DNA from: a virus
Lineage: Duplodnaviria > Heunggongvirae > Uroviricota > Caudoviricetes
Reading direction: 5' to 3' (one strand)
IMG/VR virus record: IMGVR_UViG_3300012347_000377
Span: 1 to 64,000 of that record
DNA: 64,000 nucleotides
Shown here: positions 1-64,000 of the stretch, piece by piece
How the letters are laid out: each line of letters starts with the position of its first letter
Position numbering within the stretch: position 1 is the first letter of the stretch
Translations under genes and position numbers: made by a program
Notes under the pieces: model-generated
The model's input: only the letters and a program-made list of their open reading frames with translations
The model's database searches: none
What the model was told of the DNA's origin: nothing

Positions 1-66
1 AAAATAATTAGGATATATCAATTTTTTTTCGTATGTTTGTTATATGAAAGATTACTCACAATTTAA
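1..66 (+). repeat. 66-nt direct repeat, copy 1 (promoter-like -7 box TATGTTTG at 32-39 plus ATG and first 7 codons MKDYSQF)
   Basis: Exact match to 2716-2781; contains tttcgtatgtttg element and atgaaagattactcacaattt; copy may extend left of window. Confidence 0.8.
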
Positions 67-78
67 ACAATAAATGTT

Positions 79-273
79 ATGGAAAACTTAATTAAAATTA
101 AATCAGACATTGGAGCACAATTAACAGACAGTGAATTAGCAGTAAGATGGTGGGGTAGATTATCCGTTGAAGAAAAACGAGCAATCTTAAAAGAACATTT
201 ACCTTCATATGATATTGGTAATATGAATAATGAATACGTTTATTGGGTGTGGTTAAAACAACAAAAATTATAA
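79..273 (+). CDS. hypothetical protein (64 aa)
   Basis: ORF downstream of promoter-like repeat; no recognisable motif. Confidence 0.35.
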   Translation: MENLIKIKSDIGAQLTDSELAVRWWGRLSVEEKRAILKEHLPSYDIGNMNNEYVYWVWLKQQKL

Positions 274-277
274 AATA

Positions 278-721
278 TTGTCAAGAGGCGAGAGGAACAC
301 GTCCCGAAACATTGATACAAAACTTTCTGACAGAAGAGCAACGGAGTCTCTGCTTTATCAATGTGCTGATGGAGACTATCACTGGTTCGAATCCAGTATT
401 GACAACAATAACATAAAAACAAACAAAATGATACATTTTTTAAGGAATCAAAGAAATCAAACTATTGTAGAATGTGAAGTCTATGGTAACGATTTAAGTG
501 CAGGAACTGATATCGAAAATTATTCAGTGATGTTGATTGACTTACACAATAGGGATTTACATTATCCATTCATCAATGATATCTCACAATTAGACCAGAT
601 TAGAGGTTGGTGGTGGGAAATGGCCAAGGATAGTGGAAAATATAAATCAATAGACTACTTTGTTAAGGAGAAGTTTATAGAAGTTGCACAAAAACACAAT
701 TTGAATTACGTAACAGATTAA
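278..721 (+). CDS. hypothetical protein (147 aa)
   Basis: Long ORF in + orientation like all neighbours; no recognisable motif. Confidence 0.45.
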   Translation: MSRGERNTSRNIDTKLSDRRATESLLYQCADGDYHWFESSIDNNNIKTNKMIHFLRNQRNQTIVECEVYGNDLSAGTDIENYSVMLIDLHNRDLHYPFINDISQLDQIRGWWWEMAKDSGKYKSIDYFVKEKFIEVAQKHNLNYVTD

Positions 722-725
722 AAGA

Positions 726-838
726 TAGTCAGGTGGCGGAATTGGTTAGACGCTGCTCGTGGAGAGTTGATTGGTTCTGTTCGATTCAGACGTTGGAAAT
801 GGTGTTCCACAAATACAGGTTCGAATCCTGTCCTGACT
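726..838 (+). tRNA. tRNA-like gene with roughly 40-nt insertion between D- and T-arms (intron-containing or degenerate tRNA; paralogue of 25501-25627)
   Basis: Acceptor AGTCAGG/CCTGACT, D-arm GCGGAATTGGTTAGACGC, T-arm ACAGG-TTCGAAT-CCTGT; total 113 nt, too long for canonical tRNA. Confidence 0.4.
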
Positions 839-860
839 ACAAACTTTAAACAAAAAGAGA

Positions 861-1145
861 ATGAATAAACTAATAGTTAAACTAAACATACTATGGAAGA
901 TTATAACTAATCAGTATAAACACTTTGTTGTGCTTGATATTAGTCAAGAGCATATGATTAATTTATTTTCCGATGAAGATTTTGATGTTGAAGTAATGTA
1001 TTATGGACTTCAACCTTATGTTGTTCAGAGAATGATTAATCAATGTTCAACTGTCAAAGATGATGTTGATATGATATTAGATAAAGCACAATTTGAAGCA
1101 GAGGCCGAATTGCACTCACATAAACAACAAAACAATGGAAAATAA
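861..1145 (+). CDS. hypothetical protein (94 aa)
   Basis: ORF; 11-nt overlap with next gene. Confidence 0.35.
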   Translation: MNKLIVKLNILWKIITNQYKHFVVLDISQEHMINLFSDEDFDVEVMYYGLQPYVVQRMINQCSTVKDDVDMILDKAQFEAEAELHSHKQQNNGK

Positions 1146-1398
1146 ACAAATATGGAAATTTGAGATTAATGAAGGTCCTATCAGAATGCCCATTGGTGCA
1201 AAGATATTATCTGTGCAATCACAAAGAGAACGTGGAATGATCTGGGCATTGGTTGATCCTAATGCGGAAGATGAACCGAGACAATTTGTGGTAGTGGGAA
1301 CGGGAGAACCTTTTGATGAAACTAATATGACCTATATTGGCACATACCAAGAATCACCATTTGTTTGGCATTTATTTGAGTGGAAAGATAAACAATAA
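1135..1398 (+). CDS. hypothetical protein (87 aa; start chosen at MENKQIWKF)
   Basis: ORF 1093-1398 trimmed to internal ATG just after the upstream stop. Confidence 0.4.
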   Translation: MENKQIWKFEINEGPIRMPIGAKILSVQSQRERGMIWALVDPNAEDEPRQFVVVGTGEPFDETNMTYIGTYQESPFVWHLFEWKDKQ

Positions 1399-1402
1399 GA
1401 CA

Positions 1403-1807
1403 ATGAATAAGAATATCACATCATCACCAGAAGATGATATAGTATCTTTTGACCAAGCACTAGAACTATGTATCATAGGATACGATGAACCTACATTTTG
1501 TATGTATGAGATAGAGAACCGACAATTATGTTTATGTCATCTTGATGAAGATGGGTTGCATATACCTGATAAAGACTTACATGCTCCTACTAAGAGTCAA
1601 GTATTTAGATGGCTTAGAAATAACTATAATTTACATGCTGTAATTATACCAACAATAACAATGTATTGGACATTCAAAACAATGACAGTTGTAGAAGGTA
1701 TGGTTGAAGTTCCGCCATATAATCATGTTGATGCGATTGATTATCCTACCTACGAAGAAGCAGAGAATGCAGCAATAAATAAACTTATAGAGATAGTTAA
1801 CCAATAA
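1403..1807 (+). CDS. hypothetical protein, paralogue of 1812-2195
   Basis: Shares QVFRWLRNNYN... and C-terminal ...TYEEAENAAINKLIEIV motif with the next ORF (...TYEEAENACIDKLIELA). Confidence 0.5.
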   Translation: MNKNITSSPEDDIVSFDQALELCIIGYDEPTFCMYEIENRQLCLCHLDEDGLHIPDKDLHAPTKSQVFRWLRNNYNLHAVIIPTITMYWTFKTMTVVEGMVEVPPYNHVDAIDYPTYEEAENAAINKLIEIVNQ

Positions 1808-1811
1808 TGAT

Positions 1812-2195
1812 ATGGAAAAAGACGAGTTCGTAACTAGAAAGCAAGCATTAGCCCTAAAGGAATTGGGGTTTGATGAACATTGTTTAGCAACTTGGGAGAA
1901 AGACATTAAATATCCTCAGCGATGGGATTGGGATTTTGAACTACGAAATTCTACTAATCAAGAGGACGAAGTTGAATGTACTGCACCACTTAAACAACAA
2001 GTATTTAGGTTTTTTCGGGAAAAGTACAACATAATCGGAATAATTGAAGTAGGATACACAGAAGGTAAGAATGTATTTAGCTATGTTATTTGGCGAGAGT
2101 CGGATGATGATTGGACTGATGATATTTATGACACCTACGAAGAAGCAGAGAATGCTTGTATTGATAAATTAATTGAATTAGCTAAACAACAATAA
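1812..2195 (+). CDS. hypothetical protein, paralogue of 1403-1807
   Basis: Tandem paralogue; conserved C-terminal motif. Confidence 0.5.
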   Translation: MEKDEFVTRKQALALKELGFDEHCLATWEKDIKYPQRWDWDFELRNSTNQEDEVECTAPLKQQVFRFFREKYNIIGIIEVGYTEGKNVFSYVIWRESDDDWTDDIYDTYEEAENACIDKLIELAKQQ

Positions 2196-2196
2196 A

Positions 2197-2553
2197 ATGC
2201 TACCAATCCTAAATAAAACATATTACTCTTTTGATGATGGTAAGATTAGACCTAGTCGAAGAAGTATGGTTGTAATAAAAGAAATCATTCCATTTAACGA
2301 AATTGACAAAGAAACTCTAACTAAATGGGAGGAGGAAGTAAATCAGTGCGATTGGCTATATAGAGAAACAACCGACTACTTTATTAAAGCCGAAACATAC
2401 TATGAAACAATAATCTTTGTTAGAAGTAAGAACGATGGTTGGTTCAGTCTACTTGATTCTAGTTTTGGTGCTGGAAGATTAGACATTGATGGTAGACTTA
2501 ATGATATATGTAAGGAAATAATTAAACAACAAGACAATGGAACTTCCGATTAA
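2197..2553 (+). CDS. hypothetical protein (118 aa)
   Basis: ORF, ATG 1 nt after preceding stop. Confidence 0.45.
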   Translation: MLPILNKTYYSFDDGKIRPSRRSMVVIKEIIPFNEIDKETLTKWEEEVNQCDWLYRETTDYFIKAETYYETIIFVRSKNDGWFSLLDSSFGAGRLDIDGRLNDICKEIIKQQDNGTSD

Positions 2554-2715
2554 AGGTAAGGATATTGAGGGAATAACTTCCAATGGTGATAAGGTATGGT
2601 GTTTTAGATGTAATTGTCATAATCAAAGTTGTATTGAATGGAGAGATTCAATCACTGGCTATCACTTAAATGTGGATATAGTTAAATGGGAATACTTTAA
2701 AGATGAAAAATAATT

Positions 2716-2781
2716 AAAATAATTAGGATATATCAATTTTTTTTCGTATGTTTGTTATATGAAAGATTACTCACAATTTAT
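2716..2781 (+). repeat. 66-nt direct repeat, copy 2 (promoter plus start of gene 2759-2953)
   Basis: Identical to 1-66. Confidence 0.8.
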
Positions 2782-2953
2782 TGGTAAAAGAATTTCGGTA
2801 GTATCACCTCGTTGGCCGAAAGAAAGATTAGTTGGTAAATGCACTTTTGCTGGCATTGGATTTAGTGGTGATTTCCAAGTTACAATTGATAGAATGCCTA
2901 TCTGGCCAGTAGACCCAAACGATATTAGAATAATTAACGATAAAACAAATTAA
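2759..2953 (+). CDS. hypothetical protein (64 aa)
   Basis: ORF starting inside repeat copy 2 (MKDYSQF...). Confidence 0.4.
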   Translation: MKDYSQFIGKRISVVSPRWPKERLVGKCTFAGIGFSGDFQVTIDRMPIWPVDPNDIRIINDKTN

Positions 2954-3607
2954 ATGAAAATTACATTAAACAAAGGACAAAAGTTATGGTTCACAAGTGA
3001 TACTCACTATAACCATGCAAACATTTGTTCCGCCACAACAAAGTGGACAGACCCCGTAACTTGTAGAGAGTTTACATCGTTAGCACAAATGAACTCACAT
3101 CTTATAGCTAACATCAATTCAGTTGTGGAACAAGATGACATTTTATTTCATTTGGGTGATTGGAGTTTCGGTGGGTTTGAACAAATACAAATATTCAGAG
3201 ATAGTATTTTTTGTAAAAACGTTCACATTATTACTGGTAATCACGACCATCACATTGAAAACAATAAGGAAGATTGTCAATCACTTTTCAGTTCGGTAAA
3301 CAAATACCTAAACTTAAATGTAAAATGGAATGTAGGAACTCATTTCGCAGGTGAACAACGATTTGCTCTAATGCACTTTCCAATTGCAAGTTGGGATAAT
3401 ATGGCTAAGGGTGCAATTCACTTACATGGTCACGTTCACTTTTCACCTAAATTAAGAATCGGTAAAGGTAAGATGATGGATGTGGGCGTAGATGGTAATC
3501 GTTTATTCCCAATTGAAATGAGCGAGGTATTAAAGTTAATGAAACCACAGCCAATCAAAAGTTTGTTTGAGTTTGATCATCACGAGATTGTTGAAAATTA
3601 TAGATAA
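2954..3607 (+). CDS. calcineurin-like metallophosphoesterase
   Basis: Motifs SDTHYNH, HLGDW, GNHDHH typical of the metallophosphoesterase fold. Confidence 0.65.
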   Translation: MKITLNKGQKLWFTSDTHYNHANICSATTKWTDPVTCREFTSLAQMNSHLIANINSVVEQDDILFHLGDWSFGGFEQIQIFRDSIFCKNVHIITGNHDHHIENNKEDCQSLFSSVNKYLNLNVKWNVGTHFAGEQRFALMHFPIASWDNMAKGAIHLHGHVHFSPKLRIGKGKMMDVGVDGNRLFPIEMSEVLKLMKPQPIKSLFEFDHHEIVENYR

Positions 3608-3820
3608 ATGAAAAAAATTAAATTAGTAAAATATGATTATGATTCATTTCCAATAGAATGGAAAACAAATAATCATAATCCATTTGAAGGACAGGTATTT
3701 GCTTTAATTGGTGAAGTAGATCAAATGCCAGGTCATTCTTATTTACAGAATATAGAAACTGGTTTACCAATTATATTGGACACCGATAATTTAATCGAAT
3801 TAAACGAAGACGAACTATGA
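3608..3820 (+). CDS. hypothetical protein (70 aa)
   Basis: ORF, TAAATG junction with upstream gene. Confidence 0.4.
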   Translation: MKKIKLVKYDYDSFPIEWKTNNHNPFEGQVFALIGEVDQMPGHSYLQNIETGLPIILDTDNLIELNEDEL

Positions 3821-3992
3821 TAAAAGTATTTACATCAAGTGTAAGTCCGGACAATAATGAGGCCGGTATTGATTTTACTAAAATGATTGAATTGTGGATA
3901 AGCGGATTAGCAACTAAAATACAAATTAAAAACATACATACCAATTCAAATGAATATGGTTGGATGGTTATTATTCACTACGAATTATGGTA
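3816..3992 (+). CDS. hypothetical small protein (58 aa)
   Basis: ATGA overlap with upstream stop; not in supplied track (<60 aa). Confidence 0.3.
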
Positions 3993-4181
3993 AGAACTAA
4001 AGAATGGATTTGTAAAGTTATCGGTCACAAGTATTCCTATAACTTTGGATGGATGCCTAATAAGTGTGAGTGTAAACGCTGTGGCATGAAATGGAAAACT
4101 ATTAAGAACCCAGAATATATTCCTGGTAAGTCTAATCCAATTGAAACTGATTTATATAGTTGGATTGAAGATAATTCCTAA
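3986..4181 (+). CDS. small Cys-containing protein (CxC...CxxC, zinc-ribbon-like)
   Basis: ORF 3960-4181 trimmed to ATG overlapping upstream stop; KCECKRCG motif. Confidence 0.35.
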
Positions 4182-4185
4182 AACA

Positions 4186-4219
4186 TTTGGAAATATCAAA
4201 AATTATTTGTATATTTACA
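4186..4219 (+). promoter_or_regulatory. phage promoter, Bacteroidota sigma-A type (-33 TTTG / -7 TAtaTTTA)
   Basis: atttggaaatatcaaaaattatttgtatatttacat; member of family recurring about 23 times. Confidence 0.55.
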
Positions 4220-4241
4220 TATCGAATTAAAAAAACAGATT

Positions 4242-4451
4242 ATGGCAAGAAAAGAAATTTCATTTAGAATACCGGGAATCAATTGGATAATCGGATTGGT
4301 GATAGCAATGATTGGATATACCATTCACAATAGTATATTTTGGGCAATTATGGATTATATCTTTTGGCCTTTTGCAGTAGTTAAATGGTTAATCTGTCAT
4401 GAAGTTAATTTAACAATTATAAAACAGACCTTTGATTGGTTCTTAAAATAA
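4242..4451 (+). CDS. small membrane protein
   Basis: Hydrophobic 69-aa ORF. Confidence 0.4.
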   Translation: MARKEISFRIPGINWIIGLVIAMIGYTIHNSIFWAIMDYIFWPFAVVKWLICHEVNLTIIKQTFDWFLK

Positions 4452-4464
4452 AAAAAAGAAAATT

Positions 4465-4722
4465 ATGAAAAAAGTATTATTAGGATTATTGGGAATTATG
4501 ATGTTAGTATCTTGTACTGAAAACACGCGTGCAAGAGTATGGGGTGGAACACAAACTCTTCAGTTAGAAGAAGGAGTTAGATTAGTAAATGTAACTTGGA
4601 AAGAAGGTTCAGATTTATGGATTCTTACAAAAAAGGATACTACTAAAGCATCAACATATTCATTTAGTGAAAAATCAAATTTGGGTGTGATGGAAGGACA
4701 AGTAATCATTATAGAAAAATAA
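4465..4722 (+). CDS. putative lipoprotein (85 aa)
   Basis: Signal peptide with lipobox-like LVSCTEN. Confidence 0.45.
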   Translation: MKKVLLGLLGIMMLVSCTENTRARVWGGTQTLQLEEGVRLVNVTWKEGSDLWILTKKDTTKASTYSFSEKSNLGVMEGQVIIIEK

Positions 4723-4732
4723 AATAAAAGTT

Positions 4733-5380
4733 ATGGCTATTAAATTAAACGCAGAAAGTTGGCATTATAAGTTATTCAAAAAAGAATTACCATACACCGA
4801 ACCACCACGAACACTTTGTCCATATTTTTGGATATTAGTTGGGTTGTGTATTGCTACTCCATTTTTAGCAATTGGTAGAGGAATTGATTCAATAACTACA
4901 AAAGCAACATCATTAATTCCGAAAAAACCAAAGGTTGAAAAATCAGCCGAAGAATGGTTAAAAGAATGGGATGAGAAGGACAGACGGAGAGAAATTAAAC
5001 TAATTAGAATGGAAAAGATTGGTAAGTTTTTTGGTAAAGTGTTTATGTATGGAATCGTGCCAATATGTTTAATTTTATTATTATATGGTATGTTTACCGA
5101 GTTTCAAAAAATTGGTTGGTATAATTCGTTAATCGGAGTAGGTGTATGTATCTTAATTGCACTATTCATAGTTGGATTTTTTCACTTAATTGGATTCCTT
5201 TTTGAACGATATTCAACTAAAGTAGGAAATGCTATTGTTAAATTTTCAATATTCATTTTTACACCGATAAAATGGATTGGGTGGATGATTAAAGCAGGAT
5301 ATGAAAAAGCATGTCCTTTAGTAGAATGGGAAGGTGATGTGTATAAAGAACGTAAGAGAGAATACAATCAGTTTGATTAG
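4733..5380 (+). CDS. integral membrane protein (215 aa)
   Basis: Several hydrophobic helices. Confidence 0.5.
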   Translation: MAIKLNAESWHYKLFKKELPYTEPPRTLCPYFWILVGLCIATPFLAIGRGIDSITTKATSLIPKKPKVEKSAEEWLKEWDEKDRRREIKLIRMEKIGKFFGKVFMYGIVPICLILLLYGMFTEFQKIGWYNSLIGVGVCILIALFIVGFFHLIGFLFERYSTKVGNAIVKFSIFIFTPIKWIGWMIKAGYEKACPLVEWEGDVYKERKREYNQFD

Positions 5381-5392
5381 ATAATCAATATT

Positions 5393-5686
5393 ATGAGTAT
5401 AACATTTGGAGGTGAGCATTTAACAATAAAAGGTAGCACGAAAGCTACAATCAAACGTTCGATTGAAATAGTTGGAACTAATTCAGTATTACCAATTGAA
5501 ATAATTGGTGATTTCAAAGATATTCCACCACATTTACATCAAATGTATATAGAATCAATGATAGCATCGTATGGTAGTGTGGATGTGTATGATAATACTG
5601 AACCAGAACCTAAAACAATTGAAGAGCAAAAGAGTGAGTGGAGATGGAATAGAATAGTTGATATAATTGGTAAAGCAATAAGATGA
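5393..5686 (+). CDS. hypothetical protein (97 aa)
   Basis: ORF; ATGA overlap with next gene. Confidence 0.45.
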   Translation: MSITFGGEHLTIKGSTKATIKRSIEIVGTNSVLPIEIIGDFKDIPPHLHQMYIESMIASYGSVDVYDNTEPEPKTIEEQKSEWRWNRIVDIIGKAIR

Positions 5687-6066
5687 AAGAATTAATATTA
5701 GTTAGAGGATTGCCGGGAAGTGGTAAATCAACATTTGCATCAATCCTAAGTGGGTGGGTGTTAGAAGCAGATATGTATTTTATACAAGATGGAAAATACA
5801 AATTTGATGCATCTAAATTATCAGAAGCACATAAGTGGTGTAGAAATGAATGTTTGAATTATATGAAATCTGAAAAACCTAAGATTATCGTTTCAAACAC
5901 ATTTACCCAACAATGGGAAATGGATGCGTATATGGGTATGGCTAAAGAATATGGTTATAGAGTTCATACTGTCATTGTAGAAAACAGACACGATGGTGTA
6001 AATATCCACAATGTACCAGAAGATAAGTTAGAACAAATGGCTAATCGTTTTGAAATTCAATTATAG
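5683..6066 (+). CDS. P-loop kinase, polynucleotide-kinase-like (kinase domain only)
   Basis: N-terminal Walker A LVRGLPGSGKSTFA resembling T4 Pnk kinase domain. Confidence 0.55.
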   Translation: MKELILVRGLPGSGKSTFASILSGWVLEADMYFIQDGKYKFDASKLSEAHKWCRNECLNYMKSEKPKIIVSNTFTQQWEMDAYMGMAKEYGYRVHTVIVENRHDGVNIHNVPEDKLEQMANRFEIQL

Positions 6067-6195
6067 GATATGAAAGTAAATGAAATATTGGATGTAGTAA
6101 TTCCTGGACTAATAATATTACCTATGATAATTATGATTTCTGTAATATTCGTGAAGGCGATGTGGGTAGTTTTTAAGAGTATTAAATAATAAATT

Positions 6196-6630
6196 ATGAC
6201 AAACCATATAGATGAATTTTTCAATGATGATTTTGTTCCAAATTTTCCACCAAATCAATCATTTGAATACACAATGATTCCAACACAAAAATTGGAAGCA
6301 TATAAACGATTGTTAGCTGATACATTTCAACTACAATTAAATGCAGGTGATTTCTTTTATTATGCTTGTGCTCAAATGTTGAATGTAGTTTCGGAAGATG
6401 TTGAGTGGGTGGTAGAGCATATTCAACAATTTGGTGATGAAGGATTGTATTCAGCAATGGCATATATCCAAAACCAAGAACCAATCAAACCACATCTAAC
6501 TGATAAGTTCAATGAAGCAATGAAAGTATTAGTAGATAGAAAGCAGGAGGTATTTGGTGATATTGATTGGGATTATCATGGATATCAAGAAGAAGGTCCT
6601 TATAGAACAATAAACGAAGAATGGTTATGA
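6196..6630 (+). CDS. hypothetical protein (144 aa)
   Basis: ORF. Confidence 0.45.
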   Translation: MTNHIDEFFNDDFVPNFPPNQSFEYTMIPTQKLEAYKRLLADTFQLQLNAGDFFYYACAQMLNVVSEDVEWVVEHIQQFGDEGLYSAMAYIQNQEPIKPHLTDKFNEAMKVLVDRKQEVFGDIDWDYHGYQEEGPYRTINEEWL

Positions 6631-7028
6631 ACCCACAATTAGAAGCATTAAAGAAACATTTGGAATCCGATGAGGGAAAAGCATCTATGAAACGATTCGT
6701 TGAAAAGATGGTTAGAGAAGCTGAGGTTAGACAACGATGGGTTGAAAAGATTCATACCTACTATGGAAATGATATTGATTCACTAACTGAAAAACTAATG
6801 GGTAAATATTATTCAGATGTTTATAGAGATAGAGAATACGATAAATGTCATTGTGAGCCAAGAGAACCCCTATTATGGCTATTGATGGAATACGCTGAAA
6901 CATATGGTGAGGAATGCAACGATGAAAACTACTTTAATGATTTCACCGGAGATGCATACTACTTAGGTTCATATGTAATTCAAACAATGCACGGACAGGG
7001 TTCGGTAATTAGAATAGATAAAAAATAA
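6621..7028 (+). CDS. hypothetical protein (135 aa)
   Basis: ORF overlapping upstream stop. Confidence 0.45.
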   Translation: MVMNPQLEALKKHLESDEGKASMKRFVEKMVREAEVRQRWVEKIHTYYGNDIDSLTEKLMGKYYSDVYRDREYDKCHCEPREPLLWLLMEYAETYGEECNDENYFNDFTGDAYYLGSYVIQTMHGQGSVIRIDKK

Positions 7029-7172
7029 ATTATGGAAAATAGTAAATTATCAATAATTACAAATACCATCTTTAATGTTGCATTAGTTGCAGGTATTGTA
7101 TATCTAGCATCTAATAATTCGGATGGCTGGGGATGGTTGATATTAATATTACTTTTAAAAGAATGTTAAAAT

Positions 7173-7736
7173 ATGGGATTCACAATACCAACTCCACCTA
7201 TTAGTTTCAAGTCAAATAACGATAATAAAATGGAACACATTGAACAACATCACTTTGTAAAGAAAAGTGAGAAACAAGCAGTAAATAAACATCAACCCAA
7301 AGAAGAGCCAAGTCAAGTTCAATCTCAAAGTTCTGATGTTGAAACAATAACTTTTCATAACACCCAACCAACCAGTAGTTATAATCCATATACATTTCAA
7401 ACGGAAACATCATATACTGGTTTAGGGGAAGCAATTGCAAATGGAAAGGATTCCGATTTAGTAGCAGTATCAGTTGGAGAAATTAGAAAACTACATGAAC
7501 GGATTAGGGTGTTGGAAGAAGAAGTTATGAAATCAACTAGAATCACATCTTCAAACACATCTCACAAACAAAAGGTATTAGATGCGGAGAGGGCTAGAAT
7601 CGAAATGAACTACGAAACACATAAGAAACTAACAGAATTAAAAAAGGCTGAAATTATTAAACAGACCGAATTAAAAAGGTCTGAAGCTTTACAACGTATG
7701 CAATCTTCAAAGTTCGATGGGATATTTAATCGATAA
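7173..7736 (+). CDS. hypothetical coiled-coil protein (187 aa)
   Basis: ORF, charged heptad-like C-terminus. Confidence 0.45.
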   Translation: MGFTIPTPPISFKSNNDNKMEHIEQHHFVKKSEKQAVNKHQPKEEPSQVQSQSSDVETITFHNTQPTSSYNPYTFQTETSYTGLGEAIANGKDSDLVAVSVGEIRKLHERIRVLEEEVMKSTRITSSNTSHKQKVLDAERARIEMNYETHKKLTELKKAEIIKQTELKRSEALQRMQSSKFDGIFNR

Positions 7737-7766
7737 AAACATTTTACCTTTAACTAAATGATAATT

Positions 7767-7797
7767 AATGAGTTATGAAAATAACTCATTTTTTATT
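7767..7797 (+). terminator. rho-independent terminator
   Basis: AATGAGTTAT-gaaa-ATAACTCATT followed by TTTTT. Confidence 0.6.
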
Positions 7798-7827
7798 TGG
7801 AAATATCAAAAATAAGTTGTATATTAG
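7796..7827 (+). promoter_or_regulatory. phage promoter (TTTG ... TAtaTTAG variant)
   Basis: atttggaaatatcaaaaataagttgtatattagc. Confidence 0.5.
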
Positions 7828-7842
7828 CTTTATAAAAACAAT

Positions 7843-8700
7843 ATGAATATGACACGTTTATTATTAAATCTTACTGATGTTGAAAAATCAGACATCGCAT
7901 TTAAAATTTCTTATTTTCCAGATGGCCAGCAATCCATCTCAATTGAACCAGTCGGTTCTACTCCTACAATTCGAATTCAATCACGATTAAATTCATTCAG
8001 AGATGTTGAATTAATTATTTGTGCTAACCAATCTCTTAAAGAAATGGGTGCTAAAGATATTGAATTATATGTTCCATATTTTTTAGGTTCTAGAAGTGAT
8101 AGAAAATTTGGTGAAGGTCAAACTAACTATCTTAAAAATGTTATTTCTCCAATTATTAATTCACAAGGATTTTCAAAAGTTATTACATTAGACCCACATA
8201 GTGATGTATTGGAGGCATGTTTAAACAACTACGAGAAAGAAGATAATTTCAAATTAGTAGAATATGCAATCGAACAATTGGGTAAGAAAGAAAACTTAGT
8301 TTTAGTATCACCCGATGCAGGAGCATTTAAGAAAATATTTGAAGTTGGTAAAGAATTCCAAATTGAGAACATTATTACTGCAAGTAAAGTTCGTGATATA
8401 AAAACAGGTGATATTGTGAGTACGAGTATTCCAATGTTAAGTAGAAACAATCGTTTTAAGTATGTAATCATCGATGATATTTGTGATGGTGGCAGAACGT
8501 TTATCGAACTTGCAAAGGCTATTAAAGAACAACGTGAAGGTGTTGAAATTTATTTGGTTGTAACTCATGGAATATTCTCAGCAGGATTTACTGAATTAAC
8601 TAAATACTTTAATGGTATTTTCTGCACTAATAGTTATAGAAATGTTTTAGATGATGAGTATGGAGTTAAAACCAAAACAAAACAAATAAATGTATATTAA
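7843..8700 (+). CDS. prs: ribose-phosphate pyrophosphokinase family protein (Prs-like; possibly ADP-ribose pyrophosphokinase of an NAD+ reconstitution pathway)
   Basis: VPYFLGSRSDRK, VSPDAGAF, IIDDICDGGRTF (PRPP-binding), VTHGIFS align to Prs motifs. Confidence 0.8.
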   Translation: MNMTRLLLNLTDVEKSDIAFKISYFPDGQQSISIEPVGSTPTIRIQSRLNSFRDVELIICANQSLKEMGAKDIELYVPYFLGSRSDRKFGEGQTNYLKNVISPIINSQGFSKVITLDPHSDVLEACLNNYEKEDNFKLVEYAIEQLGKKENLVLVSPDAGAFKKIFEVGKEFQIENIITASKVRDIKTGDIVSTSIPMLSRNNRFKYVIIDDICDGGRTFIELAKAIKEQREGVEIYLVVTHGIFSAGFTELTKYFNGIFCTNSYRNVLDDEYGVKTKTKQINVY

Positions 8701-8701
8701 T

Positions 8702-9127
8702 ATGGAAAACGTAGATGAATATTTAGAAACTGGTAAATCATTACGAAGATTAATCGATGAATATACCAAGTATGGTTCATTATGTATTGGATATGATTTT
8801 GATGGAACGGTCTATGATTATCACCAAACCGGTGCAAAGTATGATCAAGTAATTGATTTACTACAAGACCTTAAGGTAATGAATTGTAAATTGATTTGTT
8901 GGACAGCACAAAATGATTTAGAATTTGTTGAGAAATTTTTAACGGAAAATAGCATACCATTTGATGGGATAAATACCGATGGTATTAACTTAGGTTGGGA
9001 AAGTAGAAAACCATTCTTCTCAGCACTTTTAGATGATAGAGCTGGATTGAAACAAGTCTATGAAGACCTTCGTATGTTAGTGACTTTATTTAAAATACCT
9101 ACCGATAAATTTGGAAATCCAAAATAA
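8702..9127 (+). CDS. small HAD-like protein (DFDGT motif)
   Basis: ORF 8690-9127 trimmed to ATG after Prs stop; YDFDGTVYDYH. Confidence 0.35.
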   Translation: MENVDEYLETGKSLRRLIDEYTKYGSLCIGYDFDGTVYDYHQTGAKYDQVIDLLQDLKVMNCKLICWTAQNDLEFVEKFLTENSIPFDGINTDGINLGWESRKPFFSALLDDRAGLKQVYEDLRMLVTLFKIPTDKFGNPK

Positions 9128-9141
9128 AAGTTGTATATTAG
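9110..9141 (+). promoter_or_regulatory. phage promoter overlapping end of upstream gene
   Basis: atttggaaatccaaaataaaagttgtatattagc. Confidence 0.45.
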
Positions 9142-9171
9142 CTTTATAATTAACAGATAAACAATAAAACT

Positions 9172-10650
9172 ATGAATCCATTATTATTAACCGATGGTTA
9201 TAAGACAGGTCATCACCAACAATACCCAGAGGGAACAACGTTGGTTTATTCAAATTTCACACCCCGCAGTAACAAATATGCACCAACGGGTTGTGATAAT
9301 GTAGTATCGTTTGGTCAACAAATGATTATGAAACAAATTCACGAGGCATTTCAAAATGAATTCTTCTCTAAACCAAAAGAAGAAGTTTGTGGTGAAATGA
9401 AACGTGAGTTAAGTTTGTATTTGGGAACTGATTATGATGTTTCTCATTTTGAAGCATTACATGATTTGGGTTATTTACCAATCATTGTAAAAGGTATTGA
9501 AGAAGGAACATTAGTTCCAATGAGAGTACCAGTATTAACAATCTATAATACATTACCGGAATTTTATTGGGTTACAAATTATTTAGAAACAATCATTTCT
9601 AACTTATTATGGAAACCAATGACATCTGCTACTATTGCTCATACCTATCGTAAGGTATTAACTAAATGGCAAGAAAAAACCGATGCTGAAAAAGGTTGGT
9701 TTGTTGATTGGCAAGGACATGACTTCTCAATGAGAGGAATGGATTCAGTTGAAGCTACAATCGCTAGTGGATTAGGACACTTAACATCATTTAGTGGAAC
9801 TGATAGTTTACCTGCTATTTACGGAGCAAGAAAGTTCTATGGTGAAGAAGGATTCGTTGGAGGTTCGGTAAACGCAACCGAACATAGTGTAATGTGTGCT
9901 GGTTCTAAAGATGATGAAGTTGGAACATTCCGCAGATTGTTAGAAACATATCCAAAAGGTATTTTATCAGTTGTAAGTGATACTTGGGATTTATGGAAAG
10001 TATGCACCGAACATATCGTTACTCTTAAAGAAGAAATCTTAGCAAGAGATGGTAAGTTGGTAATCAGACCTGATAGTGGTGACCCCGTAGATATTCTTTG
10101 TGGATTAGCAAACACCGACAGAGCGGCTAAAGGAGATTCTCATGATAATGCAAACGCAGCTTATAAAGGAGTTATTGAATTACTTTGGGACGTGTTTGGT
10201 GGAACAATCAACGAACAAGGTTACAAAGTATTAGATTCTCACATTGGAGCAATTTATGGTGATAGTATCACAATTGATAGAGCTGATGAGATTTGTAGAA
10301 GATTGGAAGCAAAAGGTTTCGCATCTACAAACGTTGTATTAGGTATTGGTTCATTCACATATCAGTATAACACGAGAGATACATTTGGATTCGCTATGAA
10401 AGCAACCTATGTTGAAGTAAATGGTGAAGGTAGAGAAATCTTCAAAGACCCTATTACTGATGATGGTGTTAAGAAATCAGCCAAAGGTTTATTAAGAGTT
10501 GCGGGAGATGAAACCCATATGTTATTAGAAGACCAATGTACGTGGGAACATGAAACAACTGGTAAATTACAAACCATTTATAAGAATGGTGAGTTTTATA
10601 ATGAAACTACTTTAACTAAAATCAAAGAGAAAATTAAAACAAATAAATAA
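9172..10650 (+). CDS. nadV: nicotinamide phosphoribosyltransferase family protein (NAMPT/NadV-like)
   Basis: N-terminus MNPLLLTDGYKTGHHQQYPEGT... matches NAMPT family start (..ATDSYKVTHYKQYPP..); 492 aa. Confidence 0.8.
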   Translation: MNPLLLTDGYKTGHHQQYPEGTTLVYSNFTPRSNKYAPTGCDNVVSFGQQMIMKQIHEAFQNEFFSKPKEEVCGEMKRELSLYLGTDYDVSHFEALHDLGYLPIIVKGIEEGTLVPMRVPVLTIYNTLPEFYWVTNYLETIISNLLWKPMTSATIAHTYRKVLTKWQEKTDAEKGWFVDWQGHDFSMRGMDSVEATIASGLGHLTSFSGTDSLPAIYGARKFYGEEGFVGGSVNATEHSVMCAGSKDDEVGTFRRLLETYPKGILSVVSDTWDLWKVCTEHIVTLKEEILARDGKLVIRPDSGDPVDILCGLANTDRAAKGDSHDNANAAYKGVIELLWDVFGGTINEQGYKVLDSHIGAIYGDSITIDRADEICRRLEAKGFASTNVVLGIGSFTYQYNTRDTFGFAMKATYVEVNGEGREIFKDPITDDGVKKSAKGLLRVAGDETHMLLEDQCTWEHETTGKLQTIYKNGEFYNETTLTKIKEKIKTNK

Positions 10651-10670
10651 TAATTAAAACACAAAAAAAA

Positions 10671-12545
10671 ATGTTACAAACAATTTTAGGTTACTCATGG
10701 ATATTAATTCCAGTATTAGCATTGGTATTTTACAAATTCATTCTAAGAGTGGTATTTGGTATGGTGATTATTCCAGAAAATAAAATCGGATTAATTACTA
10801 AGAAGTTCGTTTTATTCGGTGCAAACAAATCGTTACCCGATGGAAAGATTATCGCATTGAATGGTGAGCCGGGTTACCAAGCTCAAACTCTTGCTCCTGG
10901 TTTATATTGGGGATATTGGATTTGGCAGTATTCAATTGACCAAGCTAATTTAACGGTTATTGAAAAAGGTAGAATTGGTTTATTATCCGCAAAGGATGGT
11001 GCACAATTACCAACCGGGGCAATCTTAGCTCGTCATATCGAATGTGATAATTTCCAAGATACAAAAGCATTCTTATTAAATGGTGGACAAAGAGGTAAGC
11101 AAGTAAACTATTTGAACAACGGAGTTTATCGTATTAATCCATTCTTATTTGATGTTGCAACTGCTGATATTACAAACATTGAAGATGGGCAAGTTGGTAT
11201 TATTACTGCATTAGATGGAACACCATTGGATAGTGGGAATATTGCGGGAACAACTATTGAAGGACATAATAACTTTCAGGACTTTGATAAGTTCTTAGCA
11301 AATGGTGGACAGAGAGGTTTACAAACACAAGTAGTTCAAGCCGGTAACTATTCATTTAACCCGTGGGCTATTCAAGTGGAGAAAGTAGATATGACTCAAA
11401 TTCCTATTGGACACGTTGGTGTTATTATTTCATATGTTGGTAAAGAGGGTAAAGATACTTCGGGTACAACTTTCAAACATGGTAATATCGTAGGTAAAGG
11501 TGAGAAGGGTGTTTGTGGTGTTCCATTAGACCCAGGTAAATATGCAATCAATCCTTATACTCATAAGATTGAAGTTGTTCCAACTACTAACTTAGTATTG
11601 AATTGGGCAAACGCAAGAAGTGAATCACATAATTTAGATAAAGGATTGAGCACGATTACTGTCCGTTCAAAAGATGGTTTCCCATTCAACTTAGATGTAT
11701 CACAAATTATTCACATTCCTGCAACTGAAGCACCAAAGGTAATTGCACGATTCGGTTCAATGCAGAACTTAGTTTCACAAGTATTAGAACCAACGATTGG
11801 AAACTATTTCCGTAACTCGGCACAAGATAGTGATGTAATCGCGTTCTTATCAACTCGTCAGATGAGACAAGATGCAGCGAAAGTATCCATCTCTAAAGTG
11901 TTAGATGAATATAACGTTCACGCAGTAGATACATTGATTGGTGATATTAACCCACCAGAATCATTAATGAAAACTCTTACTGATAGAAAGATTGCACAAG
12001 AAGAAGAGGTTACATTTGAAACACAACGTAAAGCACAAGACCAACGTAAAACATTGGAATCTGCTAAGGCGTTAGCGGATATGCAAGGACAGATGGTAGC
12101 AGCACAACAATCGGTAGAAATTTCCGAAAGAGAAGCACAGGCATCGGTTAAACGTTCCGAAGGTGAGGCTAAAGCAATTGAGTTAAAAGCAACTGCACAA
12201 GCAAACGCGAAGAAAGTAACTGCTTCTGCAGATGCAGCACAAATCGAATTAGTAGGTGCCGCGGAAGCAACGAAGATTGAAGCAATTGGTAAATCAACCG
12301 CTGAGGCGTATAAGTTACAAGTTGATGCTATGGGTGGTGATAATTTCGCTAAGTTTAAAATTACCGAAGAGATTGGTAAGAACGGAATTAAAATTATTCC
12401 AGAAATCTTAATCAATGGTAATGGTAATGGTTCACCGATTGATGGATTATTAGGAATGGAATTGTTAAAACAAATTCAGGACAAAAAAGATATTCAATCA
12501 ATTGTAGAAACAACAACTGAACCTACATCCAAAAAAAGTAAATAA
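10671..12545 (+). CDS. flotillin/SPFH (band 7) family membrane protein, YqiK-like
   Basis: N-terminal TM helix, repeated NGGQRG...INPF segments, C-terminal Ala/Glu-rich flotillin-type region. Confidence 0.55.
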   Translation: MLQTILGYSWILIPVLALVFYKFILRVVFGMVIIPENKIGLITKKFVLFGANKSLPDGKIIALNGEPGYQAQTLAPGLYWGYWIWQYSIDQANLTVIEKGRIGLLSAKDGAQLPTGAILARHIECDNFQDTKAFLLNGGQRGKQVNYLNNGVYRINPFLFDVATADITNIEDGQVGIITALDGTPLDSGNIAGTTIEGHNNFQDFDKFLANGGQRGLQTQVVQAGNYSFNPWAIQVEKVDMTQIPIGHVGVIISYVGKEGKDTSGTTFKHGNIVGKGEKGVCGVPLDPGKYAINPYTHKIEVVPTTNLVLNWANARSESHNLDKGLSTITVRSKDGFPFNLDVSQIIHIPATEAPKVIARFGSMQNLVSQVLEPTIGNYFRNSAQDSDVIAFLSTRQMRQDAAKVSISKVLDEYNVHAVDTLIGDINPPESLMKTLTDRKIAQEEEVTFETQRKAQDQRKTLESAKALADMQGQMVAAQQSVEISEREAQASVKRSEGEAKAIELKATAQANAKKVTASADAAQIELVGAAEATKIEAIGKSTAEAYKLQVDAMGGDNFAKFKITEEIGKNGIKIIPEILINGNGNGSPIDGLLGMELLKQIQDKKDIQSIVETTTEPTSKKSK

Positions 12546-12548
12546 AAT

Positions 12549-13025
12549 ATGGCATTAGTATTAAAGCCAGGTATGGTAGGGACGGGAGCAATCTCGTCCC
12601 CATCTGTATTTTTAGCAGGTTCTATTGAAATGGGAGTTGCTGAAAATTGGCAAGAAAGAATTGAAAGAGAATTTTCAGATGAAGAACTAACATTCTTTAA
12701 TCCTCGCAGAGATGATTGGGATAGTAGTTGGTCACAAACTGGAGAACAATTTAACACACAAGTAAATTGGGAATTAAATGCATTAGATGATTCAGATATT
12801 ATCTTTATGTATTTTTCACCCGAAACTAAATCACCAATTTCTTTATTAGAATTGGGATTATATGCAGATTCACAAAAAATGATTGTAGTTTGTCCAGATG
12901 GATTTTGGAGAAAGGGTAATGTGAGTGTGGTGTGTACAAGAAATAATATACCAATGTTTAATACAATCGAAGAGGGTATATTTGCATTAAGAACATCTGT
13001 TAGAAAAAATCAAAAATTATATTAG
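12549..13025 (+). CDS. nucleoside 2-deoxyribosyltransferase-like Rossmann protein
   Basis: VFLAGS..., ...SLLELGLY... pattern reminiscent of the NDT-like family; weak. Confidence 0.3.
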   Translation: MALVLKPGMVGTGAISSPSVFLAGSIEMGVAENWQERIEREFSDEELTFFNPRRDDWDSSWSQTGEQFNTQVNWELNALDDSDIIFMYFSPETKSPISLLELGLYADSQKMIVVCPDGFWRKGNVSVVCTRNNIPMFNTIEEGIFALRTSVRKNQKLY

Positions 13026-13053
13026 GATATATCAAAAATATTTTGTATATTTG
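13021..13053 (+). promoter_or_regulatory. phage promoter (attagg variant of -33, -7 TATATTTG)
   Basis: attaggatatatcaaaaatattttgtatatttg. Confidence 0.45.
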
Positions 13054-13079
13054 TAATATAAATTAATAAGATATAAAAG

Positions 13080-13526
13080 ATGAATGATAAAATTGTAGGA
13101 TTTACGTGTAGCACATTTGATTTACTTCATACTGGTCATATTTTGATGTTAGAAGAAGCTAAATCTCAATGTGATTATTTAATTTGTGGATTACAGATAG
13201 ACCCAACGGTAGATAGACCTCAAAAGAATTCACCGGTTCAATCGTATTACGAACGTTTTATTCAATTGAGTGCAGTTAAATATGTGGATGCAATTATACC
13301 ATATACGACCGAAGAAGAATTGATGACAATATTACAAACAAACGATATTGATATTAGAATATTGGGTGATGAGTATGAAAGAAAACTATTCACTGGTTCT
13401 AATTTAGATATGGATTATTACTTTAATAAACGAACTCACAATTATAGCACAACCGAATTACGAAAACGAGTTGCATTAAAGGAATCTCAATTAGGAGGAA
13501 GTGAAACTGATAATACTAAACAATAA
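13080..13526 (+). CDS. cytidylyltransferase-like nucleotidyltransferase (HxGH); candidate NMN adenylyltransferase
   Basis: GFTCSTFDLLHTGHILMLEEAK is the (T/H)xGH nucleotidyltransferase signature. Confidence 0.5.
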   Translation: MNDKIVGFTCSTFDLLHTGHILMLEEAKSQCDYLICGLQIDPTVDRPQKNSPVQSYYERFIQLSAVKYVDAIIPYTTEEELMTILQTNDIDIRILGDEYERKLFTGSNLDMDYYFNKRTHNYSTTELRKRVALKESQLGGSETDNTKQ

Positions 13527-13532
13527 TAAGAA

Positions 13533-14672
13533 ATGGAAAACTTAAATTCAGTTTGCTACGTAGCAACGATTAATGAAATCAAACCAATCGAAGGTGCTGA
13601 CAACATCGAACTTGTAATAGCAGGTGGATGGAATGCAATCACAAAGAAAGGTGAATTTAAAGTAGGTGATACAACCATCATCGCAACTACTGATGCAGTT
13701 ATACCAGAATCACTTTCCGAAGAAATGGGAGTTACAAACTATCTTCGTAAAGGTAATAGAGTTAGGACTGTGAAGTTAAGAGGTGTATATTCAGAATGTT
13801 TGATTATACCAAAGCAGTATCTAATGGGTAATGTGACAATGGGTGATTATGATTTGGGTGAAGGTAGTGATTGTATGGAGTTCTTAGGGATTACTAAATT
13901 CGAACCACCAGTTAAGATGGTTCAATTAGCAAGTGGTAAAAAGATTCGTTATCAAGATAATCCAAACTTTCATGTCTATTATAAGTTTCCTAACTTAAAG
14001 AATGTACCTGATATGTTTACTAACAATGATTTAGTAGAAATCACTCGTAAGATACATGGAACTAATGCTCGATATGGTATTGTTAAAAAGAACAAATTAT
14101 CATTATTTGATAAGCTTAAGAAATTCTTTGGATTTGCCGATAAGTGGATTGATTACGAATTCGTAGTTGGTTCTCATAACGTAGAGAAAGGTTCAGACTC
14201 CAATGGGTTCTATGATACTAATGTTTGGTATGAAATTGAAAAGAAATACAACATCAAACAAAAATTATGGGATTACGTTAAAAATGAAAACGTTTATATT
14301 GGTGATGGTATTACCTTATATGGTGAGATTTACGGAGCGGGAATCCAAAAGGGATATGAGTATGGGTTAAAAGATATTGAGTTCGTAGGATTCGATGTAA
14401 AGGAGTGTGGTGAGTATTTAAGTACCTACAATGCTTGGAGGGTAATTAAAAATGAATTAGAATTACCTTATGTTGAAATTTTACACTTCGGTGATTGGTC
14501 ACAAGAAATACAAGATTCTTTTGTATTTAATAACTTTATCGAAGGAACAAAAGTTCCACATGAAGGAATTGTAATCAAATACCACACAGGTGAAAGACCA
14601 AAGATTGCTAAGGTAATCAACCCTGATTATTTAATCTTTGCAGAAAAACACAATGTGGGGGATTCCCATTAA
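13533..14672 (+). CDS. ATP-dependent RNA ligase, Rnl2-like, with extra N-terminal domain
   Basis: Motif I KIHGTN, motif IV EGIVIK, motif V IAKVIN in canonical order. Confidence 0.65.
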   Translation: MENLNSVCYVATINEIKPIEGADNIELVIAGGWNAITKKGEFKVGDTTIIATTDAVIPESLSEEMGVTNYLRKGNRVRTVKLRGVYSECLIIPKQYLMGNVTMGDYDLGEGSDCMEFLGITKFEPPVKMVQLASGKKIRYQDNPNFHVYYKFPNLKNVPDMFTNNDLVEITRKIHGTNARYGIVKKNKLSLFDKLKKFFGFADKWIDYEFVVGSHNVEKGSDSNGFYDTNVWYEIEKKYNIKQKLWDYVKNENVYIGDGITLYGEIYGAGIQKGYEYGLKDIEFVGFDVKECGEYLSTYNAWRVIKNELELPYVEILHFGDWSQEIQDSFVFNNFIEGTKVPHEGIVIKYHTGERPKIAKVINPDYLIFAEKHNVGDSH

Positions 14673-14686
14673 TAATTAAAACAATT

Positions 14687-15094
14687 ATGAAACAGAGAAT
14701 TTATTTAGATGATGTTAGAACTCCCGTTGGAGATGGATGGACAATAGTTAGAAACTATGACCAATTCATATCTACCATTCAATATATTGGATTAGAAAAT
14801 ATTGAACTAATATCATTAGACCACGATTTGGGAGATTCGGCAATGAAAGAATGGCATTATGGTGTGACTAAAAATTATGCTATTAACTATGACAACATTA
14901 CAGAAAAGACTGGAATGGATTGCACCAAATGGTTAGTTAATCAATGGTTAGATGGACAACCGGTAGTGGATGTAGTAGTCCATTCAGCAAACGCAATTGG
15001 TTCTGCTAATATGATGGGGTATATAAACAATTATAGACATTTGAATAGACTACCACAAAATTGTGTAAGAGTTCAAATAGAACATACCGTTTAA
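14687..15094 (+). CDS. hypothetical protein (135 aa)
   Basis: ORF. Confidence 0.45.
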   Translation: MKQRIYLDDVRTPVGDGWTIVRNYDQFISTIQYIGLENIELISLDHDLGDSAMKEWHYGVTKNYAINYDNITEKTGMDCTKWLVNQWLDGQPVVDVVVHSANAIGSANMMGYINNYRHLNRLPQNCVRVQIEHTV

Positions 15095-15102
15095 AAATTA
15101 CG

Positions 15103-15261
15103 ATGATGATGTTTATTACAATGTTAGTTATACTTTTTTTATGGCTTGCATATGCAGGATGGTCTGCACCTCTTATGAGAGAAAACAAAGATGGAAGTTG
15201 GACAACGATTCAACCACAAAAACGATTTAAAGATTTATTTAAAAAATCTAAAAAGAAATAA
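15103..15261 (+). CDS. small membrane protein (52 aa)
   Basis: ORF 15061-15261 trimmed to ATGATGATG start; hydrophobic. Confidence 0.3.
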   Translation: MMMFITMLVILFLWLAYAGWSAPLMRENKDGSWTTIQPQKRFKDLFKKSKKK

Positions 15262-15539
15262 TGAATAATCAATATAAAATATATAGACAATCTTATTTGG
15301 ATGAATATGGTGTAGAGAGTTCAATATCATATTATATCAGAGAACGTAAAAACTTTTTAGGTATTTCATATTGGAAATCTATAAAACATGAGGTATGTGG
15401 ATATGGTGATTGCTATAATGTGAGAACCCAATTTAAATCAGTAGAAGAAGCCGAAACCTTTGTTAAGGAAAAACTTTGCACAAAGATTGGTAAGGATAAG
15501 TGGGTAGAGAAAGAAGTAAAACAATTAAGTTGTAATTAA
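15261..15539 (+). CDS. hypothetical protein (92 aa)
   Basis: ORF. Confidence 0.45.
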   Translation: MNNQYKIYRQSYLDEYGVESSISYYIRERKNFLGISYWKSIKHEVCGYGDCYNVRTQFKSVEEAETFVKEKLCTKIGKDKWVEKEVKQLSCN

Positions 15540-15540
15540 A

Positions 15541-16122
15541 ATGAAAGTAATATTTTTAGACCACGATGGTGTTATATGTTTAGCAACTGAATGGGGTGGT
15601 AGATTTAAGAAACAAACTGAAGTGGGTAGAAAATTATCCCAATCAGTTACGTCTTTACCCACCGATGCACGTTTTGATAATTTCAATAAAAAAGCAATTG
15701 TAATATTAAATGAAATATTAGAAGAAACTAACGCTGAGATTGTTGTATCATCTGATTGGAAAAGATGGGCAAGTGTTGAGGAGATGGGTGAATATTATGA
15801 ATCACAAGGAATCAAAAAGAAACCAATAGCATTTACCAAAAATTTAAGTGAGTGTGATGTACCTGAAAATTTCGTATGGTCACGTAAATGGGATTTGGAA
15901 CAAACTCGCTCGTTAGAAATTAATCAATACCTTAGAGATAATCCAAGTATTACTCATTGGGTTGCAGTAGATGATTTGAATATGGGAATACCTCAAACAC
16001 ATGAATCGTGGGGTGATATGGAAATGGATTGGGGATTAACTAACTTTGTTCTAACACCGAGAAGTAGAGAAGGAATTAAACAAAGTGGTATTAAAGAAAA
16101 AATATTAGAATTTCTAAAATAA
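15541..16122 (+). CDS. HAD-superfamily phosphatase
   Basis: Motif I FLDHDGVI at N-terminus, VAVDD near C-terminus. Confidence 0.5.
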   Translation: MKVIFLDHDGVICLATEWGGRFKKQTEVGRKLSQSVTSLPTDARFDNFNKKAIVILNEILEETNAEIVVSSDWKRWASVEEMGEYYESQGIKKKPIAFTKNLSECDVPENFVWSRKWDLEQTRSLEINQYLRDNPSITHWVAVDDLNMGIPQTHESWGDMEMDWGLTNFVLTPRSREGIKQSGIKEKILEFLK

Positions 16123-16126
16123 TATT

Positions 16127-16897
16127 ATGCCGGAATTAGCAGAACTACGTCTTACCGCAGATTATATCAATCAAACTGCAAAGGGTAAAATTTTTCATAG
16201 TGTAAGAAAGAATCCAACTCACAAATGTCCTGAAATATCGGAAGAGTTGGATTTTCCTTTTACCATTAAAGCAGAAAGTAAAGGTAAAGAATTGATGCTT
16301 GAAATTACGCCACAACTAATGGATGGTGAAAAAAAATACTTAATGATGACAATGGGTATGAGTGGTCATTTCAAATGGTTAGTAGAAGGAACTACTCATA
16401 AACATGCACATTTAATATTTAATTCTGATGGAGGTTCTTTGGCTTTTGTAGATGTTAGAAGATTTGGTAAATGGAAATGGGGAAGTTGGGGTAATGATAG
16501 AGGACCAGACCCTACCACCGATTTTCAAAACTTTATTCGTAATATTAAAAATAACCTACATAAGAACGATTTTAATAAACCAATATGTGAAGTTCTGATG
16601 AATCAAAAATACTTCAATGGTATTGGTAATTATTTGAGAGCAGAAATATTATATAGAGTTAATGTAAATCCATTTATTCCAGCAAGAGAAGCATTAACAT
16701 CTCATTCTGAAATTTATGAATTATGTAGATGGGCACCATTACAAGCTTATAAATTAGGGGGTGGTGTAGTTGAATCATATAGACAAATGTTGAATAGTTG
16801 GGAAGAATTCATTCTATGTTATAATCGACCAAATATGAGTAAAGTGAAAGATAAAAATGGAAGAACATTTTGGTATGATAAAAAATGGGATATTTAA
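16127..16897 (+). CDS. nei: Fpg/Nei-family DNA glycosylase (endonuclease VIII-like)
   Basis: N-terminal MPELAEL (catalytic Pro2/Glu3); H2TH motif NGIGNYLRAEILYRV. Confidence 0.75.
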   Translation: MPELAELRLTADYINQTAKGKIFHSVRKNPTHKCPEISEELDFPFTIKAESKGKELMLEITPQLMDGEKKYLMMTMGMSGHFKWLVEGTTHKHAHLIFNSDGGSLAFVDVRRFGKWKWGSWGNDRGPDPTTDFQNFIRNIKNNLHKNDFNKPICEVLMNQKYFNGIGNYLRAEILYRVNVNPFIPAREALTSHSEIYELCRWAPLQAYKLGGGVVESYRQMLNSWEEFILCYNRPNMSKVKDKNGRTFWYDKKWDI

Positions 16898-16910
16898 TAA
16901 AAAAGGAATT

Positions 16911-17471
16911 ATGATAAAATTAAAAGATTTAATAACCGAAAAGAAAACTGGTTATGATTACGGATGTGTAATGTTATATTTTACACCAAACGAAGATGTA
17001 GTTAAATTTCAAAATCAAATATCACCATCTGATTTGTATATTGCAGAAGATAATGGTGGATATGGAATTGAAGATGAAGCACATTGCACCTTATTGTATG
17101 GATTACATGAAGAAGTTAAGTTAGAAACGATTTCACAAATATTGAATAGAATTCAATTTGGAGAATGTAAAATTCATAACCCATCTCTTTTTGAAAACGA
17201 AAAGTTTGATGTTCTTAAATTTGATGTAGGCTATCCATCCAAAGGTGGTGCGTTTTTACATAAAGCAAATACGGAATTGGTAAAACTACCAAACACTCAA
17301 ACATATCCAGATTACCACCCACATATGACAGTTGCATATTTAAAACCGGGAATGGGTAAAAAGTATGTTGATATGTTAAATGGTAAAGTAAATACGTTTA
17401 TACTTAATCCTACACACGCAGTGTATTCACAGCCGGATGGTAGTAAAACTGAAATCAAAATAAATAAGTAA
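16911..17471 (+). CDS. 2H phosphoesterase (LigT/CPDase-like)
   Basis: Two H-x-T-x motifs: HCTLL and HMTVA. Confidence 0.5.
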   Translation: MIKLKDLITEKKTGYDYGCVMLYFTPNEDVVKFQNQISPSDLYIAEDNGGYGIEDEAHCTLLYGLHEEVKLETISQILNRIQFGECKIHNPSLFENEKFDVLKFDVGYPSKGGAFLHKANTELVKLPNTQTYPDYHPHMTVAYLKPGMGKKYVDMLNGKVNTFILNPTHAVYSQPDGSKTEIKINK

Positions 17472-17741
17472 ATGAAAAAACAAATTATTATACAACTTAT
17501 TAGTTTTATTTTAACAACAATAGTTACATATGGTATTATAAAAATGTTAGAACCGAAACCTAATCAAGCAATCCAATCGAATGTATTAGAAACCGAAAGA
17601 AAAATCGATTCATTGGAAACTGAATTGTTTCAAGCACAATCTATAAATGGTAGATATGAATTATCAGTAGAACATTTATACGAAACTAATCCATCAGTTG
17701 CAAGAGAATTTGATGAATACTTTAATAATGAAACCGAATAA
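17472..17741 (+). CDS. small membrane/coiled-coil protein
   Basis: TAAATG junction; N-terminal TM helix. Confidence 0.45.
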   Translation: MKKQIIIQLISFILTTIVTYGIIKMLEPKPNQAIQSNVLETERKIDSLETELFQAQSINGRYELSVEHLYETNPSVAREFDEYFNNETE

Positions 17742-17743
17742 CT

Positions 17744-18079
17744 ATGGTCACTATATCTGATAAAGCATTAAATCACGTTCTTTCACTAATGAAAGATAGT
17801 GGATTATCAACTGAAACACACAACCTAAGAGTTGGTGTTAAAGGTGGAGGGTGTTCCGGTTTATCCTATACAATGGATTTTGATGAAGTAATTGATACTA
17901 CAACCGATGATGTGGTTGAAGTTAGTAATGGATTGAAGATTGTAATAGATAGAAAATCCCTTTTATACTTAATTGGAACTGAATTGAATTATTCAGATGG
18001 ACTGAATGGTAAGGGATTTGAATGGATTAACCCCAATGCATCACGAACTTGTGGATGTGGGGAATCCTTTTCTCTTTAA
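17744..18079 (+). CDS. iscA: IscA/HesB-type iron-sulfur cluster insertion protein
   Basis: GGGCSG and C-terminal CGCGESF signature. Confidence 0.8.
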   Translation: MVTISDKALNHVLSLMKDSGLSTETHNLRVGVKGGGCSGLSYTMDFDEVIDTTTDDVVEVSNGLKIVIDRKSLLYLIGTELNYSDGLNGKGFEWINPNASRTCGCGESFSL

Positions 18080-18419
18080 TCTAACTTCAAAGGTTCGGTG
18101 TGTTGACGATGTCCTTTACCGGAAACCTTACTATAAGTTTTAGATAATCCAGCACCTAAAGTTGTGCATACTAAAAATAATCCTATTAATAAATTTATCA
18201 TAATAATTGTGTTTTTTTAATATAAATATCAACAAGCAACACTAAAAACTAACAAAAACGTAATATTGTTAGTAAGTTGATGAAGATACTTTATATAATA
18301 CAATTTTATCATATTGGAATAGTTATACAAATAATTCACTATAAGTAAATTTATTTGTTTTTATTGAATTATTATATTTATAGTGGTAGAATTAACTAAA
18401 ACAAAAAAAGGATTATATT

Positions 18420-18629
18420 ATGGCACAAGGACAATATTGTATCGTGGATTTAACGATTGATGGTAATGTAGCATTAGAAGGATTGACTGGATTAACATCT
18501 GAAGCTGCTGAAGCTTGGTTAGCAGAAAATCAAGTAGAAGTACCTGAGTTTGATGTAGAAGCAGGTAAATCAACTTCAAAATTCGCTATGGCACCGGATA
18601 ACTGGGTAACTGATGAAGATTTAGCTTAA
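18420..18629 (+). CDS. hypothetical acidic protein (69 aa)
   Basis: ORF followed by terminator. Confidence 0.4.
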   Translation: MAQGQYCIVDLTIDGNVALEGLTGLTSEAAEAWLAENQVEVPEFDVEAGKSTSKFAMAPDNWVTDEDLA

Positions 18630-18655
18630 TTGTTAATATATCTTACACACATCAT

Positions 18656-18688
18656 AACCCATTGAATTTCAATGGGTTATTTTTTTAT
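18656..18688 (+). terminator. rho-independent terminator (AACCCATTGAA...TTCAATGGGTT family)
   Basis: Perfect hairpin plus T-run; near-identical hairpins at 33476 and 40875. Confidence 0.65.
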
Positions 18689-18696
18689 CTAAAATA

Positions 18697-18728
18697 TTTG
18701 GAAATATCAATTTTTATTCGTATCTTTG
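18697..18728 (+). promoter_or_regulatory. phage promoter (-33 TTTG / -7 TATCTTTG)
   Basis: atttggaaatatcaatttttattcgtatctttg. Confidence 0.55.
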
Positions 18729-18747
18729 ACTTATAATAATAAAAGAA

Positions 18748-18963
18748 ATGGAAGATAATACTAAAAAATACAATCCGTATCATAAGGAAGCAATTAGACT
18801 CTCTGAAGAATCTAAACTAACATTAACAATAGATGCTTCTATTATAACGAAGTATTCAAACGATATGGAATTGGGTGGTATTATTAGAGAAATGTATATC
18901 AAAAAATGTAAATCAGCAGATGAACAAATTGACCATATACAAACTTTAATGAAAAATATTTAA
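18748..18963 (+). CDS. hypothetical protein (71 aa)
   Basis: ORF. Confidence 0.4.
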   Translation: MEDNTKKYNPYHKEAIRLSEESKLTLTIDASIITKYSNDMELGGIIREMYIKKCKSADEQIDHIQTLMKNI

Positions 18964-19029
18964 TTATTTTTTACGTTTCATATATTTTTATATATGTATA
19001 TAAACAAAAAGAAAGTTCTTTAACATAAT

Positions 19030-19404
19030 GGGGATGCCCGGTATTGACAGATATGAAGTGTTGATATAATTGCAAGCAGGATTAGATGGAAATCCTTAAT
19101 CACCTATCGAACAATAAACGCAGAAGAAAAATCTTCATTCACCTTTGCAGATGCTATGGCATTTGTAGGTGCTGATTTAGCTGTAGCAGCATAATCATCC
19201 TCGCACACATCGTGAGCTAAAAAAGAATGTGAACTCAGGTGGAAAAGTGATTGAACCCGAAATCGAATCACTCATTGTTTATCGGTTGCCGATGGTGAAG
19301 AACCAACCGAATATTTTGTTAGTTAAGAAAAACTAACTAAGCTTGTGAATGAGGTTTATTAAACCATATTTTGGACGAGGGTTCGACTCCCTCCATCTCC
19401 ACCA
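19030..19404 (+). ncRNA. ssrA: tmRNA (SsrA)-like RNA, phage-encoded
   Basis: 5' GGGGATG pairs with 3' CATCTCC-ACCA (G3:U70); 3' end GGACGAGGGTTCGACTCCCTC...CCACCA is tmRNA-like; internal frame aataaacGCAGAAGAA...GCTGTAGCAGCATAA ends in ...ADLAVAA stop. Confidence 0.6.
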
Positions 19405-19423
19405 AAAAAAAATTACAAATATA

Positions 19424-19455
19424 TTTGGAATTGTAAAAATAATTTCGTATCTTTG
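19424..19455 (+). promoter_or_regulatory. phage promoter
   Basis: atttggaattgtaaaaataatttcgtatctttg. Confidence 0.55.
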
Positions 19456-19570
19456 TATTGTTATTAAAATAAAGGTTGAAGCCAATAGTAATAAAACCGA
19501 CTATGTGACCCCGTAAGGAAGAAAGCCGGATACCATTATTTTAATAATAAAAAAAATAAATGAAAAAAGA

Positions 19571-19602
19571 TTTGGAAATGTGAAAATATTTTCGTATCTT
19601 TA
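19571..19602 (+). promoter_or_regulatory. phage promoter
   Basis: tttggaaatgtgaaaatattttcgtatcttta. Confidence 0.5.
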
Positions 19603-19786
19603 CAAAGTAATCAGAATTCGTAAAAACGTACCTGAAGTAAGAGTGACGAAGTTTACTATACCAAATGGTTGATTCTGATTACAAAATCGTTCTTTGAGAA
19701 ATATAATAATTGTGGGAGAGTAGACTAATTGTAAATAAGACGCCCGTAAAATGTACAACATTTCAATTATTATTAAACATTATATC

Positions 19787-19857
19787 GCGAGGGGGAGGTA
19801 AGGTATTTCATTGGTCTCATAAGCCAACCTAAGTGGGTTCGATTCCCACCCTACGCA
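19787..19857 (+). tRNA. tRNA-like gene, anticodon CAT, degenerate D-arm
   Basis: Acceptor GCGAGGG/CCTACGC (1 mismatch), anticodon arm TTGGT-CTCATAA-GCCAA, T-arm GTGGG-TTCGATT-CCCAC. Confidence 0.3.
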
Positions 19858-19940
19858 ACTAAGAGTAAGTAAGAGAACCGGTTATCTAAACCTTTGAGTG
19901 AAGAGCCAAACGTCATACTTACTTACTCAAAAAAAAAACT

Positions 19941-19972
19941 TTAAAAAAGATTTGGAATTGTGAAATTAATTT
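19941..19972 (+). promoter_or_regulatory. phage promoter
   Basis: tttggaattgtgaaattaatttcgtatcttta. Confidence 0.5.
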
Positions 19973-20057
19973 CGTATCTTTACAAAGTAATAAGAAACTA
20001 ATCAACCAAACAACACAAAATTAAAAAGTATTGTTCAATTTAAAAAAAAAATAAATT

Positions 20058-20270
20058 ATGGTAAAGTTTCATAAAGTTCTTTTAATTGCTGGATGTGTGA
20101 CATCATTATTAAGTGGTGTGATAAGTGTAGTTCAAAATAAGTTTGATACATATGCATTTATATCAGCATTGTTATTCTTTAATTTATATCTTAGTTTAAT
20201 TACTAATACGAAATTAGAAAATGCAATTAATGATCACGTTAAATCAGTTAGAAAAATAATTAAAAAATAA
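20058..20270 (+). CDS. small membrane protein (70 aa)
   Basis: Two hydrophobic helices. Confidence 0.4.
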   Translation: MVKFHKVLLIAGCVTSLLSGVISVVQNKFDTYAFISALLFFNLYLSLITNTKLENAINDHVKSVRKIIKK

Positions 20271-20281
20271 TTGTAAAATTA

Positions 20282-20313
20282 TTTGGAAATACGAAAAAAG
20301 TTTCGTATCTTTG
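20282..20313 (+). promoter_or_regulatory. phage promoter
   Basis: tttggaaatacgaaaaaagtttcgtatctttg. Confidence 0.5.
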
Positions 20314-20384
20314 TAAAGTTGGTTCTGAACTCATAGGCAATGAAAGATACTCGGTATCAGAAACAAAAAAAAGTTTAAAAAATA

Positions 20385-20416
20385 TTTGGAATTGTAAAAT
20401 TAATTTCGTATCTTTG
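20385..20416 (+). promoter_or_regulatory. phage promoter driving ORF-free region
   Basis: tttggaattgtaaaattaatttcgtatctttg. Confidence 0.55.
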
Positions 20417-20424
20417 ATAAACAA

Positions 20425-21550
20425 AACGTTCTTTAAATTATTGAAAACATTGCACATAGTATTCTCGTAATACATAGTGCATATCCGCCGCATATGGTGG
20501 TTAAATAAACTTGGAAACAAGGATAAAGTGAATACATTGGTTAATGTGTTTGCGGTTTCAAACCGAAAGGAATGGAACTCGAGTATGCAAGTGGAATATC
20601 ATTAGACCTGATTAGTGAGGGTAACTCCGTAGTGAAATGGTTTGATGACTGGGCTATAGTAGAAGTTCAGTTGAAGTGGGAACACTAATAAGAATAATCC
20701 ATAGAGTTAATGCAAGAAGTGAGAACTTAATCTCTTCTCATCATTGCGTGATTCAATATTAAAGGTGACTTAAAACCGAAAGGTATGATAAAGTACGAGT
20801 GGTGTCGTTATTATCCTTACCTACCTCTCACCAAAGAGTGGGTATTGAAGTAATCTTAAAATATGGCGTTAGAGATAACGCATCGAGTAGTATAGTATTC
20901 TGTTCTTCAAAATGGAACGGAGCTAGTGGTAATCCACTACTTGAATTCTTCTACAAACCAAAACTCAATTTGCTATTTGAATGCAAACTCAAAAACAAAT
21001 AAGAGAAAGAGGTTACCAGTTACAATCGAAAGGTGTGTACTTAGTAGGGAGATGTTCCCTGCCACAAACACTCTCAAGGTGAATGTGATTCTTTCAAAAA
21101 ACTTCTAGCATTGCGAGATGTTAATCGGGTCGGCAGATTCGAAGAGGCGGAGTAAAAAGAGAGTAGGTTGTGACTTAAAGATTGGTAAATCTATAATTAC
21201 CCACATTGAATTGGTACTTCTCAAAAGGAAGTGGAAATTAAGGCAACCCATAACCCTTATAAAGCTGGTTCACAATATGGAGTATTCTCATCCTTATACA
21301 AGATGTAATAGTGTAATGGTAGCACGTTCCAATGGTGACTTTGGAAAGCAAGGTTCGATTCCTTAAACATCTCTTCGTAGTGGTTTACGGCAGATAGGTT
21401 AGGTGTATCTCTCTAACAACTGAAAGTCCACTTAAATAAAAATGACAAATAGTATGAAGATATGGTTTTCAGTAGGGGATTTTCGCCTTAAACAATCTCA
21501 ACCAATACGAATTAGTGTTGATGGTAAACAATGGATGTAGCTAGTCCTTT
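20425..21550 (+). ncRNA. candidate large structured non-coding RNA (about 1.1 kb, ORF-free)
   Basis: Bounded by consensus promoter and terminator; no ORF >82 aa in any frame; visibly G+C-richer than coding DNA; recurring ccgaaagg/tcgaaagg GNRA-like hairpins (20562, 20778, 21037). Confidence 0.35.
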
Positions 21551-21586
21551 GGAAAGAACCACCCTACGAAATCTTTCCTTTTTTAT
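21551..21586 (+). terminator. rho-independent terminator
   Basis: GGAAAG-16nt-CTTTCC followed by TTTTTT. Confidence 0.5.
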
Positions 21587-21661
21587 AACAATGGTTGTAG
21601 GTAGGTTCGATTCCTCCGTTATATCTAAATTAATTAAACACAAACAAAAAAAACAATTATT

Positions 21662-21841
21662 ATGAAAAAAGTATTAGCAATTTTCGCAGTGGCATCTTTA
21701 GTAGTATTAGCATCTTGCGGTGGTAAAGCAACAACTGAAGCAACAACAGATTCAACGGCAGTAGCAACAGATTCAGTATCGGTAGATTCAACCGCAACAC
21801 CAGCAGTAGATTCAACAGCAACAACAGCGGAAGTAAAATAA
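21662..21841 (+). CDS. small lipoprotein (59 aa) with DSTA repeats
   Basis: MKKVLAIFAVASLVVLASCGG lipobox; not in supplied track (<60 aa). Confidence 0.45.
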   Translation: MKKVLAIFAVASLVVLASCGGKATTEATTDSTAVATDSVSVDSTATPAVDSTATTAEVK

Positions 21842-21887
21842 TTTCGTAAAAAATAATTAAAAAATAAATTTTATATATTTATAAGCA

Positions 21888-22049
21888 ATGAAAACTCTAA
21901 CATTACATACAATCAACCAACTACCAACACAGAAATGTGCGTGGACAGGGAATCGTATGTTTAGTATGATAGAACTACCGCAAGCAAAATCGATTATTGG
22001 CAATGTGGATTATAATAGTTCTTCGTTAGGGGAGGCATCTGGATGGTAA
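21888..22049 (+). CDS. hypothetical small protein (53 aa)
   Basis: ORF followed immediately by terminator. Confidence 0.3.
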   Translation: MKTLTLHTINQLPTQKCAWTGNRMFSMIELPQAKSIIGNVDYNSSSLGEASGW

Positions 22050-22080
22050 TATAATAAAATTTATATTTATATTTTGGAAA

Positions 22081-22115
22081 CCCTAACTGATATTTAGTTA
22101 GGGTTTTTTGTTTTT
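22081..22115 (+). terminator. rho-independent terminator
   Basis: CCCTAACT-gatattt-AGTTAGGG plus TTTTTTGTTTTT. Confidence 0.6.
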
Positions 22116-22187
22116 GGGGATATAGCTCAATGGTAGAGCAACGGACTGTTAATCCGTAGGTTGTAGGTTCGAATCCTTCTATCCCCG
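22116..22187 (+). tRNA. tRNA-Asn (GTT)
   Basis: GGGGATA/TATCCCC acceptor, loop CTGTTAA, T-loop TTCGAAT. Confidence 0.85.
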
Positions 22188-22275
22188 CAATAAGAGTTCA
22201 TTGACATATTGGATATTAACTAATGGGCTTTAGTGGGAAGCCGCAAGAACGATAGATGTTGTTCATCCACTAAAT

Positions 22276-22347
22276 GCGAATATCGTATAATGGTTATTAC
22301 TCCTTCCTTCCAAGTAGGAGATGTAGGTTCGATTCCTACTATTCGCT
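22276..22347 (+). tRNA. tRNA-Gly (TCC)
   Basis: GCGAATA/TATTCGC acceptor, loop CTTCCAA, GTAGG-TTCGATT-CCTAC. Confidence 0.75.
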
Positions 22348-22451
22348 CAATAAACACATTGAAGGTTCGACCCTCTACCAAATATGATATATTCATAAAT
22401 GGATTCATGAGGGAGCTACCTATTGATAAGTGACCGCACAAGCGGTAAAAT

Positions 22452-22522
22452 TGCCTGATGGTGTAGCGGTAGCACAACTGTTTTTGGTGCAGTTAGGGTA
22501 GGTTCGAATCCTGCTCGGGTAA
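22452..22522 (+). tRNA. tRNA-Gln (TTG)
   Basis: TGCCTGA/TCGGGTA acceptor (2 G-U), anticodon arm ACTGT-TTTTGGT-GCAGT, T-loop TTCGAAT. Confidence 0.55.
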
Positions 22523-22528
22523 CAATTT

Positions 22529-22602
22529 AGAAGATTAGCTCAGTTGGTTAGAGCATTTGGTTTACATCCAAAGGGTCATAGGTTCGAATCCTATATCTTC
22601 TA
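22529..22602 (+). tRNA. tRNA-Val (TAC)
   Basis: AGAAGAT/ATCTTCT acceptor, GCTC-AGTTGGTTA-GAGC D-arm, loop TTTACAT. Confidence 0.85.
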
Positions 22603-22610
22603 CAATAATT

Positions 22611-22694
22611 GGGAGTGTTGAGCAACGGTTGCTTAGCGGACTGTAAATCCGTGGTCTTTCGGCATTGGGGGTTCGAATCCCTCCACTCCCACCA
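22611..22694 (+). tRNA. tRNA-Tyr (GTA), CCA encoded
   Basis: GGGAGTG/CACTCCC, loop CTGTAAA, long variable arm, ends ACCA. Confidence 0.85.
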
Positions 22695-22697
22695 ATC

Positions 22698-22770
22698 GGA
22701 GCTTTGGTATAGCTGGTGCGTACGCTAGTCTGAAGAACTAGAGGACAAGGTTCGATTCCTTGAGGCTCCA
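22698..22770 (+). tRNA. tRNA-Phe (GAA)
   Basis: GGAGCTT/AGGCTCC, loop CTGAAGA, CAAGG-TTCGATT-CCTTG. Confidence 0.8.
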
Positions 22771-22832
22771 CAATAAAGTGATATTTGAACAATAAATTGA
22801 TTATCTTTATTAGACAGAAATAAGTTTATTAT

Positions 22833-22906
22833 GACTCCGTAGCTCAGTTGGTTAGAGCACCTCACTTTTAATGAGGGAGTCAATGGTTCGAGTCCATTCG
22901 GGGTCA
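22833..22906 (+). tRNA. tRNA-Lys (TTT)
   Basis: GACTCCG/CGGGGTC, loop CTTTTAA, T-loop TTCGAGT. Confidence 0.85.
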
Positions 22907-22962
22907 CAATAGTAGTTTTGAGGTTGGCGAATTCTACTTTAAAAAAATAATCCATCCACCAT

Positions 22963-23035
22963 AGGGTAGTTGACTAATGGTTAAGTCACTTGCTTTGGGA
23001 GCAAGACGATGGAGGTTCGAGTCCTCTCTACCCTA
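22963..23035 (+). tRNA. tRNA-Pro (TGG)
   Basis: AGGGTAG/CTACCCT, arm CTTGC-TTTGGGA-GCAAG (G37). Confidence 0.8.
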
Positions 23036-23041
23036 CAACAC

Positions 23042-23115
23042 TGGTAATTAGCTCATTTGGTTAGAGCATCTCGCTGATACCGAGAAGGTGGCAGGTTCGA
23101 ATCCCGCATTACCAA
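23042..23115 (+). tRNA. tRNA-Ile (GAT)
   Basis: TGGTAAT/ATTACCA, loop CTGATAC. Confidence 0.8.
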
Positions 23116-23126
23116 CTATAAAATAC

Positions 23127-23197
23127 ACGGGTATGGTGCAATGGTAGCATACGGCTCTCCAAAAGCTTTGATGGAAGTTCGAATCTTTCTATCCGTG
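23127..23197 (+). tRNA. tRNA-Trp (CCA)
   Basis: ACGGGTA/TATCCGT, loop CTCCAAA, GGAAG-TTCGAAT-CTTTC; anticodon stem has one mismatch. Confidence 0.55.
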
Positions 23198-23258
23198 CTA
23201 AATGTAAAATTATGAAACAATTATTTGACAAACATTAGGTAACAAAACCTAATGTATA

Positions 23259-23462
23259 ATGAAAGAAGAAAGAGTAAAAAGAATGAGAATGGAATGGAAC
23301 TATTGTTTCATTTGTTCTAAAAGATGTGGTAGTTGGTATTATGATTGTGCACCTTCAAAGATTTGGGGTAGACATGGAAATGGTAAACCAATTTATTCAC
23401 ATAAGTTCAGAGAGTATAAAAGTTGGAAACACAACAGAAAGACACAATGGAAGATAATGTAA
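23259..23462 (+). CDS. small Cys/Trp-rich protein (67 aa)
   Basis: ORF between tRNA blocks. Confidence 0.35.
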   Translation: MKEERVKRMRMEWNYCFICSKRCGSWYYDCAPSKIWGRHGNGKPIYSHKFREYKSWKHNRKTQWKIM

Positions 23463-23689
23463 TAAATCGGTTAGTTCCGAGATTGAAAAAAATTGGTATT
23501 GAAGTGGAATTAGCTGGAAACTATCCTTGGATATATCTTGAAAAAGTAAATGGAAATAGGATAAAGAGAGAGGATTTCTTTAGAGGGAATCATGGATTCA
23601 CCATTGCTTTCTTACCAATCAGAAATGATCAAGTTATGGAATTGACTGATATTGGTAAAGTATTTGAAATGATACGAAAGTATAAATAA
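23423..23689 (+). CDS. hypothetical protein (88 aa; start may be internal ATG at 23447)
   Basis: ORF. Confidence 0.35.
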   Translation: METQQKDTMEDNVINRLVPRLKKIGIEVELAGNYPWIYLEKVNGNRIKREDFFRGNHGFTIAFLPIRNDQVMELTDIGKVFEMIRKYK

Positions 23690-23692
23690 AAT

Positions 23693-23764
23693 AGTTCCGT
23701 AGTTTAACGGATAGAACAATTGGCTACGAACCATTAAATGGGAGTTCGATTCTCTCCGGAACTA
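23693..23764 (+). tRNA. tRNA-Arg (ACG)
   Basis: AGTTCCG/CGGAACT, loop CTACGAA, GGGAG-TTCGATT-CTCTC. Confidence 0.65.
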
Positions 23765-23828
23765 CAAATGATATGGTACCTGAAACGTTAAATGGAGGGG
23801 GGTTCGCCTGAAATGCCATATCATTAAA

Positions 23829-23901
23829 TGTCAGGTTGACCGAGTTGGTTAGGTGGAGGTCTGCAAAACCTTTTACATTGGTTCGAATCCAATACTTGAC
23901 T
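23829..23901 (+). tRNA. tRNA-Cys (GCA)
   Basis: GTCAGGT/ACTTGAC, arm GAGGT-CTGCAAA-ACCTT, ATTGG-TTCGAAT-CCAAT. Confidence 0.65.
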
Positions 23902-23960
23902 CGATAAAGGATACTGGTCGTATCGCCTGACGAGGAGAGTGTGGTTCGATTCCACAAAAC

Positions 23961-24030
23961 TGCGTGACTTAGTGGAAAAGAACTTTCTCTCATAAGGAAG
24001 GTCAATTGAGTTCGAACCTCAAACACGCAA
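23961..24030 (+). tRNA. tRNA-like, anticodon CAT (Met/Ile2-type loop), weak D-arm
   Basis: TGCGTGA/ACACGCA (1 mismatch), TTTCT-CTCATAA-GGAAG, TTGAG-TTCGAAC-CTCAA. Confidence 0.3.
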
Positions 24031-24096
24031 CGATGAATAATATATTATACAAAAGCAGTATATTTAGGGGTAAATGAATAATATATTATACAACAT

Positions 24097-24182
24097 AGAG
24101 AGTTACCCAAGTCGGTGAAGGGGCCTGTTTGCTAAACAGGTAGGATGTTAAAGTCGCAAGGGTTCGAGCCCCTTACTCTCTA
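24097..24182 (+). tRNA. tRNA-Ser (GCT)
   Basis: AGAGAGT/ACTCTCT, CCTGT-TTGCTAA-ACAGG, long variable arm. Confidence 0.85.
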
Positions 24183-24199
24183 CGGAAAAATAATTAATT

Positions 24200-24274
24200 G
24201 CTCGTATGGCGGAATTGGAATACGCAACGGCCTTAGAACCCGTACAATTGAAAGTTCGAATCTTTCTATGAGCA
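24200..24274 (+). tRNA. tRNA with UAG anticodon (Leu-decoding) but short variable arm
   Basis: GCTCGTA/TATGAGC, loop CTTAGAA, GAAAG-TTCGAAT-CTTTC; class-I architecture is unusual for Leu. Confidence 0.45.
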
Positions 24275-24297
24275 CAAACACTTAAACAACGATAATT

Positions 24298-24756
24298 ATG
24301 GTTTACAGAAAACTGGGAGACAGAACCGAAGTTGATTTAGTAGAATACATTAAAACGTATTTAACTAATCACGATGATGTTGATATTCTAATTGGGTGTG
24401 ATTCACAAAATCACAGATTCCAAACAACCTATGCCATCGTAGTTGCGTTGTATCATAGGGGTAAAGGTGGTCATGTCTTATATAACAAATGGACAGTTCC
24501 AAGAGAAAGAGTAAGACAAACTCGTTTATTAAATGAAGTTTGGTATTCAGTTGAAACTGCTGAATTACTAAGAGAATCAGGAATACCAAAACCAAAATGG
24601 ATTGATGTGGATTTAAATCCAGATCCACGTTTCAAATCTAACGAAGTGTTTAGACAAGCAGTTGGTATGGTTGAAGGAATGGGTTATCAGGTTAGATATA
24701 AATCATTAGGTCCGATTGCAACATATTGTGCAGACCACTTAGTAAAAAATAATTAA
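24298..24756 (+). CDS. DUF458/YkuK-like RNase H-fold protein
   Basis: DILIGCDSQ...YAIVVALYHRGKGG resembles YkuK family core (viGTDSq). Confidence 0.4.
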   Translation: MVYRKLGDRTEVDLVEYIKTYLTNHDDVDILIGCDSQNHRFQTTYAIVVALYHRGKGGHVLYNKWTVPRERVRQTRLLNEVWYSVETAELLRESGIPKPKWIDVDLNPDPRFKSNEVFRQAVGMVEGMGYQVRYKSLGPIATYCADHLVKNN

Positions 24757-24763
24757 AAAAACA

Positions 24764-24795
24764 TTTGGATATATAAAATAATTTTCGTATCTTTG
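24764..24795 (+). promoter_or_regulatory. phage promoter
   Basis: tttggatatataaaataattttcgtatctttg. Confidence 0.55.
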
Positions 24796-24810
24796 TAATG
24801 TATTAAAAAA

Positions 24811-24929
24811 TAAAGAGGTAGTGAAGCTGTAATGATGAGCTTTGGGGTAAAGGTTGGAAAAAGGGTTAATAGTATGACTTAAAGCCTACACTCATCATCA
24901 GTAACCCTGAAAGACCCGAAACCTCTTTA
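24811..24929 (+). ncRNA. structured RNA element (nested perfect helices) in 5' leader of tRNA-Met
   Basis: Outer 9-bp helix TAAAGAGGT/ACCTCTTTA; inner CTG-ta-ATGATGAG/CTCATCAT-CAG helix. Confidence 0.35.
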
Positions 24930-24933
24930 ATTT

Positions 24934-25010
24934 GGACTTGTAGCTCAGTTGGTTAGAGCAACTGACTCATAATCAGTAGGTAATAGGTTCGATCCCTATC
25001 TGGTCCACCA
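24934..25010 (+). tRNA. tRNA-Met (CAT), CCA encoded
   Basis: GGACTTG/CTGGTCC (one U-U), GCTC-AGTTGGTTA-GAGC, ACTGA-CTCATAA-TCAGT, ends ACCA. Confidence 0.75.
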
Positions 25011-25021
25011 AATAAAAAAGT

Positions 25022-25264
25022 ATGATTCCAAAAAGTGAAATGTTAGAAGGTTGGTATAATGGATTTAGTAGAAACAACCATGTAGCATATTGGGATGGTG
25101 ATCAATTCCAATACATCAGATATTCATTCGGTTTCTATTTGGATACGATTGAACATTTTGAAGATGTTAAAGAAAGTGGGTTTGATGGATTTGTTCCAGT
25201 TGAAAGAATTGAACGAATTCCAAATGATACTCAATGGAAAATTAAAGACGAAATTGGGTATTAA
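25022..25264 (+). CDS. hypothetical protein (80 aa)
   Basis: ORF. Confidence 0.4.
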   Translation: MIPKSEMLEGWYNGFSRNNHVAYWDGDQFQYIRYSFGFYLDTIEHFEDVKESGFDGFVPVERIERIPNDTQWKIKDEIGY

Positions 25265-25281
25265 AAAAAAGTAAAAAAAGA

Positions 25282-25313
25282 TTAGGAAATGTAAAATATT
25301 TTTCGTATCTTTA
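25282..25313 (+). promoter_or_regulatory. phage promoter (attagg variant)
   Basis: attaggaaatgtaaaatatttttcgtatcttta. Confidence 0.45.
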
Positions 25314-25349
25314 TAATGTTCTTTGAAACGATGGTTAGTAAAGTAATAT

Positions 25350-25424
25350 GGTGGTTGTAGCTCAACTGGTTAGAGCATCCGATTGTGATTCGGAAGGTTA
25401 TGGGTTCGAAACCCATCATTCACC
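25350..25424 (+). tRNA. tRNA-His (GTG) with encoded G-1
   Basis: G-1 plus GTGGTTG/CATTCAC, C73, loop TTGTGAT. Confidence 0.7.
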
Positions 25425-25500
25425 CAAGGAGTTCCCAATCTCAAGTGCTGGTTAGTTGAAACACGCTGATCGAAGAGCCCATCAAAATTGGTGGAATAAT

Positions 25501-25627
25501 AGTCTTGTGGCGAAATGGTAAACGCAAATGTCACTCGGAGAAGAAGGAACTAAGCCAACATCTCCTTGCAAGTGATAGGGTATTCTAAAGAGTAAATCCC
25601 GTACAGGTTCGAATCCTGTCATGACTA
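25501..25627 (+). tRNA. tRNA-like gene with roughly 55-nt insertion (paralogue of 726-838)
   Basis: AGTCTTG/CATGACT acceptor, D-arm GGCGAAATGGTAAACGC, ACAGG-TTCGAAT-CCTGT; internal hairpins CACTCGGAGA...TCTCCTTGCAAGTG and AGGG...CCC. Confidence 0.4.
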
Positions 25628-25819
25628 CAATGTATCAAATGTGCAGTGAAAATAAATGTAGGCATACATATATGAGGTGGGTTCGACTCCCGTATAATAA
25701 TTCCAACTTAGGGGGGAAGCCAAGTAACTGAAAACACATTATAGCCGATTTGGGTTGTGCACCTCGTCCGAGAAACCCTAATAGTTCCTAATAGGTCGGT
25801 ATGGAACTGATACATAATT

Positions 25820-25892
25820 GCTTCCATAGCTCAACTGGTAGAGCCCTCGATTTGTAATCGAGAGGTTGTTGGTTCGATTCCGACTGGAAGCT
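25820..25892 (+). tRNA. tRNA-Thr (TGT)
   Basis: GCTTCCA/TGGAAGC, CTCGA-TTTGTAA-TCGAG. Confidence 0.8.
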
Positions 25893-26268
25893 CCGATTGA
25901 TGTTTCGTTTGATGGTATGTTTTTAAGTTGCCAAAGTGCCGAAAGGATTACTTGATAAGTAAAAAGGATAAACCATCGTAATTGGCTCTATAATTGTTGA
26001 GGTCGCACCAAAGACAATGAGTGGGTGAATGATGATTAAATGTAGGTGACACTCCTTAATACTAGGATTGGAGAGAAGAGTTGGTGCATTTAGTAAGTAG
26101 TTCATAAGATGGGTTCGATTCCCATTAGAGTCTCAATGATTACTGAAATTGAATGATACGAGCCCCGAAAGTTCGAAAAGAGTCAGGCAGTAATCATAGA
26201 GTGGATTCATCAGTTGATGAAAACCAATCGGGGGTTGTCCCACTAGAATGGAAACATCCCCTGCATTT

Positions 26269-26342
26269 GGGACGTTAGTAGAGATGGTTACAATGTCGCC
26301 CTGTCACGGCGAAGGTCACGGGTTCGAGTCCCGTACGTCCCG
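26269..26342 (+). tRNA. tRNA-Asp (GTC)
   Basis: GGGACGT/ACGTCCC, TCGCC-CTGTCAC-GGCGA, ACGGG-TTCGAGT-CCCGT. Confidence 0.8.
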
Positions 26343-26465
26343 CAAATCCCGTTGATTACCTAATCTCAACATAAGGAATCACGTATAGGGAGTTGAGCAG
26401 ATTGAGAAGCTGTTTTGGCGGTAACGCTGAGAATATCTTGACACTTTGGAAAGACAAAGATTTTT

Positions 26466-26537
26466 GGCCCTATAATTAAACGGATATAATGCTTCCCTTC
26501 TAAGGAAGACTTGGGAGTTCGATTCTCTCTGGGGCTA
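26466..26537 (+). tRNA. tRNA-Arg (TCT)
   Basis: GGCCCTA/TGGGGCT, CTTCC-CTTCTAA-GGAAG. Confidence 0.7.
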
Positions 26538-26584
26538 CATAAAAATTAAAACGTAAACCATAAAATAAACCAAAACAAAAAATT

Positions 26585-27013
26585 ATGCAAAATCTTTTTA
26601 TTAGTATTATTATGTTGTTGTCACCAATTGAATTGACATCGACAAATGTAGAAATTGAAGAAAGTAGTTTAGAAGAAATTGGAGTAGTAACGGTCACAAC
26701 ATATACATCAACAATTGGAGAATGTGATAGTTCACCCAACGTAACTGCGAGTGGATTTAAAATCAGTAAGAGGAATCCAAAAAAACACAGAATCATTGCC
26801 GTAAGTAGAGATTTAAAACGTAAATTGAAATTCGGTCAGAAAGTAAAAGTAACTGGTGCTGGAAAGTATAATGGTGAATATGTAGTAAGGGATGTAATGA
26901 ATAAAAGATATAGAAGACATATCGATATTCTAATCAATCCTAAAGATAAACAAACTAAATTTTCAAAAGTGAAAATTTATAAAATAAAAGATAAAAAAGA
27001 TTTGGAATTGTAA
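26585..27013 (+). CDS. 3D-domain (MltA/YocH-like) protein, secreted
   Basis: Signal peptide; TASGFKI...IIAVSRDL...KVKVTGAG...RHIDIL resembles 3D domain. Confidence 0.4.
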   Translation: MQNLFISIIMLLSPIELTSTNVEIEESSLEEIGVVTVTTYTSTIGECDSSPNVTASGFKISKRNPKKHRIIAVSRDLKRKLKFGQKVKVTGAGKYNGEYVVRDVMNKRYRRHIDILINPKDKQTKFSKVKIYKIKDKKDLEL

Positions 27014-27032
27014 AATAAATTTCGTATCTTTG
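27001..27032 (+). promoter_or_regulatory. phage promoter overlapping end of upstream gene
   Basis: tttggaattgtaaaataaatttcgtatctttg. Confidence 0.5.
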
Positions 27033-27094
27033 TATATATCATACACAATTGATTGATTTTCTAACATATCTTATATTTATATTAAAGAGTTGAT

Positions 27095-27535
27095 ATGAAA
27101 GTAAGTGATGAAAAGATAATTGAAATATGTAATAACTCAATATCAATGGCTAGAGCAGCAGTTGATTTAGGAATACATTTTAATACTCTAAAAAGTAGAG
27201 CAATTAAATTGGGGTGTTATAAAATAAACCCATCTGGTAAGGGGATAAAAAAACCTAAAAGAGATGGATTTGATAAGATAGCTCTTTCTAAAATACTGAA
27301 TGGTGATGAACCACAATATCAAACTAATAAATTACGAATTAGATTGATTAAAGAAGGTATTAAAGAAGAAAAATGTGAAGTATGTGGTATAACCGAATGG
27401 AATGGTAAATCAGTTTCATTTGAATTGGATCATATAGATGGTAATAGGACAAATCACAAATTAATTAATTTAAGAATAATTTGTCCAAATTGTCATTCAC
27501 AAACTGAAACATATAGAGCAAGAAATATTAAGTAA
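27095..27535 (+). CDS. HNH homing endonuclease
   Basis: ELDHIDGNRTNH...ICPNCH (HNH with zinc ligands). Confidence 0.7.
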   Translation: MKVSDEKIIEICNNSISMARAAVDLGIHFNTLKSRAIKLGCYKINPSGKGIKKPKRDGFDKIALSKILNGDEPQYQTNKLRIRLIKEGIKEEKCEVCGITEWNGKSVSFELDHIDGNRTNHKLINLRIICPNCHSQTETYRARNIK

Positions 27536-27536
27536 T

Positions 27537-27622
27537 GCCTCGGTGGAGAAATTGGTAGACTCGCAGCACTTAAAATGCTGTCCGCCGTAAGGAGGGTGCC
27601 GGTTCGACTCCGGCCCGAGGTA
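27537..27622 (+). tRNA. tRNA-Leu (TAA)
   Basis: GCCTCGG/CCGAGGT, CAGCA-CTTAAAA-TGCTG, long variable arm, GCCGG-TTCGACT-CCGGC. Confidence 0.8.
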
Positions 27623-27737
27623 CAATGTAATGATTCGAAAGAATAGCGGAACAGATGCTAAGAATGAAATGGAAACGTTTGAAACTCGTATAAAGGAGTG
27701 AATTCGAAACAAACCGCACAGACATTACATTATTTTT

Positions 27738-27811
27738 GGGGATGTAGCTCAGTTGGCTAGAGCATCTGCCTTGCACGCAGAGGGTCGCAGGTTCGATTCC
27801 TGTCATCTCCA
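27738..27811 (+). tRNA. tRNA-Ala (TGC)
   Basis: GGGGATG/CATCTCC with G3:U70, TCTGC-CTTGCAC-GCAGA. Confidence 0.85.
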
Positions 27812-27819
27812 CTTTATTT

Positions 27820-27891
27820 GCTCCGTTCGACAAGCGGTTAAGTCACGTCCCTTTCACGGATGAGTCACGGGTTCGATTCCCGTACGGAGTA
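27820..27891 (+). tRNA. tRNA-Glu (TTC)
   Basis: GCTCCGT/ACGGAGT, CGTCC-CTTTCAC-GGATG. Confidence 0.75.
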
Positions 27892-27921
27892 CAACTATCG
27901 TTCTTTGATAAAACTAAAATT

Positions 27922-28284
27922 ATGGAAATACTATACATTGGCTTAGGTATATTATCATCGGCTTTTATATTCCTTTTGGGGTATTCGGTGAATGGTGTAT
28001 TTAACACACAGAAAAGAATAGTTGAATTGCAAGAGCAAATTAAAACTATTGATGTCAATTTAGGACAGATTGAAGAACACATTCATATCAGAATTAATGT
28101 AGTTGAAAAAGAACTACAAACAAACATTGATAGGGTGGATAGGGAATCGACAGCATTGTTAGATTCTCGATTAGACAAATTGGAAGCACGAATTCGAAAG
28201 GATATTCCAATTACGAATGATGAATTATTAAAAGAAATGAACGAAATTAAAGATGCGTTCAGACAAATGAGATTAACTTTATAA
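27922..28284 (+). CDS. membrane-anchored coiled-coil protein (120 aa)
   Basis: N-terminal TM helix then heptad-rich segment. Confidence 0.45.
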   Translation: MEILYIGLGILSSAFIFLLGYSVNGVFNTQKRIVELQEQIKTIDVNLGQIEEHIHIRINVVEKELQTNIDRVDRESTALLDSRLDKLEARIRKDIPITNDELLKEMNEIKDAFRQMRLTL

Positions 28285-28310
28285 ACTAATATAAAGAACG
28301 ATAGTTAAAC

Positions 28311-28398
28311 GGAGAGTTGTCAGAGTGGTCGATTGAGGTAGTCTTGAAAACTACTGCTTGTAACAGGGCCGGGGGTTCGAATCCCTCACTCTCCTCCA
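28311..28398 (+). tRNA. tRNA-Ser (TGA), CCA encoded
   Basis: GGAGAGT/ACTCTCC, GTAGT-CTTGAAA-ACTAC, long variable arm, ends TCCA. Confidence 0.8.
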
Positions 28399-28423
28399 AT
28401 TTTTAAATTTAAAACTAAATAGA

Positions 28424-28852
28424 ATGAATGTAAAACAAGCGTTAAAACTAAAAAATAAATTAGTTGGCGAAATCAAAGAGCAATACGAAATTGCAAAAAA
28501 GTATAATTCAATCGAAGAAGGTAATCCTCGTAGATACCAGATTGAAGGAGCATTACAACGTTCCGCAACTTTAACCAAAGAGTTGGTTGAATTGAAAACC
28601 AAATTACACAAAGCAAATATGCCGGTGTATCATTTAATCTTCGAATTAGCTGAAGCTAAGGGTAGAATTAAAGAATTGAAAAAAATCCCAACGGATGAAG
28701 GTAAACAAGAATCTCGTTATGGTAGTGTCATTTCAGTTAAAGAAGTAGAATTATCAGTAGTTGAAATCGCTGGTAAAATTAGATCAATGGAAGAAACTAT
28801 TGAAAGAATTCAGAATGAGTTGGATATTCATAATTCGAATACCCAAATCTAA
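28424..28852 (+). CDS. coiled-coil protein (142 aa)
   Basis: ORF. Confidence 0.45.
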   Translation: MNVKQALKLKNKLVGEIKEQYEIAKKYNSIEEGNPRRYQIEGALQRSATLTKELVELKTKLHKANMPVYHLIFELAEAKGRIKELKKIPTDEGKQESRYGSVISVKEVELSVVEIAGKIRSMEETIERIQNELDIHNSNTQI

Positions 28853-29073
28853 AAATATTGAGTAGAAGGGGGAGATGATATTTTTCTAATACATTCTTAC
28901 AATTCAACTATCTGGCACATAGCGGATGAACGATTAAGATATAGAACGATACACAACCTTCAACCCTTTTAGAGTCAACAATCGACCACTTTCAATGAAC
29001 TCAAACCTCGCTGAAACCTGGATGTCTTTTAAATTTTGATTCGAACCCTGAAACTCATTTATAAAAAACACAT

Positions 29074-30150
29074 ATGGATATTAATCAAATATTTGGAAAT
29101 TCTAAACAATTTAGTAATATTACACAGATAAACGAATTATTAAATGATGATGAAATCTATATCATAGATGGGTATATGATTAAACAAATGTCTTATCGTA
29201 TTGATGATGAAACTCCATATAAAGTTTCCATTGATCGTAAAGCCATCATTAGAAATAATCTAAAAAAAATAACAGATACATATAAAAAAATTATGTATTT
29301 TGAATCCGAAGAACTAGCATATGATTATGAGTCGGTTTCATATTTTATCGATTTATGTATGGAATTCGATGTTAAATTATTCATTTATTCATTTAATTGT
29401 AATATTAACGATTTCTTAAAAGTAAAATATCCAAATAAATATCCTACTCAAATATTAGCAAATACTGCAACTACTCTAATACAAAATTGTAATGGGCTTC
29501 CATCTAATTTGACTAGAACTAAAAATAAAAAATTACTTTTTTTAAATTATAATAGAAAAATAAATAGAGATTTAATAATAACATATCTTAAAAATTGGAA
29601 TGAATTACATAATCCAGAAAACATAATTTCATATCATAACAATTATACATTTAATTCAAATGTATATAAAACTATGTATAAAGATTATGCTGAAAAAAAT
29701 GGTATAGATTTTAATTATTTAGATTCATTGGTTTTAAAACCTGAAGAAGTTGATGTTCATAATCAAAGTGATGCACAGCAAAAAGCACAATTACTGCATT
29801 ATGAATCTAAATTTAATATAATTTGTGAACCATTTTTTGGATTAAGTGATAATCCAAATGAATATGAATATTACAACCATACACTAAGTAGAAAGGTAGT
29901 ATATCCTATATTATATAACAATGTTATATTTGTTCACGAACATAGTCCAATCTTATCTAAGACATTGAAAAATTTAGGATTTGAATTATTTTTTGATAAT
30001 ATTGAGGATTTTAAAAATAATATGACAGATAAGTTTTACTATTCAGACGAAACTCAAAGAAAACTCATACATAATAATACGTTATTGGAAAAACTTGGCT
30101 CAAGTTATAAAAAAACTTTAACGGATGAAATAAATAATTTTTTTAATTAA
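29074..30150 (+). CDS. hypothetical protein (358 aa), very A+T-rich (N/Y/I/K-rich)
   Basis: Long ORF inside tRNA region; composition differs from neighbours. Confidence 0.45.
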   Translation: MDINQIFGNSKQFSNITQINELLNDDEIYIIDGYMIKQMSYRIDDETPYKVSIDRKAIIRNNLKKITDTYKKIMYFESEELAYDYESVSYFIDLCMEFDVKLFIYSFNCNINDFLKVKYPNKYPTQILANTATTLIQNCNGLPSNLTRTKNKKLLFLNYNRKINRDLIITYLKNWNELHNPENIISYHNNYTFNSNVYKTMYKDYAEKNGIDFNYLDSLVLKPEEVDVHNQSDAQQKAQLLHYESKFNIICEPFFGLSDNPNEYEYYNHTLSRKVVYPILYNNVIFVHEHSPILSKTLKNLGFELFFDNIEDFKNNMTDKFYYSDETQRKLIHNNTLLEKLGSSYKKTLTDEINNFFN

Positions 30151-30186
30151 AAATTAAAAATAGTATATATATAAGTATATACAAAC

Positions 30187-30271
30187 GGAGGCGTGGCAGA
30201 GTGGTCGAACGCGGCGGTCTTGAAAACCGTTATACTGCAAGGTATCGTAGGTTCGAATCCTACCGCCTCCG
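30187..30271 (+). tRNA. tRNA-Ser (TGA), second copy
   Basis: GGAGGCG/CGCCTCC, GCGGT-CTTGAAA-ACCGT, long variable arm. Confidence 0.75.
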
Positions 30272-30515
30272 CAACCTTATTCTCATGTTGGGCTCAGGTG
30301 AGTGAAAAGCGTACGAGGTTACTGAGTCCTTTATTGTAGTGTGACGAAATTGGCAGACGTGCCCTCCTGTCTCGGGGGTGTGGAATAAAGAAATAGATTG
30401 ACAATATGGGGTAGACCACCAGCATGCATGCGAACGATGTTGTCAATTGAATCTCCATTTGAGTGGTTCGAATCCCTTCACTACAGCATTATTAATTTAA
30501 TATCCAGTATCGATA

Positions 30516-30725
30516 ATGGCAACATTAGAAACCCAATTTAAACAATACCAATATGATAATCCAACTTCTAAATTAAGTTTTGAGGAATGGAAAACATCGG
30601 TATTATCAGTTCAATCACAAAGTATTATTGAACAAATTATTGAATTAAAAAAACTTCCCACAACTCAAACTACTAAATTGTTGATACAAAAACTTCAACA
30701 ACAAATGGATGAGTCATATGAATAA
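30516..30725 (+). CDS. hypothetical protein (69 aa)
   Basis: ORF. Confidence 0.4.
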   Translation: MATLETQFKQYQYDNPTSKLSFEEWKTSVLSVQSQSIIEQIIELKKLPTTQTTKLLIQKLQQQMDESYE

Positions 30726-30727
30726 CA

Positions 30728-30988
30728 ATGAGTCAGATAATTAACATACTTGAAGGTTGGGGTAATGTAGTTAGAAATCATTTCGATATGCTCGATAAAG
30801 ATACTAAATCATTATCCATAACTCGATTAGTGCATTGTGATAATTGTGATTTAAGAACTTCAAATTCATGTGATACTGATAAATACGGATACCATGTTAA
30901 AACTGGTAAACGAACTTATGGTTGTGGTTGTAATATTGCAGCTAAAACTTTATCCAGAAATTCTGAATGTCCATTAGGTAAATGGTGA
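30728..30988 (+). CDS. Cys-rich small protein (86 aa, at least 9 Cys)
   Basis: CDNCD...SCD...GCGCN...ECPLGKW. Confidence 0.4.
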   Translation: MSQIINILEGWGNVVRNHFDMLDKDTKSLSITRLVHCDNCDLRTSNSCDTDKYGYHVKTGKRTYGCGCNIAAKTLSRNSECPLGKW

Positions 30989-31004
30989 TTACCTATATAA
31001 TAAA

Positions 31005-31274
31005 ATGAAACTAATCAAAAACCAAAAAACGATTGAATTATTAGAAGGTGTTGGTGTAGTAATGCGAATTATAGCTTTCGGAACACTTTCCATTATGGGT
31101 AAAGATACTCCCTTTCTTTGGATGTGGATATGGAATACCATCGATGCAGTTATATTAACTTATGCTGCATGGGCCCGTGATAATAAATCGTATATTCTTT
31201 TAAACTTCTTTTGGTTAATAGTGGGAGTTGTTGGTATTTACACCTCAATATATGGAAATGGTATTTCTCACTAA
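31005..31274 (+). CDS. small membrane protein
   Basis: 3 hydrophobic helices. Confidence 0.4.
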   Translation: MKLIKNQKTIELLEGVGVVMRIIAFGTLSIMGKDTPFLWMWIWNTIDAVILTYAAWARDNKSYILLNFFWLIVGVVGIYTSIYGNGISH

Positions 31275-31295
31275 TCTTGCCCGCTTAAAATTAAT

Positions 31296-31544
31296 ATGAA
31301 AGGTAATGTAATTAACATCGATAAACAACAAATTGAGTTAATCAATTTAATAGATGAATGGTTGCGAGATGAAATGGTGGAAACAACTACTACCAAAGCT
31401 CAATTAAATGTAATTTATAACGCTAGAGAATTTCTAACAAAGATTTTAGAAAAAGGATGGTATAGAGATGGTGGTGATGATCAATTACTACTTATCGAAT
31501 TAAGAAGTGAATGGATTAGAAATGGTGGCAAGTGGAGAAGCTAA
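31296..31544 (+). CDS. hypothetical protein (82 aa)
   Basis: ORF. Confidence 0.4.
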   Translation: MKGNVINIDKQQIELINLIDEWLRDEMVETTTTKAQLNVIYNAREFLTKILEKGWYRDGGDDQLLLIELRSEWIRNGGKWRS

Positions 31545-31642
31545 TTAGCTTATCAGTTAAAGGTTATTAAGTTTTCTTTTTACTTTTCCCCCCTCCCCCA
31601 TATATAGCTTATATAACTATAGCGATTTAAAAAAAATAATAA

Positions 31643-33472
31643 ATGGAAGATATTTCAAAAGTAGAAAAACGAATTCTTGAACAAATAGAAAGTAATGTTC
31701 CGTTGGTTGATGTGAAAATTGATTTAAGTAATTATCTGAAACATGCGTTTGTTAATGACCACATCGATAAATCTAAACAAGAAATAACTCACACTTTTCA
31801 ATATGAAACATTAGGAGAACAAGATTGTTTATTAATGCAAGCTCCTAATATCAATGAATCTGGTTATTATGCCGGTATTGTTGCGTTAAAATCCTACATA
31901 GATAAATTTCATTCAGATTTGAATGTTGCAATTATAGACCCCGTAATTGATTATTTTTATCTATATCCACCAAATAAAGAATCTGAATTTTTTAATATGT
32001 TCAACACCTATGCAATGCAAGGTCAATATGAACGTTTATATGAATTCACCGAAATGAATGATATGGTTGAAGGATTTGTCTTCAAATATATCGAAAAAAC
32101 CAATCCTGCATTTTTTGGATTAAGTATTATCGATGGTAATATCGATGCATCGATTGCAATTGCAAGAAGAGTTAAAGAACAATATCCACATATTAAAATT
32201 TTGATGGGTGGTAATGGAATTGAGGTTTTAGACTTCGGTGTTCTACCGAATCCTACTTACACAACTGAAAAATATGATTTCATTGATATTTTTGTAAGGG
32301 GCGATGGTGAAATTACTTTTGTGGAAATTTTGAAATCGGACATGTCTGAAGAATATCTAAAAACTATAAATGGAATTATTTGGAGAAATTCGGAAGGTAA
32401 GTTAGTTCATAATCATACTCGTGAAAATGTTGATATGGATATTTTACCATTTCCAGATTATGCTTCATTAGAGGAAAATTATTATTACAAATCTACCTAC
32501 CAATACAATGTTCCACTTGTTATGAGTAGAGGATGTCCTTACAGATGCACATTTTGTTCAGTACCTGAATTTATTCCGGTCTTCCGCTATCGTAAATTAG
32601 AATCGGTAATTGAAGAAATGGAACATTGGATTAACAAAGGACGTTATCACTTTTTCTGCCACGATTCAATTATTAATGGTGATCCAAGATGGTTGAAAAA
32701 ATTCTGCGAGGCAGTTATTGAAAAAGATTGGTATGCAAAATATGGTGTATCATTTGGTGGTAATATGAGATTACAAACTCCAATGCGTGATTTAGAAACA
32801 ATGCGATTATATCGTAAAGCCGGATTATTAAAAATGATTACAGGGTTTGAATCTGCATCAGAGCCAGTTTTAAAACATATGAAAAAATATCCTAATATGG
32901 ATGGGGTTAGGGAAATTTTTGAAAATGTTCGAATTATCAATAGTGAAAATGAACCTCCAATGATGTTTGCAATGCAACTTATTATTGGATACTTAAATGA
33001 GAGTGAGGAAGATTTTCAGAAAACAATTGATTTTGTGAAAGAGTATAAAGATTGTATGTCTGAAATCTTAACTTGTTCTGGGTTTCTTATCCACGAAACT
33101 TTACGAAAGAAATGGGTAGAAGATGGTAATTTTTTACAATATCATAATACGGTTAATTTTAATACCAATTATAATACTGCAGAAGAACGTTTGGATAGAC
33201 TTAACAGAATCGATGAAGTATTTAAAGAAATAGGAATACCACATTCGGTCTATAATAGAGGTTTATATTATGATTTAAAAGATAAAACTGATACGGAAAT
33301 CGGTGATATTTACAATATCGATGATTGTAAAAATCCGGACAAGATATTAGAAATAAATCAGTATTATAAAAATACTGAAGAAGAAATAATGGTTGAAACT
33401 GAATCGGAGATAATTGAAGAATATATTCAAATGTCAAATGAAGAACCTCCAAAAATTACTAAATTAATTTAA
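31643..33472 (+). CDS. B12-binding-domain radical SAM enzyme
   Basis: CPYRCTFCSV (CxxxCxxC) preceded by Rossmann-like ILMGGNGIE region typical of cobalamin-binding rSAM proteins. Confidence 0.75.
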   Translation: MEDISKVEKRILEQIESNVPLVDVKIDLSNYLKHAFVNDHIDKSKQEITHTFQYETLGEQDCLLMQAPNINESGYYAGIVALKSYIDKFHSDLNVAIIDPVIDYFYLYPPNKESEFFNMFNTYAMQGQYERLYEFTEMNDMVEGFVFKYIEKTNPAFFGLSIIDGNIDASIAIARRVKEQYPHIKILMGGNGIEVLDFGVLPNPTYTTEKYDFIDIFVRGDGEITFVEILKSDMSEEYLKTINGIIWRNSEGKLVHNHTRENVDMDILPFPDYASLEENYYYKSTYQYNVPLVMSRGCPYRCTFCSVPEFIPVFRYRKLESVIEEMEHWINKGRYHFFCHDSIINGDPRWLKKFCEAVIEKDWYAKYGVSFGGNMRLQTPMRDLETMRLYRKAGLLKMITGFESASEPVLKHMKKYPNMDGVREIFENVRIINSENEPPMMFAMQLIIGYLNESEEDFQKTIDFVKEYKDCMSEILTCSGFLIHETLRKKWVEDGNFLQYHNTVNFNTNYNTAEERLDRLNRIDEVFKEIGIPHSVYNRGLYYDLKDKTDTEIGDIYNIDDCKNPDKILEINQYYKNTEEEIMVETESEIIEEYIQMSNEEPPKITKLI

Positions 33473-33475
33473 TAT

Positions 33476-33509
33476 ATAACCCATTGAAATTCAATGGGTT
33501 TATTTTTTA
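33476..33509 (+). terminator. rho-independent terminator (conserved hairpin family)
   Basis: AACCCATTGAAATTCAATGGGTT plus T-run. Confidence 0.65.
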
Positions 33510-33530
33510 TTAAAAATAATTGAAAAAACA

Positions 33531-33562
33531 TTTGGAAAATTGAAAAAAAGGTTGTATATTAG
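33531..33562 (+). promoter_or_regulatory. phage promoter
   Basis: tttggaaaattgaaaaaaaggttgtatattag. Confidence 0.5.
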
Positions 33563-33598
33563 CTAAGTAATAAGAGATAAACAATAAAACTTAAACAT

Positions 33599-33889
33599 AT
33601 GAAAACTCAATTTGAAATTTGGTTAGAAAAGGTTAATAGTGAATTTGAAGGTGTGGTATATAGTTGGTCACCTTTAACTGCTAAGAAAGGTTCTAAGTTT
33701 ATAAAAATACAAAACGGAAGTACGGTTTGGGGATTCGTTTCAATGTATGATGGTGAGTTTCAAGGATTTCCTGTTAAGAAAGGTGATTTAATGAAACCAG
33801 CAAGTTGGAGAGCCCCAGCCAAACATAGTAGAGGAAATATATTCGATGGAACTGCTCGTTATAAATGGACAGGACCAGAATACTTATAA
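33599..33889 (+). CDS. hypothetical protein (96 aa)
   Basis: ORF. Confidence 0.45.
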   Translation: MKTQFEIWLEKVNSEFEGVVYSWSPLTAKKGSKFIKIQNGSTVWGFVSMYDGEFQGFPVKKGDLMKPASWRAPAKHSRGNIFDGTARYKWTGPEYL

Positions 33890-34032
33890 AATTAAATTAT
33901 GGAAACATTAGCAGTAATAGTAGGATTGTTATGTGTGGTATTTATATACCTATCGTTCAAACATGTTCAGATACATGAAAAAAAAGATATTAAAGTTTTT
34001 AAAAAAATGACAAAAAATAAAAAACCAAAAAA

Positions 34033-34293
34033 ATGATTGTAAAGGATTTTAGAAAATGGATTAATTCATTACCAGTTGAATTCGATGAGTATGAATTAAC
34101 TCATAGAGAATATTATGATGTAGATGGTGAAAATCTCTTTGCAAATGAAGTTCCGTTAGTATCAGTTCATATTGATGATTCTGAAAACAAAGCTTGTTTA
34201 ATGCACGAACAATCATATTTAGTATTTAAAGGTGATGAATCTATAACTAAATTAAAAGTTCCAAGTAAAAAAGTAGAGGTAGATGGATTATGA
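34033..34293 (+). CDS. hypothetical protein
   Basis: ORF. Confidence 0.4.
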   Translation: MIVKDFRKWINSLPVEFDEYELTHREYYDVDGENLFANEVPLVSVHIDDSENKACLMHEQSYLVFKGDESITKLKVPSKKVEVDGL

Positions 34294-34516
34294 TGATCCA
34301 TATGAATTAGAGGCTGATTTATATTATAAAAATTCCAAAGCTCCATTTGAAATAATGGTAGATACGTTTCATGGAATTTATAATAGAAATTGGAAACTAT
34401 ATTTACAATCAATCGAATGGGATAGTGAGTGGTTAAGACACGATACTATGGCTGAAATGATTGAACGATTTGAGAGAAAACAAAAAGAATTGCACCCTTT
34501 TAAACAATTTATATGA
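34283..34516 (+). CDS. hypothetical protein
   Basis: ORF overlapping neighbours by ATGA-type junctions. Confidence 0.4.
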   Translation: MDYDDPYELEADLYYKNSKAPFEIMVDTFHGIYNRNWKLYLQSIEWDSEWLRHDTMAEMIERFERKQKELHPFKQFI

Positions 34517-34758
34517 TGTATGATTTTGAATATGAAAATATAATTCAGCATTGGGCTGATAAATTAGATATGGAAGTTGATGAAGTTCAACGTGCAATTT
34601 TAATTGAATCCTATAAAGTAATAACGGAACAATTTGGGGTAACCACTATGAGTTTCGATGAATTAATTCAGAATACTCTTTTAGATTTAAAGTGGGAAGC
34701 TAAATATCCCGGTCTAAATCTACACGAAAGAGTAACTGCTTATTATAACCTAAATTAA
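34513..34758 (+). CDS. hypothetical protein
   Basis: ORF. Confidence 0.4.
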   Translation: MMYDFEYENIIQHWADKLDMEVDEVQRAILIESYKVITEQFGVTTMSFDELIQNTLLDLKWEAKYPGLNLHERVTAYYNLN

Positions 34759-35099
34759 TGAATAACCTAATAACAGGTATCCTCTATGGAATAGTGGGAC
34801 AAATAATAACTTTTTTACAATTACAAGGAAATGTAAAATATGGTTGGTATGAAAAATATCCAATCATAATTTTACTTAGTTCAATCCCATCCACATGGTT
34901 TTATGTTAAATCCGTAGATAATTTTGTTCAAGCATTTGATGGTCAGATTTGGCCATCGAGAATGATTGGGTTTGGTATTGGTATTATTATATTCGTAACA
35001 TTGAGTATGATTTTATTCAAAGAACCAATTACCATTAAAACCTTAATTTGTTTAATCCTTGCAGTTGCTATTCTTTGTATTCAAATTTTTTGGAAATAA
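34758..35099 (+). CDS. membrane protein (113 aa)
   Basis: Hydrophobic. Confidence 0.45.
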   Translation: MNNLITGILYGIVGQIITFLQLQGNVKYGWYEKYPIIILLSSIPSTWFYVKSVDNFVQAFDGQIWPSRMIGFGIGIIIFVTLSMILFKEPITIKTLICLILAVAILCIQIFWK

Positions 35100-35100
35100 A

Positions 35101-35132
35101 TTTGGATATGTAAAATATTATTCGTATATTTG
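35101..35132 (+). promoter_or_regulatory. phage promoter
   Basis: tttggatatgtaaaatattattcgtatatttg. Confidence 0.5.
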
Positions 35133-35160
35133 TAATATAAACATTAAACCATAAACGAAT

Positions 35161-35343
35161 ATGACTTGGAAATATAGAGAAATGGGTTCTCGTGATAAAA
35201 AAACTGGTAAGTTAAAATATTACGATGTGACCGTTACGGATTGGAAAATTACCAATTGCACATGTGAGGCTAGAAGTTTTCGTAGATTCTCTCCTTGCAA
35301 ACATATGGTTTCAATAAATAAAAAATTAGGACATACTTTATAA
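35161..35343 (+). CDS. SWIM-type zinc-finger small protein
   Basis: CTCEARSFRRFSPCKH fits CxC...CxH. Confidence 0.4.
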   Translation: MTWKYREMGSRDKKTGKLKYYDVTVTDWKITNCTCEARSFRRFSPCKHMVSINKKLGHTL

Positions 35344-35346
35344 AAA

Positions 35347-35916
35347 ATGGCAAATCACATGACAACGTATGTTAAGGTTGATAATCTTAACGAAGAATCT
35401 TTTGATAAATTAATTCAATTGATATACCCATCAAAAGGACAATATAATATTCAATCGGTTGAAATCGTAAATCGTTTATTTGAAACAGATTATTCGGTAG
35501 AAGAAAAACGATTCCCCGATAATGGTTGGATGTTGGATAATATTGGTGCTAAGTGGATTGAGATTGAGTGTGATGATACACCCGAATTCGACACCACATA
35601 TTCATTCAGAGTAACATCGGCATGGCACGTACCTGAAGAATATTTACTAACTCTAACACAAACACTGGTCGATATAAAATCAGATGTTGTATTATATGGG
35701 ACTTATGAAGATGAATCATATGATCCAATTGGAGCATTTGTGTATGCAGATGATTATGATGATGCTGAAGATTTGGATATAGAAATTGATTTTGATCAAA
35801 TATGGGAAGATGATAATTATCGAATTTCAATCTTTGATGAACTCCATTTATTAAAGGAAAATCTATATGATTCTTACTTAGAATATATTGCAGATAAATT
35901 AAATGACGAAAATTAA
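35347..35916 (+). CDS. acidic hypothetical protein (189 aa)
   Basis: ORF. Confidence 0.45.
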   Translation: MANHMTTYVKVDNLNEESFDKLIQLIYPSKGQYNIQSVEIVNRLFETDYSVEEKRFPDNGWMLDNIGAKWIEIECDDTPEFDTTYSFRVTSAWHVPEEYLLTLTQTLVDIKSDVVLYGTYEDESYDPIGAFVYADDYDDAEDLDIEIDFDQIWEDDNYRISIFDELHLLKENLYDSYLEYIADKLNDEN

Positions 35917-35927
35917 AATATAAAAAT

Positions 35928-36122
35928 ATGAAACAAGAAATGTTTAATTGGTTGGTTGGTGTTGGATTATTTGCAGGAATTGCAACTATTATTTACATAA
36001 TTGGTGCACAAATCAATCCGTATGCACATTTTAGTTGGTTAGAAAGTTGGGGATTAGTTATGTTAGGTATAACTATGAAATCTGGTTTAGATACTTATAA
36101 TGAAGATAATGAATCTGAATAA
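35928..36122 (+). CDS. small membrane protein
   Basis: ORF. Confidence 0.35.
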   Translation: MKQEMFNWLVGVGLFAGIATIIYIIGAQINPYAHFSWLESWGLVMLGITMKSGLDTYNEDNESE

Positions 36123-36334
36123 TGAGATACCCGTTTAATAGAAGACCCCTTAGAGAAATCAATGGTAGTTTATATGAGGTTATTGCAGATTACCCAATTG
36201 ATAGAGTTTCAAACGTAACACAAATCAAAGAATGGTTAAATTGTGATACTGCGTTCAAAGTTGGACATGAGGGAATTTATATGTTTTGCGTAAAGATTGA
36301 AGAGGCACAAATAATAGAAGAATATGACAAGTAG
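36122..36334 (+). CDS. hypothetical protein
   Basis: ORF. Confidence 0.35.
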   Translation: MRYPFNRRPLREINGSLYEVIADYPIDRVSNVTQIKEWLNCDTAFKVGHEGIYMFCVKIEEAQIIEEYDK

Positions 36335-36656
36335 CGAGGCTAAAAATAAATACAAACATTTTCTAAGAGTAGGTGATTTAAAAAAAGAACTTGAAAATTA
36401 CCCCGATGATGCATTAGTAGTAGCACAAAGAGTGGAGGATAGATACTACGAAGGTGTAGATATAAGTGGAATAACGGGAAAATTATCAGATGGAACTTGG
36501 GGAATATTACCATCTGGTAGTAAAGCAACGGGTTGGGAAACTATAAAAAAACCAGATCCAATATATCCGGAGTTCAACCAAGAATATACACCTGTTTGGG
36601 GTATTTGTCAATATAAAGACGATACTAATTGTTTATTTTTAGATTTACATTATTAA
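36324..36656 (+). CDS. hypothetical protein
   Basis: ORF. Confidence 0.4.
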   Translation: MTSSEAKNKYKHFLRVGDLKKELENYPDDALVVAQRVEDRYYEGVDISGITGKLSDGTWGILPSGSKATGWETIKKPDPIYPEFNQEYTPVWGICQYKDDTNCLFLDLHY

Positions 36657-36657
36657 T

Positions 36658-37113
36658 ATGAATTGGATAGAATACTTTAGAAATCTTGCTAATAACGTTA
36701 AACTAAAATCAAAAGATTCAAAAACACAGATTGGTGCAATTATAGTTGGAAATGATAATGAAATTGTTTCTACTGGTTACAATTCATTTCCAAGAGGAAT
36801 CGATGATACGAATCTATTAAGACAAGAAAGACCAGAAAAGTATTTTTGGTTTGAGCATGCCGAACGTAATGCTATTTATAATGCAGCAAGAATTGGAGTT
36901 TCCACCAAAGGAACTACTATGTATTTAAGTCATTGGTTTCCATGTGCAGATTGTGCAAGAGGAATTATTAATGCAGGAATAACTACTATTTATTGTGATA
37001 AGATTGATACGGAAGATAAATCTACATCTTATTTAGAATCGTTCAAACGAAGTAAAGAAATGTTATTAGAAGCAGATGTTAAGATTTGTTTTTATGATGA
37101 TATAAAAAATTAA
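36658..37113 (+). CDS. dCMP/cytidine deaminase
   Basis: Zinc motifs HAERNA ... PCADCA. Confidence 0.8.
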   Translation: MNWIEYFRNLANNVKLKSKDSKTQIGAIIVGNDNEIVSTGYNSFPRGIDDTNLLRQERPEKYFWFEHAERNAIYNAARIGVSTKGTTMYLSHWFPCADCARGIINAGITTIYCDKIDTEDKSTSYLESFKRSKEMLLEADVKICFYDDIKN

Positions 37114-37290
37114 AATATGGTATTTTCATTACAAGAGTATATTGAAATCGAACTGATACTAACTGAAGCAAATGCAGTAGGATTGAAAGGTGAGGTTGAA
37201 GAGTATGCTAAAAAATTCTTAGAAGAAGGATGCGACCCAATCGAAGCATACCAACTTGCCTATAATGAGTGGGTTAAATAAATATAATCG

Positions 37291-37316
37291 TGGATTCCAA
37301 AATCCACTTTTTTTAT
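37291..37316 (+). terminator. rho-independent terminator
   Basis: GTGGATT-ccaaa-AATCCAC plus TTTTTTT. Confidence 0.55.
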
Positions 37317-37326
37317 ATTTATAGGT

Positions 37327-38589
37327 ATGGAATATAAGTCATTAGATAGAATAACAAATCGATATCCGGCAGATGAGTTGGGTATGAAAAAATCTGCATT
37401 GACTGAAAAAACTCAAACCTCATTTAGATTGTTGGGTAAGTATTCTGAAAACTTTGCAGATTATCCAATTACCGATTATACAAATATTACTCCAGTCACA
37501 GGAACTTCGTTTGAATTTGTATTAGAATTAAACCCAGGTCGTTATTATACATCACAACCATTTTACGATACGTTAAAAACTGCATACGAAGAGAGTAATC
37601 CTTTCTTCAATATGAAGACAGTTCCATTGGTTAAATTGGATTATAATTTCTTACAGAATTATAAAAATAAAAATAAATTCAAAATCACCGAAGCATATTG
37701 TGAAGTTGAAGTTTTGGAATCAATTGATACTGAAGAAAGAATATGTAAACATATTGATTGGTTAGTATCCAAAGATGCAAATGATATTGAATTAAGACCC
37801 GTTTCTGATTTAGGTAGATGGAGAATCTTTCACAACCCAAACGGAGATTATGCATTGGGTGCTAAGGATGAATATGATGCAATGACTAATGGTAATCCAG
37901 ATCCAGAAGGGTATGGTGCAAACATTACATTAGAACAATATGATTTAACTTTACCAAAAGAAGTAGTGGTTAGTATAAATCAACCATCTCAAACTCAATT
38001 AAACCCAGTAGAAGAATTAGTTCGTATAATGGCAAATATACCAACACCTCCCGGTCATACCTTATACAAACCATTTGGTGGAACATTAGGATTGGTATTA
38101 GGTGGTATTGCAGGAGTTGCATTATCAGTATTGACAGGTGGTATTGCAGCGTTAGGAGTTGGTGCGTTATTGACAGGTGGTGCGATTGCAGGAGCAGCAG
38201 TTGCGGGTTCATATATCGGAAAAACATTAGGAGATGTTTTAGGTAAAAATTATACTGCAGATGGAAAGTATTGGGCTATTATATTACAAAGAGAAAACGA
38301 TAGGTCACTAGGTGAAAGTATAAATAAGGTATTTAATAGAGAAAAGAATTCAGATGAAGCTGAATGGAAGGAATTGATGATTGCAACTGGTAAACAAATG
38401 AAGTGTACATATACAGCTTCAGATGTTAATCAAGCACTTAAAATACTTCTTTCAATGGCAGTAGGTGAAGGTGATTCAAACGGAACTGTCCGAAAATCAG
38501 ATTATGGTTACGCAGTTAATGTAGGGAATGGAACTCGTTGGTTTAGAACTAACGCAGTAGACAAATTTAATATTAAAATAACTTATTAA
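37327..38589 (+). CDS. hypothetical protein with glycine-zipper hydrophobic segment (420 aa)
   Basis: GGTLGLVLGGIAGVALSVLTGGIAALGVGALLTGGAIAGAAVAG segment. Confidence 0.5.
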   Translation: MEYKSLDRITNRYPADELGMKKSALTEKTQTSFRLLGKYSENFADYPITDYTNITPVTGTSFEFVLELNPGRYYTSQPFYDTLKTAYEESNPFFNMKTVPLVKLDYNFLQNYKNKNKFKITEAYCEVEVLESIDTEERICKHIDWLVSKDANDIELRPVSDLGRWRIFHNPNGDYALGAKDEYDAMTNGNPDPEGYGANITLEQYDLTLPKEVVVSINQPSQTQLNPVEELVRIMANIPTPPGHTLYKPFGGTLGLVLGGIAGVALSVLTGGIAALGVGALLTGGAIAGAAVAGSYIGKTLGDVLGKNYTADGKYWAIILQRENDRSLGESINKVFNREKNSDEAEWKELMIATGKQMKCTYTASDVNQALKILLSMAVGEGDSNGTVRKSDYGYAVNVGNGTRWFRTNAVDKFNIKITY

Positions 38590-38607
38590 CCAAAATAGGA
38601 GAATACT

Positions 38608-38967
38608 ATGAGAGCTAGAACATTTACAACCGTTGGTTGGGAAAAATATCTAAATCCAATCGACAATCCTTTTGTTCAAAAATTTTTAGATAAAAATGGA
38701 AATGAGGTATTTGACCAAATTGCATTGAACATAAATACAGCAATCCTTCAGAAAAAAGAATCAATAGCATTTGTAGTTCATACCAACGCATCTTCGATAG
38801 TTGTAATCGAAAGAAAAGATTATGAAGTTGTGTTAAATCATTGCTTAGATTGGTTTATTAAAAAAGAAAATTATGAATTCTGTGCTAGAATTGATGAATT
38901 CAAACAAAATTTAGCAAAATCAAAAGAACCTGTTAGTAGATTTAAGAGTAAAAAAACTTTAATTTAA
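38608..38967 (+). CDS. hypothetical protein
   Basis: ORF. Confidence 0.45.
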   Translation: MRARTFTTVGWEKYLNPIDNPFVQKFLDKNGNEVFDQIALNINTAILQKKESIAFVVHTNASSIVVIERKDYEVVLNHCLDWFIKKENYEFCARIDEFKQNLAKSKEPVSRFKSKKTLI

Positions 38968-39021
38968 TATGTATGGTTAGAAGGGGTATTCCTTTTAAAT
39001 AATTTTATACAAATTTAGTTT

Positions 39022-39747
39022 ATGGCAGATAATCAATCAGCAAAGCACAAAGAGTTGACTCAACAAATTAAAGATGACAAAACTCAAAGACCTAAGGCTC
39101 CAATTAAATTTCAAATACAATTAAATGAGGAGCAGAAATTAGCAAAAGAAAAGATTTTAAATAACGCCATAACAATTCTAAGTGGTAAAGCTGGAAGTGG
39201 TAAAACACTTTTAGCATGTCAGGTAGCATTAGATATGTTATTTAAAAAAACTGTCAATAAAATAATTATCACCCGTCCAACGGTTAGTAAAGAAGAAATC
39301 GGATTCTTACCCGGTGATTTAAGAGAAAAGATGGAGCCATGGATGCAACCTGTCTATTCTAACTTCTACCAATTATACAATAAAGAAAAAATCGATAAGA
39401 TTTTAGAAAGTGGACAAGTTGAAATTGTTCCTCTTGCATTTATGAGAGGTAGAACTTTCTTAGATTCATTTATTATTGTGGATGAGGCACAGAACTGCAC
39501 TAATGACCAAATGGAAATGATTACATCTCGTTTAGGTTTGAGAAGTAAGATGGTAGTGTGTGGTGATTCACAACAAGTGGATTTAAAATATAAAGGAGAT
39601 AGTGGATTTAAATTTCTAGTAACTGCCGCAAAGAAGATTAAAGATATGGATTCACAGACTCTTTTAATGAATCACAGACACCCAGTGGTAGATGCACTTT
39701 TAGATGCATATTTAGAATATAACGAAACCACCAATGCAAAAAAATAA
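39022..39747 (+). CDS. phoH: PhoH-family ATPase
   Basis: Walker A GKAGSGKT, IITRP, VDEAQN (Walker B). Confidence 0.85.
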   Translation: MADNQSAKHKELTQQIKDDKTQRPKAPIKFQIQLNEEQKLAKEKILNNAITILSGKAGSGKTLLACQVALDMLFKKTVNKIIITRPTVSKEEIGFLPGDLREKMEPWMQPVYSNFYQLYNKEKIDKILESGQVEIVPLAFMRGRTFLDSFIIVDEAQNCTNDQMEMITSRLGLRSKMVVCGDSQQVDLKYKGDSGFKFLVTAAKKIKDMDSQTLLMNHRHPVVDALLDAYLEYNETTNAKK

Positions 39748-40876
39748 TATACAATTCTGGTATCACCCTATAATGGGTGGTACGGGATTGCAATCATTAT
39801 TAGAATCACTTTATCCAAATTCATTTAAGTTATATACCGATGATTCTGATATAGATTCATCAATTCAAAATATAATTACATTTTTTTGGGAAACTCATTC
39901 TGCTATTAACTTAGAAGCCAAAACCAACAAACCCGAATTCTTTGAGTTGGTTTCTAAATTAAATAATAAAGGATTTTATTTTTTAGCAGATTATACAACC
40001 GAAGCAAATAATAATGTTGATTTAGATAGAGTTGAGTTTTTATCTAAATTATTAGATTGTGGTGTTGGATTGACTAGAAACTTTGCACTTACTACAAATG
40101 ATTCAACTCATTTAAATCTAGTACAACATCAATATGGAATTCACACCATAAACAAAATTCATTTCCCACATTTTTTAATTAGCACTCCATTGGAAATGGG
40201 TAAGTATATTATTGATGTATCCGATAGAGAAACTATTACACCAACCAAAGATTTTCTTTGTTTGAATCGAAGAATGCAATCTCATAAATTCAATATGGTT
40301 AAACATATTTGGGAAAATGACGAGTTGGAAAATACACATCTAAGTTGGGTTTGTAATAAGATGGATATTGAATCAATTAAGGATGAACCAATCATTTCAG
40401 CGTTAGGAATCGATTTAAATAATTTTCAATCAATACAATTGGAAGATGATATAATGTATGGTAGTGAATTAGATACTGCCGATGAATATCTTTACACTAT
40501 AAATCCAGAATGGTATTATAAAAGTAAAGTAAATATAATAATCGAAACTAACGCATATAATTCACCAACTCACATAACCGAAAAGACATTAAAATCTATA
40601 TTTTTAGAAACTCCATTTGTAATATTTGCAACGGATTTACATTTAGATGTATTACAGAAATATGGATTTGTAGTATTTGATGAATTTACAAAATATCAAC
40701 CATCCAATGAAAAATCAGTATTGGATTCTGCTAGAGAACTTGCAAAAATATATGATTATGATTCCATTCGTAATGTATGTAGATTTAATCGAAACGTATT
40801 ATTGGATACTCATAATCAACGGAGAATATTAGAAACGTATTTCATATCATCTATAAAAACTTTAAATAATACATAA
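39734..40876 (+). CDS. hypothetical protein (380 aa)
   Basis: ORF. Confidence 0.5.
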   Translation: MQKNNIQFWYHPIMGGTGLQSLLESLYPNSFKLYTDDSDIDSSIQNIITFFWETHSAINLEAKTNKPEFFELVSKLNNKGFYFLADYTTEANNNVDLDRVEFLSKLLDCGVGLTRNFALTTNDSTHLNLVQHQYGIHTINKIHFPHFLISTPLEMGKYIIDVSDRETITPTKDFLCLNRRMQSHKFNMVKHIWENDELENTHLSWVCNKMDIESIKDEPIISALGIDLNNFQSIQLEDDIMYGSELDTADEYLYTINPEWYYKSKVNIIIETNAYNSPTHITEKTLKSIFLETPFVIFATDLHLDVLQKYGFVVFDEFTKYQPSNEKSVLDSARELAKIYDYDSIRNVCRFNRNVLLDTHNQRRILETYFISSIKTLNNT

Positions 40877-40906
40877 CTCATTGATTTCCAATGGGTTATT
40901 TTTTTA
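40875..40906 (+). terminator. rho-independent terminator (conserved hairpin family)
   Basis: AACTCATTGATTTCCAATGGGTT plus T-run. Confidence 0.6.
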
Positions 40907-40928
40907 TCAAAAATAAATGATAAAATAT

Positions 40929-40960
40929 TTGGATATGTCAAAAAAATGTTGTAGATTAGC
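40929..40960 (+). promoter_or_regulatory. phage promoter
   Basis: tttggatatgtcaaaaaaatgttgtagattag. Confidence 0.45.
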
Positions 40961-40984
40961 TTTATAACATTAAGAGATAAACAT

Positions 40985-41125
40985 ATGAAATCTAAAACTA
41001 AATTACCAAAACACAGACAATTATTAATCGAATCAATGGAATTACTTTTTAGTGGTAATAAATCCAAATCTAAGAAAGTTTTGAAAAAAGCAGAATTGGA
41101 AATTGACAAATTTTATCAAAAATAA
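40985..41125 (+). CDS. hypothetical small basic protein (46 aa)
   Basis: ORF between two consensus promoters; below track cutoff. Confidence 0.25.
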   Translation: MKSKTKLPKHRQLLIESMELLFSGNKSKSKKVLKKAELEIDKFYQK

Positions 41126-41136
41126 TCGATAAAATA

Positions 41137-41168
41137 TTTGGAAATATCAAACTATTTTCGTATATTTA
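41137..41168 (+). promoter_or_regulatory. phage promoter
   Basis: tttggaaatatcaaactattttcgtatattta. Confidence 0.5.
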
Positions 41169-41212
41169 CTAAGTAATAAGAGATAAACAATTAAACTTTA
41201 AAATATAAAATT

Positions 41213-41479
41213 ATGAATTATTCAGAATTATCAAAAATGTCAGTTGAGGAGTTGCGTGACATCAATCAGATGGTAGTTGCACTTATCAAATCAAAACGTA
41301 ACATGGAATCGTTACAAAACAAAATTGGGTTACGAGTAGGTATGTTGGTGAAAGTTAATCACCCTAAATTACAAGGTAGAGAGTTAGAGGTTACTAAAAT
41401 TAACCGAACTAAGGCTAACCTGCGAGTGGTAGGTGGATTTGCTTCTTATAATGTACCAGTTTCTTTAATCCAATACTAA
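41213..41479 (+). CDS. hypothetical protein (88 aa)
   Basis: ORF. Confidence 0.45.
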   Translation: MNYSELSKMSVEELRDINQMVVALIKSKRNMESLQNKIGLRVGMLVKVNHPKLQGRELEVTKINRTKANLRVVGGFASYNVPVSLIQY

Positions 41480-41490
41480 ACCTAAACAAA

Positions 41491-42789
41491 ATGAAAAAGA
41501 TATTATTTTTAATTTCAAGTGTTGTTCTTTTTACTGCGTGTAGTAAAGAAGATATTCCAGAACCAATTGTAATCAAAAAAGATAGTGTAATTGTAACCCC
41601 ACCATCACCCTCGTTTCAATCTAAAACGATTGGGGATACTACATATATTCTAAAAATTATACCTACTAAATACAATTTATATAAGGAATCTGTAAAAAAC
41701 CAACGTAGTGGTATATTTTTCCAATGGCAAGAAAATTATAGTGTGAATCCACTATATCTACCCCAAACAGATGAAATGTCTAAAGCTTGGTTCGGTGGTG
41801 GTCAGAATTATGGTGATGTAAATAATGATGGATTTGTTGATTTCATAACTGCAGTTCATACTCCAGATGCCGGTGTTGAATTAAAATGGTTTATTAATGA
41901 AGGTGATAATTACCACTTTAAAAAGAATACATCTATGTTTAATCAAAGCACCAAAGGACTAGACGCACATAAGATAGTTAAAACCGATGTGAATAATGAT
42001 GCAATTGCAGATTATATAGCGTTTGGAGTAGATGAACGAGTTCCTGGCGATTATAGTGGTAATTTTTCCGTATTGATTGGTAAATCTAATGGAACGTTTG
42101 ATGTGAATATGATTCCAAATCCAACTAAGTATTGGTTTCATAATGGAGCAGCGGGAGATTTGAACAAAGATGGATTTGTAGATGTTATTTCGGCAACATT
42201 TATATGGTTTGGTGATGGTAAGGGTAATTTCACAAAAGTTTCCGATTTGAATGATTATTGTCGGTCAATATTAATATATGAAATATTAGATATGAATAGT
42301 GATGGGTTAAATGATATTATTTTATCAGGCCCGAATGATGTTACTACGATAGTATATAACAACAATGGTGTATTTAACAATTCGAATAGAGTTGTAAAAT
42401 TGGAAAAAGTTGAATATGGTGGTATTAACGATGTTGAACTATATGATATTGATTCCGATGGTGATTTTGATATTATTGAAAATAGACAAATGGAACCTGA
42501 ACCAAAAACTAAATTGTTTGTTCATCTTAATAATGGAAATACATTTAATTATGTTTCCAATTATATCCAAAACTCAAATGATGGTGCTTGGTTAAACGGA
42601 AATAAAAATGTTGGAGTTGGTTATCAAGATAAATATGGTTGGAGCACTTTTAAATTTGATGATATTGATGGTGATGGGATTGATGATATTATACCTGAAA
42701 ATTACCATGATGGTAAATTTAATGGGTTGAAAAAAATAAACGGAGTTTGGACACCTCATATTTTTTCTTTCCAAAAATGTAAAAAATAA
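41491..42789 (+). CDS. lipoprotein with FG-GAP-like calcium-binding repeats
   Basis: Lipobox LFTACSKED; repeats DVNNDGFVDFI, DLNKDGFVDVI, DIDSDGDFDII, DIDGDGIDDII. Confidence 0.55.
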   Translation: MKKILFLISSVVLFTACSKEDIPEPIVIKKDSVIVTPPSPSFQSKTIGDTTYILKIIPTKYNLYKESVKNQRSGIFFQWQENYSVNPLYLPQTDEMSKAWFGGGQNYGDVNNDGFVDFITAVHTPDAGVELKWFINEGDNYHFKKNTSMFNQSTKGLDAHKIVKTDVNNDAIADYIAFGVDERVPGDYSGNFSVLIGKSNGTFDVNMIPNPTKYWFHNGAAGDLNKDGFVDVISATFIWFGDGKGNFTKVSDLNDYCRSILIYEILDMNSDGLNDIILSGPNDVTTIVYNNNGVFNNSNRVVKLEKVEYGGINDVELYDIDSDGDFDIIENRQMEPEPKTKLFVHLNNGNTFNYVSNYIQNSNDGAWLNGNKNVGVGYQDKYGWSTFKFDDIDGDGIDDIIPENYHDGKFNGLKKINGVWTPHIFSFQKCKK

Positions 42790-42800
42790 GTAAAGAAATA

Positions 42801-42832
42801 TTTGGAAAATACGAAAAAAAGTTGTATATTTG
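42801..42832 (+). promoter_or_regulatory. phage promoter
   Basis: tttggaaaatacgaaaaaaagttgtatatttg. Confidence 0.5.
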
Positions 42833-42867
42833 TTATATAAGAAAGAGAGATAATAAAAGATAAAGTT

Positions 42868-43353
42868 ATGAGTGAAAAGAAAAAGATTATTTATATTGAT
42901 ATGGATGGGGTTTTAGTTGATTTGAGTAAAGAGTTTGATAGATTCTTTACTAACAATCCTCATTTAAAAGAAAGATATAAAAAGAACCCAGATCATATAC
43001 AAGGAATCTTCAGAAATGCTCCGGCTATCGAAGGAGCAATTGAGGCTGTTAAGAAATTGGCAGAATGTGGTAAGTATGAATTATTCATCGCTACCGCAGC
43101 TCCGTGGGGAAACCCAATGTCTGCATCGGATAAAAGATTTTGGATTGAAGACCACTTTGGAAATCTGTTCCACAAAAAGATGTTCGTTACTCACAGAAAA
43201 GACCTTTTGATGGGTGATTACCTAATTGATGACCGATTGAAGAATGGTGCTGAAGATTTCAGAGGTGAGTTGTTACGATTCGGTTGGGCGTATGAAACCG
43301 AAACTTGGAATGAATATCCGACTTGGGAATCAATCTTAAATAAGTTATTATGA
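42868..43353 (+). CDS. 5'(3')-deoxyribonucleotidase (HAD, NT5C family)
   Basis: N-terminal IYIDMDGVLVDL. Confidence 0.65.
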   Translation: MSEKKKIIYIDMDGVLVDLSKEFDRFFTNNPHLKERYKKNPDHIQGIFRNAPAIEGAIEAVKKLAECGKYELFIATAAPWGNPMSASDKRFWIEDHFGNLFHKKMFVTHRKDLLMGDYLIDDRLKNGAEDFRGELLRFGWAYETETWNEYPTWESILNKLL

Positions 43354-43910
43354 GAATAAGTTGGTTATTAGTTTGGGGTTTACTATTTACGGCATGTAGT
43401 AAAGATGAAATTTACGAACCACAATGGGGCCCAACCATTCAAACTCCAAATACAAATACATCTACCAAACCTCAGCCAAATATAACAATTGAATTGGATG
43501 GTAGATTACCAAAAGATGGTAATGGATATTATCACTTAATCTTAAATAAATCTACAAATCAAACTATACATCGAGTTGAGGGTAAAGTATTGAACGTAGT
43601 CGAACCAACTAAGGTTGATTGGGAGAGTAACTTATTTTGGTGGTTAAAACCCGGAGAAGTGGTTGCTAACACAACTAAAACCTATATAAACCAATTCACT
43701 GGTGAACTTACTTATGTTAATCTACCACCTATAACAAATTGGAAAGAACAATTAGTTCCAACTACAAATTGTTGTTCGTATGTTGATAGTAAAAACCAAA
43801 TTAACACAATCATCGCACCCATATATAAAATGGCAGGAGATACGTTAGTATTAACCGCATCGATTAAAGAAAAGAAAATAACAAAATCAATTAAGATAAT
43901 TTTAGAATGA
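43350..43910 (+). CDS. lipoprotein (186 aa)
   Basis: Lipobox LLFTACSKDE. Confidence 0.5.
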   Translation: MRISWLLVWGLLFTACSKDEIYEPQWGPTIQTPNTNTSTKPQPNITIELDGRLPKDGNGYYHLILNKSTNQTIHRVEGKVLNVVEPTKVDWESNLFWWLKPGEVVANTTKTYINQFTGELTYVNLPPITNWKEQLVPTTNCCSYVDSKNQINTIIAPIYKMAGDTLVLTASIKEKKITKSIKIILE

Positions 43911-44287
43911 TAACCGAAGACCATATTGAATTTCCAGAAACACCAATTACCGAACGAACATTTGAAACACAAGGTTGGTTACGAGTTGATGAAACTGAAG
44001 GAGGATTTTCCGATTCGGAAGATGATGATGATTTAGATGATGAAGATTCGGATAATGATGGTGTTTCATATTATTATTTCATTTTACCCCTACCAAAAGA
44101 TAATCCAGATTCTGAATGTAAGATGTTAATCTCAAATTGTAATGATGAATATCAAGACATCGGATTACCCAAAGGACAATATTATGTTGAGTTGGAAAAT
44201 ATGAATGGATTGGGATTGTGTCAGAGTGAAGAACAAATTGAAATTTTATATCGGTCATTAACCGGCAGAGATATTTACGAAGATTAA
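43907..44287 (+). CDS. acidic hypothetical protein
   Basis: ORF, DDDDLDDEDSDND tract. Confidence 0.45.
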   Translation: MITEDHIEFPETPITERTFETQGWLRVDETEGGFSDSEDDDDLDDEDSDNDGVSYYYFILPLPKDNPDSECKMLISNCNDEYQDIGLPKGQYYVELENMNGLGLCQSEEQIEILYRSLTGRDIYED

Positions 44288-44584
44288 TAAACTAACTAAA
44301 AATGAAAGAAATCAAAACACCCCTATTACTTTTTATAGTCGGATTTACATTATGCCTATTGGTATTGAAATGTGGAACAATGTAATTTAACAATCAAATA
44401 AAATAAAAATGAAAAACTTTAAGACATCAGAAATTCTGATATTAGTAATGACAATCGCAGTAATCTTCATTAGTGAATACCACTACATAGTTGAAAATGA
44501 CGTAACCAAAGCAATCTTTATTGGATTATGGCCACCAACCATTTTAGGATTGCTGAATTATATAAACTCTAAAACAAATAAATA

Positions 44585-44935
44585 ATGGAAGTAATTTTTT
44601 TAACAACAATCGTAGTTACGCTATTCATTGTATTTGGAATAGCAACATATCGAGAATTTGCTCGAATGGAAGTAGAAGGTTATAAATCAGACCCTAATGC
44701 TAAAAAATATGGTAGAGATGCTTTATTTGTTATGATGCAGAGATTATTTGATGGGGAAATCATTCCTAAAAAAGAACAAAAAGCAATCTATAAAGCAATG
44801 TTTAGAACAATTGCGGATATGGAATCTGATGGTGTATATTTTGATGATGACATCAAACGAATGATAATTGAAAAGAAGGAAGAATTATATTGTGAATATA
44901 GTGGATTACCATCCGTAAAAGCATACGAAAAATAA
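44585..44935 (+). CDS. membrane-anchored hypothetical protein
   Basis: ORF. Confidence 0.45.
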   Translation: MEVIFLTTIVVTLFIVFGIATYREFARMEVEGYKSDPNAKKYGRDALFVMMQRLFDGEIIPKKEQKAIYKAMFRTIADMESDGVYFDDDIKRMIIEKKEELYCEYSGLPSVKAYEK

Positions 44936-44938
44936 ATT

Positions 44939-45598
44939 ATGAAAAACTATTCAGCAGAAGACCTACAAAAGAATTATGATAAATTCATTGAGGCATTGGG
45001 TAAGGTATTTAGTGGAGAACGTTTAGAGAAATTAAAGTTCATGTATTCACAAGAGGAATTGGGGACCGAATTGGTTCTTGCTCCTGCAAGTGGTAAAGAA
45101 CATTATCATTCGGCATATGTTGGTGGGTATTTAGACCACGTTATGAACGTTGCACGTAATGCGTATAAGATGAAGAAGATATACGAGGAAGGTGGAATCA
45201 AGGTTGATTTTACCGATGAAGAATTATTCTTTGCAGCGTTCCATCACGATTTGGGTAAATTAGGAACTAAGGGAAATCCACATTATGTAGAGGAAGAATC
45301 TGATTGGCACAAAAAGAATCAGGGTTCAATGTTTAAGATAAATGGTGAGAACCATTATATGGATGTAACCCATCGAGCATTGTGGCTACTTAATCAGTAT
45401 GGAATTACCTATACCGAAAAGGAAATGATTGGGATTATGTTAGCAGATGGATTATACAACGAAGGAACTAAACCTTACTTTATTAGTTTCCGTCCCGAGA
45501 TGAGGTTAAAAACTGATTTACCATACATTCTACATTGGGCAGACCATATGAGTTGTAGACAAGAAAATAAACAATGGGAAGATTCAAAACCTTTCTAA
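44939..45598 (+). CDS. HD-domain phosphohydrolase
   Basis: AAFHHDLGK HD motif. Confidence 0.55.
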   Translation: MKNYSAEDLQKNYDKFIEALGKVFSGERLEKLKFMYSQEELGTELVLAPASGKEHYHSAYVGGYLDHVMNVARNAYKMKKIYEEGGIKVDFTDEELFFAAFHHDLGKLGTKGNPHYVEEESDWHKKNQGSMFKINGENHYMDVTHRALWLLNQYGITYTEKEMIGIMLADGLYNEGTKPYFISFRPEMRLKTDLPYILHWADHMSCRQENKQWEDSKPF

Positions 45599-45698
45599 TG
45601 ACAAGTTGTCAAACTAATACTGACAATGTGTCATTAAAATAATATTGGTATGTAAATTGTAATATATAAGACATTGTTAAACTAAAAAAATAAAAACC

Positions 45699-46088
45699 AT
45701 GTACACAGCAAATTTAGGACACCTATTAGATTTATTTGAAAAGGATTTACCAACTTGGAAATCTACGTCTACATTAAAAAACAATTCAATTGGATATGTT
45801 AAACAGAATGATAATTCATATGAGTTAGCGTTCGATGTAACCGGTCATCCAAAAGAAAATATCTCAATTGAAAATGAAGGTAATACTTTAACTATTAAAG
45901 GAGAAACCTCACATACTGAAGGTTCAATTCTAGCAAGTTTAGTTTCTGATGTTAATCATACAATTCGAATTCCAAACGATTATGATGCATCTCAAGCAAC
46001 TGCAGATGTTGATTTGGGAATTCTATTAATTACAATTCCTAAAAAAGAAGAGGCAAAGAAAAAGAAAATTTTGATTAAAGTGAAATAA
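45699..46088 (+). CDS. hypothetical protein (129 aa)
   Basis: ORF, followed by terminator. Confidence 0.45.
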   Translation: MYTANLGHLLDLFEKDLPTWKSTSTLKNNSIGYVKQNDNSYELAFDVTGHPKENISIENEGNTLTIKGETSHTEGSILASLVSDVNHTIRIPNDYDASQATADVDLGILLITIPKKEEAKKKKILIKVK

Positions 46089-46114
46089 GTTATAATACCT
46101 CTATTGTGATTTGG

Positions 46115-46144
46115 AAAAGGGAGTTTTCGAACTCCCTTTTTTTA
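46115..46144 (+). terminator. rho-independent terminator
   Basis: GGGAGTT-ttcg-AACTCCC plus TTTTTTT. Confidence 0.6.
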
Positions 46145-46192
46145 TAATAATATATTTATATATAATGAATAATATGATAAACTACTTACGCA

Positions 46193-46762
46193 ATGTTTAC
46201 ACTTTTTATAGATAATTTTTTAACAAATGAAGAGTGTGAATCACTCATACAACTTGGAAAAGAAAGTGGATTACAGAAAATGTCATCATCTAAATTTGTA
46301 AATGGTGTTCATGTTGAAACCGCTATAAATGAAGATACTAATAAACGAATGGGATGTTATTTGGTAGATACTTCATTACAACTCCCAATCATACAAACTA
46401 TTTCATCCAAAGTTATTCATACATTAAATGAATTAAAAATATTTAATGGTTTAAATTATTCACATATACCAAAATATTCGTTCAATCAATATTCTAAAAA
46501 TGATTTTTTGGATTGGCATTCAGATTTGCATGAAATTCAATATGGTGCAACCATTACCACTATATTTCAATTAAACGATTCATATGATGGCGGTGATATA
46601 AAATATATAATAGATAATATTGAATATTCCGTTCCTAAAAAGACTGGTAGTATTTTTATTTTTGATTCCAATATCTCACATTCAGTTGATAAATTAACTG
46701 ATGGTATTAGATACTCATTAAATGTTTGGCCAGGAAGTGTTATGAAAAAATCAATAATTTAA
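46193..46762 (+). CDS. 2OG-Fe(II) oxygenase, prolyl-4-hydroxylase-like
   Basis: WHSDLHE (HxD) ... ISHSVD distal His; paralogue of 53186-53752. Confidence 0.55.
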   Translation: MFTLFIDNFLTNEECESLIQLGKESGLQKMSSSKFVNGVHVETAINEDTNKRMGCYLVDTSLQLPIIQTISSKVIHTLNELKIFNGLNYSHIPKYSFNQYSKNDFLDWHSDLHEIQYGATITTIFQLNDSYDGGDIKYIIDNIEYSVPKKTGSIFIFDSNISHSVDKLTDGIRYSLNVWPGSVMKKSII

Positions 46763-46774
46763 TAAATTACTCAT

Positions 46775-47110
46775 ATGAAATTTATAATAATATTTACCAT
46801 ATTTATATTAACATTATACATTAGTATAGGTTGGAACAAAATATGGGATAGATATAAAATGTATTTATCCAACGAATATTGGACAGATTACAATATAATA
46901 GAATTAGCAGCATGGTTGACTAAGGCAATAATCATAATTCCTGGACTAATATTTGGTATTGAATTGTGGTATATGCATTTTTTAACATTAGCAACTTCTT
47001 CTGCTTTAATTTGGGCATCAATGAGAAAATCATTACCAACATTAATATTATTCAATACCATATGGATTTGTATATCACTAACAATAATAATAAGACATTT
47101 AATACCATAA
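46775..47110 (+). CDS. membrane protein (111 aa)
   Basis: Hydrophobic. Confidence 0.45.
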   Translation: MKFIIIFTIFILTLYISIGWNKIWDRYKMYLSNEYWTDYNIIELAAWLTKAIIIIPGLIFGIELWYMHFLTLATSSALIWASMRKSLPTLILFNTIWICISLTIIIRHLIP

Positions 47111-47111
47111 T

Positions 47112-48353
47112 ATGAAAGTAGTAATAATTGGTGGAGGAACTGCCGGATGGTTAACGGCTTTGGTAGTTAATAAATTTTGGAAAAACGCAGACGTTACCTT
47201 AATTGAAAGTTCTAAGATAGGAATATTAGGAGCAGGAGAAGGTGGAACTCCCAATTTCGGAAGAATGCTAAGTTTATTGGATATTAATCATGAAGATTTT
47301 TTTGAAAAAACTAAATCAACTATAAAAAGTGGAGTACATTTAGTTAATTGGACAGGTAATGGGGAATTATCAAAACATTTATTTACTGGAGCAGAACCCG
47401 ATTCATTTAATAAACATCATGCATATCACTTCGATGCTCGAGCAGTTGCTGAATATTTTAAAGGTATTTCCATATCAAGAGGAGTTAATTGGATTGATGG
47501 TGAAGTTGATACAATTGAAAATAATGGTGATGAAATTAAATCTGTTTCATTGAAAGATAATACTAAAATAGATTTAGATTTTGTATTTGATTGTAGTGGG
47601 TTCAAGCGTATTATCATAGATGGCATTCATTCGGAAGAATGGATTGATTATGATAAATATTTAATGATGAATAAGGCGTTTACATTTTTCCTACCACAAT
47701 CTACGGAAGATGTAGGGTATTCCAAAACATATACTCGTATGGTTTCTATGAATTCCGGTTGGATGTTTCAAATACCATTACAACATAGATGGGGATGTGG
47801 GTATGTCCACAACGATAAATATATTTCAATAGATGAAGCTAAGAAAGAAATCGAAGATTATTTAGGACATGAGGTAAATATACAAAAGATATTTGATTTT
47901 AAACCCGGAACACATAAACGTAGTTGGATAGGAAATTCAATATCAATTGGATTATCATATGGGTTTATTGAACCATTGGAAGCAACATCGTTAATGTCTA
48001 CTATCATGCAATTAAAAAGATTGATTGATACCGAGTTCGATGCGGGATATCGAGATAGATATAATACATGGTGCTATCAAATAAACGAACAAAATTTAAA
48101 CTTCATACGATTCCATTATCTATGTGAACGAGAAGATACTGAATTTTGGAAAGATTGCACATCATTACCATTACCTACTAAATTAAAAAATATATTAGAT
48201 AAAAATAATTCATTAATACCAACGAATGATTTCCAATTACTTAATATGCTAGAATTACAAGAATCGTCTGTAAATGAATTAACATTTTATGTAAATAATT
48301 ATTCTACTATTTTTGTAAAAAATAAAAACAAAGGAAAAAGACAATTGTTATAA
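47112..48353 (+). CDS. flavin-dependent halogenase (tryptophan-halogenase family)
   Basis: N-terminal VIIGGGTAGW FAD motif and GWMFQIP matching the WxWxIP halogenase signature. Confidence 0.65.
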   Translation: MKVVIIGGGTAGWLTALVVNKFWKNADVTLIESSKIGILGAGEGGTPNFGRMLSLLDINHEDFFEKTKSTIKSGVHLVNWTGNGELSKHLFTGAEPDSFNKHHAYHFDARAVAEYFKGISISRGVNWIDGEVDTIENNGDEIKSVSLKDNTKIDLDFVFDCSGFKRIIIDGIHSEEWIDYDKYLMMNKAFTFFLPQSTEDVGYSKTYTRMVSMNSGWMFQIPLQHRWGCGYVHNDKYISIDEAKKEIEDYLGHEVNIQKIFDFKPGTHKRSWIGNSISIGLSYGFIEPLEATSLMSTIMQLKRLIDTEFDAGYRDRYNTWCYQINEQNLNFIRFHYLCEREDTEFWKDCTSLPLPTKLKNILDKNNSLIPTNDFQLLNMLELQESSVNELTFYVNNYSTIFVKNKNKGKRQLL

Positions 48354-48354
48354 T

Positions 48355-48996
48355 ATGGAAAAGATAATATTTGATAATGATATTTGTATTTGGAAAACGA
48401 AATTAAATTTGTCTGAATATAAGAATCAAATTTTAGAGTTATGTGAAGACGTAGTCAAAAATAATACAGAGGGTGTAAATTTTGATGCATATTCATATTC
48501 CAAAATAAAAGATGATGTAAATTTCTTAGGTAATATTGTTATTAAAAATAAATTAGATGAGATTGGTCAAATATCTATAAACAATTGTAAAAAAATACAC
48601 AACGATAGGGGTATAGATTTTAATATGGTAGAAACCGATGCTTGGGTTAATATTGTAAGAAGTGATAATCCAGTTCAATTAAATTTTAAGGAAGGTCATG
48701 AAAAATATCACATACATACCGAATTAAATAAAACAAATAATTCATTCGTTCCATCTTATACCTATGTGTATTATATACAAATGCCCGATAGGATAGAGGG
48801 TGAAGATGCTGTTTTATATTTTAAAAGTAAAAGTGGTAAAGAGTATTCTATATTACCAGAAGAAGATGATTTACTAATTATGGAAGCAGATGTCCCACAT
48901 GCACCAAATAATGCACCCAACTCTACGATAGACAGAATTGTGTTTGCAGGTAATGTTGGGTTAAGTTATGTTAAAAAGGAGAAGTCTTTAATATAA
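48355..48996 (+). CDS. hypothetical protein, possible cupin/2OG-oxygenase-like
   Basis: KYHIHTE ... VPHAP could form an HxE...H facial triad; weak. Confidence 0.35.
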   Translation: MEKIIFDNDICIWKTKLNLSEYKNQILELCEDVVKNNTEGVNFDAYSYSKIKDDVNFLGNIVIKNKLDEIGQISINNCKKIHNDRGIDFNMVETDAWVNIVRSDNPVQLNFKEGHEKYHIHTELNKTNNSFVPSYTYVYYIQMPDRIEGEDAVLYFKSKSGKEYSILPEEDDLLIMEADVPHAPNNAPNSTIDRIVFAGNVGLSYVKKEKSLI

Positions 48997-49721
48997 TGCT
49001 AGTAGATAATAAATTTATATATCTAAGTTTACCGAGATGTGCATCAACAGCTTTTTTTATTTCATGTATTAGAAATGGTATAAAAATTGAACATGCTCAA
49101 AATACCGATGATAATATGTATCGTAATATTGATTTGAAATCGATGGGTAATATGGAGTTAGTTTATAATATTAATCATTTTCACGAAACAATCCAATCCT
49201 TAAAAACTAAATTCGGAAATGAGTATGAAATCATATCAGTAAAACGAAATCGTCACCAAAGATTTATTTCATATTTTAACCACATAATCGGTGAATTATA
49301 CCGAAATGGGTATATGGAATTATATCATAAAGTTTTGGAGTTGAATGTAAATGATATATTATTTTATAATAGTATTGATTTGATTAACATTGAAAGTAGA
49401 ACAAAATTAGTTAATACGTTTTTAACTAATATGGGATTTGCTGAATATGATAATAATATACAATCATTATTCTTGCCATTGTTTTCACCATTGTGCACAT
49501 ATCATAACAATGATTCATCAATAAAATGGTTTGATTTTAATAATTTATCTGAATTAGAAAAATGGGTAAGTGTTAAATTAAATAAACCATTTAAATTGGA
49601 AAACTTTGGTTCTAGTTATAACTACAAATCTAAGTTGATAGTAGATGACGAGTTTATACAAAAATATAACAACATTTACGATTATTATGATTTACCAAAA
49701 TCAATAAAAACTTTAATATAA
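48996..49721 (+). CDS. sulfotransferase-like protein, tandem paralogue A
   Basis: MLVDNKFIYLSLPRCASTAF (PAPS 5'PSB-like) ; first 60 nt nearly identical to next gene. Confidence 0.4.
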   Translation: MLVDNKFIYLSLPRCASTAFFISCIRNGIKIEHAQNTDDNMYRNIDLKSMGNMELVYNINHFHETIQSLKTKFGNEYEIISVKRNRHQRFISYFNHIIGELYRNGYMELYHKVLELNVNDILFYNSIDLINIESRTKLVNTFLTNMGFAEYDNNIQSLFLPLFSPLCTYHNNDSSIKWFDFNNLSELEKWVSVKLNKPFKLENFGSSYNYKSKLIVDDEFIQKYNNIYDYYDLPKSIKTLI

Positions 49722-50479
49722 TGTTAGTAGATAATAAATTTATATATCTAAGTTTACCGAGATGTGCATCAACAGCATTTCACTATTCATGTCTTATATC
49801 CGATTTAAAAGTTGAAACTTATACCAATACTTTAATACCATTAAATGATAATGTTGATTTTAAATCAATTGATAAGTCTAATTTAATGAATCACATATAT
49901 CATGCTCACGAATCAATTGGTGATTTACAATCTAAATTTGGAACATCATATCCAGTTGTTGCAGTTAAACGAAACCGACATGAAAGATTTTATTCATTAT
50001 ATAAACACATTTTGTTTGATTTGAAACGAAGTGGTTATCCTAAAATTTATGAAGCTTTTTCTAAACTTACATTAGATGAATTATTTTTTTTTACTAAAAA
50101 TGATTTAATTAATAAAAAACAAAGATGGGATGTAATATCTCAATATTTAATTGACTTAAAACTATTAGATAAAAAAGTTGATATTATCAATTGGGAAAAT
50201 ACTATATTTGGTTATGCTGTAAATATGATTGATATATTACTAACACCCATTTCATATTGGACAAATAACGATTCTAATATTATTTGGTTTGATTTTGATA
50301 AAATAAATGAGTTGGAAAGTTGGGTTTCTGAAAAAGTAGATAAACCCTTTAAATTAGAATCAGCAAATTCTAGTAAACACATTGAATGCAATATTGTATT
50401 AGATGATAGGTTTATAAACAAATATAATGATATTTATGATTACTACGATTTACCAAAATCTACCATTACCTTAATATAA
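49721..50479 (+). CDS. sulfotransferase-like protein, tandem paralogue B
   Basis: Same N-terminus and C-terminal IYDYYDLPKS motif as paralogue A. Confidence 0.4.
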   Translation: MLVDNKFIYLSLPRCASTAFHYSCLISDLKVETYTNTLIPLNDNVDFKSIDKSNLMNHIYHAHESIGDLQSKFGTSYPVVAVKRNRHERFYSLYKHILFDLKRSGYPKIYEAFSKLTLDELFFFTKNDLINKKQRWDVISQYLIDLKLLDKKVDIINWENTIFGYAVNMIDILLTPISYWTNNDSNIIWFDFDKINELESWVSEKVDKPFKLESANSSKHIECNIVLDDRFINKYNDIYDYYDLPKSTITLI

Positions 50480-50483
50480 TAAT

Positions 50484-50771
50484 ATGATTGATTACAAAGA
50501 AATATTTGAAGCATGGAAAATATCGTTTAATCCAAATCATTCACAAGAATTATTGGCAAAGGAACGATTGGATGTATGTTTGGGATGTGATTTTAGAAAA
50601 GAAGTTTTAAAAGGAGTGAAGTGGTCTGCATATTGTGGTGATTGTGGATGTCCGTTAAATAAAAAAGTATTTTCAACTATGTTTAATCCCTGCACTCAAA
50701 AAAAATGGGAAAATGTTGATTCTAAGTATTTAGATGTAATTAAAACTAAAAATAAAAATTCTATAATTTAA
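50484..50771 (+). CDS. Cys-rich small protein (95 aa)
   Basis: CLGCDF ... CGDCGCP ... C. Confidence 0.4.
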   Translation: MIDYKEIFEAWKISFNPNHSQELLAKERLDVCLGCDFRKEVLKGVKWSAYCGDCGCPLNKKVFSTMFNPCTQKKWENVDSKYLDVIKTKNKNSII

Positions 50772-50817
50772 ATAATCATATATTTATAGAAGAATATTAA
50801 ACAAATATAAGGATTTT

Positions 50818-52305
50818 ATGAAAGCAACTATCATAGGTAGCGATTTATTGGAAAAAAATGGAAGTGTTAAGTTTTTAGAAATAAACACAAATACAACCAT
50901 TTATAACACAGGTGCCGATTTATTAGATTATACCGCATTATTTGATGTCTTAACAACTAACAACATAACTGAATTTCATTTTATATGGACAGAAGTGGAT
51001 TCATATACTCCACTTGTAGAACCATTTAGATTTAAAGAAATTTTACAAGAAAAATGTGCGGAAAATAACATATCATTCACAGAATATGTAGTTCCTGTTA
51101 ATTCAGTAACCGTTCCATACATTGAAGATGCACCTAACAAATTTATATTAAGACAATCATATGATACTACTGCATTAGTAGATGAAACATATTGTGCTAA
51201 TAAATTTGAGTTCTTTAACTTAATGAGTGGGTCTGAATATATTCCTGCTACATATTTTAGTGGTAGTGCATTACAAATGGATGAATTTTCTACATTGGAT
51301 ACGTCATTAGATGCACCAAATGTTTTAGTTAAAGCAAACTCTCCTTCATATGATTTAAATTTATATCCAGCATTATACAAATTAGATGATATTTCTGAAT
51401 TGAATAGTTTAAAAACCGAATTAGGTTCTGATTACTTAGTTCAAGAATTTGTTTATTCGGATGATAATATTGTTGATGGTAGATATTCTATCATTCGTAG
51501 TATTGATATTATATATGGTTCTAACTTAGATGTAATCAACTTAGGTGGATATAAACAAAGCACATTAATACCGATGAGTTTTACTACTGATGAATTTGTT
51601 TCAGATACAAAACGTTTGAATCAAAAAAGTAGAATAAAATATATTTCAAAACCTATTACAAGAGAATATGCTAATGAATACCATACCGATTCTGATTCTG
51701 TTATTTTAGATTATACCGGTTCATTGGTCGATGTAGATAATTTGAAATTAGGTGATTATATAAAATCTATAAATTTCCAAGATATACATGGTAATAATGC
51801 AGCTGGATTTGATCAAACTCTTTTAGAAACCTATGGTTGGGAAACTACAATACCGCAAGCAAATGAAACCCTAACTGCCGAATCATCTAGTTTAGCAAAC
51901 GTATATTCTTCATCGGTTGATACTATCTATGTAAGAATTACATTAGAAGATGGGAAAACGTGGGTAGATGCACCTTCTTGTACATATTTCATTGAAGAAA
52001 CTGATTCAGATAAAACTAGATTTGAAAAAGTAAATAATATGGTAGTAGGTGATAAATTGGTTGTAACTGATACATCTACAAACGAATTAACTACGATAGC
52101 AATTACATCATTAGAAATGGAACATGCTCAAACAATTATTTATAGTTTAGACTTTGAACCATCTGATTTATTCTTAGTAGATGTAGGTGATGGTTTGTTT
52201 AGCGTGATGCACAATACTTGTTGGTGTCCTTGGGTCTATTGTGGATACTATTGTAACTCTAACTACTGCCCTGGCTGTGGTGGTGGTGGTTTTGAAAAAG
52301 CATAA
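50818..52305 (+). CDS. hypothetical protein with Cys/Trp/Tyr/Pro-rich C-terminal tail
   Basis: C-terminus HNTCWCPWVYCGYYCNSNYCPGCGGGGFEKA. Confidence 0.5.
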   Translation: MKATIIGSDLLEKNGSVKFLEINTNTTIYNTGADLLDYTALFDVLTTNNITEFHFIWTEVDSYTPLVEPFRFKEILQEKCAENNISFTEYVVPVNSVTVPYIEDAPNKFILRQSYDTTALVDETYCANKFEFFNLMSGSEYIPATYFSGSALQMDEFSTLDTSLDAPNVLVKANSPSYDLNLYPALYKLDDISELNSLKTELGSDYLVQEFVYSDDNIVDGRYSIIRSIDIIYGSNLDVINLGGYKQSTLIPMSFTTDEFVSDTKRLNQKSRIKYISKPITREYANEYHTDSDSVILDYTGSLVDVDNLKLGDYIKSINFQDIHGNNAAGFDQTLLETYGWETTIPQANETLTAESSSLANVYSSSVDTIYVRITLEDGKTWVDAPSCTYFIEETDSDKTRFEKVNNMVVGDKLVVTDTSTNELTTIAITSLEMEHAQTIIYSLDFEPSDLFLVDVGDGLFSVMHNTCWCPWVYCGYYCNSNYCPGCGGGGFEKA

Positions 52306-52475
52306 TATTACTAATTAAAAAAAATATAAAATAAAATGGCAACTATAAATAAAACACACAGACCGGCTTCAGTAATTAAAGCTAACATCACTCCACTATC
52401 AAGTGAATTAAAAGTGAAACTTGCAAATGCAGTTAGTGAAGTTGTAAATAAAATCAAAGAAACCCATTTAAATTA

Positions 52476-53171
52476 ATGGCTTCATCCAGATTACATCAAT
52501 TAAAAATAGTTGATAGTATTGTGGGTGCTGAGATTGGAAACACATTATTATCAAAAATCGAAATAGATTATGGTAATGATATCAGAAAACATAGTGATTT
52601 TACATTACGAAATATTGTCCACGATGTTTCCAATTACATCGAAATGGGATTCAATTCCGATTGGAATATTTTAAATAAAAATACCATACAAGAAATACAA
52701 AAGTTATGGGGTGAATATATTACAAACTATCGTAATAATTATTCACCCCATAATTATATCGAAACTAATGCAATTTTATTAGATAATAGAGTTGATGGTA
52801 TTGGATACTATTGGGTTGATTTAAATACTCGTTATTCAATTGAAATGATTGCCAGAATGGGAAATTGTGGTAGATGTAATTATGGTAATACTTTAATAGA
52901 ATTACGAGAAACTACAAAAGATTCAAGTAAATCCCACGTTGTTATTGTATATAATATAGCATCTGGTCTTATAAGACAAATCAAAGGTAAAGGTGATATA
53001 ATACCATCCGAAGAATATTGGGATGAAATATTTAATTTTTATATTAACACCCCATATCACATTTCAGGTCATAATTATACACAGAAAGAAGGTATAGATT
53101 TTAAACCAGAAATGTTTAGTAAAGAAAAATATGAATTAGTCAAATCTAAAATTATAAATAAAATATTTTAA
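52476..53171 (+). CDS. hypothetical protein (231 aa)
   Basis: ORF. Confidence 0.45.
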   Translation: MASSRLHQLKIVDSIVGAEIGNTLLSKIEIDYGNDIRKHSDFTLRNIVHDVSNYIEMGFNSDWNILNKNTIQEIQKLWGEYITNYRNNYSPHNYIETNAILLDNRVDGIGYYWVDLNTRYSIEMIARMGNCGRCNYGNTLIELRETTKDSSKSHVVIVYNIASGLIRQIKGKGDIIPSEEYWDEIFNFYINTPYHISGHNYTQKEGIDFKPEMFSKEKYELVKSKIINKIF

Positions 53172-53185
53172 ATAATTAACTTATT

Positions 53186-53752
53186 ATGAATTATACTATA
53201 AACCATAATTTTTGTGATAAAACTGAAGCTAATTCTATAATTGATTTTTGTATCAAATATGGAGAACCCTTTTCATATCAACCAACCGAAGTTTGGGATT
53301 GTAGACGAATATATGATGAATCATTTAAAACAAAAATATTAAATAAATTAATCAATTATTACAAAAATGGTGAATTCAAATTATGGTTTGATTATAATAA
53401 TTTTAATGTAAAAAATTTTAATATTAGTTTAACTTCGTATTATGATGGTAGATTTTTAAACTTACATAAAGATAAAGTAAGTGAACTAACAACAGTAATA
53501 GTATTATCCGATGGATTTGAAGGTGGTGAGTTTGCATTATGCGAGGATACAAATCCACCAATATATTTTGAAACATTAGACGAGGTTTCAACTTTCAATC
53601 TTAACTTAGGAGATTCCATCTCTTTTAATGGTTCTAAAACATATCATGGAGTATTACCCGTAACCAATGGTATTAGATATGCATTGAATATTTGGATGAC
53701 AGAATCCAATTATACATACCCACTAACTAAAGTTAATACTACATTATTATGA
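53186..53752 (+). CDS. 2OG-Fe(II) oxygenase, prolyl-4-hydroxylase-like (second copy)
   Basis: LHKDKVSE ... GGEF ... YHGVLPV ... RYALNIW parallels 46193-46762. Confidence 0.5.
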   Translation: MNYTINHNFCDKTEANSIIDFCIKYGEPFSYQPTEVWDCRRIYDESFKTKILNKLINYYKNGEFKLWFDYNNFNVKNFNISLTSYYDGRFLNLHKDKVSELTTVIVLSDGFEGGEFALCEDTNPPIYFETLDEVSTFNLNLGDSISFNGSKTYHGVLPVTNGIRYALNIWMTESNYTYPLTKVNTTLL

Positions 53753-54396
53753 GAGTTGCAATACTAACGAGTGCACGAAGTGGTTCTACGAGTTTATATC
53801 ATTTAATCGAAGCCCATTTAAATAAAAAAAATCATATTTGTATATCAGAACCATTTAATAATTATTGGCGAGAGAAGATAGGTAAACAAACATATGATGT
53901 GAATTTTTTTGAAAATAAAAAAAACATTTTTATAAAAACATTTGTCAGTAAAACTCAAAAACCAAAAAGTTTATTAGAAAACGAAGAGGGGTATTGGGAG
54001 TGGTTTTTTAATTATTTTGAAAAAATAATTCTGTTAGATAGAATAGATAAAGATTTACAAAGTGAAAGTTTAACATATCACATAAAAGTAGATGATATTC
54101 ATAGTTGGCAAAAAAGACAAGTATATGATTTATCAATAACTACACCTGAAGAGATTCTTAATAGTAAAAATGTATTATTAAATGAATCCAATATGATACA
54201 CAATTTTTCTAAAAAAGGTTACCCCTTATATTATTTTGAAGATATTTTTATCAAAAAAGATAAAAGTAAAATCATTGATATTTTTAAATATTTGGATATA
54301 GATTTGAACGAATCAATGTATAATGATTATGTGTATTCAGATGCGTGTAAAATACGAATTGGCGAAGATGAATCTAAATTCAAAAGTATAATATAA
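53749..54396 (+). CDS. sulfotransferase (Stf0/Sulfotransfer_3-like)
   Basis: N-terminal ILTSARSGSTSLYHLI PAPS-binding motif. Confidence 0.5.
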   Translation: MRVAILTSARSGSTSLYHLIEAHLNKKNHICISEPFNNYWREKIGKQTYDVNFFENKKNIFIKTFVSKTQKPKSLLENEEGYWEWFFNYFEKIILLDRIDKDLQSESLTYHIKVDDIHSWQKRQVYDLSITTPEEILNSKNVLLNESNMIHNFSKKGYPLYYFEDIFIKKDKSKIIDIFKYLDIDLNESMYNDYVYSDACKIRIGEDESKFKSII

Positions 54397-54413
54397 AAAT
54401 CTAACATACTATA

Positions 54414-54445
54414 TTTGGTATTATCATAAATTTTTAGTATATTTG
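54414..54445 (+). promoter_or_regulatory. phage promoter
   Basis: tttggtattatcataaatttttagtatatttg. Confidence 0.45.
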
Positions 54446-54513
54446 TGACTACGATATATAAGTCCCTTTTTTTATATCCTAATATTTATTACTATACACT
54501 AAAATATATAATT

Positions 54514-54693
54514 ATGAAAGATGTTTACAAGCAAAGAATTGATAATAGTATGATTTCAATTCAGCAAAGAGTTAAGATTGTTCAAGAAATGCTAACGGGT
54601 CAAAGACCTGCAGATGCTCAAATGGCTGAACAATACTTAAAAGAAGTTCAAAAGAGTTTAGAAACTATACAAGAAATTGTAGATTTATCGTAA
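54514..54693 (+). CDS. small hypothetical protein (59 aa; ORF 54445 trimmed to ATG downstream of promoter)
   Basis: Upstream part of the track ORF overlaps the promoter. Confidence 0.35.
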   Translation: MKDVYKQRIDNSMISIQQRVKIVQEMLTGQRPADAQMAEQYLKEVQKSLETIQEIVDLS

Positions 54694-54694
54694 T

Positions 54695-55891
54695 ATGAAT
54701 TCGTTAAAGTATTTAGTAGGATTATCAGCATTAATTATTGCTGGATGTGCTGCGTATTTTTCAGTAACGGGATTGGGTGTTCTTTTTGCAGGAGCATCTA
54801 TACCTGTAATGATAATGGCAAGTTCATTGGAATTTGCTAAATTAGTAGCAGCAACTTATCTAAAACAAACTTGGGGTGAAATTAAAGGTTTTAACAAATG
54901 GTATTTAACTATATCAGTTGGAATTTTGATGTTAATCACATCTGCAGGTATTTTTGGCTATCTTTCTAATGCTTTTCAAACACAATCTCTTCAATTACAG
55001 CAAGTTGATAGGGAAGTATTGGTTTTTTCAACCAAAATTGACCAAAATACATCACAAATAGAGCAGTTAAACACTCAATTAGGACAATTATCTTCAACTC
55101 AATCTCAAATTTTAGAAAAAGGTAAGGTAAATTCACGTTTATTACGTTCAATTGACAATAAAGACAAGCAAGTTTCCCAAATTAATAAGAAAATAGCAGA
55201 TTTACAAGAAGAAAACGCCAAAAATAACGAAAAAATCAACGAAATTAAGGTAAAAAACTTAGGATTAGAGAAAGAAGTGGGTGGTTTTCGATTTATTGCC
55301 GAAGTTTTTGGTATGGAATTGAAAAATGTTGTAAAATTCTTCATATTTTTGATTGTAATTGTGTTTGACCCCCTTGCAATTGCCTTAATTATCGCATTTA
55401 ATGGTTTAATTGGTGATAAAAAAACCAAACAACGTAAAATTCTTACCGAAATGATGGAAAATGACCAAAAATTAGGTTTGTATGAAGTATATGGTGATAA
55501 AAAAGAAGATTTAGTGGAAAATAATTCACAAAATAAAGAAGAAACACCCATTATAGTGGAAAATCCACCAATAACACCCAATGATGAGTTAATCGAAGCA
55601 TTTGAAACTTATAATTCCAATTTAGATTTAGATAAGGATGGAATTGTGTCAGAGGAAGAACAATCTGCTGATTCAGATGGTGATGGTGTGGTCTCTGAAG
55701 AAGAACAACGAAAATGGTATGAGGAAGGTGGATGGAAATCACCATATGAAGGAAAAGCTTTCTATCACCATCCCTGGTTTGATTGGAGTAAGAGAGAACG
55801 TTGGATTAATGATAGAAAAGCAATAGATTATTGGTTAAGTTATCAAGGTGGAACTCAAGCTGCGTTAGAAGAATACAAAAAAAGTAAATAA
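54695..55891 (+). CDS. membrane protein with coiled coil and EF-hand-like DxDxDG motifs
   Basis: N-terminal TM helices; DLDKDGIVSEEE and DSDGDGVVSEEE. Confidence 0.45.
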   Translation: MNSLKYLVGLSALIIAGCAAYFSVTGLGVLFAGASIPVMIMASSLEFAKLVAATYLKQTWGEIKGFNKWYLTISVGILMLITSAGIFGYLSNAFQTQSLQLQQVDREVLVFSTKIDQNTSQIEQLNTQLGQLSSTQSQILEKGKVNSRLLRSIDNKDKQVSQINKKIADLQEENAKNNEKINEIKVKNLGLEKEVGGFRFIAEVFGMELKNVVKFFIFLIVIVFDPLAIALIIAFNGLIGDKKTKQRKILTEMMENDQKLGLYEVYGDKKEDLVENNSQNKEETPIIVENPPITPNDELIEAFETYNSNLDLDKDGIVSEEEQSADSDGDGVVSEEEQRKWYEEGGWKSPYEGKAFYHHPWFDWSKRERWINDRKAIDYWLSYQGGTQAALEEYKKSK

Positions 55892-55894
55892 TTA

Positions 55895-55926
55895 TTTGGT
55901 ATTTTGAAATATTATTCGTATATTAG
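55895..55926 (+). promoter_or_regulatory. phage promoter
   Basis: tttggtattttgaaatattattcgtatattag. Confidence 0.5.
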
Positions 55927-55952
55927 CTTTATAAAATGTAAAACTATATAAT

Positions 55953-56852
55953 ATGAATTTAGGTTACGCATGTATCAATATGACATTAGGAGAACAAACT
56001 CCTAAGATTACTACCAATCGTAGTATGGTTAAGAAAACGTTTCATCAGAAAGGTATTTCTTACGCATCCGAATTAGCACTACAAAACTCTCGTGATTTAT
56101 TTGAGATTATCAAATGGAATGTTGCCAACAACATTAAAGTGTTTCGTATCTCTTCAGATATGATGCCGTGGGCATCCGAATATAATGTAGAAGATATGCC
56201 GGATTATACCAAAATATCAAACATCCTCAAAGGTTGTGGAACTTATGCTAGAGAAAATGGTTTACGTCTTACCTCACATCCCGGTCCATTTAATGTATTG
56301 GTGTCACCTAATCCAAAAGTAGTTGAGAACACTATTAAAGATTTGGAATTACATGGTAAAATATTTGATTTATTAGGATTAGATTTAACTCCTTATAATA
56401 AGATTAATATCCATTGTAATGGTGTGTATGGAGATAAAATATCAGCAATGGATAGATTCTGTTCTAACTTTGAGAAACTCTCTGATAGTGTAAAGAAACG
56501 ATTGACAGTTGAGAATGATGATAAATCATCTATGTATTCTGTTTCCGATTTGATGTATATTCACAAAAAGATTGGTATTCCAATTGTATTCGATTATCAT
56601 CATCACCAATTTTGTACGGGTGATTTATCAGAACAACAAGCTTTAGAATTAGCATTAACAACTTGGCCAAAAGGTATTAAACCAATTGTTCATTATTCAG
56701 AATCAAAAGCATTACACGAAGAAAATAGTAAACTTAAACCACAGGCCCATTCAGATTATATCAAACAACTCCCTAACACATATGGTTTGGCCGTAGATAT
56801 TATGGTTGAGGCTAAGGCTAAAGAATTAGCAATTTTACCTTTTATTAAATAA
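55953..56852 (+). CDS. uvdE: UV DNA damage endonuclease (UvdE/UvsE)
   Basis: MNLGYACI start and KRLTVENDDKS...IPIVFDYHHH matching Bacillus UvsE. Confidence 0.8.
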   Translation: MNLGYACINMTLGEQTPKITTNRSMVKKTFHQKGISYASELALQNSRDLFEIIKWNVANNIKVFRISSDMMPWASEYNVEDMPDYTKISNILKGCGTYARENGLRLTSHPGPFNVLVSPNPKVVENTIKDLELHGKIFDLLGLDLTPYNKINIHCNGVYGDKISAMDRFCSNFEKLSDSVKKRLTVENDDKSSMYSVSDLMYIHKKIGIPIVFDYHHHQFCTGDLSEQQALELALTTWPKGIKPIVHYSESKALHEENSKLKPQAHSDYIKQLPNTYGLAVDIMVEAKAKELAILPFIK

Positions 56853-56956
56853 CATGAAACCACAAGGAAAAAGACCCGAACAAATTAAATACTCTGAAGA
56901 TGTATCATTTTATGCATGTATCGGATTGGTAGTTATGTTAATTATTATTTCACTAT

Positions 56957-57187
56957 TTGAATAATAATATGGGAATGATACATGAAGTTAATCAAGTATT
57001 AATAGTTAATACCGAATTTGGTGAAGCACAAGTTTTATTCATAATTGATTATGGTATTCATATGAATTCAATTTGGGTATGTGCATCATTTGAAGATGGA
57101 AAAATACGACACTATGATACTAATCAAATAACCATAGCAAAAAACTGCACTATGGATTTTAATATTAAAAAAGTAAATGGAAAATAA
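56957..57187 (+). CDS. hypothetical protein (76 aa)
   Basis: ORF. Confidence 0.4.
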   Translation: MNNNMGMIHEVNQVLIVNTEFGEAQVLFIIDYGIHMNSIWVCASFEDGKIRHYDTNQITIAKNCTMDFNIKKVNGK

Positions 57188-57410
57188 TAAAATAAATTCA
57201 GGTCATTATTTGGAATTGATGGATAGATTGCATATATTAGCATCTACATTGAATGACCATTGTTTAGAACACCCATTGGCTGAATTCGATGAAGAAATCT
57301 GTAAAGCAATAGAAATTGCTACTGAAGCAACATATGAAGCATATCAAATAGTTGGTCATAAAAGTTACGAATACGATGAAGCGAATAACACACATATCGG
57401 ACACTCATAA
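57177..57410 (+). CDS. hypothetical protein (77 aa)
   Basis: ORF. Confidence 0.4.
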   Translation: MENNKINSGHYLELMDRLHILASTLNDHCLEHPLAEFDEEICKAIEIATEATYEAYQIVGHKSYEYDEANNTHIGHS

Positions 57411-58152
57411 TAAACACAAACAACTTAATGGTAAGTTGCCAGGTGGTGATATTCTCATTCATAGTGGGGATATTTCTTCATTGGGTAGACAGAAAGAAGT
57501 TGAAGGGTTTATCAAATGGTTTAATGAAGTAGATAATTATACTCATAAAATTTTCATTGCAGGTAATCATGATATGTCCTTCGATTCAGAAATATTAATG
57601 CAGGATAAAATTGATTACTTTGATGGTAAACGTTCAGTATGGGAAACCGAAGGTAATACACATTTTCCATCGGTGGGTAAACCACAATGGTTAGATATAT
57701 TATTAAATTCTGATTTGAATTCAAATGTATTTTATTTAGAAAATTCTGATATTACAATTGATGGATTAAAAATATGGGGTTCACCAATCACACCATCATT
57801 TGGATATGGTTGGGCATTTAACGCAGATAGAGGTTATGAAATTAATCAAATTTGGAATACTATACCAGATGATACTGATATTGTTATTACTCACGGTCCG
57901 ATACATGGTTATTGTGATAGAACTGATAGAGGTGGATTGAATGTAGGGTGTGAACAATTATATCACCGATTAAACGAAATAAAACCCCAATTACATTTTT
58001 CAGGTCATATTCATGAGGCATATGGTTATAGACATACCGATTGGGGATATGCATTTAACGGATGTAATTGTGATTTGAGTTATGAGGTAAATAACGAACC
58101 ATTAACGTTTGATTATGATTTTGAAAAAAAAGAAATAATAGATTTTATATAA
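57376..58152 (+). CDS. calcineurin-like metallophosphoesterase (second)
   Basis: HISDTH, GDI, GNHD motifs; start trimmed to MKRITHISDTH. Confidence 0.65.
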   Translation: MKRITHISDTHNKHKQLNGKLPGGDILIHSGDISSLGRQKEVEGFIKWFNEVDNYTHKIFIAGNHDMSFDSEILMQDKIDYFDGKRSVWETEGNTHFPSVGKPQWLDILLNSDLNSNVFYLENSDITIDGLKIWGSPITPSFGYGWAFNADRGYEINQIWNTIPDDTDIVITHGPIHGYCDRTDRGGLNVGCEQLYHRLNEIKPQLHFSGHIHEAYGYRHTDWGYAFNGCNCDLSYEVNNEPLTFDYDFEKKEIIDFI

Positions 58153-58153
58153 T

Positions 58154-58786
58154 ATGAAAGTAGAGTTTAAGGATACATTTTTTGAAAGTGTAGAAAAATT
58201 AGTTTGGTATGATACTAAACTATGGAAGGCGTGGGAATTTATTAGAAGAGGTATTCCAACATTCTTTGGAAATATATGGCGGTTTCGTAAAGAGTTATAT
58301 TCACATCAATGGTGGGATTATCGTTATACATTAGATATGTTACATCGTTCTCTAACTATTATGGTTGAAAAATTGGAAACTAATGGAATGGAAGTGGATT
58401 CAAGTAGAAATAAAAAAACCACTAAAATTCGTAGAGCAATTGAAATACTAAAATCTAAAATTGATGATGATTATGTTGATAGAGCAGAATTGGAATTGGG
58501 TAAAGTTGATTGGCCGGAGATTGAATTTGAAAAAATAGAAAATAGTGATTCATATCGATTGATAGATAATGATACTGATGCTCAGAAAAAACATATACGA
58601 AAAGTATTTGCACTGGCACATAAAATTGAAGAAAGAGAGTGGAAGGAACTTTGGAAAATATTTGAAGGACAAAACATAAACGAATATAAAAAATTATCAA
58701 AATCACTAACACCCGAAGAACATAAAACTAGAGATATATGGAATGAATGGTTTGATGGTTCTGATATGAGAGGTTGGTGGGATTAG
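58154..58786 (+). CDS. hypothetical protein (210 aa)
   Basis: ORF. Confidence 0.5.
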   Translation: MKVEFKDTFFESVEKLVWYDTKLWKAWEFIRRGIPTFFGNIWRFRKELYSHQWWDYRYTLDMLHRSLTIMVEKLETNGMEVDSSRNKKTTKIRRAIEILKSKIDDDYVDRAELELGKVDWPEIEFEKIENSDSYRLIDNDTDAQKKHIRKVFALAHKIEEREWKELWKIFEGQNINEYKKLSKSLTPEEHKTRDIWNEWFDGSDMRGWWD

Positions 58787-58792
58787 TAAATT

Positions 58793-59005
58793 ATGGGAAA
58801 TATAAATAGCATATCTGATATTTGGGTAGTTCATAAAGGCCCGAGAAAAAACTCAAAAATTCAAATTGAAGTATTTAAGAATATGCGGGTCGATGATATA
58901 TTGGATGCAAAAAAGAGAAAACCACCAATACCGCATGAAAATGAGATATTGGAAATAGGAGTTGGAAACTTCGAAGAGAAATACAAAAAGAAATACAATT
59001 TATGA
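58793..59005 (+). CDS. hypothetical protein
   Basis: ORF. Confidence 0.4.
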   Translation: MGNINSISDIWVVHKGPRKNSKIQIEVFKNMRVDDILDAKKRKPPIPHENEILEIGVGNFEEKYKKKYNL

Positions 59006-59286
59006 TTATAAGAAAAAAGATAGGAAAACTAAAAGTAAATATAGTTTTCAGATATCAAGGTGATAAAGTAGGAACGGACGATTCCTATGAAAAAACAAAG
59101 TGGCAAGAAAAGAAATTAGGTGTGTGGTGGAAAACTTACAAAGCAGTTGGAACTAAATACAAAGGTAAACAAATGTTTAAAAGTGATAATCACAGACCAG
59201 GAATTATGTTAGGGTTAAATTTAATATGGGCAAATCTATGGATTGATGTTTCATATGGAGTTTTAACTTTTAGTATGAAAAAATAA
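59002..59286 (+). CDS. hypothetical protein
   Basis: ORF. Confidence 0.4.
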   Translation: MIIRKKIGKLKVNIVFRYQGDKVGTDDSYEKTKWQEKKLGVWWKTYKAVGTKYKGKQMFKSDNHRPGIMLGLNLIWANLWIDVSYGVLTFSMKK

Positions 59287-59293
59287 AGATGTT

Positions 59294-60679
59294 TTGGAAT
59301 TAAGACAAAATCAAATAGACCCCGTTACGATTGGTATTGAATTTTTTAAAATACCTAAAATGGCACCTTCAATTATCGTTGCACCTACTGCATTCGGTAA
59401 ATCAATTGTTATTGCCCATATCGCAAAGGGTATTGAAGAGAAAGTGTTAGTTCTACAACCATCTAAGGAATTATTAGAACAGAATTATAATAAGTTTGTT
59501 TATTTTGGTGGAAAGGCTGCAATCTACTCTGCTTCAATGGGAAGTAAAGAGTTGGGTGATGTGACATATGCAACCATCGGTTCTATCGTATCAATTGGAT
59601 ATAAATTCAGAGAATTGGGTATTACTAAGGTAATCATCGATGAGTGTGATCGATATCCAAGAGATAAAGGTGGAATGTTGAGAAGGTTTTTAGATTCAAT
59701 GAAAGCAACTCACGTTTTGGGATTAACCGCAACTCCACTTAAATTGCAATCCAATATGAGTGAAACTGGTCCTTACTCAAAGTTAGTAATGTTGACCAAT
59801 AAATCAAAACATGGAGTATTCTTCAAACATATTCTTCATGTTGCTCAAATTCAAGATATTGTTAAGTTGGGATTTTGGACACCATTGGTATATCAATCAT
59901 ATGATTTCGATACAGGTGCATTGATGTTTAATTCATCTGGTGCTGAATATACTAATGATTCTATCGCACGTGCATATGAGAATCAAAATTTGGAAACAAA
60001 GATTGTTAAGAAGATATACGAAATGCATGATAGAAAATCTATTCTGATTGCAGTTCCTACAATCGAACAGGCAACACAACTTGCTAGAAAGATTCCATCT
60101 GCTGCAGTAGTTCATGGTGAAACTCCAACTGCAGAACGAAATCGAATTATTGAAGAATTCCGTAATCAACAAATCAGAGTTATTGTTCAGGTCAATGTAT
60201 TGACGGTTGGATTTGATTATCCAGAATTAGATTGTTTGATTACTGCTAGACCAACTGCATCTATCTCATGGTGGTATCAGTTTGTAGGAAGGGGAACTCG
60301 TATTCACAACAACAAAAAGGATTGTTTAGTTGTGGATTTTGTGGGGTCTCTTGAACGCTTTGGTAAGGTTGAGGATTTATACTACAAAGAGGATGAAGAG
60401 GGGACTTGGGAACTCTATGGGGAAAATAAGAAGAAGATTACTGGAATACCGATTCATGAGATTGGATTACATCTTGAAGGTGGGGTAAATCTTGCGGAAC
60501 AAAGAAATGATGAAGGTGAAATTCAAAAGGTTTATATGACCTTTGGTAAATACAAAAATAAACCGGTGGCATCAATACCACCTTATTATAGAAAATGGTT
60601 ATTGGATAATATAACGTGGAATCCGTATAATCAGAAAATTAAAGAAGAAATTCTACGTTTAGAACAAATAAAAAAATAA
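59294..60679 (+). CDS. SF2 helicase (DEAD/DEAH-like)
   Basis: Motif I APTAFGKS, motif II IIDECD, motif III LGLTATP, C-terminal helicase domain. Confidence 0.7.
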   Translation: MELRQNQIDPVTIGIEFFKIPKMAPSIIVAPTAFGKSIVIAHIAKGIEEKVLVLQPSKELLEQNYNKFVYFGGKAAIYSASMGSKELGDVTYATIGSIVSIGYKFRELGITKVIIDECDRYPRDKGGMLRRFLDSMKATHVLGLTATPLKLQSNMSETGPYSKLVMLTNKSKHGVFFKHILHVAQIQDIVKLGFWTPLVYQSYDFDTGALMFNSSGAEYTNDSIARAYENQNLETKIVKKIYEMHDRKSILIAVPTIEQATQLARKIPSAAVVHGETPTAERNRIIEEFRNQQIRVIVQVNVLTVGFDYPELDCLITARPTASISWWYQFVGRGTRIHNNKKDCLVVDFVGSLERFGKVEDLYYKEDEEGTWELYGENKKKITGIPIHEIGLHLEGGVNLAEQRNDEGEIQKVYMTFGKYKNKPVASIPPYYRKWLLDNITWNPYNQKIKEEILRLEQIKK

Positions 60680-60683
60680 AATT

Positions 60684-60884
60684 ATGAACATTCAACAAAT
60701 TGCAGCAAAGTACAAGATTTCGGAAAACTTTTTAAATTCTAGAGATGATGGTTTTAATATTTCAATCGAATCAGTTAATGATATTATATTGGAATTAAAA
60801 AAAGGAATGGAAGCCGAAATGACTATAAAAAAATTAGAAAAAGTTAGAGATTTCATGTTTGATGTTAGAAACTCCACATTTTAA
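60684..60884 (+). CDS. hypothetical protein
   Basis: ORF. Confidence 0.4.
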   Translation: MNIQQIAAKYKISENFLNSRDDGFNISIESVNDIILELKKGMEAEMTIKKLEKVRDFMFDVRNSTF

Positions 60885-60896
60885 TAAGTTATACCG

Positions 60897-61673
60897 ATGA
60901 TAAAAAAAGCAGTATATAGTTACAAACTAATTGATGATTATTGGAAAGGTCAATCTGAAACGTTTTATAAACTTGCTAGATTGTCTTTAAAGTTAGCAAA
61001 AAGACATTACAAAACTATCTTATATTGTGATAGAAGAACTGATAGAAATTTCAAAGAAAACGATTTGTATTTCGATGAAGTTGTTATTCTAAATTCACTA
61101 AGAGATGTAAACGAACATACTTACGGATTAGCAAAAATTTATGCTATGATGGAACAGAATGAACCTTACATTATGTTGGATTTGGATACTCTTATATTCG
61201 AACCAATAATTACACCTCATACAATTACTTATGGGTATAAAGAAGGTGAACCCGAAAATATAGCAGGAACTCATTATATCAACAATTATTATTTGAATTC
61301 ATATGAAGAATTCAAAGATAGAATTGATATTCAATTGAATTGGTTGACGTTTCCAAATAATAGTTTAGTTGCGGTAAACAATCCATTTATTGTTAAAAAA
61401 ATGTATGAAAAGATTTTAAGAATAATGAATGGTGATTGGACTAAATCAAGTGTTCAATTCTACGAACAATTTTTATTATACAATTATCTTGCATATTACA
61501 AAACTGATATTGGATTTTTGTATGAATACTCTCCATTTTCGGAACAATTGGAATCTTATGATATAAACAATGCATTAGCAAAAAAGTTTGTTCATTTAGA
61601 TTTTTATTTCAGACAACCGAAATCTCATATATTAATTGATGAAATCGAAGAACATACGAAAATAATTGTTTAA
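60897..61673 (+). CDS. hypothetical protein (258 aa)
   Basis: ORF. Confidence 0.5.
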   Translation: MIKKAVYSYKLIDDYWKGQSETFYKLARLSLKLAKRHYKTILYCDRRTDRNFKENDLYFDEVVILNSLRDVNEHTYGLAKIYAMMEQNEPYIMLDLDTLIFEPIITPHTITYGYKEGEPENIAGTHYINNYYLNSYEEFKDRIDIQLNWLTFPNNSLVAVNNPFIVKKMYEKILRIMNGDWTKSSVQFYEQFLLYNYLAYYKTDIGFLYEYSPFSEQLESYDINNALAKKFVHLDFYFRQPKSHILIDEIEEHTKIIV

Positions 61674-61677
61674 TATT

Positions 61678-61709
61678 TTTGGAAATATCATAAATAATTT
61701 GTATATTTG
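61678..61709 (+). promoter_or_regulatory. phage promoter
   Basis: tttggaaatatcataaataatttgtatatttg. Confidence 0.5.
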
Positions 61710-61714
61710 ATATA

Positions 61715-61999
61715 ATGAAAAAAATACTATTAATACTAATGTTGTTGGGAGTGATGACATTAGAAGCTAAACCAAAATATCGTATTGAGACTTGGGTAGA
61801 TAATGGGGTAAAATACTATCTCCCACAGAAAAAAGTGTGGTATAGAACGAATTATTTTTATTTACCATTTAAAGTATGGAATTCGGGTGCATACCCATTT
61901 CAACATCAATCACAGGCTGAAGAAATTATTCAAAATTGGAAAATGGATTATCAAGCAAAGATTGATTACAGACGTTCAGAATTTATAATTGTAGAATAA
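61715..61999 (+). CDS. secreted small protein
   Basis: N-terminal signal peptide MKKILLILMLLGVMTLEA. Confidence 0.45.
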   Translation: MKKILLILMLLGVMTLEAKPKYRIETWVDNGVKYYLPQKKVWYRTNYFYLPFKVWNSGAYPFQHQSQAEEIIQNWKMDYQAKIDYRRSEFIIVE

Positions 62000-62002
62000 T
62001 AT

Positions 62003-62368
62003 ATGAAAAAATCATCGTTTATTGCTTTTGGTCTTATATTACTCTTTTTAGGTGTTGTTGCACTTATAACTAAATATGAAATTGATTCAACACCTACAAT
62101 TATAAAATCAGATATTACCAAAGTTGATTCATTACAAAATGTAATTGATAGTTTACAATCTGATATAAAGATATTGGAAGATGGATTTGATATTCGAGAA
62201 ACCCGATATGAAGATGTTATTTTTAGATATGAAATGTCATTGGATTATTTGAAACATAATCATTCTAATGCATATAGAGATTTTATTCGTATTTCTCAAA
62301 TGAAAGAAAAGTATGATAGAAAAACTGAAGCAGAATTTAAAAAAGAAATGCAATTAAATAATTTATGA
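62003..62368 (+). CDS. membrane-anchored coiled-coil protein
   Basis: TM helix then charged helix. Confidence 0.45.
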   Translation: MKKSSFIAFGLILLFLGVVALITKYEIDSTPTIIKSDITKVDSLQNVIDSLQSDIKILEDGFDIRETRYEDVIFRYEMSLDYLKHNHSNAYRDFIRISQMKEKYDRKTEAEFKKEMQLNNL

Positions 62369-62438
62369 AAATTATAAAAGGAATAATATTCGTAATTAAT
62401 TTAGTTATTAATAAAATTAAAAGAAAAAGAAAATCAAT

Positions 62439-63581
62439 TTGGGATTTATGAATACAATAGATAAAAAATATCAGGACTTACTACAAGATATATTAGATAA
62501 CGGGATTGTTAAATCGGATAGAACTGGCACTGGTACAATATCTGTATTTGGAAGACAAATTAGACATAGAATGTCCCAAGGGTTTCCATTGCTAACCACA
62601 AAGAAAATGGCATGGAATGTTATGGTGACAGAGCTCTTATGGTTTCTAAGAGGTGATACTAACATCAAATTCTTATTGGATTATGATTGTCATATTTGGG
62701 ATGGTGATGCTTATAAGAACTACACTAAACAAGTCAATGATATTATTGATGGATATGAATGTGGAGATATAATGGGAATACAACCACATATTGAGGAGAT
62801 GTTCAGTAATTCAGATAAACTTATTCCTTTAACCCAATTCGAGTTTATCAACAAAATCAAAACAGATGATAAGTTTGCTAAACAATGGGGTGAATTAGGA
62901 CCAATCTATGGAAGAATGTGGAGAAAGTTTGATGAGGATAGTTATGGTGGCATTGATCAAATTCAAAACTTAATTGAGGATTTAAAAACAAATCCCGATA
63001 GTAGAAGATTAATGGTTACTGCTTGGCACCCTGGTTATAATGAACATTCGGTTCTCCCACCTTGTCATTATGGATTTCAAGTTTATACGAGAGAGTTGAG
63101 TGAGGATGAACGATTAGAATATTGGACAAAATCATTGGATAAGAGTATTCATTACGCAGATGATTTCAGTCATTCAAAATTAGATACATTAAGAATACCA
63201 AGAAGAACAATCTCCTTAATGTGGAATCAACGTTCAGTAGATACATTCTTAGGTTTACCATTCAATATTGCATCATATGGTTTGTTATTAGAAATCATAG
63301 CAAAGGAAGTGAATATGATACCCGATGAATTGATTGGTAATTTAGGTGATGTTCATTTATATTCAAACCACATTGAACAAGCAAAAGAACAAATTCAAAG
63401 AACTTCATATGATTTACCAAAAATTCAAATTACCGAACGTAATTGGTATCAGCATGAAAAAGTAAAAGAACATTTAGGTGAAAAAACTTTTAGTGAAAAG
63501 ATATTATCATACAGACCGGAATGTTTTGAATTAGTAGATTATCAATCACACCCAAAAATTAAAGCACCATTATCAAACTAA
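62439..63581 (+). CDS. thyA: thymidylate synthase ThyA (with insertion)
   Basis: DRTGTGT, RRLMVTAWHPG, LPPCH active-site Cys, DVHLY. Confidence 0.9.
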   Translation: MGFMNTIDKKYQDLLQDILDNGIVKSDRTGTGTISVFGRQIRHRMSQGFPLLTTKKMAWNVMVTELLWFLRGDTNIKFLLDYDCHIWDGDAYKNYTKQVNDIIDGYECGDIMGIQPHIEEMFSNSDKLIPLTQFEFINKIKTDDKFAKQWGELGPIYGRMWRKFDEDSYGGIDQIQNLIEDLKTNPDSRRLMVTAWHPGYNEHSVLPPCHYGFQVYTRELSEDERLEYWTKSLDKSIHYADDFSHSKLDTLRIPRRTISLMWNQRSVDTFLGLPFNIASYGLLLEIIAKEVNMIPDELIGNLGDVHLYSNHIEQAKEQIQRTSYDLPKIQITERNWYQHEKVKEHLGEKTFSEKILSYRPECFELVDYQSHPKIKAPLSN

Positions 63582-63593
63582 ACTTAAAATAAA

Positions 63594-63755
63594 ATGATAG
63601 AATTATTAATATTTTTCCTGGCTATTTTAATATTTGCATCAATAATTGGCATCTCTATGGTGGCATTTACCATTGCATTTAAATCTCTAATTAAAGTAAA
63701 AGTATTGGAGACTGAATTAATTGAGTTGAAGCAAAAAATTAAAAAAGTAAAATGA
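63594..63755 (+). CDS. small membrane protein (53 aa)
   Basis: Hydrophobic N-terminus then charged tail; below track cutoff. Confidence 0.3.
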   Translation: MIELLIFFLAILIFASIIGISMVAFTIAFKSLIKVKVLETELIELKQKIKKVK

Positions 63756-63947
63756 AACAATGGAAACATCAAAAATATTGATTAAAGTAAAAGATAGGAA
63801 TGGTAATGAATATACTAAATTAGTAGAGTATAGTTCTTTAATTGATGCTAACAACAAACGAAAAATTGTAAAGAAAGAATTGAATAAATTAATTAAATCT
63901 AACAATTTGAAAAAATAAATATGAGTGATTATTTACAAGGAAATAAA

Positions 63948-63979
63948 TTTGGAATTGTAAAATAATTTTCGTATCTTTA
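63948..63979 (+). promoter_or_regulatory. phage promoter at window end
   Basis: tttggaattgtaaaataattttcgtatcttta. Confidence 0.5.
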
Positions 63980-64000
63980 CATTATGAAAAAAGAACTATT

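Follow-up and report, generated by a model that had tools for sequence, protein, structure and literature searches.

Sigma-A promoters of Bacteroides fragilis and Flavobacterium johnsoniae (sigma-A Bfr type) consist of a -33 element, TTTG, and a -7 element, TAnnTTTG (PMC6847099). In the F. johnsoniae numbering, the TTTG ends at -33 and the -7 element comprises T-12, A-11, T-8 to T-6 and G-5; its refined form, TAHHTTTG, expresses an avoidance of G at -10 and -9 (PMC6847099). Leaders of rRNA operons combine a promoter with boxB, boxA and boxC signals for Nus antitermination, and their kin include the nut sites of lambda and the boxA of CRISPR leaders (PMC7665894, PMC7862264). Published boxA variants include GTTCTTTAAAA and TGTTCTTTAACA (PMC7862264, PMC2666751). 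Among phages, the T4 type carries early promoters and PeSL cassettes (promoter-early stem-loops) (PMC2839356, PMC4122927), and GOLLD RNAs (RF02032) occur beside phage tRNA islands (PMC12286853, PMC5737381). Here we analyzed a 64-kb stretch of phage DNA (the window), which represents about a quarter of a roughly 250-kb genome; contigs of relatives reach up to 287 kb. A motif repeated along the window probably constitutes a set of jumbo-phage promoters that a Bacteroidota host would transcribe with its primary sigma-A RNA polymerase. Such a promoter is a known and expected kind of element, and the interesting part is the apparent mimicry of an rRNA operon.

The 32-nt motif, TTTGG-N-TAtcTTTG, is present in exactly 24 copies. 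An earlier note on this DNA had counted about 23 sites while listing 24, and a position weight matrix built from those sites (motif information ~30 bits) recovered every one of them on scanning both strands. The copies score 26.7–44.2 bits and lie exclusively on the + strand, to which all coordinates below refer, whereas the best non-site score in the 128 kb of two-strand sequence is 13.2 bits. Most of the listed positions were exact; the remainder moved slightly (19941 to 19951, 10 to 8, 2725 to 2723, 13021 to 13022 and 40929 to 40928). The placement upstream of gene and RNA starts also held, as all 24 copies are found 0–75 nt ahead of a start codon or an RNA 5′ end. In an independent repeat search, the promoter family formed the largest repeat families of the window. 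The generic pattern TTTG-N20-TAnnTTTG yields 12 matches compared with 0.88 ± 0.90 in shuffled sequence; at this spacing all 12 lie on the + strand and none on the - strand, and the other spacers between 15 and 25 give 0–2 on the + strand.

TTTG occupies -36 to -33 and TAnnTTTG -12 to -5, with a 20-nt spacer in 24/24 copies. The -33 element reads TTTG at 20 sites and TTAG at the other four. The -7 element is exact in 12 copies and deviates by one base in 12, through A at -6 in five (TATATTAG or TAGATTAG) or A at -5 in seven (TATCTTTA or TATATTTA), and T-12, A-11, T-8 and T-7 are invariant. G is absent from -10 and -9 in 21 of the 24 sites, the exceptions being 8 and 2723 (TATGTTTG) and 40928 (TAGATTAG). 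Further parts are TTTGG at -36 to -32, an A-tract at about -24 to -20, (TT)CG-TAtcTTTG at -16 to -5 and UP-element-like A-rich blocks at about -52 to -49 and -44 to -41. We infer that transcription starts at a G or A about 5 nt past the -7 element. The phage copies agree with Bacteroidota sigma-A promoters in both elements and their register, in G avoidance at -10 and -9 and in their AT-rich flanks. E. coli-type -35/-10 sites are not enriched in the window (54 vs. 47.1 ± 6.8), and the earlier assignment to the Bacteroidota rather than the E. coli type stands. However, the phage copies are far more uniform than host promoters and keep a fixed 20-nt spacer, compared with 19–21 nt in host rRNA promoters. 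Half of them replace T-6 or G-5, which are nearly invariant in F. johnsoniae, by A, and they do not have the C-rich stretch that host rRNA promoters carry at -4 to +2.

Two sub-classes can be distinguished. Fourteen copies, whose -7 element is TATATTTG, TATATTAG or TATGTTTG, are located ahead of protein genes, and ten with TATCTTT(G/A) are nearly confined to an RNA-gene island at 18.7–27 kb. Upstream of the island, copy 1 (8–39; TTAG variant with -7 element TATGTTTG, 26.7 bits) is followed by a nine-codon mini-ORF and ORF 79–273. Bases 1–65 around it are identical to bases 2716–2780 around copy 2 (2723–2754; TTAG variant), where the ATG of ORF 2759–2953 lies 4 nt past the -7 element and thus suggests a leaderless mRNA. 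Copy 3 (4186–4217; 39.1 bits) precedes ORF 4242–4451, copy 4 (7796–7827; TATATTAG) follows a hairpin with a T-run and precedes a ribose-phosphate pyrophosphokinase gene (7843–8700), copy 5 (9110–9141; TATATTAG) precedes a nicotinamide phosphoribosyltransferase gene (9172–10650), and copy 6 (13022–13053; TTAG variant) precedes ORF 13080–13526 and an RNA ligase gene (13533–14672). Downstream of the island, copies 16 (33531–33562; TATATTAG) and 18 (40928–40959; TAGATTAG) come after terminator repeats at 33475 and 40872 and before ORF 33599–33889 and a small ORF starting at 40985, respectively. Copy 17 (35101–35132) serves ORF 35161–35343, and copy 19 (41137–41168) serves ORF 41213–41479 with a 5′UTR common to copy 16 (repeat family D2). 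Copy 20 (42801–42832) is followed by ORF 42868–43353, copy 21 (54414–54445) by an ORF that starts with an ATG near 54514, and copy 22 (55895–55926; TATATTAG) by an endonuclease gene (55953–56852). The ATG of ORF 61715–61999 is positioned 5 nt past the -7 element of copy 23 (61678–61709) and is possibly leaderless; that of the gene behind copy 24 (63948–63979; TATCTTTA), at 63984, is 4 nt past it, and this gene continues beyond the window.

Six copies are packed into 18697–20416, as the earlier note had reported, and each of these cassettes would launch one unit: orf71 with the tmRNA; the small RNA sA; hairpin sB with a tRNA-like gene and hairpin sC; orf70; sD; and GOLLD with a tRNA array. The reading that all six drive small RNAs is correct for three, while two lead to small ORFs and one to GOLLD and the array. 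Copy 7 (18697–18728; TATCTTTG class) directly follows an intrinsic terminator (18654–18687; 12-bp stem and T7) and precedes orf71 (18748–18963). The tmRNA gene (19030–19404; tag AEEKSSFTFADAMAFVGADLAVAA; Rfam 102.2 bits) and the tRNA-like gene (19787–19857; anticodon CAT, aberrant D-arm, Rfam 33.8 bits), both already noticed, were confirmed by ARAGORN and Rfam. One correction to the earlier note is that no canonical promoter copy lies immediately ahead of the tmRNA, which follows the 71-codon orf71 and a degenerate, -7-only element; copy 7 probably transcribes it by read-through past orf71. Copy 8 (19424–19455; 44.2 bits) precedes sA, copy 9 (19571–19602) precedes sB, a boxA-like motif, a leader, the tRNA-like gene and sC, copy 10 (19951–19982) precedes orf70 (20058–20270), and copy 11 (20282–20313) precedes sD. 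Further along the island, copy 13 (24764–24795) is followed by a conserved leader and tRNA-Met (24934), copy 14 (25282–25313; TTAG variant) by a boxA-like motif (25318–25326) and tRNA-His (25351), and copy 15 (27001–27032) by ORF 27095–27535 and then tRNA-Leu, tRNA-Ala and tRNA-Glu. In the closely related locus L007, orthologous promoters are 82–100% identical (94% for copy 7, 100% for copy 8 and 97% for copy 12) and the tRNA-like gene is 100% identical, compared with 77–83% for two small ORFs.

Behind the sixth promoter of the cluster, copy 12 (20385–20416), lies a boxA-like motif and a GOLLD RNA that the earlier note had missed. This RNA spans 20421–21294 (about 875 nt), its 5′ end being predicted from copy 12, and its 3′ domain (20883–21294) matches Rfam RF02032 at 260.5 bits over model positions 1–416 (gathering threshold 150). 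The 5′ part begins directly past the promoter at 20385 and is kept in L007, L008, L023, L032, L064 and L085. A tRNA-like gene with an 8-nt anticodon loop (21301–21373) adjoins it as the first of an array reaching 24275. The locus thus shares with known GOLLD RNAs the full-length match to the conserved 3′ domain, the tRNA directly after it and the phage setting; what it adds to the published descriptions (PMC12286853, PMC5737381) is a likely promoter, a leader with a boxA-like motif and two small RNAs as companions.

These two companions, sA and sD, are accompanied by hairpins sB and sC. sA (19460–19548; fold z -2.0) is closed by a 13-bp helix between its 5′ and 3′ ends, has the conserved core GGTTGAAGCCA ... 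TAATAAAACCGA ... AAAGCCGGAYAC and has homologues in 28 loci. sB (19607–19682; fold z -3.9) corresponds to the hairpin described earlier as closed by a 10-bp helix, TAATCAGAAT/ATTCTGATTA; the helix is real and comprises 12 bp (19607–19618 with 19671–19682). Compared with L007, sB is an extra 69 nt inserted at transcript position +7, and its homologues in L247, L293 and L215 have a different closing helix. sC (19863–19928; fold z -3.3) has an extra promoter copy of its own in L007. sD (20318–20366), a small RNA or leader element, carries an 8-bp helix (20321–20328 with 20357–20364) around an invariant 22-nt core at 20333–20354 (ATAGGCAATGAAAGATACTCGG), which recurs exactly in 92 IMG/VR contigs and 69 contexts; the helix covaries, with 0 of 500 shuffles as good. 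Neither sA nor sD has a match in Rfam. By their conservation, sA and sD are widespread phage RNA motifs that travel with GOLLD and tRNAs. Phage T4 likewise encodes small structured RNAs, the stable RNAs C and D, within its tRNA gene cluster. By description, the small RNAs of the window resemble them in size and setting, although here most have their own promoters.

The window sequence has no U-tract downstream of any of these hairpins, and the A-tracts previously assigned to the hairpin ends belong to the promoter that follows, as its upstream A-rich element, which is also present at most mRNA promoters and at host rRNA promoters. There is a considerable chance, somewhat short of even, that sA, sB, sC and sD serve as leaders or insulators at the 5′ end of longer read-through transcripts. 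In other phages, sA directly follows a tRNA in many cases, and sD leads, without a new promoter, into the boxA-like motif in 31 of 69 contexts and into GOLLD in 28 of 69. Against this, each hairpin in the window and in L007 comes with a full promoter copy, and its helix starts at +2 to +4. The conserved cores and covarying helices point to a functional RNA, be it alone or within a longer transcript.

The second element of the island is the motif GTTCTTTRA. It occurs as GTTCTTTAA 6 nt upstream of the tmRNA (19015–19023), as GTTCTTTGA in the leader of the CAT tRNA-like gene (19689–19697) and again as GTTCTTTAA near position +8 of the GOLLD transcript (20428–20436). The window contains 11 copies (2.6 ± 1.5 expected), five of them on the + strand of the RNA island. 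The motif precedes the tmRNA, the tRNA-like unit, GOLLD with the tRNA array, and tRNA-His; it is absent from the mRNA 5′UTRs inspected after protein-gene promoters. Across related loci, 31 of 120 + strand copies are followed by a tRNA or tmRNA gene at a distance of at most 60 nt. GTTCTTT(G/A)A is also present in sense orientation in 51 of 99 Bacteroidota-type 16S leaders, compared with three antisense occurrences; of the 68 16S loci that could be checked for the CF319a signature, only 38 have it exactly. In these leaders, 45 matches fall at -90 to -180 from the 16S gene, commonly about 100–160 nt upstream. The phage and 16S-leader motifs further share flanks that were not selected for, A-rich upstream and TG at +14/+15. 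Due to this occurrence in rRNA leaders, the motif is likely boxA, an identity that for the 16S leaders derives from position and similarity to published boxA, and all nine core positions match experimentally active or annotated boxA (PMC7862264, PMC2666751). Our literature search found no report of a boxA-like motif before phage tmRNA, GOLLD or tRNA genes.

As in rRNA leaders, the boxA-like motif is situated in the transcribed leader of long untranslated units, and its core is identical to the Bacteroidota 16S-leader motif. In these units, GTTCTTTRA just downstream of the predicted start would act as a boxA that recruits host Nus factors, and by analogy with rRNA operons the polymerase would then escape Rho-dependent termination; transcription would probably be early. 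In many relatives, the sD hairpin is found just before the boxA-like motif, which reproduces the boxB-boxA order of rRNA leaders. However, its invariant 22-nt core is unlike rRNA boxB, and no N-like protein is known. Usually preceding boxA and GOLLD in this phage group, sD might be a nut- or boxB-like protein site or a processing element. We tentatively propose, at less than even confidence, that the phage copies the host's rRNA-operon control region, i.e., an rRNA-like promoter plus boxA, for its stable-RNA island, gaining termination resistance through Nus factors with sD as a phage-specific partner. A processing signal or leader element used by phage and host alike, for instance an RNase site at which the 5′ ends of tmRNA, tRNA and GOLLD are released, accounts for GTTCTTTRA with a lower but appreciable likelihood. 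The phage copies are only 3–24 nt from mature tRNA or tmRNA 5′ ends, and their spacing to the promoter ranges between about +1 and +80, both as expected for such a signal. The host-leader copies, in contrast, are 90–180 nt from 16S and thus away from the mature end, and the phage motif is found once per multi-gene untranslated unit, at its head, and not ahead of each tRNA. The complete match to the boxA core likewise argues for the antitermination signal.

The promoters, too, resemble those of host rRNA operons. TAnnTTTG occurs within 150 nt upstream in 44 of the 51 boxA-bearing Bacteroidota 16S leaders (three antisense), and these 44 metagenomic rRNA promoters have the A-rich/TTTGG/A-tract layout of the phage copies. 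A matrix built from them, with the six -7 core columns removed, gives the phage sites scores of +7.9 to +12.4, compared with a background of -16.9 ± 7.7; 17 of 23 sites are beyond the 99.9th percentile, and the best score of the window belongs to a phage site. Judged from these sequence comparisons, the phage promoter design is that of the host's own rRNA promoters. Divergent phages agree: when 47 distinct promoters ahead of sD are aligned on the -7 element only, TTTG reappears at exactly N20, with G at -33 in 94%, and conservation is highest at exactly the TTTG and TAnnTTTG positions. Genes without Shine-Dalgarno sequences and with A-rich start regions, including A at -3, are a Bacteroidota trait (PMC6847099). 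Among 96 ORFs of the window, GGAG or GAGG at -20 to -4 precedes 3% (controls 2% and 6%), and A is found at -3 in 70% and at -11 to -13 in about 60–69%. GTDB species genomes yielded a single relative, on a 112-kb contig of a Sediminibacterium metagenome-assembled genome (MAG; 69% amino-acid identity; one binned phage contig). The 16S-leader matrix, the starts free of Shine-Dalgarno sequences and, more weakly, the Sediminibacterium MAG relative are independent lines of support for Bacteroidota as the host phylum, as the earlier note had called it along with the marking of transcription units.

Jumbo phages often encode their own transcription machinery. The 24 copies could accordingly be promoters of a middle or late class that are read by a phage-encoded sigma factor or RNA polymerase and merely resemble the host consensus. 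The motif, at ~30 bits, is conserved outside both core elements (e.g., GGAAWT, and TTCG ahead of the -7 element), which is more than sigma contacts alone need, so that an extra phage factor may be involved; with 64 kb of roughly 250 kb in view, a phage sigma factor or polymerase could also be encoded elsewhere. Such a dedicated phage enzyme is nevertheless improbable. TTTGG, the A-tract, the upstream A-rich blocks and C at -9 are found in host rRNA promoters as well, and it is the sigma-A positions that divergent phages keep best. The genes served, for NAD salvage, nucleotide metabolism and tRNAs, are typical of early expression, and no sigma or polymerase domain was found among the 20 ORFs scanned. 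Recognition by the host's sigma-A polymerase is thus the preferred reading.

The cassettes additionally resemble T4 early promoters and PeSLs in being many near-identical host-sigma promoters that are more conserved than the host consensus, in the fusion of some copies to a stem-loop terminator and in the location of indels between close relatives. Terminators directly upstream of promoter copies are found only at 18654, 33475, 40872 and about 7770 and at none of the other 20 copies; the terminator-promoter composite of 18654 recurs at 33475 and 40872 with 82–84% identity over 55 nt (family D13). All three indels between the window and L007, an 820-bp ORF, the 69-nt sB and a whole 54-nt cassette, are at cassette edges, and because indels between close relatives are bounded by cassettes, these appear to act as recombination joints. 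Unlike T4 PeSLs, the cassettes are of the Bacteroidota rather than the sigma-70 type, include a terminator stem-loop in only about 4 of 24 copies and, in the island, flank RNA genes instead of small ORFs. That the copies are mainly recombination or mobility repeats (PeSL-like joints or miniature mobile elements) with incidental promoter activity would fit these indels, the exact duplication of bases 1–65 and the three similar composites, but is very improbable given that the copies occupy strictly one strand and keep a fixed distance to gene starts, that their invariant positions are the sigma-A consensus and not the whole repeat, that host rRNA promoters have the same layout, and that a recombination role is compatible with promoter function, as for T4-type PeSLs (PMC2839356), without replacing it.

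For an uncultured freshwater jumbo-phage group, the motif provides a Bacteroidota host call from sequence alone and also maps transcription units. GOLLD, an RNA of known structure, can now be given a probable promoter and 5′ end, and sA and sD are flagged as two widespread small RNA motifs, without match in Rfam, that accompany GOLLD and tRNAs. The data suggest that the antitermination signal of host rRNA operons is borrowed by non-coding RNA genes of phages. If the mimicry of the rRNA control region is true, signals for the transcription and regulation of GOLLD RNA would be defined here for the first time.

A single promoter motif, TTTGG followed by TAnnTTTG, recurs through the window as the earlier note had described. 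All of its listed sites were recovered (24/24), six of them within 18697-20416, and the coordinates were mostly right, with 19941 to be read as 19951 and three others off by 1-2 bases. The placement of every copy on the + strand also held, as a matrix built from the 24 sites scores them at 26.7-44.2 bits on that strand only, and the best non-site position on either strand of the window reaches 13.2 bits. The arrangement TTTG-N20-TAnnTTTG occurs 12 times in the window vs. 0.88 ± 0.90 in shuffles; other spacers (15-25) yield 0-2 matches on the + strand, and a spacer of 20 yields none on the - strand. A repeat search of the window returned the motif family as the top repeat families. TTAG replaces TTTG at four sites.

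The geometry is that of Bacteroidota promoters. In F. johnsoniae, the -7 element reads T-12 A-11 N N T-8 T-7 T-6 G-5 and the -33 element TTTG, G is virtually absent at -10/-9, and transcription starts 4-5 nt past the -7 element (PMC6847099). The phage copies have exactly 20 nt between the end of TTTG, at -33, and the TA; TAnnTTTG is exact in 12 of the 24 and one base off in the remainder, and 21/24 are free of G at -10/-9. No enrichment was seen for -35/-10 sites of the E. coli type between 17.5 and 28.5 kb (54 vs. 47.1 ± 6.8). Two sub-classes can be distinguished. TATCTTT(G/A) is found in 10 copies, nine in the RNA island (18.7-27 kb) and one at the window's end, and most host rRNA promoters likewise have C at -9. 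The other 14 copies read TATATTTG, TATATTAG, TATGTTTG or TAGATTAG, and every one precedes a protein gene. Because the first ATG sits at the predicted transcription start, 4-5 nt after the -7 element, at three promoters (2759, 61715, 63984), leaderless mRNAs are suggested there. Several mRNA promoters are followed by a common 5'UTR, CTAAGTAATAAGAGATAAACAATAAAAC or a variant of it (33563-33590, 41169-41196, also 9142-9170 and 40960-40984), which may be a translation or stability element.

Comparison with related phages and with host rRNA promoters gave the same reading. When 47 distinct promoters upstream of sD, a small hairpin RNA of the island, were aligned on the -7 element alone, TTTG re-emerged at -36..-33 (T 89-96%, G 94%); an A-tract is also kept at -24..-21, as are two blocks rich in A (-44..-41, -52..-49), and the remainder differs among phages. 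A metagenome scan for the Bacteroidota-type 16S 5' end provided 99 distinct leaders, each extending 420 nt or more upstream; the CF319a signature was exact in 38 of the 68 loci reaching far enough into the 16S and had at most one mismatch in 46/68. Among the 51 leaders bearing the boxA-like motif GTTCTTTRA, 44 have TAnnTTTG within 150 nt upstream (antisense strand, 3). The layout of these host promoters is that of the phage copies: A-rich, T-rich, A-rich, TTTGG, an A-tract at -24..-19, and TAyCTTTG. A host-promoter matrix built without the six selected core columns scored 12.4 on phage sites of the TATCTTT class and 7.9 on the others against a background of -16.9 ± 7.7, and its maximum in the window falls on a phage site. 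The Bacteroidota-type reading of the earlier note is thus supported by the F. johnsoniae geometry, the sD-promoter alignment and the host rRNA-promoter matrix. The promoter family is of a kind already known, in which a phage uses numerous uniform copies of a strong promoter read by the host sigma factor; its function here is predicted. Downstream of the -7 element, host rRNA promoters (loci L299-L418) have a strongly conserved C-rich stretch (C 91% at -4, 95% at position 0) that the phage copies do not carry; it may be a regulatory discriminator avoided by the phage.

Start regions of the + strand ORFs carry the signature described for Bacteroidota, A-rich and Shine-Dalgarno-free (PMC6847099). 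GGAG/GAGG occurs at -20..-4 in 3% of 96 such ORFs (controls 2% and 6%), G is depleted at the Shine-Dalgarno position, and A is the base at -3 in 70% and at -11..-13 in about 60-69%. One relative turned up in a scan of 185,579 species genomes: a contig of 112 kb assigned by binning to a Sediminibacterium MAG (Chitinophagaceae, Bacteroidota), a single, weak data point that agrees with a Bacteroidota host.

The window has 31% G+C, carries essentially all ORFs on its + strand, and encodes NAD-salvage and nucleotide enzymes, an RNA ligase, a helicase, a tmRNA, 26 tRNA genes and one GOLLD RNA. A nucleotide search of isolate phages returned no close relative, only a tRNA-Asn match and distant matches to metabolic genes, and 151 relatives of the RNA ligase are found in IMG/VR, their contigs reaching 287 kb; these findings place the window, as judged from sequence, in an uncultured jumbo-phage group. 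L007, the closest relative among the loci compared, has a ligase with 85% amino-acid identity and the same RNA cluster. The NAD-salvage block (ribose-phosphate pyrophosphokinase, nicotinamide phosphoribosyltransferase and a cytidylyltransferase-like protein) and the adjoining RNA ligase occupy 7843-14672, immediately before the RNA island. Elsewhere, three tandem paralogous ORFs (48355-48996, 48996-49721, 49721-50479) share segments that are 72-86% identical (48986-50480).

The clustered promoters had been said to drive small RNAs, which stands for three of the six. The promoter at 19424 precedes sA (19460-19548); that at 19571 precedes the hairpin sB, already recognized in the earlier note, then GTTCTTTGA, a conserved leader, the CAT tRNA-like gene and hairpin sC; and that at 20282 precedes sD (20318-20366). 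The closing helices of sA, sB and sD lie at +2..+4 from the predicted starts. The promoters at 18697 and 19951 precede ORFs, and that at 20385 precedes GOLLD. Upstream of 18697 is an intrinsic terminator; downstream are a 71-codon ORF (orf71, 18748-18963), a 66-nt spacer and the tmRNA. Within the spacer there is no more than a degenerate -7-like element (TATATTTT) and one GTTCTTTAA; in the related loci L008 and L023 a canonical promoter directly precedes the tmRNA. The promoter at 19951 is followed by a 70-codon ORF (orf70, 20058-20270); neither small ORF, nor four other ORFs, found a match in PHROGs. Behind 20385 come GTTCTTTAA, the GOLLD RNA and a tRNA array, and the next motif copy lies only at 24764. 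This GOLLD is a full one (20421-21294); absent from the earlier note, it matches Rfam over its 3' domain (20883-21294, 260.5 bits), and its 5' part is kept in six relatives. The A-tracts that had been placed after the hairpins really belong to the promoter that follows, as its upstream A-rich element, which is also present before most mRNA promoters and before host rRNA promoters.

Several RNA genes of the window are unusual in form. The tmRNA (19030-19404) has an unusually long tag, AEEKSSFTFADAMAFVGADLAVAA, whose reading frame varies among the window, L007, L008 and L023. A tRNA-like gene 7 nt past GOLLD (21301-21373; only 30 bits) has an 8-nt anticodon loop (ARAGORN anticodon 'gtga'), and L008 has a normal tRNA at this place. 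Between promoter 24764 and tRNA-Met lies a conserved leader with GAGGnAGTGAAGCTGTAAT (24796-24933), similar to one before a tRNA in L008 (about 4075-4200), which may be another structured RNA. Two tRNA-like genes (727-839, 25501-25627) with good acceptor and T arms, the latter 97% identical to each other, each have a 40-55-nt insertion in the anticodon/variable region and are detected by Rfam (37-38 bits) and not by ARAGORN. T-arm-like sequences (GGTTCGAATCC) outside called tRNAs (380-408, 30462-30491) may be more tRNA-like elements.

The small RNAs are genuine conserved elements. An invariant 22-nt core of sD, ATAGGYRATGAAAGATACTCGG, occurs in 92 IMG/VR contigs (e.g., L007 7964-8012) and lies inside a covarying hairpin, and in nearly all of 69 distinct contexts a promoter sits about 8 nt upstream of the helix. 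The 8-bp closing helix, specified by hand and then supported through pair counts, is paired in 75.4% of cells vs. 60.8 ± 2.1 when shuffled (0/500) and 27-50% when slid, with two-sided changes at all eight pairs. RNAalifold predicted no structure from the ungapped alignment, and sD alone folds no better than shuffles (z -0.5). The boxA-like motif follows within 60 nt in 31/69 contexts, and GOLLD is the next RNA in 28/69. Homologues of sA occur in 28 loci (e.g., L023 2922-2982), with conserved single-stranded blocks (GGTTGAAGCCA, TAATAAAACCGA, AAAGCCGGAYAC) and variable hairpins, either behind their own promoter or directly after tRNA(CAU). Three further phages carry sB with a closing helix that differs, and sC was found beyond the window in L007 only. 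None of the four matched Rfam 15 at a permissive E-value. The sD core was also considered as a hammerhead or box C/D element, a reading dropped since the required core bases are not conserved, and a host origin of the sA and sD cores was not supported, as both were absent from the host rRNA contigs searched. No U-tract follows the sA-sD hairpins.

GTTCTTTRA occurs 11 times in the window vs. 2.6 ± 1.5 expected. Five + strand copies belong to the RNA island. They lie 6 nt ahead of the tmRNA (19015), in the tRNA-like leader (19689), at about +8 of GOLLD (20428), 24 nt before tRNA-His (25318) and after tRNA-Glu (27900). The mRNA 5'UTRs displayed behind promoter copies contain none. Of the 120 + strand copies in 81 related loci, 31 are followed within 60 nt by a tRNA or tmRNA gene. 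A generic promoter-plus-boxA pattern was too loose a search, with only 18/112 distinct IMG/VR hits preceding a recognisable RNA gene among the matches listed. The sense strand of 51/99 Bacteroidota-type 16S leaders carries the motif (49 GTTCTTTGA, 5 GTTCTTTAA; antisense 3), with 45 matches at -90..-180 from the 16S match, and unselected positions common to host and phage are A-rich immediately upstream and TG at +14/+15. Among published boxA sequences, GTTCTTTAAAA increased the level of CRISPR precursor RNA about 10-fold in Legionella (PMC7862264), and TGTTCTTTAACA is found in rRNA spacers of Taylorella (PMC2666751); CRISPR leaders of Bacteroidetes are also reported to contain boxA motifs (PMC7665894), and a Bacteroidota rRNA boxA is given neither in the supplements of the CRISPR-boxA paper nor in PMC10250234. 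GTTCTTTRA heading RNA-gene units is likely a boxA. From its enrichment and position, the 16S-leader identity, the common flanks and the published sequences, we infer a boxA of the host type in the phage's long untranslated units, which would recruit Nus factors and block Rho.

The promoters are 82-100% identical to those of L007 (mean about 93%) and the two small ORFs 77-83%. Three indels separate the window from L007, each at the edge of a cassette: only L007 has an ORF of 820 bp behind the tmRNA and a further complete promoter cassette of 54 nt, and only the window has the 69-nt sB. The window further holds one exact 65-bp duplicate and three terminator-promoter composites (18653-18707, 33475-33529, 40872-40926), in each of which the same terminator hairpin, ATAACCCATTGAAnTTCAATGGGTTAT with a T-run, is fused to a promoter copy. 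In their indel edges and composites these cassettes resemble the T4-type PeSL cassettes (PMC2839356, PMC4122927), although most copies here have no stem-loop. Apart from the corrections to coordinates, A-tracts and driven units, the observation in the earlier note was confirmed and its interpretation supported. Less expected is the mimicry of the host's rRNA control region by the cassettes of the RNA island, down to a probable boxA, with functions that are predictions at this stage, and that undescribed small RNAs adjoin GOLLD in the cassette island.

Follow-up and report, generated by a model that had tools for sequence, protein, structure and literature searches.

The question raised by this locus is whether a 375-nt element at positions 19030–19404 (+ strand) of a phage genome is a working tmRNA and, if it is, what the phage gains from it. 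The element lies in a 64-kb stretch of viral DNA, hereafter the window, and an earlier note made from the letters of that DNA had read it as a phage-encoded, ssrA-like tmRNA. Our computational analyses confirmed the prediction of a complete, phage-encoded one-piece tmRNA gene with an encoded CCA. ARAGORN, one of the checks that the note had proposed, returned an unpermuted tmRNA with exactly these ends and with the tag AEEKSSFTFADAMAFVGADLAVAA, placing the coding part at nucleotides 91–165 of the gene. The Rfam tmRNA covariance model (RF00023), the other check, aligned to 19030–19404 over model positions 1–374 of 374 with a score of 102.2 bits (E = 8e-39), compared to a gathering score of 47 bits. 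Two other types of RNA were considered and rejected: a two-piece (permuted) tmRNA, given that the ARAGORN gene is unpermuted and that the best Rfam family was the standard model, and a TLD-only, decoy-type RNA of the DS6A type, in view of the pseudoknots and the complete 24-codon tag frame seen here. The Rfam posterior was high at the tRNA-like domain, helix 2, the resume region and the ACUAAGC motif and low in the central part, with an overall accuracy of 0.51. Because the central part aligned poorly, we tested the pseudoknot body by comparing relatives of the RNA.

Exact-pattern scans of IMG/VR with both gene ends identified three close relatives, L005 (on a 245-kb contig), L007 and L013, all with the same tRNA-array neighborhood. 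Degenerate back-translation of the tag core DAMAFVGAD retrieved 59 viral contigs, and a tag-blind scan based on 3′ helix-2 and T-arm features, a pattern itself derived from the family, revealed, among the matches listed, further members with variant tag cores. The resulting family contains at least 74 loci and at least 62 unique tmRNAs of 368–433 nt, carried by viral contigs in IMG/VR that reach 245 kb. All 12 relatives tested exceeded the Rfam threshold, with scores of 84–116 bits. L007 is syntenic with the window over ∼11 kb at 78–86% DNA identity, an interval that includes the RNA ligase, the tmRNA, the GOLLD RNA and the tRNAs. Against deposited phages, megablast of window positions 18000–31000 returned short tRNA matches only and blastn of the tmRNA returned only T-arm matches of 33–54 nt. 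A look-up of the window's RNA ligase by exact sequence returned no recorded entry. Judged from these searches, the tmRNA belongs to a sizeable, metagenome-only phage lineage with an unusually long, conserved tag of 24 residues.

In what follows, tmRNA numbering plus 19029 gives window coordinates, and all elements of the gene are on the + strand. The acceptor stem described in the earlier note was found as claimed: GGGGAUG (19030–19036) pairs with CAUCUCC (19394–19400), G3 (19032) forms the third pair with U, and the 3′ strand continues through the discriminator A and CCA (ACCA, 19401–19404), so that it spans 19394–19404 in all. The T arm that it had pointed out lies at 19377–19393, with a GAGGG/CCCUC stem and a UUCGACU loop, and aligned with high Rfam posterior. 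All seven acceptor pairs (1–7/365–371) form in 57 of 57 distinct relatives, with three to five pair types at pairs 5–7, and the Ala identity pair, G3:U70, is invariant in the same 57. The five T-stem pairs (348–352/360–364) are likewise formed in every one of these sequences, with up to four pair types. The CCA is encoded by only 27 of the 62 unique family members.

Helix 2 connects this domain to the rest of the RNA. Its covariation rests on helices 2a and 2d, as the middle of helix 2 is not reliably alignable across subclades. Helix 2a (19–26/336–344), with strands at 19048–19055 and 19365–19373, shows four to six pair types per position; its register in the window's subclade was placed by hand (AGAUAUG/CAUAUUU compared to AGGUACG/CGUAUUU). 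A local hairpin at nucleotides 12–38, which replaces helix 2a in the minimum-free-energy fold (z = −2.8), was rejected, as covariation favors helix 2a. Helix 2d (42–48/312–318), in which UGCAAGC (19071–19077) pairs with GCUUGUG (19341–19347), closes the body of pseudoknots and tag; all seven pairs are present in 57 of 57 sequences, with compensatory changes at three.

The note had made pseudoknot and tag-frame architecture the deciding feature, and this architecture was borne out: PK1 and PK2 are backed by covariation in relatives, and the tag frame is under codon-level purifying selection. PK1 (19078–19108) was recovered by a brute-force search for H-type pseudoknots and consists of a 6-bp S1, AGGAUU/AAUCCU (19078–19083/19091–19096; nucleotides 49–54/62–67), and a 5-bp S2, GAUGG/CUAUC (19085–19089/19104–19108; nucleotides 56–60/75–79). 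Across the PK1 types shown (27 regions compared), unrelated sequences all form an equivalent pseudoknot, and within the window's type there is a compensatory change from A-U to C-G. A per-sequence shuffle test of PK1 was weak, with 0–10 of 100 shuffles reaching the score for the window's type. PK2 (19200–19231) comprises S1, CUCGC/GUGAG (19200–19204/19212–19216; nucleotides 171–175/183–187), and S2, CACAU/AUGUG (19206–19210/19227–19231; nucleotides 177–181/198–202). S2 is fully paired in 30 of 30 unique sequences, compared to a mean of 11.1 and a maximum of 19 when the partners were permuted, and occurs as four variants, CACAU/AUGUG, UCACU/AGUGA, CUCAU/AUGAG and UUCAU/AUGAA. In S1, four of six pairs have compensatory changes.

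Between PK1 and PK2 lies helix 5 (19174–19196), with an outer GAUU/AAUC stem (145–148/164–167) and an inner GCUG-UAG-CAGC hairpin (151–154/158–161), and with the stop codon of the tag in its 3′ strand. Ten positions were tested in 34 distinct sequences: six are paired in all 34, three more in 27–33, and 150/162 is an internal mismatch (1/34). At the pair 19182–19188 (153–159), 13 distinct sequences have U-A and 19 have A-U, an exchange made via synonymous Ala codons.

At the position of PK3 is a hairpin (19247–19271) with a GUGAUU/AAUCAC stem (218–223/237–242) and a conserved 13-nt loop, GAACCCGAAAUCG. The stem covaries with CCAAUU/AAUUGG among 13 relatives, and a search for a pseudoknot partner of the loop found none. 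It is followed at 19273–19309 (244–280) by an H-type pseudoknot read from the alignment of relatives, with a weak S1, CAUU/GGUG, and an S2, CGGUUG/CAACCG. The counterparts of this pseudoknot covary in relatives (GAUAA/UUAUC compared to GACGA/UCGUC), with no variation within the window's own subtype, making it a plausible element but the least secure of the predicted structure. The last hairpin, GUUAGU/ACUAAC with loop UAAGAAAA (19318–19337; 289–294/303–308), stands directly before the 3′ strand of helix 2d and has the compensatory variants GUCAG/CUGAC, GUUUG/CAAAC and GUAAG/CUUAC. The overall predicted layout is that of the canonical one-piece tmRNA, with a hairpin at the PK3 position. Subclades combine differing PK modules around the same tag.

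The tag frame indicated in the earlier note, GCA GAA ... GCU GUA GCA GCA UAA with AAUAAAC just before it, is present at 19120–19194. It opens at the resume codon GCA (19120–19122), contains 24 codons and ends at the stop codon UAA (19192–19194); the resume context, AAUAAAC|GCA, aligned to the Rfam consensus with high posterior. In a tag-independent sample taken among the matches listed, pN/pS was 0.40 in frame compared to 1.53 and 2.33 off frame. The corresponding values in a larger sample, which is biased in that the retrieval pattern fixed codons 11–19, were 0.30 compared to 2.85 and 2.39. The tag-independent sample also contains two-step synonymous Leu changes, from UUA to CUU. Family tags are 23–26 residues long and comprise 32 distinct peptides with the consensus xxE[L/K/M]S[T/S][M/F/W]TF[E/D]D[A/V/L]M[A/S]F[V/I/M]GAD-YA[V/L]AA. 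The family is defined partly by the tag, and some of the tag conservation is therefore circular; the definition does not impose the Glu, the Ser and the final A-x-x-A, which are invariant in 32 of 32 peptides. The tags are acidic (net charge of −3 to −7) and aromatic. An amphipathic helix or strand was rejected, as the hydrophobic moment did not exceed that of shuffles, and so was mimicry of a protein C terminus, as the motif is confined to the tmRNAs within the window and 729 kb of family loci.

Conservation of this stretch could have another cause, namely that it is maintained as RNA, for a structure or a binding site, or that it encodes a free-standing small peptide rather than a trans-translation tag. 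At the nucleotide level, no part of the RNA is more conserved than the tag region, and the window's copy could fold into an AUGC-UAUG-GCAU hairpin. However, variation is concentrated at third codon positions, with a summed entropy of 14.0 compared to 3.3 and 4.8 at the other positions, and the off-frame pN/pS values are above 1. The hairpin, moreover, is lost in DLMAF or DVMSF variants that retain the peptide pattern D-[ALV]-M-[AS]-F. There is also neither a start codon nor a ribosome-binding site, and the frame opens at a position that aligns with the resume codon of tmRNAs. We give this explanation very little credence. The in-frame pN/pS, the synonymous Leu changes and the loss of the hairpin while the peptide pattern stays argue instead that the frame is translated and that its peptide sequence is conserved.

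The tag differs from those of cellular and other phage tmRNAs. The note had asked whether the RNA is host-like or divergent, and for the tag the answer is divergent: it has 24 residues compared to the 9 of the native Bacteroides tag, GETNYALAA, and its core is without a tmRNA match in the cellular species genomes scanned. Specifically, a scan of 185,579 cellular species genomes for the exact tag core yielded no tmRNA match; its four hits were all chance ones, inside protein genes of 68–71% GC. The consensus tag had no match at E ≤ 10 by tblastn against 50,697 deposited phage genomes, and a full-text literature search with the tag strings found no paper. For phages outside the family, the same IMG/VR sample gives a median tag length of 13 residues, with seven other long tags of 19–26 residues, and tags of 10 residues are the most frequent in the tmRNA database (PMC11915505). 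The lineage-wide conservation of a long tag, with a core seen in no cellular tmRNA scanned, may be new. As ∼17 conserved residues precede the degron, the identity of the tag, and not ribosome release alone, appears to matter to the phage. One tentative idea, which we think possible although the odds are against it, is that the long tag acts as a phage-specific address label, with an adaptor, protease or phage factor, for instance, dedicated to recognizing its ∼17 upstream residues. If so, the truncated proteins that arise in infection would take another route than those bearing a host tag of 9–10 residues, for example to faster or preferential degradation that recycles amino acids, or so as to avoid a host stress or defense signal. 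Phages would then reprogram the output of trans-translation, not merely its capacity.

Of the promoters that the note had described on either side of the gene, both motifs exist, and the upstream one proved not to be dedicated to the tmRNA. The pattern TTTG-N19-21-TAnnTTTG, which we take to be the Bacteroidota housekeeping promoter consensus, occurs 16 times in the window compared to 2.7 expected, a number reached in none of 100 shuffles, and 14 of the occurrences are on the + strand. The upstream site, TTTG-N20-TATCTTTG (18697–18728, +), stands just downstream of a terminator-like hairpin (18654–18680). A 71-codon ORF (18748–18963, +), which has no family match and keeps its linkage to the tmRNA in L007, lies between this site and the gene; the site is thus not a dedicated tmRNA promoter and is instead the probable promoter of an ORF–tmRNA unit. 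In the window's copy, no consensus promoter box was found within 90 nt of the tmRNA. An A-run is present 3′ of the CCA, in keeping with the A-tract that had been noted, and the next two-box site (19424–19455, +), 20 nt past the 3′ end, delimits the unit; between the tmRNA and the promoter at 19424, no terminator was found. In many relatives, a TAnnTTTG box precedes the tmRNA by 21–28 nt and a hairpin with a T-run directly follows the gene, so that these copies look like independent transcription units. A conserved motif, GTTCTTTAA (19015–19023, +), ends 6 nt before the mature 5′ end. Many relatives have it immediately 5′ of the tmRNA, regardless of what precedes it, and it recurs 12 nt downstream of the promoter that precedes GOLLD; we infer that it is a leader or processing element.

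The window's genes are all on the + strand, at ∼31% GC. Upstream of the tmRNA are NAD-salvage genes (PRPP-synthetase-like, NAMPT and cytidylyltransferase-like) and an RNA-repair cluster with an RNA ligase (13533–14672), a cyclic-phosphate-processing cREC domain and a HAD_SAK_2 domain. The cluster also contains an ORF in which two HxT motifs were spotted by eye. Downstream are a GOLLD RNA (20883–21294, 260.5 bits), which 10 of 12 family loci have within a few kilobases of the tmRNA, and 25 tRNAs that cover all 20 amino acids. Assignment of the DNA to a phage rests on its PHROG and Pfam content, the placement of all genes on one strand at this GC content, synteny with IMG/VR viral contigs and homologs in isolate phages. 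The nearest isolate homologs come from phages of Flavobacterium, Cellulophaga and Bacteroides: PhoH shares 61% identity with its counterpart in Flavobacterium phage 'immuto', and the helicase is nearest to those of Cellulophaga and Bacteroides phages. Together with the promoter pattern, these homologs make a Bacteroidota (Flavobacteriia-like) host of this large phage likely without proving it.

The gene is flanked on both sides by phage genes and phage promoters and thus lies inside the phage genome, not at a prophage–host junction. This bears on the possibility that it is a passenger, that is, a host ssrA, or the ssrA end of an integrated island, that was captured or misassembled and has no role in infection. 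tmRNA genes are frequent integration sites, and ssrA fragments occur in prophages (PMC9004378). The gene in the window, however, is complete and internal to a one-strand phage array at 31% GC, and a Pfam search of the ORFs in 79–59286 found no integrase family. At least 74 family copies occur on viral contigs, in several different neighborhoods, whereas the cellular matches to the tag core are the chance ones described above. Covariation and pN/pS, in turn, point to continued selection within phages. Such a passenger origin appears to us extremely unlikely.

A cognate SmpB was sought as well. Pfam searches found no SmpB, Clp or Lon family among the ORFs in 79–59286, and tblastn with a PDB-verified SmpB query found no SmpB in the whole 64-kb window or in 729 kb of family loci. 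Thus, the tmRNA must use the SmpB of the host. This lends something to the view that the RNA is a decoy, which would soak up host SmpB, EF-Tu or AlaRS and so block host trans-translation without productive tagging, as an RNA with no SmpB of its own in the window or family loci must compete for that of the host. There is also a precedent: a decoy role was proposed for the TLD-only RNA of mycobacteriophage DS6A, and such an RNA inhibits tmRNA in E. coli (PMC4131195, PMC11915505). A decoy, however, needs the tRNA-like domain alone, and here the resume context, a selected 24-codon frame, helix 5 with its stop codon, and PK1 and PK2 are all maintained. We consider a decoy role very unlikely.

The best explanation of the locus, and in our judgment a highly probable one, is a functional, phage-encoded standard one-piece tmRNA (SsrA). 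As far as comparative analysis can tell, every sequence and structure element of a tmRNA is present, and selection has maintained these elements across a lineage with at least 62 distinct phage copies. During infection, the RNA would be transcribed together with the small upstream ORF from the promoter at 18697–18728, or possibly from a degenerate box nearer the gene. Host RNase P would cut the 5′ end after the conserved GTTCTTTAAnAUAAU leader, and host AlaRS would charge the RNA through G3:U70. With host SmpB, whose compatibility is assumed, and EF-Tu, the tmRNA would then enter the empty A sites of stalled ribosomes. Translation would resume at GCA (19120), adding the Ala and 24 residues that end in LAVAA, which would release the ribosome and mark the truncated protein for host proteases of the ClpXP type that read C-terminal degrons. 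The likely benefit, which is conjecture, would be to keep ribosomes available while non-stop and no-go complexes accumulate in infection; such complexes could arise from host mRNA decay or from host RNA-targeting defenses. The adjacent RNA ligase and RNA-repair genes and the full tRNA set may serve the same problem.

Phage tmRNAs are routinely annotated without demonstrated function, and the long-tag lineage offers a concrete handle on them. Ribosome release is independent of the tag sequence, and the strong conservation of the 24 residues thus argues that tagging itself is seen by selection. This conservation spans phage copies with diverged RNA scaffolds and swapped pseudoknot modules, and the tag is a testable route to why phages carry tmRNAs. 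The placement of the gene beside RNA-repair enzymes, a tRNA set for 20 amino acids, NAD-salvage genes and a GOLLD RNA fits the current view that islands in large phages sustain translation against RNA-targeting host defenses.

Compared to the bacterial one-piece tmRNA (SsrA, RF00023, for example that of E. coli), the RNA shares the Ala-type tRNA-like domain with G3:U70 and ACCA, helix 2, PK1, a resume codon without a start signal, a tag ending in a hydrophobic residue followed by Ala-Ala, a stop codon in helix 5 and further pseudoknots or hairpins. It differs in being phage-encoded, in having a plain hairpin at the PK3 position and in having no cognate smpB in the window or family loci. Among phages, tmRNAs are documented in the mycobacteriophage Bxz1 group and Bacillus phage G (PMC4131195); huge phages carry them, some together with SmpB (PMC7162821); and they occur in about 2.3% of phage genomes (PMC9004378), with two-piece tmRNAs in Pelagibacter and OM43 phages (PMC9004378). 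The Bxz1 group, phage G, Streptomyces phages and huge phages share with the window complete tmRNA genes in large lytic phages, often with many tRNAs; the role usually proposed for them is to maintain translation. The tmRNAs of isolate phages (for example Streptomyces phage Tomas, tag DNSNVAFALAA), however, have tags of ordinary length that resemble those of the host class and show no sequence similarity to the window's gene outside the T arm. Some huge phages encode SmpB, whereas none was found in the window and family loci. The crAss-like phages cr50_1, cr114_1 and cr10_1 and Chryseobacterium phage MA9V-3 are also cases of tmRNAs in Bacteroidota phages with tags unlike that of Bacteroides (GNNFVTDYTAIGA, GNVIDINKYVAKLEVAA), but their genes are circularly permuted (ARAGORN tmRNA*) and have unrelated tags of 13–17 residues, while that of the window is unpermuted. 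The tags of Mollicutes tmRNAs, of about 27 residues, are degraded by Lon, and residues well upstream of their C terminus matter for protease recognition. The window's tag is of a similar, mid-20s length, but its sequence is unrelated, the host group differs and, unlike the Mollicutes tags, it keeps the canonical ...YA(V/L)AA ending of the ClpX type. Thus, tmRNAs in phages were already known, and what appears to be new here, a modestly interesting lead, is a lineage with a conserved long tag.

A GOLLD RNA lies downstream of the tmRNA on the plus strand, at positions 20883-21294 (Rfam RF02032, 260.5 bits), within a conserved plus-strand block spanning 20253-21586. It is preceded by a consensus promoter (20385-20416) and a GTTCTTTAA motif at 20428, and these sequence signals together suggest a GOLLD transcript of ~850 nt. 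The tmRNA and GOLLD were found within a few kb of each other in 10 of 12 loci of the family, the IMG/VR viral loci carrying relatives of this tmRNA. Only 6 nt past the GOLLD 3′ end begins an odd plus-strand tRNA-like gene (21301-21373), which ARAGORN reported as "???" with a 4-base anticodon and which scored 30.3 bits against the Rfam tRNA model.

In the plus-strand region 19456-19786, between the tmRNA and tRNA-Met, each of two promoter-like sites, at 19424-19455 and 19590-19602, is followed by ~100-180 nt without an ORF before tRNA-Met, and a perfect 11-bp stem, GUAAUCAGAAU/AUUCUGAUUAC, is possible within 19607-19683. These ORF-less stretches may be small phage RNAs. Beyond them, ARAGORN identified a plus-strand array of 25 tRNAs (19787-30272) covering all 20 amino acids, with small ORFs and copies of the repeated TTTCGTATCTTTG promoter motif scattered among the tRNAs. 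Rfam also gave two over-long plus-strand tRNA matches, one of 127 nt at 25501-25627 (38.2 bits) and the other of 113 nt at 727-839 (37.3 bits). ARAGORN called no tRNA at either position; each match may represent a tRNA that carries an intron or insertion.

A short way upstream of the tmRNA is a plus-strand RNA-repair gene cluster (13533-17471), which encodes an RNA ligase (PHA02142 OB fold and RNA_ligase), a cREC_REC domain of the cyclic-phosphate-processing type, the "Swiss Army Knife RNA repair" domain HAD_SAK_2 and an Fpg/Nei glycosylase. The cluster ORF at 16857-17471 contains two HxT motifs and, by eye, looks like a 2H phosphoesterase. A plus-strand NAD-salvage gene set (7843-13526) comprises NAMPT (9172-10650) together with genes resembling those for PRPP synthetase (7843-8700), nucleoside deoxyribosyltransferase (12549-13025) and cytidylyltransferase/NMNAT (13080-13526). 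The set is similar to the NAD-reconstitution pathways with which phages counter NAD-depleting defences. Also on the plus strand are auxiliary genes uncommon in phages, encoding a B12-binding radical SAM protein (31643-33472), an Hsp20 small heat-shock protein (45699-46088) and a tryptophan-halogenase-like flavoprotein (47112-48353).

Long tags may be recurrent among phage tmRNAs. Outside the family, tags of 19-26 amino acids, for example GNTSIWDVINGFVGAPATEVEYAVAA and AEKSDSYVDENGFLVFADEELKLAA, were present in the IMG/VR phage tmRNAs of loci L125, L091, L097, L123, L154, L166 and L178. The annotated tmRNAs of four Bacteroidota phages, the crAss-like phages cr50_1, cr114_1 and cr10_1 and Chryseobacterium phage MA9V-3 (loci L186-L189), are circularly permuted two-piece forms, and their tags, GNNFVTDYTAIGA, GNFYVTDYTRIAA, GNNFVTDYTQLAVA and GNVIDINKYVAKLEVAA, differ from the Bacteroides tag GETNYALAA.

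What the first reader, a model, noticed from the sequence alone, without database searches (positions are those of the whole stretch)
20385..21586. About 1.1 kb ORF-free, G+C-richer transcribed region between a consensus promoter and a terminator: candidate large structured ncRNA (GOLLD/ROOL-class?)
From the promoter at 20385-20416 to the terminator hairpin at 21551-21586 there is no ORF longer than 82 aa in any frame. This is in a genome otherwise packed with + strand genes. The sequence is visibly richer in G and C than flanking DNA and is full of short helices capped by GNRA-like tetraloops (ccgaaagg at 20562 and 20778, tcgaaagg at 21037). It lies inside the tmRNA/tRNA gene region. Large ornate RNAs such as GOLLD and ROOL are known to sit next to tRNA arrays in phage genomes; this region has the right size and context. 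A tRNA interrupted by a self-splicing intron is an alternative.
Basis: partly seen in the sequence, partly recalled or inferred. Interest (0 to 1): 0.75.

Follow-up and report, generated by a model that had tools for sequence, protein, structure and literature searches.

The report
Phage GOLLD RNA with conserved appendages
The gene-free stretch encodes GOLLD RNA, an already known giant phage non-coding RNA that self-assembles into hollow cages, followed by a tRNA-shaped element and a small structured RNA that travel with it and appear to be undescribed.

Summary
Window 20484-21294 (+) is a full-length GOLLD RNA. The Rfam GOLLD model, which covers only the 3' half, matches 20883-21294 at 260.5 bits (threshold 150). 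The whole 811 nt aligns end to end, at 71% identity, with env-38 GOLLD, whose 14-mer nanocage structure is solved. All ten inter-subunit contacts of that cage are conserved or compensated.

The 1.1 kb is not one RNA. It is a composite non-coding unit:
- a Bacteroidota-type phage promoter (20385-20416) and a leader with a boxA-like motif;
- GOLLD;
- a degenerate tRNA-like element (21301-21373);
- a second tRNA-like minihelix.

X, the minihelix and an upstream hairpin "S" (20322-20364) all show covariation. They recur next to GOLLD in 14-19 distinct metagenomic relatives, including the env-38 locus itself. They match no Rfam family.

I infer, but have not shown, that the tRNA-like element is an RNase P/Z processing signal that frees GOLLD and X.

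Verdict: new member of a known family, with modest interest added by the conserved, undescribed companion modules.

The parts
20282..20313 (+). Upstream copy of the phage promoter motif (ATTTGGAAA...TTTCGTATCTTTG); drives hairpin S
   Evidence: Exact 13-mer match at 20301-20313. The extended motif is aligned.
20322..20364 (+). Hairpin 'S': stem TTCTGA/TCAGAA (20323-28 / 20357-62) around a conserved core ACUCAUAGGCAAUGAAAGAUACUCGGUA (mostly invariant; four positions vary)
   Evidence: Found upstream of GOLLD in 13 further distinct loci, including the env-38 locus L083. Stem covariation: 7 of 8 pairs change on both sides, score 0.349 against 0.158, 0 of 500 shuffles reach it. No Rfam match at E<=10.
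20385..20416 (+). Promoter of the GOLLD unit: -33 TTTG (20385-88) and -7 TAnnTTTG (TATCTTTG, 20409-16), 20-nt spacer; Bacteroidota-type
   Evidence: 21 copies against 4.2 expected. Assignment to the Bacteroidota promoter type rests on my own knowledge of the TTTG/TAnnTTTG consensus.
20424..20483 (+). 5' leader: boxA-like GTTCTTTAAA (20428-37) and a hairpin (about 20452-20480)
   Evidence: The leader sequence is conserved in relatives. The hairpin stem covaries: GTATT/AATAC, GTAGA/TCTAC, GTATC/GGTAC (read from the alignment). GTTCTTTRAA occurs 4 times against 0.73 expected, and both + strand copies directly follow a promoter.
20484..20882 (+). GOLLD RNA 5' domain ('cap' domain, env-38 residues 3-420)
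   Evidence: Pairwise alignment with env-38. RNAalifold on 27 homologues: 101 pairs, 67 with compensatory changes. It holds the B2 motif GAGGGUAAC at 20617-25 and both loops of the B4 kissing contact (20730-34, 20872-76).
20883..21294 (+). GOLLD RNA 3' domain ('ring' domain), including the A-rich disordered linker from about 20959 (it aligns with env-38 497-538; the 3' end did not map, roughly 21000)
   Evidence: Rfam RF02032: 260.5 bits (threshold 150), model positions 1-416 of 416, pseudoknot paired. Domain boundary mapped.
21301..21373 (+). Degenerate cloverleaf tRNA-like element: 6-bp acceptor stem plus an A.A mismatch, an 8-nt 'anticodon' loop, T-arm GGUUCGAUUCC
   Evidence: ARAGORN calls it tRNA-??? 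with anticodon gtga. Rfam tRNA: 30.3 bits against a threshold of 29. In relatives the same position holds true tRNAs, odd tRNAs or an acceptor/T-arm minihelix.
21374..21585 (+). Element X, a structured RNA of about 213 nt. Helices: H1 21379-83/21428-32; H2 21391-93/21420-22; H3 21398-402/21413-17; H4 21405-09/21459-63 (pairs the loop of H3 with a downstream strand, a pseudoknot); H6 21498-502/21517-21; H7 21533-36/21544-47, with a palindromic loop (UAGCUA); H8 21552-57/21572-77, the terminator stem. T-run at 21579-84.
   Evidence: 19 distinct homologues. 13 pairs change on both sides against 4.4 in shuffles (0 of 500); register-slid controls give 5 or fewer. Model R1 finds it in 30 sources (the window and 29 loci) of the env-38/window subclade and nowhere else in the window. 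No Rfam match. Indels break any reading frame.
21584..21624 (+). Second tRNA-like minihelix (acceptor TATAAC/GUUAUA, AAUGGUU, T-arm with UUCGAUU loop) just after the terminator
   Evidence: Aligned with the post-GOLLD minihelices of relatives. Also present in L033 and L076. Part of a weak tRNA-Sec-like hit of 20.5 bits.

Best explanation
The region is a non-coding transcription unit of a large phage. Its promoters suggest a Bacteroidota host.

Shown:
- Window 20484-21294 is a complete GOLLD RNA with both domains, homologous over its full length to env-38 GOLLD.
- It is preceded by a repeated phage promoter and a conserved leader.
- It is followed, 6 nt later, by a tRNA-like element, then by a 213-nt structured RNA (X) that ends in a hairpin plus T-run.

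Inferred from homology to solved structures: the RNA folds into a 5' cap domain and a 3' ring domain and self-assembles, without protein, into a closed homo-oligomeric nanocage of the env-38 type. The stoichiometry is probably about 14 but is uncertain.

Inferred from anatomy and comparison:
- The tRNA-shaped element does not decode. It works as an RNase P / RNase Z processing site that defines the 3' end of GOLLD and the 5' end of X, as in tRNA-punctuated transcripts.
- The boxA-like leader may make RNA polymerase resistant to termination across this long untranslated transcript.
- The hairpin and T-run at 21552-21584 end the unit.

The biological role of the cage, and of X, is unknown. The idea that the cage encloses or stores tRNA-like or translation-related cargo during infection is the field's hypothesis, not something tested here.

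The confidence given (0.8) is for GOLLD identity plus the composite architecture. GOLLD identity alone is about 0.98, and the RNase P/Z processing step alone about 0.55.
For: GOLLD identity:
- Rfam GOLLD at 260.5 bits against a threshold of 150, full model, pseudoknot intact.
- 71.4% identity over 808 aligned nt with env-38. I recovered the true env-38 sequence from its own scaffold, L083, at the published coordinates.
- 5' domain: 67 of 101 predicted pairs show compensatory changes in 27 homologues.

Cage-forming capacity:
- Every residue set of the ten inter-subunit bridges B1-B10 listed for the 14-mer is identical or near-identical. Single unpaired substitutions occur in B2 (U150 to G) and B10 (A688 to G).
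- Two bridges are compensated: B4 G411:C256 becomes A20873:U20733, and the B6 receptor pair U669:A682 becomes G21127:C21140.
- B4 covaries across the clade: CG 17, UA 5, UG 1 at one position and UA 23, CG 4 at another.

Promoter: 21 copies of the core against 4.2 expected.

tRNA-like element as a structural rather than decoding element:
- The loop that stands in for the anticodon loop is 8 nt in the window, 6 nt in L076 and 5 nt in L033. The whole arm is missing in 12 distinct relatives, which keep only the acceptor stem, T-arm and AAUGGUU.
- The acceptor stem covaries: 5 of 7 pairs, 0 of 500 shuffles.
- Other relatives have a true tRNA at the same spot, of differing identity: Gly directly after GOLLD, Leu or Glu at about the same place.
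- 26 of 36 distinct 3' flanks carry a T-arm motif within 100 nt.

X: covariation and distribution.

Literature: GOLLD forms RNA-only cages, lies near tRNAs in phages, and sometimes has tRNAs embedded (PMC12286853; PMC12990946; PMC5737381).
Against: - No expression, end-mapping or assembly data exist for this sequence.
- The window's GOLLD lacks 16 nt of env-38's P11a region. The review notes that the presence or absence of P9, P11a-c and P21b changes the oligomer number (12 against 14). The stoichiometry therefore cannot be read from sequence.
- Nine of about 35 true relatives have no tRNA-like element after GOLLD, so tRNA-guided processing cannot be a universal requirement.
- The tRNA-like element has no encoded CCA and an A.A mismatch at the base of its acceptor stem.
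- The boxA assignment rests on a 10-nt match and on a consensus recalled from memory. Enrichment is weak: 4 against 0.73, and 1 of 100 shuffles reaches 4.
- Host assignment is indirect. It rests on the promoter type and on one 2-kb contig binned with a Bacteroidetes MAG.
Confidence: 0.8

Rival explanations
1. The tRNA-like element and X are not cut off. They are covalent 3' domains of an extended GOLLD of about 1.1 kb, so the native cage carries a tRNA-elbow mimic and a pseudoknotted arm on every protomer.1-kb RNA'.
For: - One promoter and one terminator bracket all three modules.
- The order GOLLD, minihelix, X is fixed in 19 distinct loci, including env-38's.
- tRNAs embedded in GOLLD linkers are known, and 'inhibited storage' has been proposed for them.
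- The loop of X helix H7 holds an invariant palindrome (UAGCUA) on a strongly covarying stem. That would suit two-fold contacts like the self-kissing bridges B8 and B9 of the cage.
Against: - Acceptor/T-arm minihelices are classical RNase P substrates (established knowledge), and nothing here shields the site.
- Close relatives have GOLLD followed by a true tRNA and no X (L022/L049), or by no tRNA-like element at all. GOLLD therefore does not need X.
- env-38 forms closed cages without these modules.
Confidence: 0.22
2. X is a cis-regulatory leader (a riboswitch or attenuator with the hairpin and T-run as its expression platform) that controls read-through into the genes downstream. It has no functional tie to GOLLD.
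For: - X ends in a terminator-like hairpin. The hairpin's invariant 14-nt loop (ACCACCCUACGAAA) can pair with an invariant upstream GUAGGG (21472-77 with 21562-67). This geometry is reminiscent of pseudoknotted riboswitch platforms.
- The size, about 210 nt, fits.
Against: - What follows X differs between relatives: a minihelix and a lipoprotein ORF in the window, L033 and L076; another conserved RNA-like block in L018, L027 and L056; a small ORF in L006, L083 and L085. No consistent regulated gene exists.
- X was found only directly after GOLLD plus the tRNA-like element.
- The proposed loop pairing is invariant, so covariation cannot test it.
Confidence: 0.1
3. The element at 21301-21373 is a working tRNA with a four-base anticodon (GUGA) in an 8-nt loop, that is, a +1 frameshift or quadruplet decoder.
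For: ARAGORN reports a cloverleaf with a 4-base anticodon. Rfam tRNA scores 30.3 bits, just over the threshold.
Against: - Position 33 is G, not U, and position 37 is C, not a purine.
- There is an A.A mismatch in the acceptor stem.
- The near-identical relative L076 has a 6-nt loop on a 7-bp stem, L033 has a 5-nt loop, and 12 distinct relatives lack the arm entirely while keeping the acceptor stem and T-arm.
Confidence: 0.04
4. The tRNA-like elements, X and S are decaying remnants of tRNA genes and spacers. They are carried along by linkage and have no function of their own.
For: The tRNA-like element looks degenerate. The modules are confined to one GOLLD subclade.
Against: Compensatory changes keep the helices of X (13 pairs), the minihelix (5 of 7 acceptor pairs) and S (7 of 8 pairs). 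In each case 0 of 500 shuffles reach the observed covariation score, and register-slid controls are far lower. Loops stay invariant while stems change.
Confidence: 0.05
5. The region is protein-coding with frameshifts, or a tRNA split by a self-splicing intron.
For: None beyond short ORFs of 82 aa or less.
Against: - A full-length, high-scoring GOLLD model match.
- The substitution pattern is compensatory in helices.
- No intron family scores at E<=1.
- 1- and 2-nt indels occur between close relatives in X.
Confidence: 0.01

Closest known systems
GOLLD RNA, env-38 representative (Rfam RF02032; cryo-EM 14-mer, PDB 9MEE, Kretsch et al. 2025, PMC12286853)
   Same: - Same two-domain RNA, aligned end to end: 71.4% identity, with env-38 residues 3-833 matching window 20484-21294.
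- Same bridge residues B1-B10.
- Same A-rich internal linker.
- Same genomic company: S hairpin upstream, minihelix and X downstream, as seen in env-38's own scaffold L083.
   Different: - 16 nt shorter in the P11a region.
- The B4 and B6 contacts are kept through compensatory changes.
- It has its own promoter inserted between S and GOLLD.
- A cloverleaf-like tRNA mimic stands where env-38 has a minihelix, and a second minihelix follows the terminator.
- The source is a different phage with a tRNA and tmRNA island.
Streptococcus agalactiae GOLLD (12-mer, PDB 9L0R) and Lactobacillales prophage GOLLDs
   Same: Same family and the same conserved 3' domain.
   Different: According to the review, Sag GOLLD lacks P9, P11a-c and P21b and forms a dodecamer. 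The window's RNA is of the env-38 type. I did not compare the sequences directly.
Mycobacterial tRNA-array GOLLDs with an embedded tRNA (Morgado et al. 2020, as cited)
   Same: GOLLD physically joined to a tRNA-shaped element inside a tRNA array.
   Different: There the tRNA (Phe) sits in the internal linker J13/15 and is a real tRNA. Here the tRNA-like element is at the 3' end and is degenerate or reduced to a minihelix.
ROOL RNA
   Same: A large ornate phage RNA near tRNA islands that also forms a nanocage.
   Different: No ROOL match at E<=1. The sequence and fold are unrelated.
tRNA-like 3'-end processing signals (MALAT1/mascRNA; tRNA punctuation of polycistronic transcripts) and the acceptor/T-arm minihelix or tmRNA tRNA-like domain
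   Same: A tRNA-shaped module directly abutting the 3' end of a long ncRNA. It is reduced to an acceptor stem, a T-arm and a GG-containing D-loop analogue, which is the part RNase P recognises (established knowledge).
   Different: Cleavage has not been tested here. This is a bacterial phage context, and there is no sequence relationship to mascRNA or tmRNA.
rRNA-operon and CRISPR-array leaders with boxA (and boxB) antitermination signals
   Same: A hairpin (S) and then a GUUCUUUAAA motif shortly after the promoter of a long untranslated transcript. BoxA elements protect such transcripts from Rho, including in Bacteroidetes (PMC7665894).
   Different: This is only a 10-nt resemblance to a consensus I recalled from memory. 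No NusB/NusE binding data exist. In the window a second promoter separates S from the motif.

Membership tests
GOLLD RNA (RF02032) | The 3' domain matches the curated covariance model above its gathering score over the full model | tested here: met
   260.5 bits against 150, E 1e-74, model 1-416 of 416, window 20883-21294
GOLLD RNA (RF02032) | The long-range pseudoknot of the 3' domain (the [[[ ]]] pairs of the consensus) is formed | tested here: met
   In the cmscan alignment, AGUUACAA pairs with UUGUGACU, including one G.U pair. No non-canonical pairs are flagged in that helix.
GOLLD RNA (RF02032) | A separate, less conserved 5' domain (P1-P13) upstream of the 3' domain, giving a total length of about 800 nt | tested here: met
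   Window 20484-20882 aligns with env-38 residues 3-420. 67 of 101 predicted pairs show compensatory changes in 27 homologues. Total length 811 nt.
GOLLD RNA (RF02032) | A variable, unstructured A-rich linker between the P14 region and the pseudoknot (J13/15) | tested here: met
   The region from about 20959 aligns with the env-38 disordered linker 497-538 (its 3' end did not map). It is A-rich and has low posterior probability in the model alignment.
GOLLD RNA (RF02032) | Genomic context: phage or prophage, next to tRNA genes | tested here: met
   A tmRNA and 26 tRNA or tRNA-like genes within 10 kb. Phage-typical genes are present (NAMPT, RNA ligase). Relatives lie on viral contigs of up to 642 kb.
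GOLLD nanocage (env-38 type, D7 14-mer) | The residues forming the ten inter-subunit bridges B1-B10 are present and complementary | tested here: met
   All are identical except U150 to G and A688 to G, plus two compensated pairs in B4 and B6. B4 covaries in the clade.
GOLLD nanocage (env-38 type, D7 14-mer) | RNA-only assembly into a closed multimer of defined stoichiometry | not testable with these tools
   This needs mass photometry or cryo-EM. The P11a region is 16 nt shorter than in env-38, and elements in this region influence the oligomer number.
ROOL RNA | Match to the Rfam ROOL model | tested here: not met
   No hit at the gathering threshold or at E<=1 in 20200-21700
Group I / group II intron inside a tRNA | Match to an intron covariance model flanked by tRNA halves | tested here: not met
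   No intron family at E<=1. ARAGORN with introns allowed finds only the unsplit tRNA-like element.
Canonical decoding tRNA (element 21301-21373) | 7-nt anticodon loop with U33 and a purine at 37; 7-bp acceptor stem; conserved across orthologues | tested here: not met
   The loop is 8 nt with G33 and C37, and the acceptor stem has an A.A mismatch. The arm is variable or absent in relatives. The score is 30.3 bits against a threshold of 29.
RNase P / RNase Z substrate (tRNA-like processing signal) | Coaxial acceptor stem and T-stem, with a T-loop and a D-loop GG able to form the elbow | tested here: met
   In the relatives' minihelices the acceptor stem is 7 bp and the T-stem 5 bp, both kept by covariation. 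UUCGAUU and AAUGGUU are invariant in 14 sequences. The window's own element has a 6-bp acceptor stem plus an A.A mismatch and a 4-bp T-stem.
RNase P / RNase Z substrate (tRNA-like processing signal) | Actual cleavage at the 5' and 3' ends of the element | not testable with these tools
   This requires an in vitro RNase P assay or transcript end mapping.
boxA antitermination leader | A promoter-proximal boxA consensus bound by NusB/NusE | tested here: inconclusive
   GTTCTTTAAA at 20428 and GTTCTTTGAA at 25318, each just after a promoter. 4 copies against 0.73 expected, but 1 of 100 shuffles reaches 4. The consensus is recalled from memory, and binding is untestable here.
Any Rfam family, for X and S | Match to one of 4227 covariance models | tested here: not met
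   Only noise hits well below the thresholds at E<=10

The most novel reading that the evidence does not exclude
In the env-38 / huge-phage lineage, GOLLD is not a stand-alone gene. It is the core of a conserved RNA operon with four modules: hairpin S, GOLLD, a tRNA-elbow minihelix and the pseudoknotted RNA X. X and S are new structured RNA classes that work with the cage.

For example, X, released or tethered by the tRNA-like joint and able to dimerise through its invariant palindromic loop, could be the cargo, lid or assembly factor of the cage. If so, the particles studied so far by cryo-EM, made from a construct ending at the GOLLD 3' end, would lack their natural partners.
Probability: 0.3. 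Interest if true: 0.65.

Novelty: new member of a known kind. Interest (0 to 1): 0.42.

Why it matters
GOLLD is one of the largest bacterial and phage non-coding RNAs. It is one of only two natural RNAs shown to build closed cages without protein, and its function is still unknown.

This locus adds a member from a large phage rich in tRNAs and carrying a tmRNA. The comparison it prompted is more useful than the member itself. The very GOLLD used for the 14-mer structure (env-38) sits in a conserved arrangement: an upstream hairpin, a tRNA-like minihelix at its 3' end, and a downstream pseudoknotted RNA of about 210 nt.

These give concrete, testable handles on how GOLLD is made (promoter, possible boxA antitermination, RNase P/Z processing) and on candidate partners (X, the tRNA-elbow mimic). 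The absence of any known partner is exactly what has blocked functional work on this RNA.

Tried and rejected
1. Sigma-70 promoter and simple terminator scan. It was uninformative. Hits were at shuffle level, the real promoter is not of the sigma-70 type, and the real terminator has a 14-nt loop that the scan excludes.

2. Single-sequence fold of 21295-21630. The z-score was only -1.35, so it said nothing.

3. RNAalifold on X proposed a long-range closing helix (GUAG.GGU at the 5' end with ACCCUAC). I rejected it. L006 and L033 break it, yet they keep the local helix H1 through compensatory changes.

4. The tRNA-Sec-like hit at 21534-21625 (20.5 bits). I rejected it as a tRNA. Its 5' half is the conserved 3' end of X, which in most relatives is followed by unrelated sequence.

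5. A search for diverged copies of X in other GOLLD loci and elsewhere in the window with covariance model R1 found none.

6. A scan of 185,579 bacterial and archaeal species genomes for this GOLLD subtype gave 1 true hit out of 20, a 2-kb contig of a Bacteroidetes MAG. This gave no prophage or host anchor.

7. The annotated phage collection holds only two distant relatives, both unannotated huge phages.

8. The first structure string for hairpin S was off by one column. I corrected it.

9. Weinberg 2009 and Morgado 2020 are not held in the paper library. Statements about them rely on how later papers cite them.

10. The OCR copy of env-38 from the supplement lacked 17 nt. I replaced it with the sequence from scaffold L083.
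Full report
**1. The observation**

The interval is as described.
- No ORF lying wholly inside 20385-21586 exceeds 82 aa.
- G+C is 0.36-0.39, against 0.21-0.22 just upstream.
- The region lies between a tmRNA (19030-19404) and an array of about 25 tRNA genes, all on the + strand.

The "consensus promoter" is real but is not a sigma-70 consensus. TTTG (20385-88) and TATCTTTG (20409-16) belong to a motif of about 45 nt, aaaaAtATTTGGAAwTgTaAAA....TTTCGTATCTTTG. Its 13-nt core occurs 21 times in the window (up to 2 mismatches) against 4.2 expected, and 0 of 100 shuffles reach 21. Almost all copies are on the + strand and they cluster in the RNA-gene island. From my own knowledge, TTTG / TAnnTTTG is the Bacteroidota promoter type.

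The "terminator" is a GAAAGA/TCTTTC stem (21552-57 / 21572-77) with a 14-nt loop and a T-run (21579-84).

The GAAA motifs exist at 20563-70, 20776-83 and 21026-33.

**2. What it is**

The Rfam GOLLD model matches 20883-21294 at 260.5 bits (gathering score 150), over all 416 model positions and with the pseudoknot paired. That model covers only the 3' half of GOLLD.

For the 5' half I took the env-38 GOLLD sequence used for the cryo-EM 14-mer (Kretsch et al. 2025, supplementary table 4). One locus fetched later, L083 (AACY020168123.1), turned out to be the env-38 scaffold itself, with GOLLD at the published coordinates. That gave the exact 833-nt sequence.

Window 20484-21294 aligns with it end to end at 71.4% identity over 808 positions. 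The domain boundary (env-38 420/421) falls at window 20882/20883, and the start of the disordered linker (env-38 497-538) maps to window 20959; its end falls in a gap, roughly 21000.

A 16-mer from the 5' domain (GAGGGTAACTCCGTAG) retrieved 53 IMG/VR loci. Of these, 42 are full or partial homologues by blastn. Many sit on contigs of 200-480 kb. The only hits in the annotated phage collection are two uncultured huge phages of 635 and 642 kb.

On 27 of these homologues, RNAalifold predicts 101 pairs in the 5' domain, 67 of them with compensatory double changes.

The region is therefore a complete GOLLD RNA of the env-38 type. No ROOL, intron or RNase P model scores at E<=1.

**3. Does it work like the solved GOLLD?**

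Supplementary table 2 of Kretsch et al. lists the residues of the ten inter-subunit bridges. I mapped them onto the window.
- B1, B3, B5, B7, B8 and B9 are identical.
- B2 keeps G140-G142, A145 and C146.
- B10 keeps five of six residues.
- Two bridges are compensated. The B4 kissing loop GGGAU:AUCCC becomes GAGAU:AUCUC (A20873:U20733). The B6 receptor pair U669:A682 becomes G21127:C21140.

Across 27 homologues the central B4 pairs are kept in 23-27 sequences, with CG 17 / UA 5 / UG 1 at one position and UA 23 / CG 4 at another.

This is sequence-level support for assembly into an env-38-like cage. It is not proof, and the number of protomers cannot be read from it. The window lacks 16 nt of the P11a region, and the review of these structures attributes the 12-mer/14-mer difference to such elements.

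The third motif lies in a conserved unpaired junction, not a tetraloop.

**4. The rest of the 1.1 kb**

Six nt after GOLLD lies a tRNA-like element (21301-21373). ARAGORN draws a cloverleaf with a 6-bp acceptor stem plus an A.A mismatch and an 8-nt "anticodon" loop (UGGUGACU; anticodon called as GUGA). Rfam tRNA scores 30.3 bits against a threshold of 29.

Comparison argues against decoding.
- The corresponding loop is 6 nt in the near-identical L076 and 5 nt in L033.
- In 12 distinct relatives, env-38's locus among them, the D-stem and anticodon arm are gone. What remains is a minihelix of about 42 nt: acceptor stem, invariant AAUGGUU, and a T-arm with a UUCGAUU loop.
- The acceptor stem covaries: 5 of 7 pairs, score 0.361 against 0.163, 0 of 500 shuffles.
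- Other relatives carry a true tRNA at the same place, of differing identity (Gly, Leu, Glu), or odd tRNAs.
- In all, 26 of 36 distinct 3' flanks have a T-arm motif within 100 nt.

What is conserved is the acceptor/T-arm/elbow unit. From established knowledge, this is the part recognised by RNase P. I therefore infer a processing signal that sets GOLLD's 3' end.

**5. Element X**

From 21373 to 21585 the sequence is conserved in relatives. A viral scan and the single metagenome scan brought the set to 19 distinct full-length copies. All lie directly after GOLLD and its tRNA-like element.

A hand-built structure gives 13 pairs with changes on both sides, against 4.4 in shuffles (0 of 500) and 5 or fewer in slid controls. 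It comprises H1-H3, H4 (which pairs the loop of H3 with a strand 50 nt downstream), H6, H7 and the terminator stem H8.
- H3 takes at least ten different complementary forms (my reading of the alignment).
- H7 takes four forms (GGA/UCC, GGC/GCC, GAA/UUC, AAA/UUU) under an invariant loop containing the palindrome UAGCUA.
- The terminator loop ACCACCCUAC and an upstream GUAGGG are invariant and complementary. That pairing cannot be tested by covariation.

Indels of 1-2 nt between close relatives exclude a reading frame. A covariance model of X found it in 30 sources (the window and 29 loci) of this subclade and nowhere else in 711 kb. Rfam has no match at E<=10.

After the T-run the window, L033 and L076 have a second minihelix (21584-21624).

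**6. Upstream**

A first promoter copy (20282-20313) is followed by hairpin S (20322-20364). Its stem covaries (7 of 8 pairs, 0 of 500 shuffles) around a conserved core of about 28 nt.

S precedes GOLLD in 13 further distinct loci, including env-38's. In about half of them no second promoter intervenes, so S is then part of the GOLLD leader.

The leader proper carries GTTCTTTAAA (20428-37). The only other + strand copy of GTTCTTTRAA (25318) also follows a promoter, ahead of tRNA-His. It resembles the rRNA-operon boxA as I recall it. BoxA-dependent antitermination of long untranslated RNAs, including in Bacteroidetes, is documented (PMC7665894). I treat this as a lead only.

**7. Mechanism, with its status**

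Shown:
- identity and completeness of GOLLD;
- conservation of the cage contacts;
- the composite architecture;
- purifying selection on the structures of S, the tRNA-like element and X.

Inferred:
- transcription from 20385-20416 to the terminator at 21552-84;
- RNase P/Z cleavage at the tRNA-like element;
- RNA-only assembly into a nanocage.

Unknown: what the cage or X does.

The main rival is that the 3' modules stay attached and decorate the cage. The sequence cannot decide between these.

**8. Novelty and score**

GOLLD has been known since 2009 and its structure since 2025. Location in phages next to tRNAs is its textbook context.

The conserved companions (S, minihelix, X), present even at the env-38 type locus, are not in Rfam 15. 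I found no mention of them in the searchable literature. They are a modest but real addition. They raise interest above that of a routine annotation, because they offer testable leads on GOLLD biogenesis and partners.

Noticed in passing
window 20322-20364 (also L083 1288-1346, L079 66-124, L061 1149-1207 and others): Hairpin 'S': a covarying stem around a conserved core ACUCAUAGGYRAUGAAAGAUACUCGGUA (mostly invariant), found just after a phage promoter and upstream of GOLLD in 14 distinct loci, including the env-38 scaffold. It matches no Rfam family. One copy in L071 lies 3.7 kb from GOLLD.
   Followed up: partly
window 20428-20437 and 25318-25327: A boxA-like GTTCTTTRAA sits 12 and 5 nt downstream of the -7 box of two phage promoters that drive RNA genes (GOLLD, tRNA-His). 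This may be Nus-factor antitermination of untranslated transcripts.
   Followed up: partly
window 27, 2742, 18716, 19443, 19590, 19970, 20301, 20404, 24783, 25301, 27020, 35120, 41156, 63967 (+ strand): A family of phage promoters of about 45 nt with Bacteroidota-type -33 TTTG and -7 TAnnTTTG boxes, concentrated in the tmRNA/tRNA island.
   Followed up: yes
window 727-840 and 25501-25628: Two long tRNA-like genes (113 and 127 nt) with related acceptor, D and T arms. ARAGORN can model them only with 20- and 32-nt 'introns' (Ser-cga, Ala-tgc). Rfam tRNA scores 37-38 bits. Their nature is unclear.
   Followed up: partly
window 385, 23944, 25681, 26113, 30466 (+ strand): Five more GGTTCGAnTCC T-arm motifs outside any called tRNA gene. 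They suggest further non-canonical tRNA-like elements or minihelices in this phage.
   Followed up: no
window 19030-19404: A phage-encoded tmRNA (102 bits) with tag peptide AEEKSSFTFADAMAFVGADLAVAA, 1.1 kb upstream of GOLLD. A weak tRNA-Met (33.8 bits) lies at 19787-19857. In several relatives, and for env-38, a tRNA-Met lies directly upstream of GOLLD.
   Followed up: no
window 21662-21841 and 21888-22049: Small ORFs after the unit. The first is a 59-aa product with a lipoprotein-type signal (…LASC…). The second is a 53-aa ORF starting MKTL…, whose homologue directly follows X in L006, L083 and L085.
   Followed up: no
L018 about 7620-7690; L027, L056, L061, L067, L070-L072; L017/L026 directly after GOLLD: Another conserved non-coding block (GAGGCUnnUAUUAACCAGAGCAUGACUUGGAUGGnGUAUUUUGAAG) follows the X terminator in most relatives, and follows GOLLD directly in L017 and L026. 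It is absent from the window.
   Followed up: no
L002 about 3850-3945, L035, L014: In the huge-phage relatives the post-GOLLD tRNA-like element carries an insertion of about 25 nt in its D region. It is followed by UUUCGUAGUG, the same start as X, although model R1 finds no X there.
   Followed up: no
window 9172-10650, 13533-14672, 31643-33472, 47112-48353: Auxiliary genes typical of large phages: NAMPT-like phosphoribosyltransferase, RNA ligase, a radical SAM protein and a tryptophan-halogenase-like flavoprotein.
   Followed up: no
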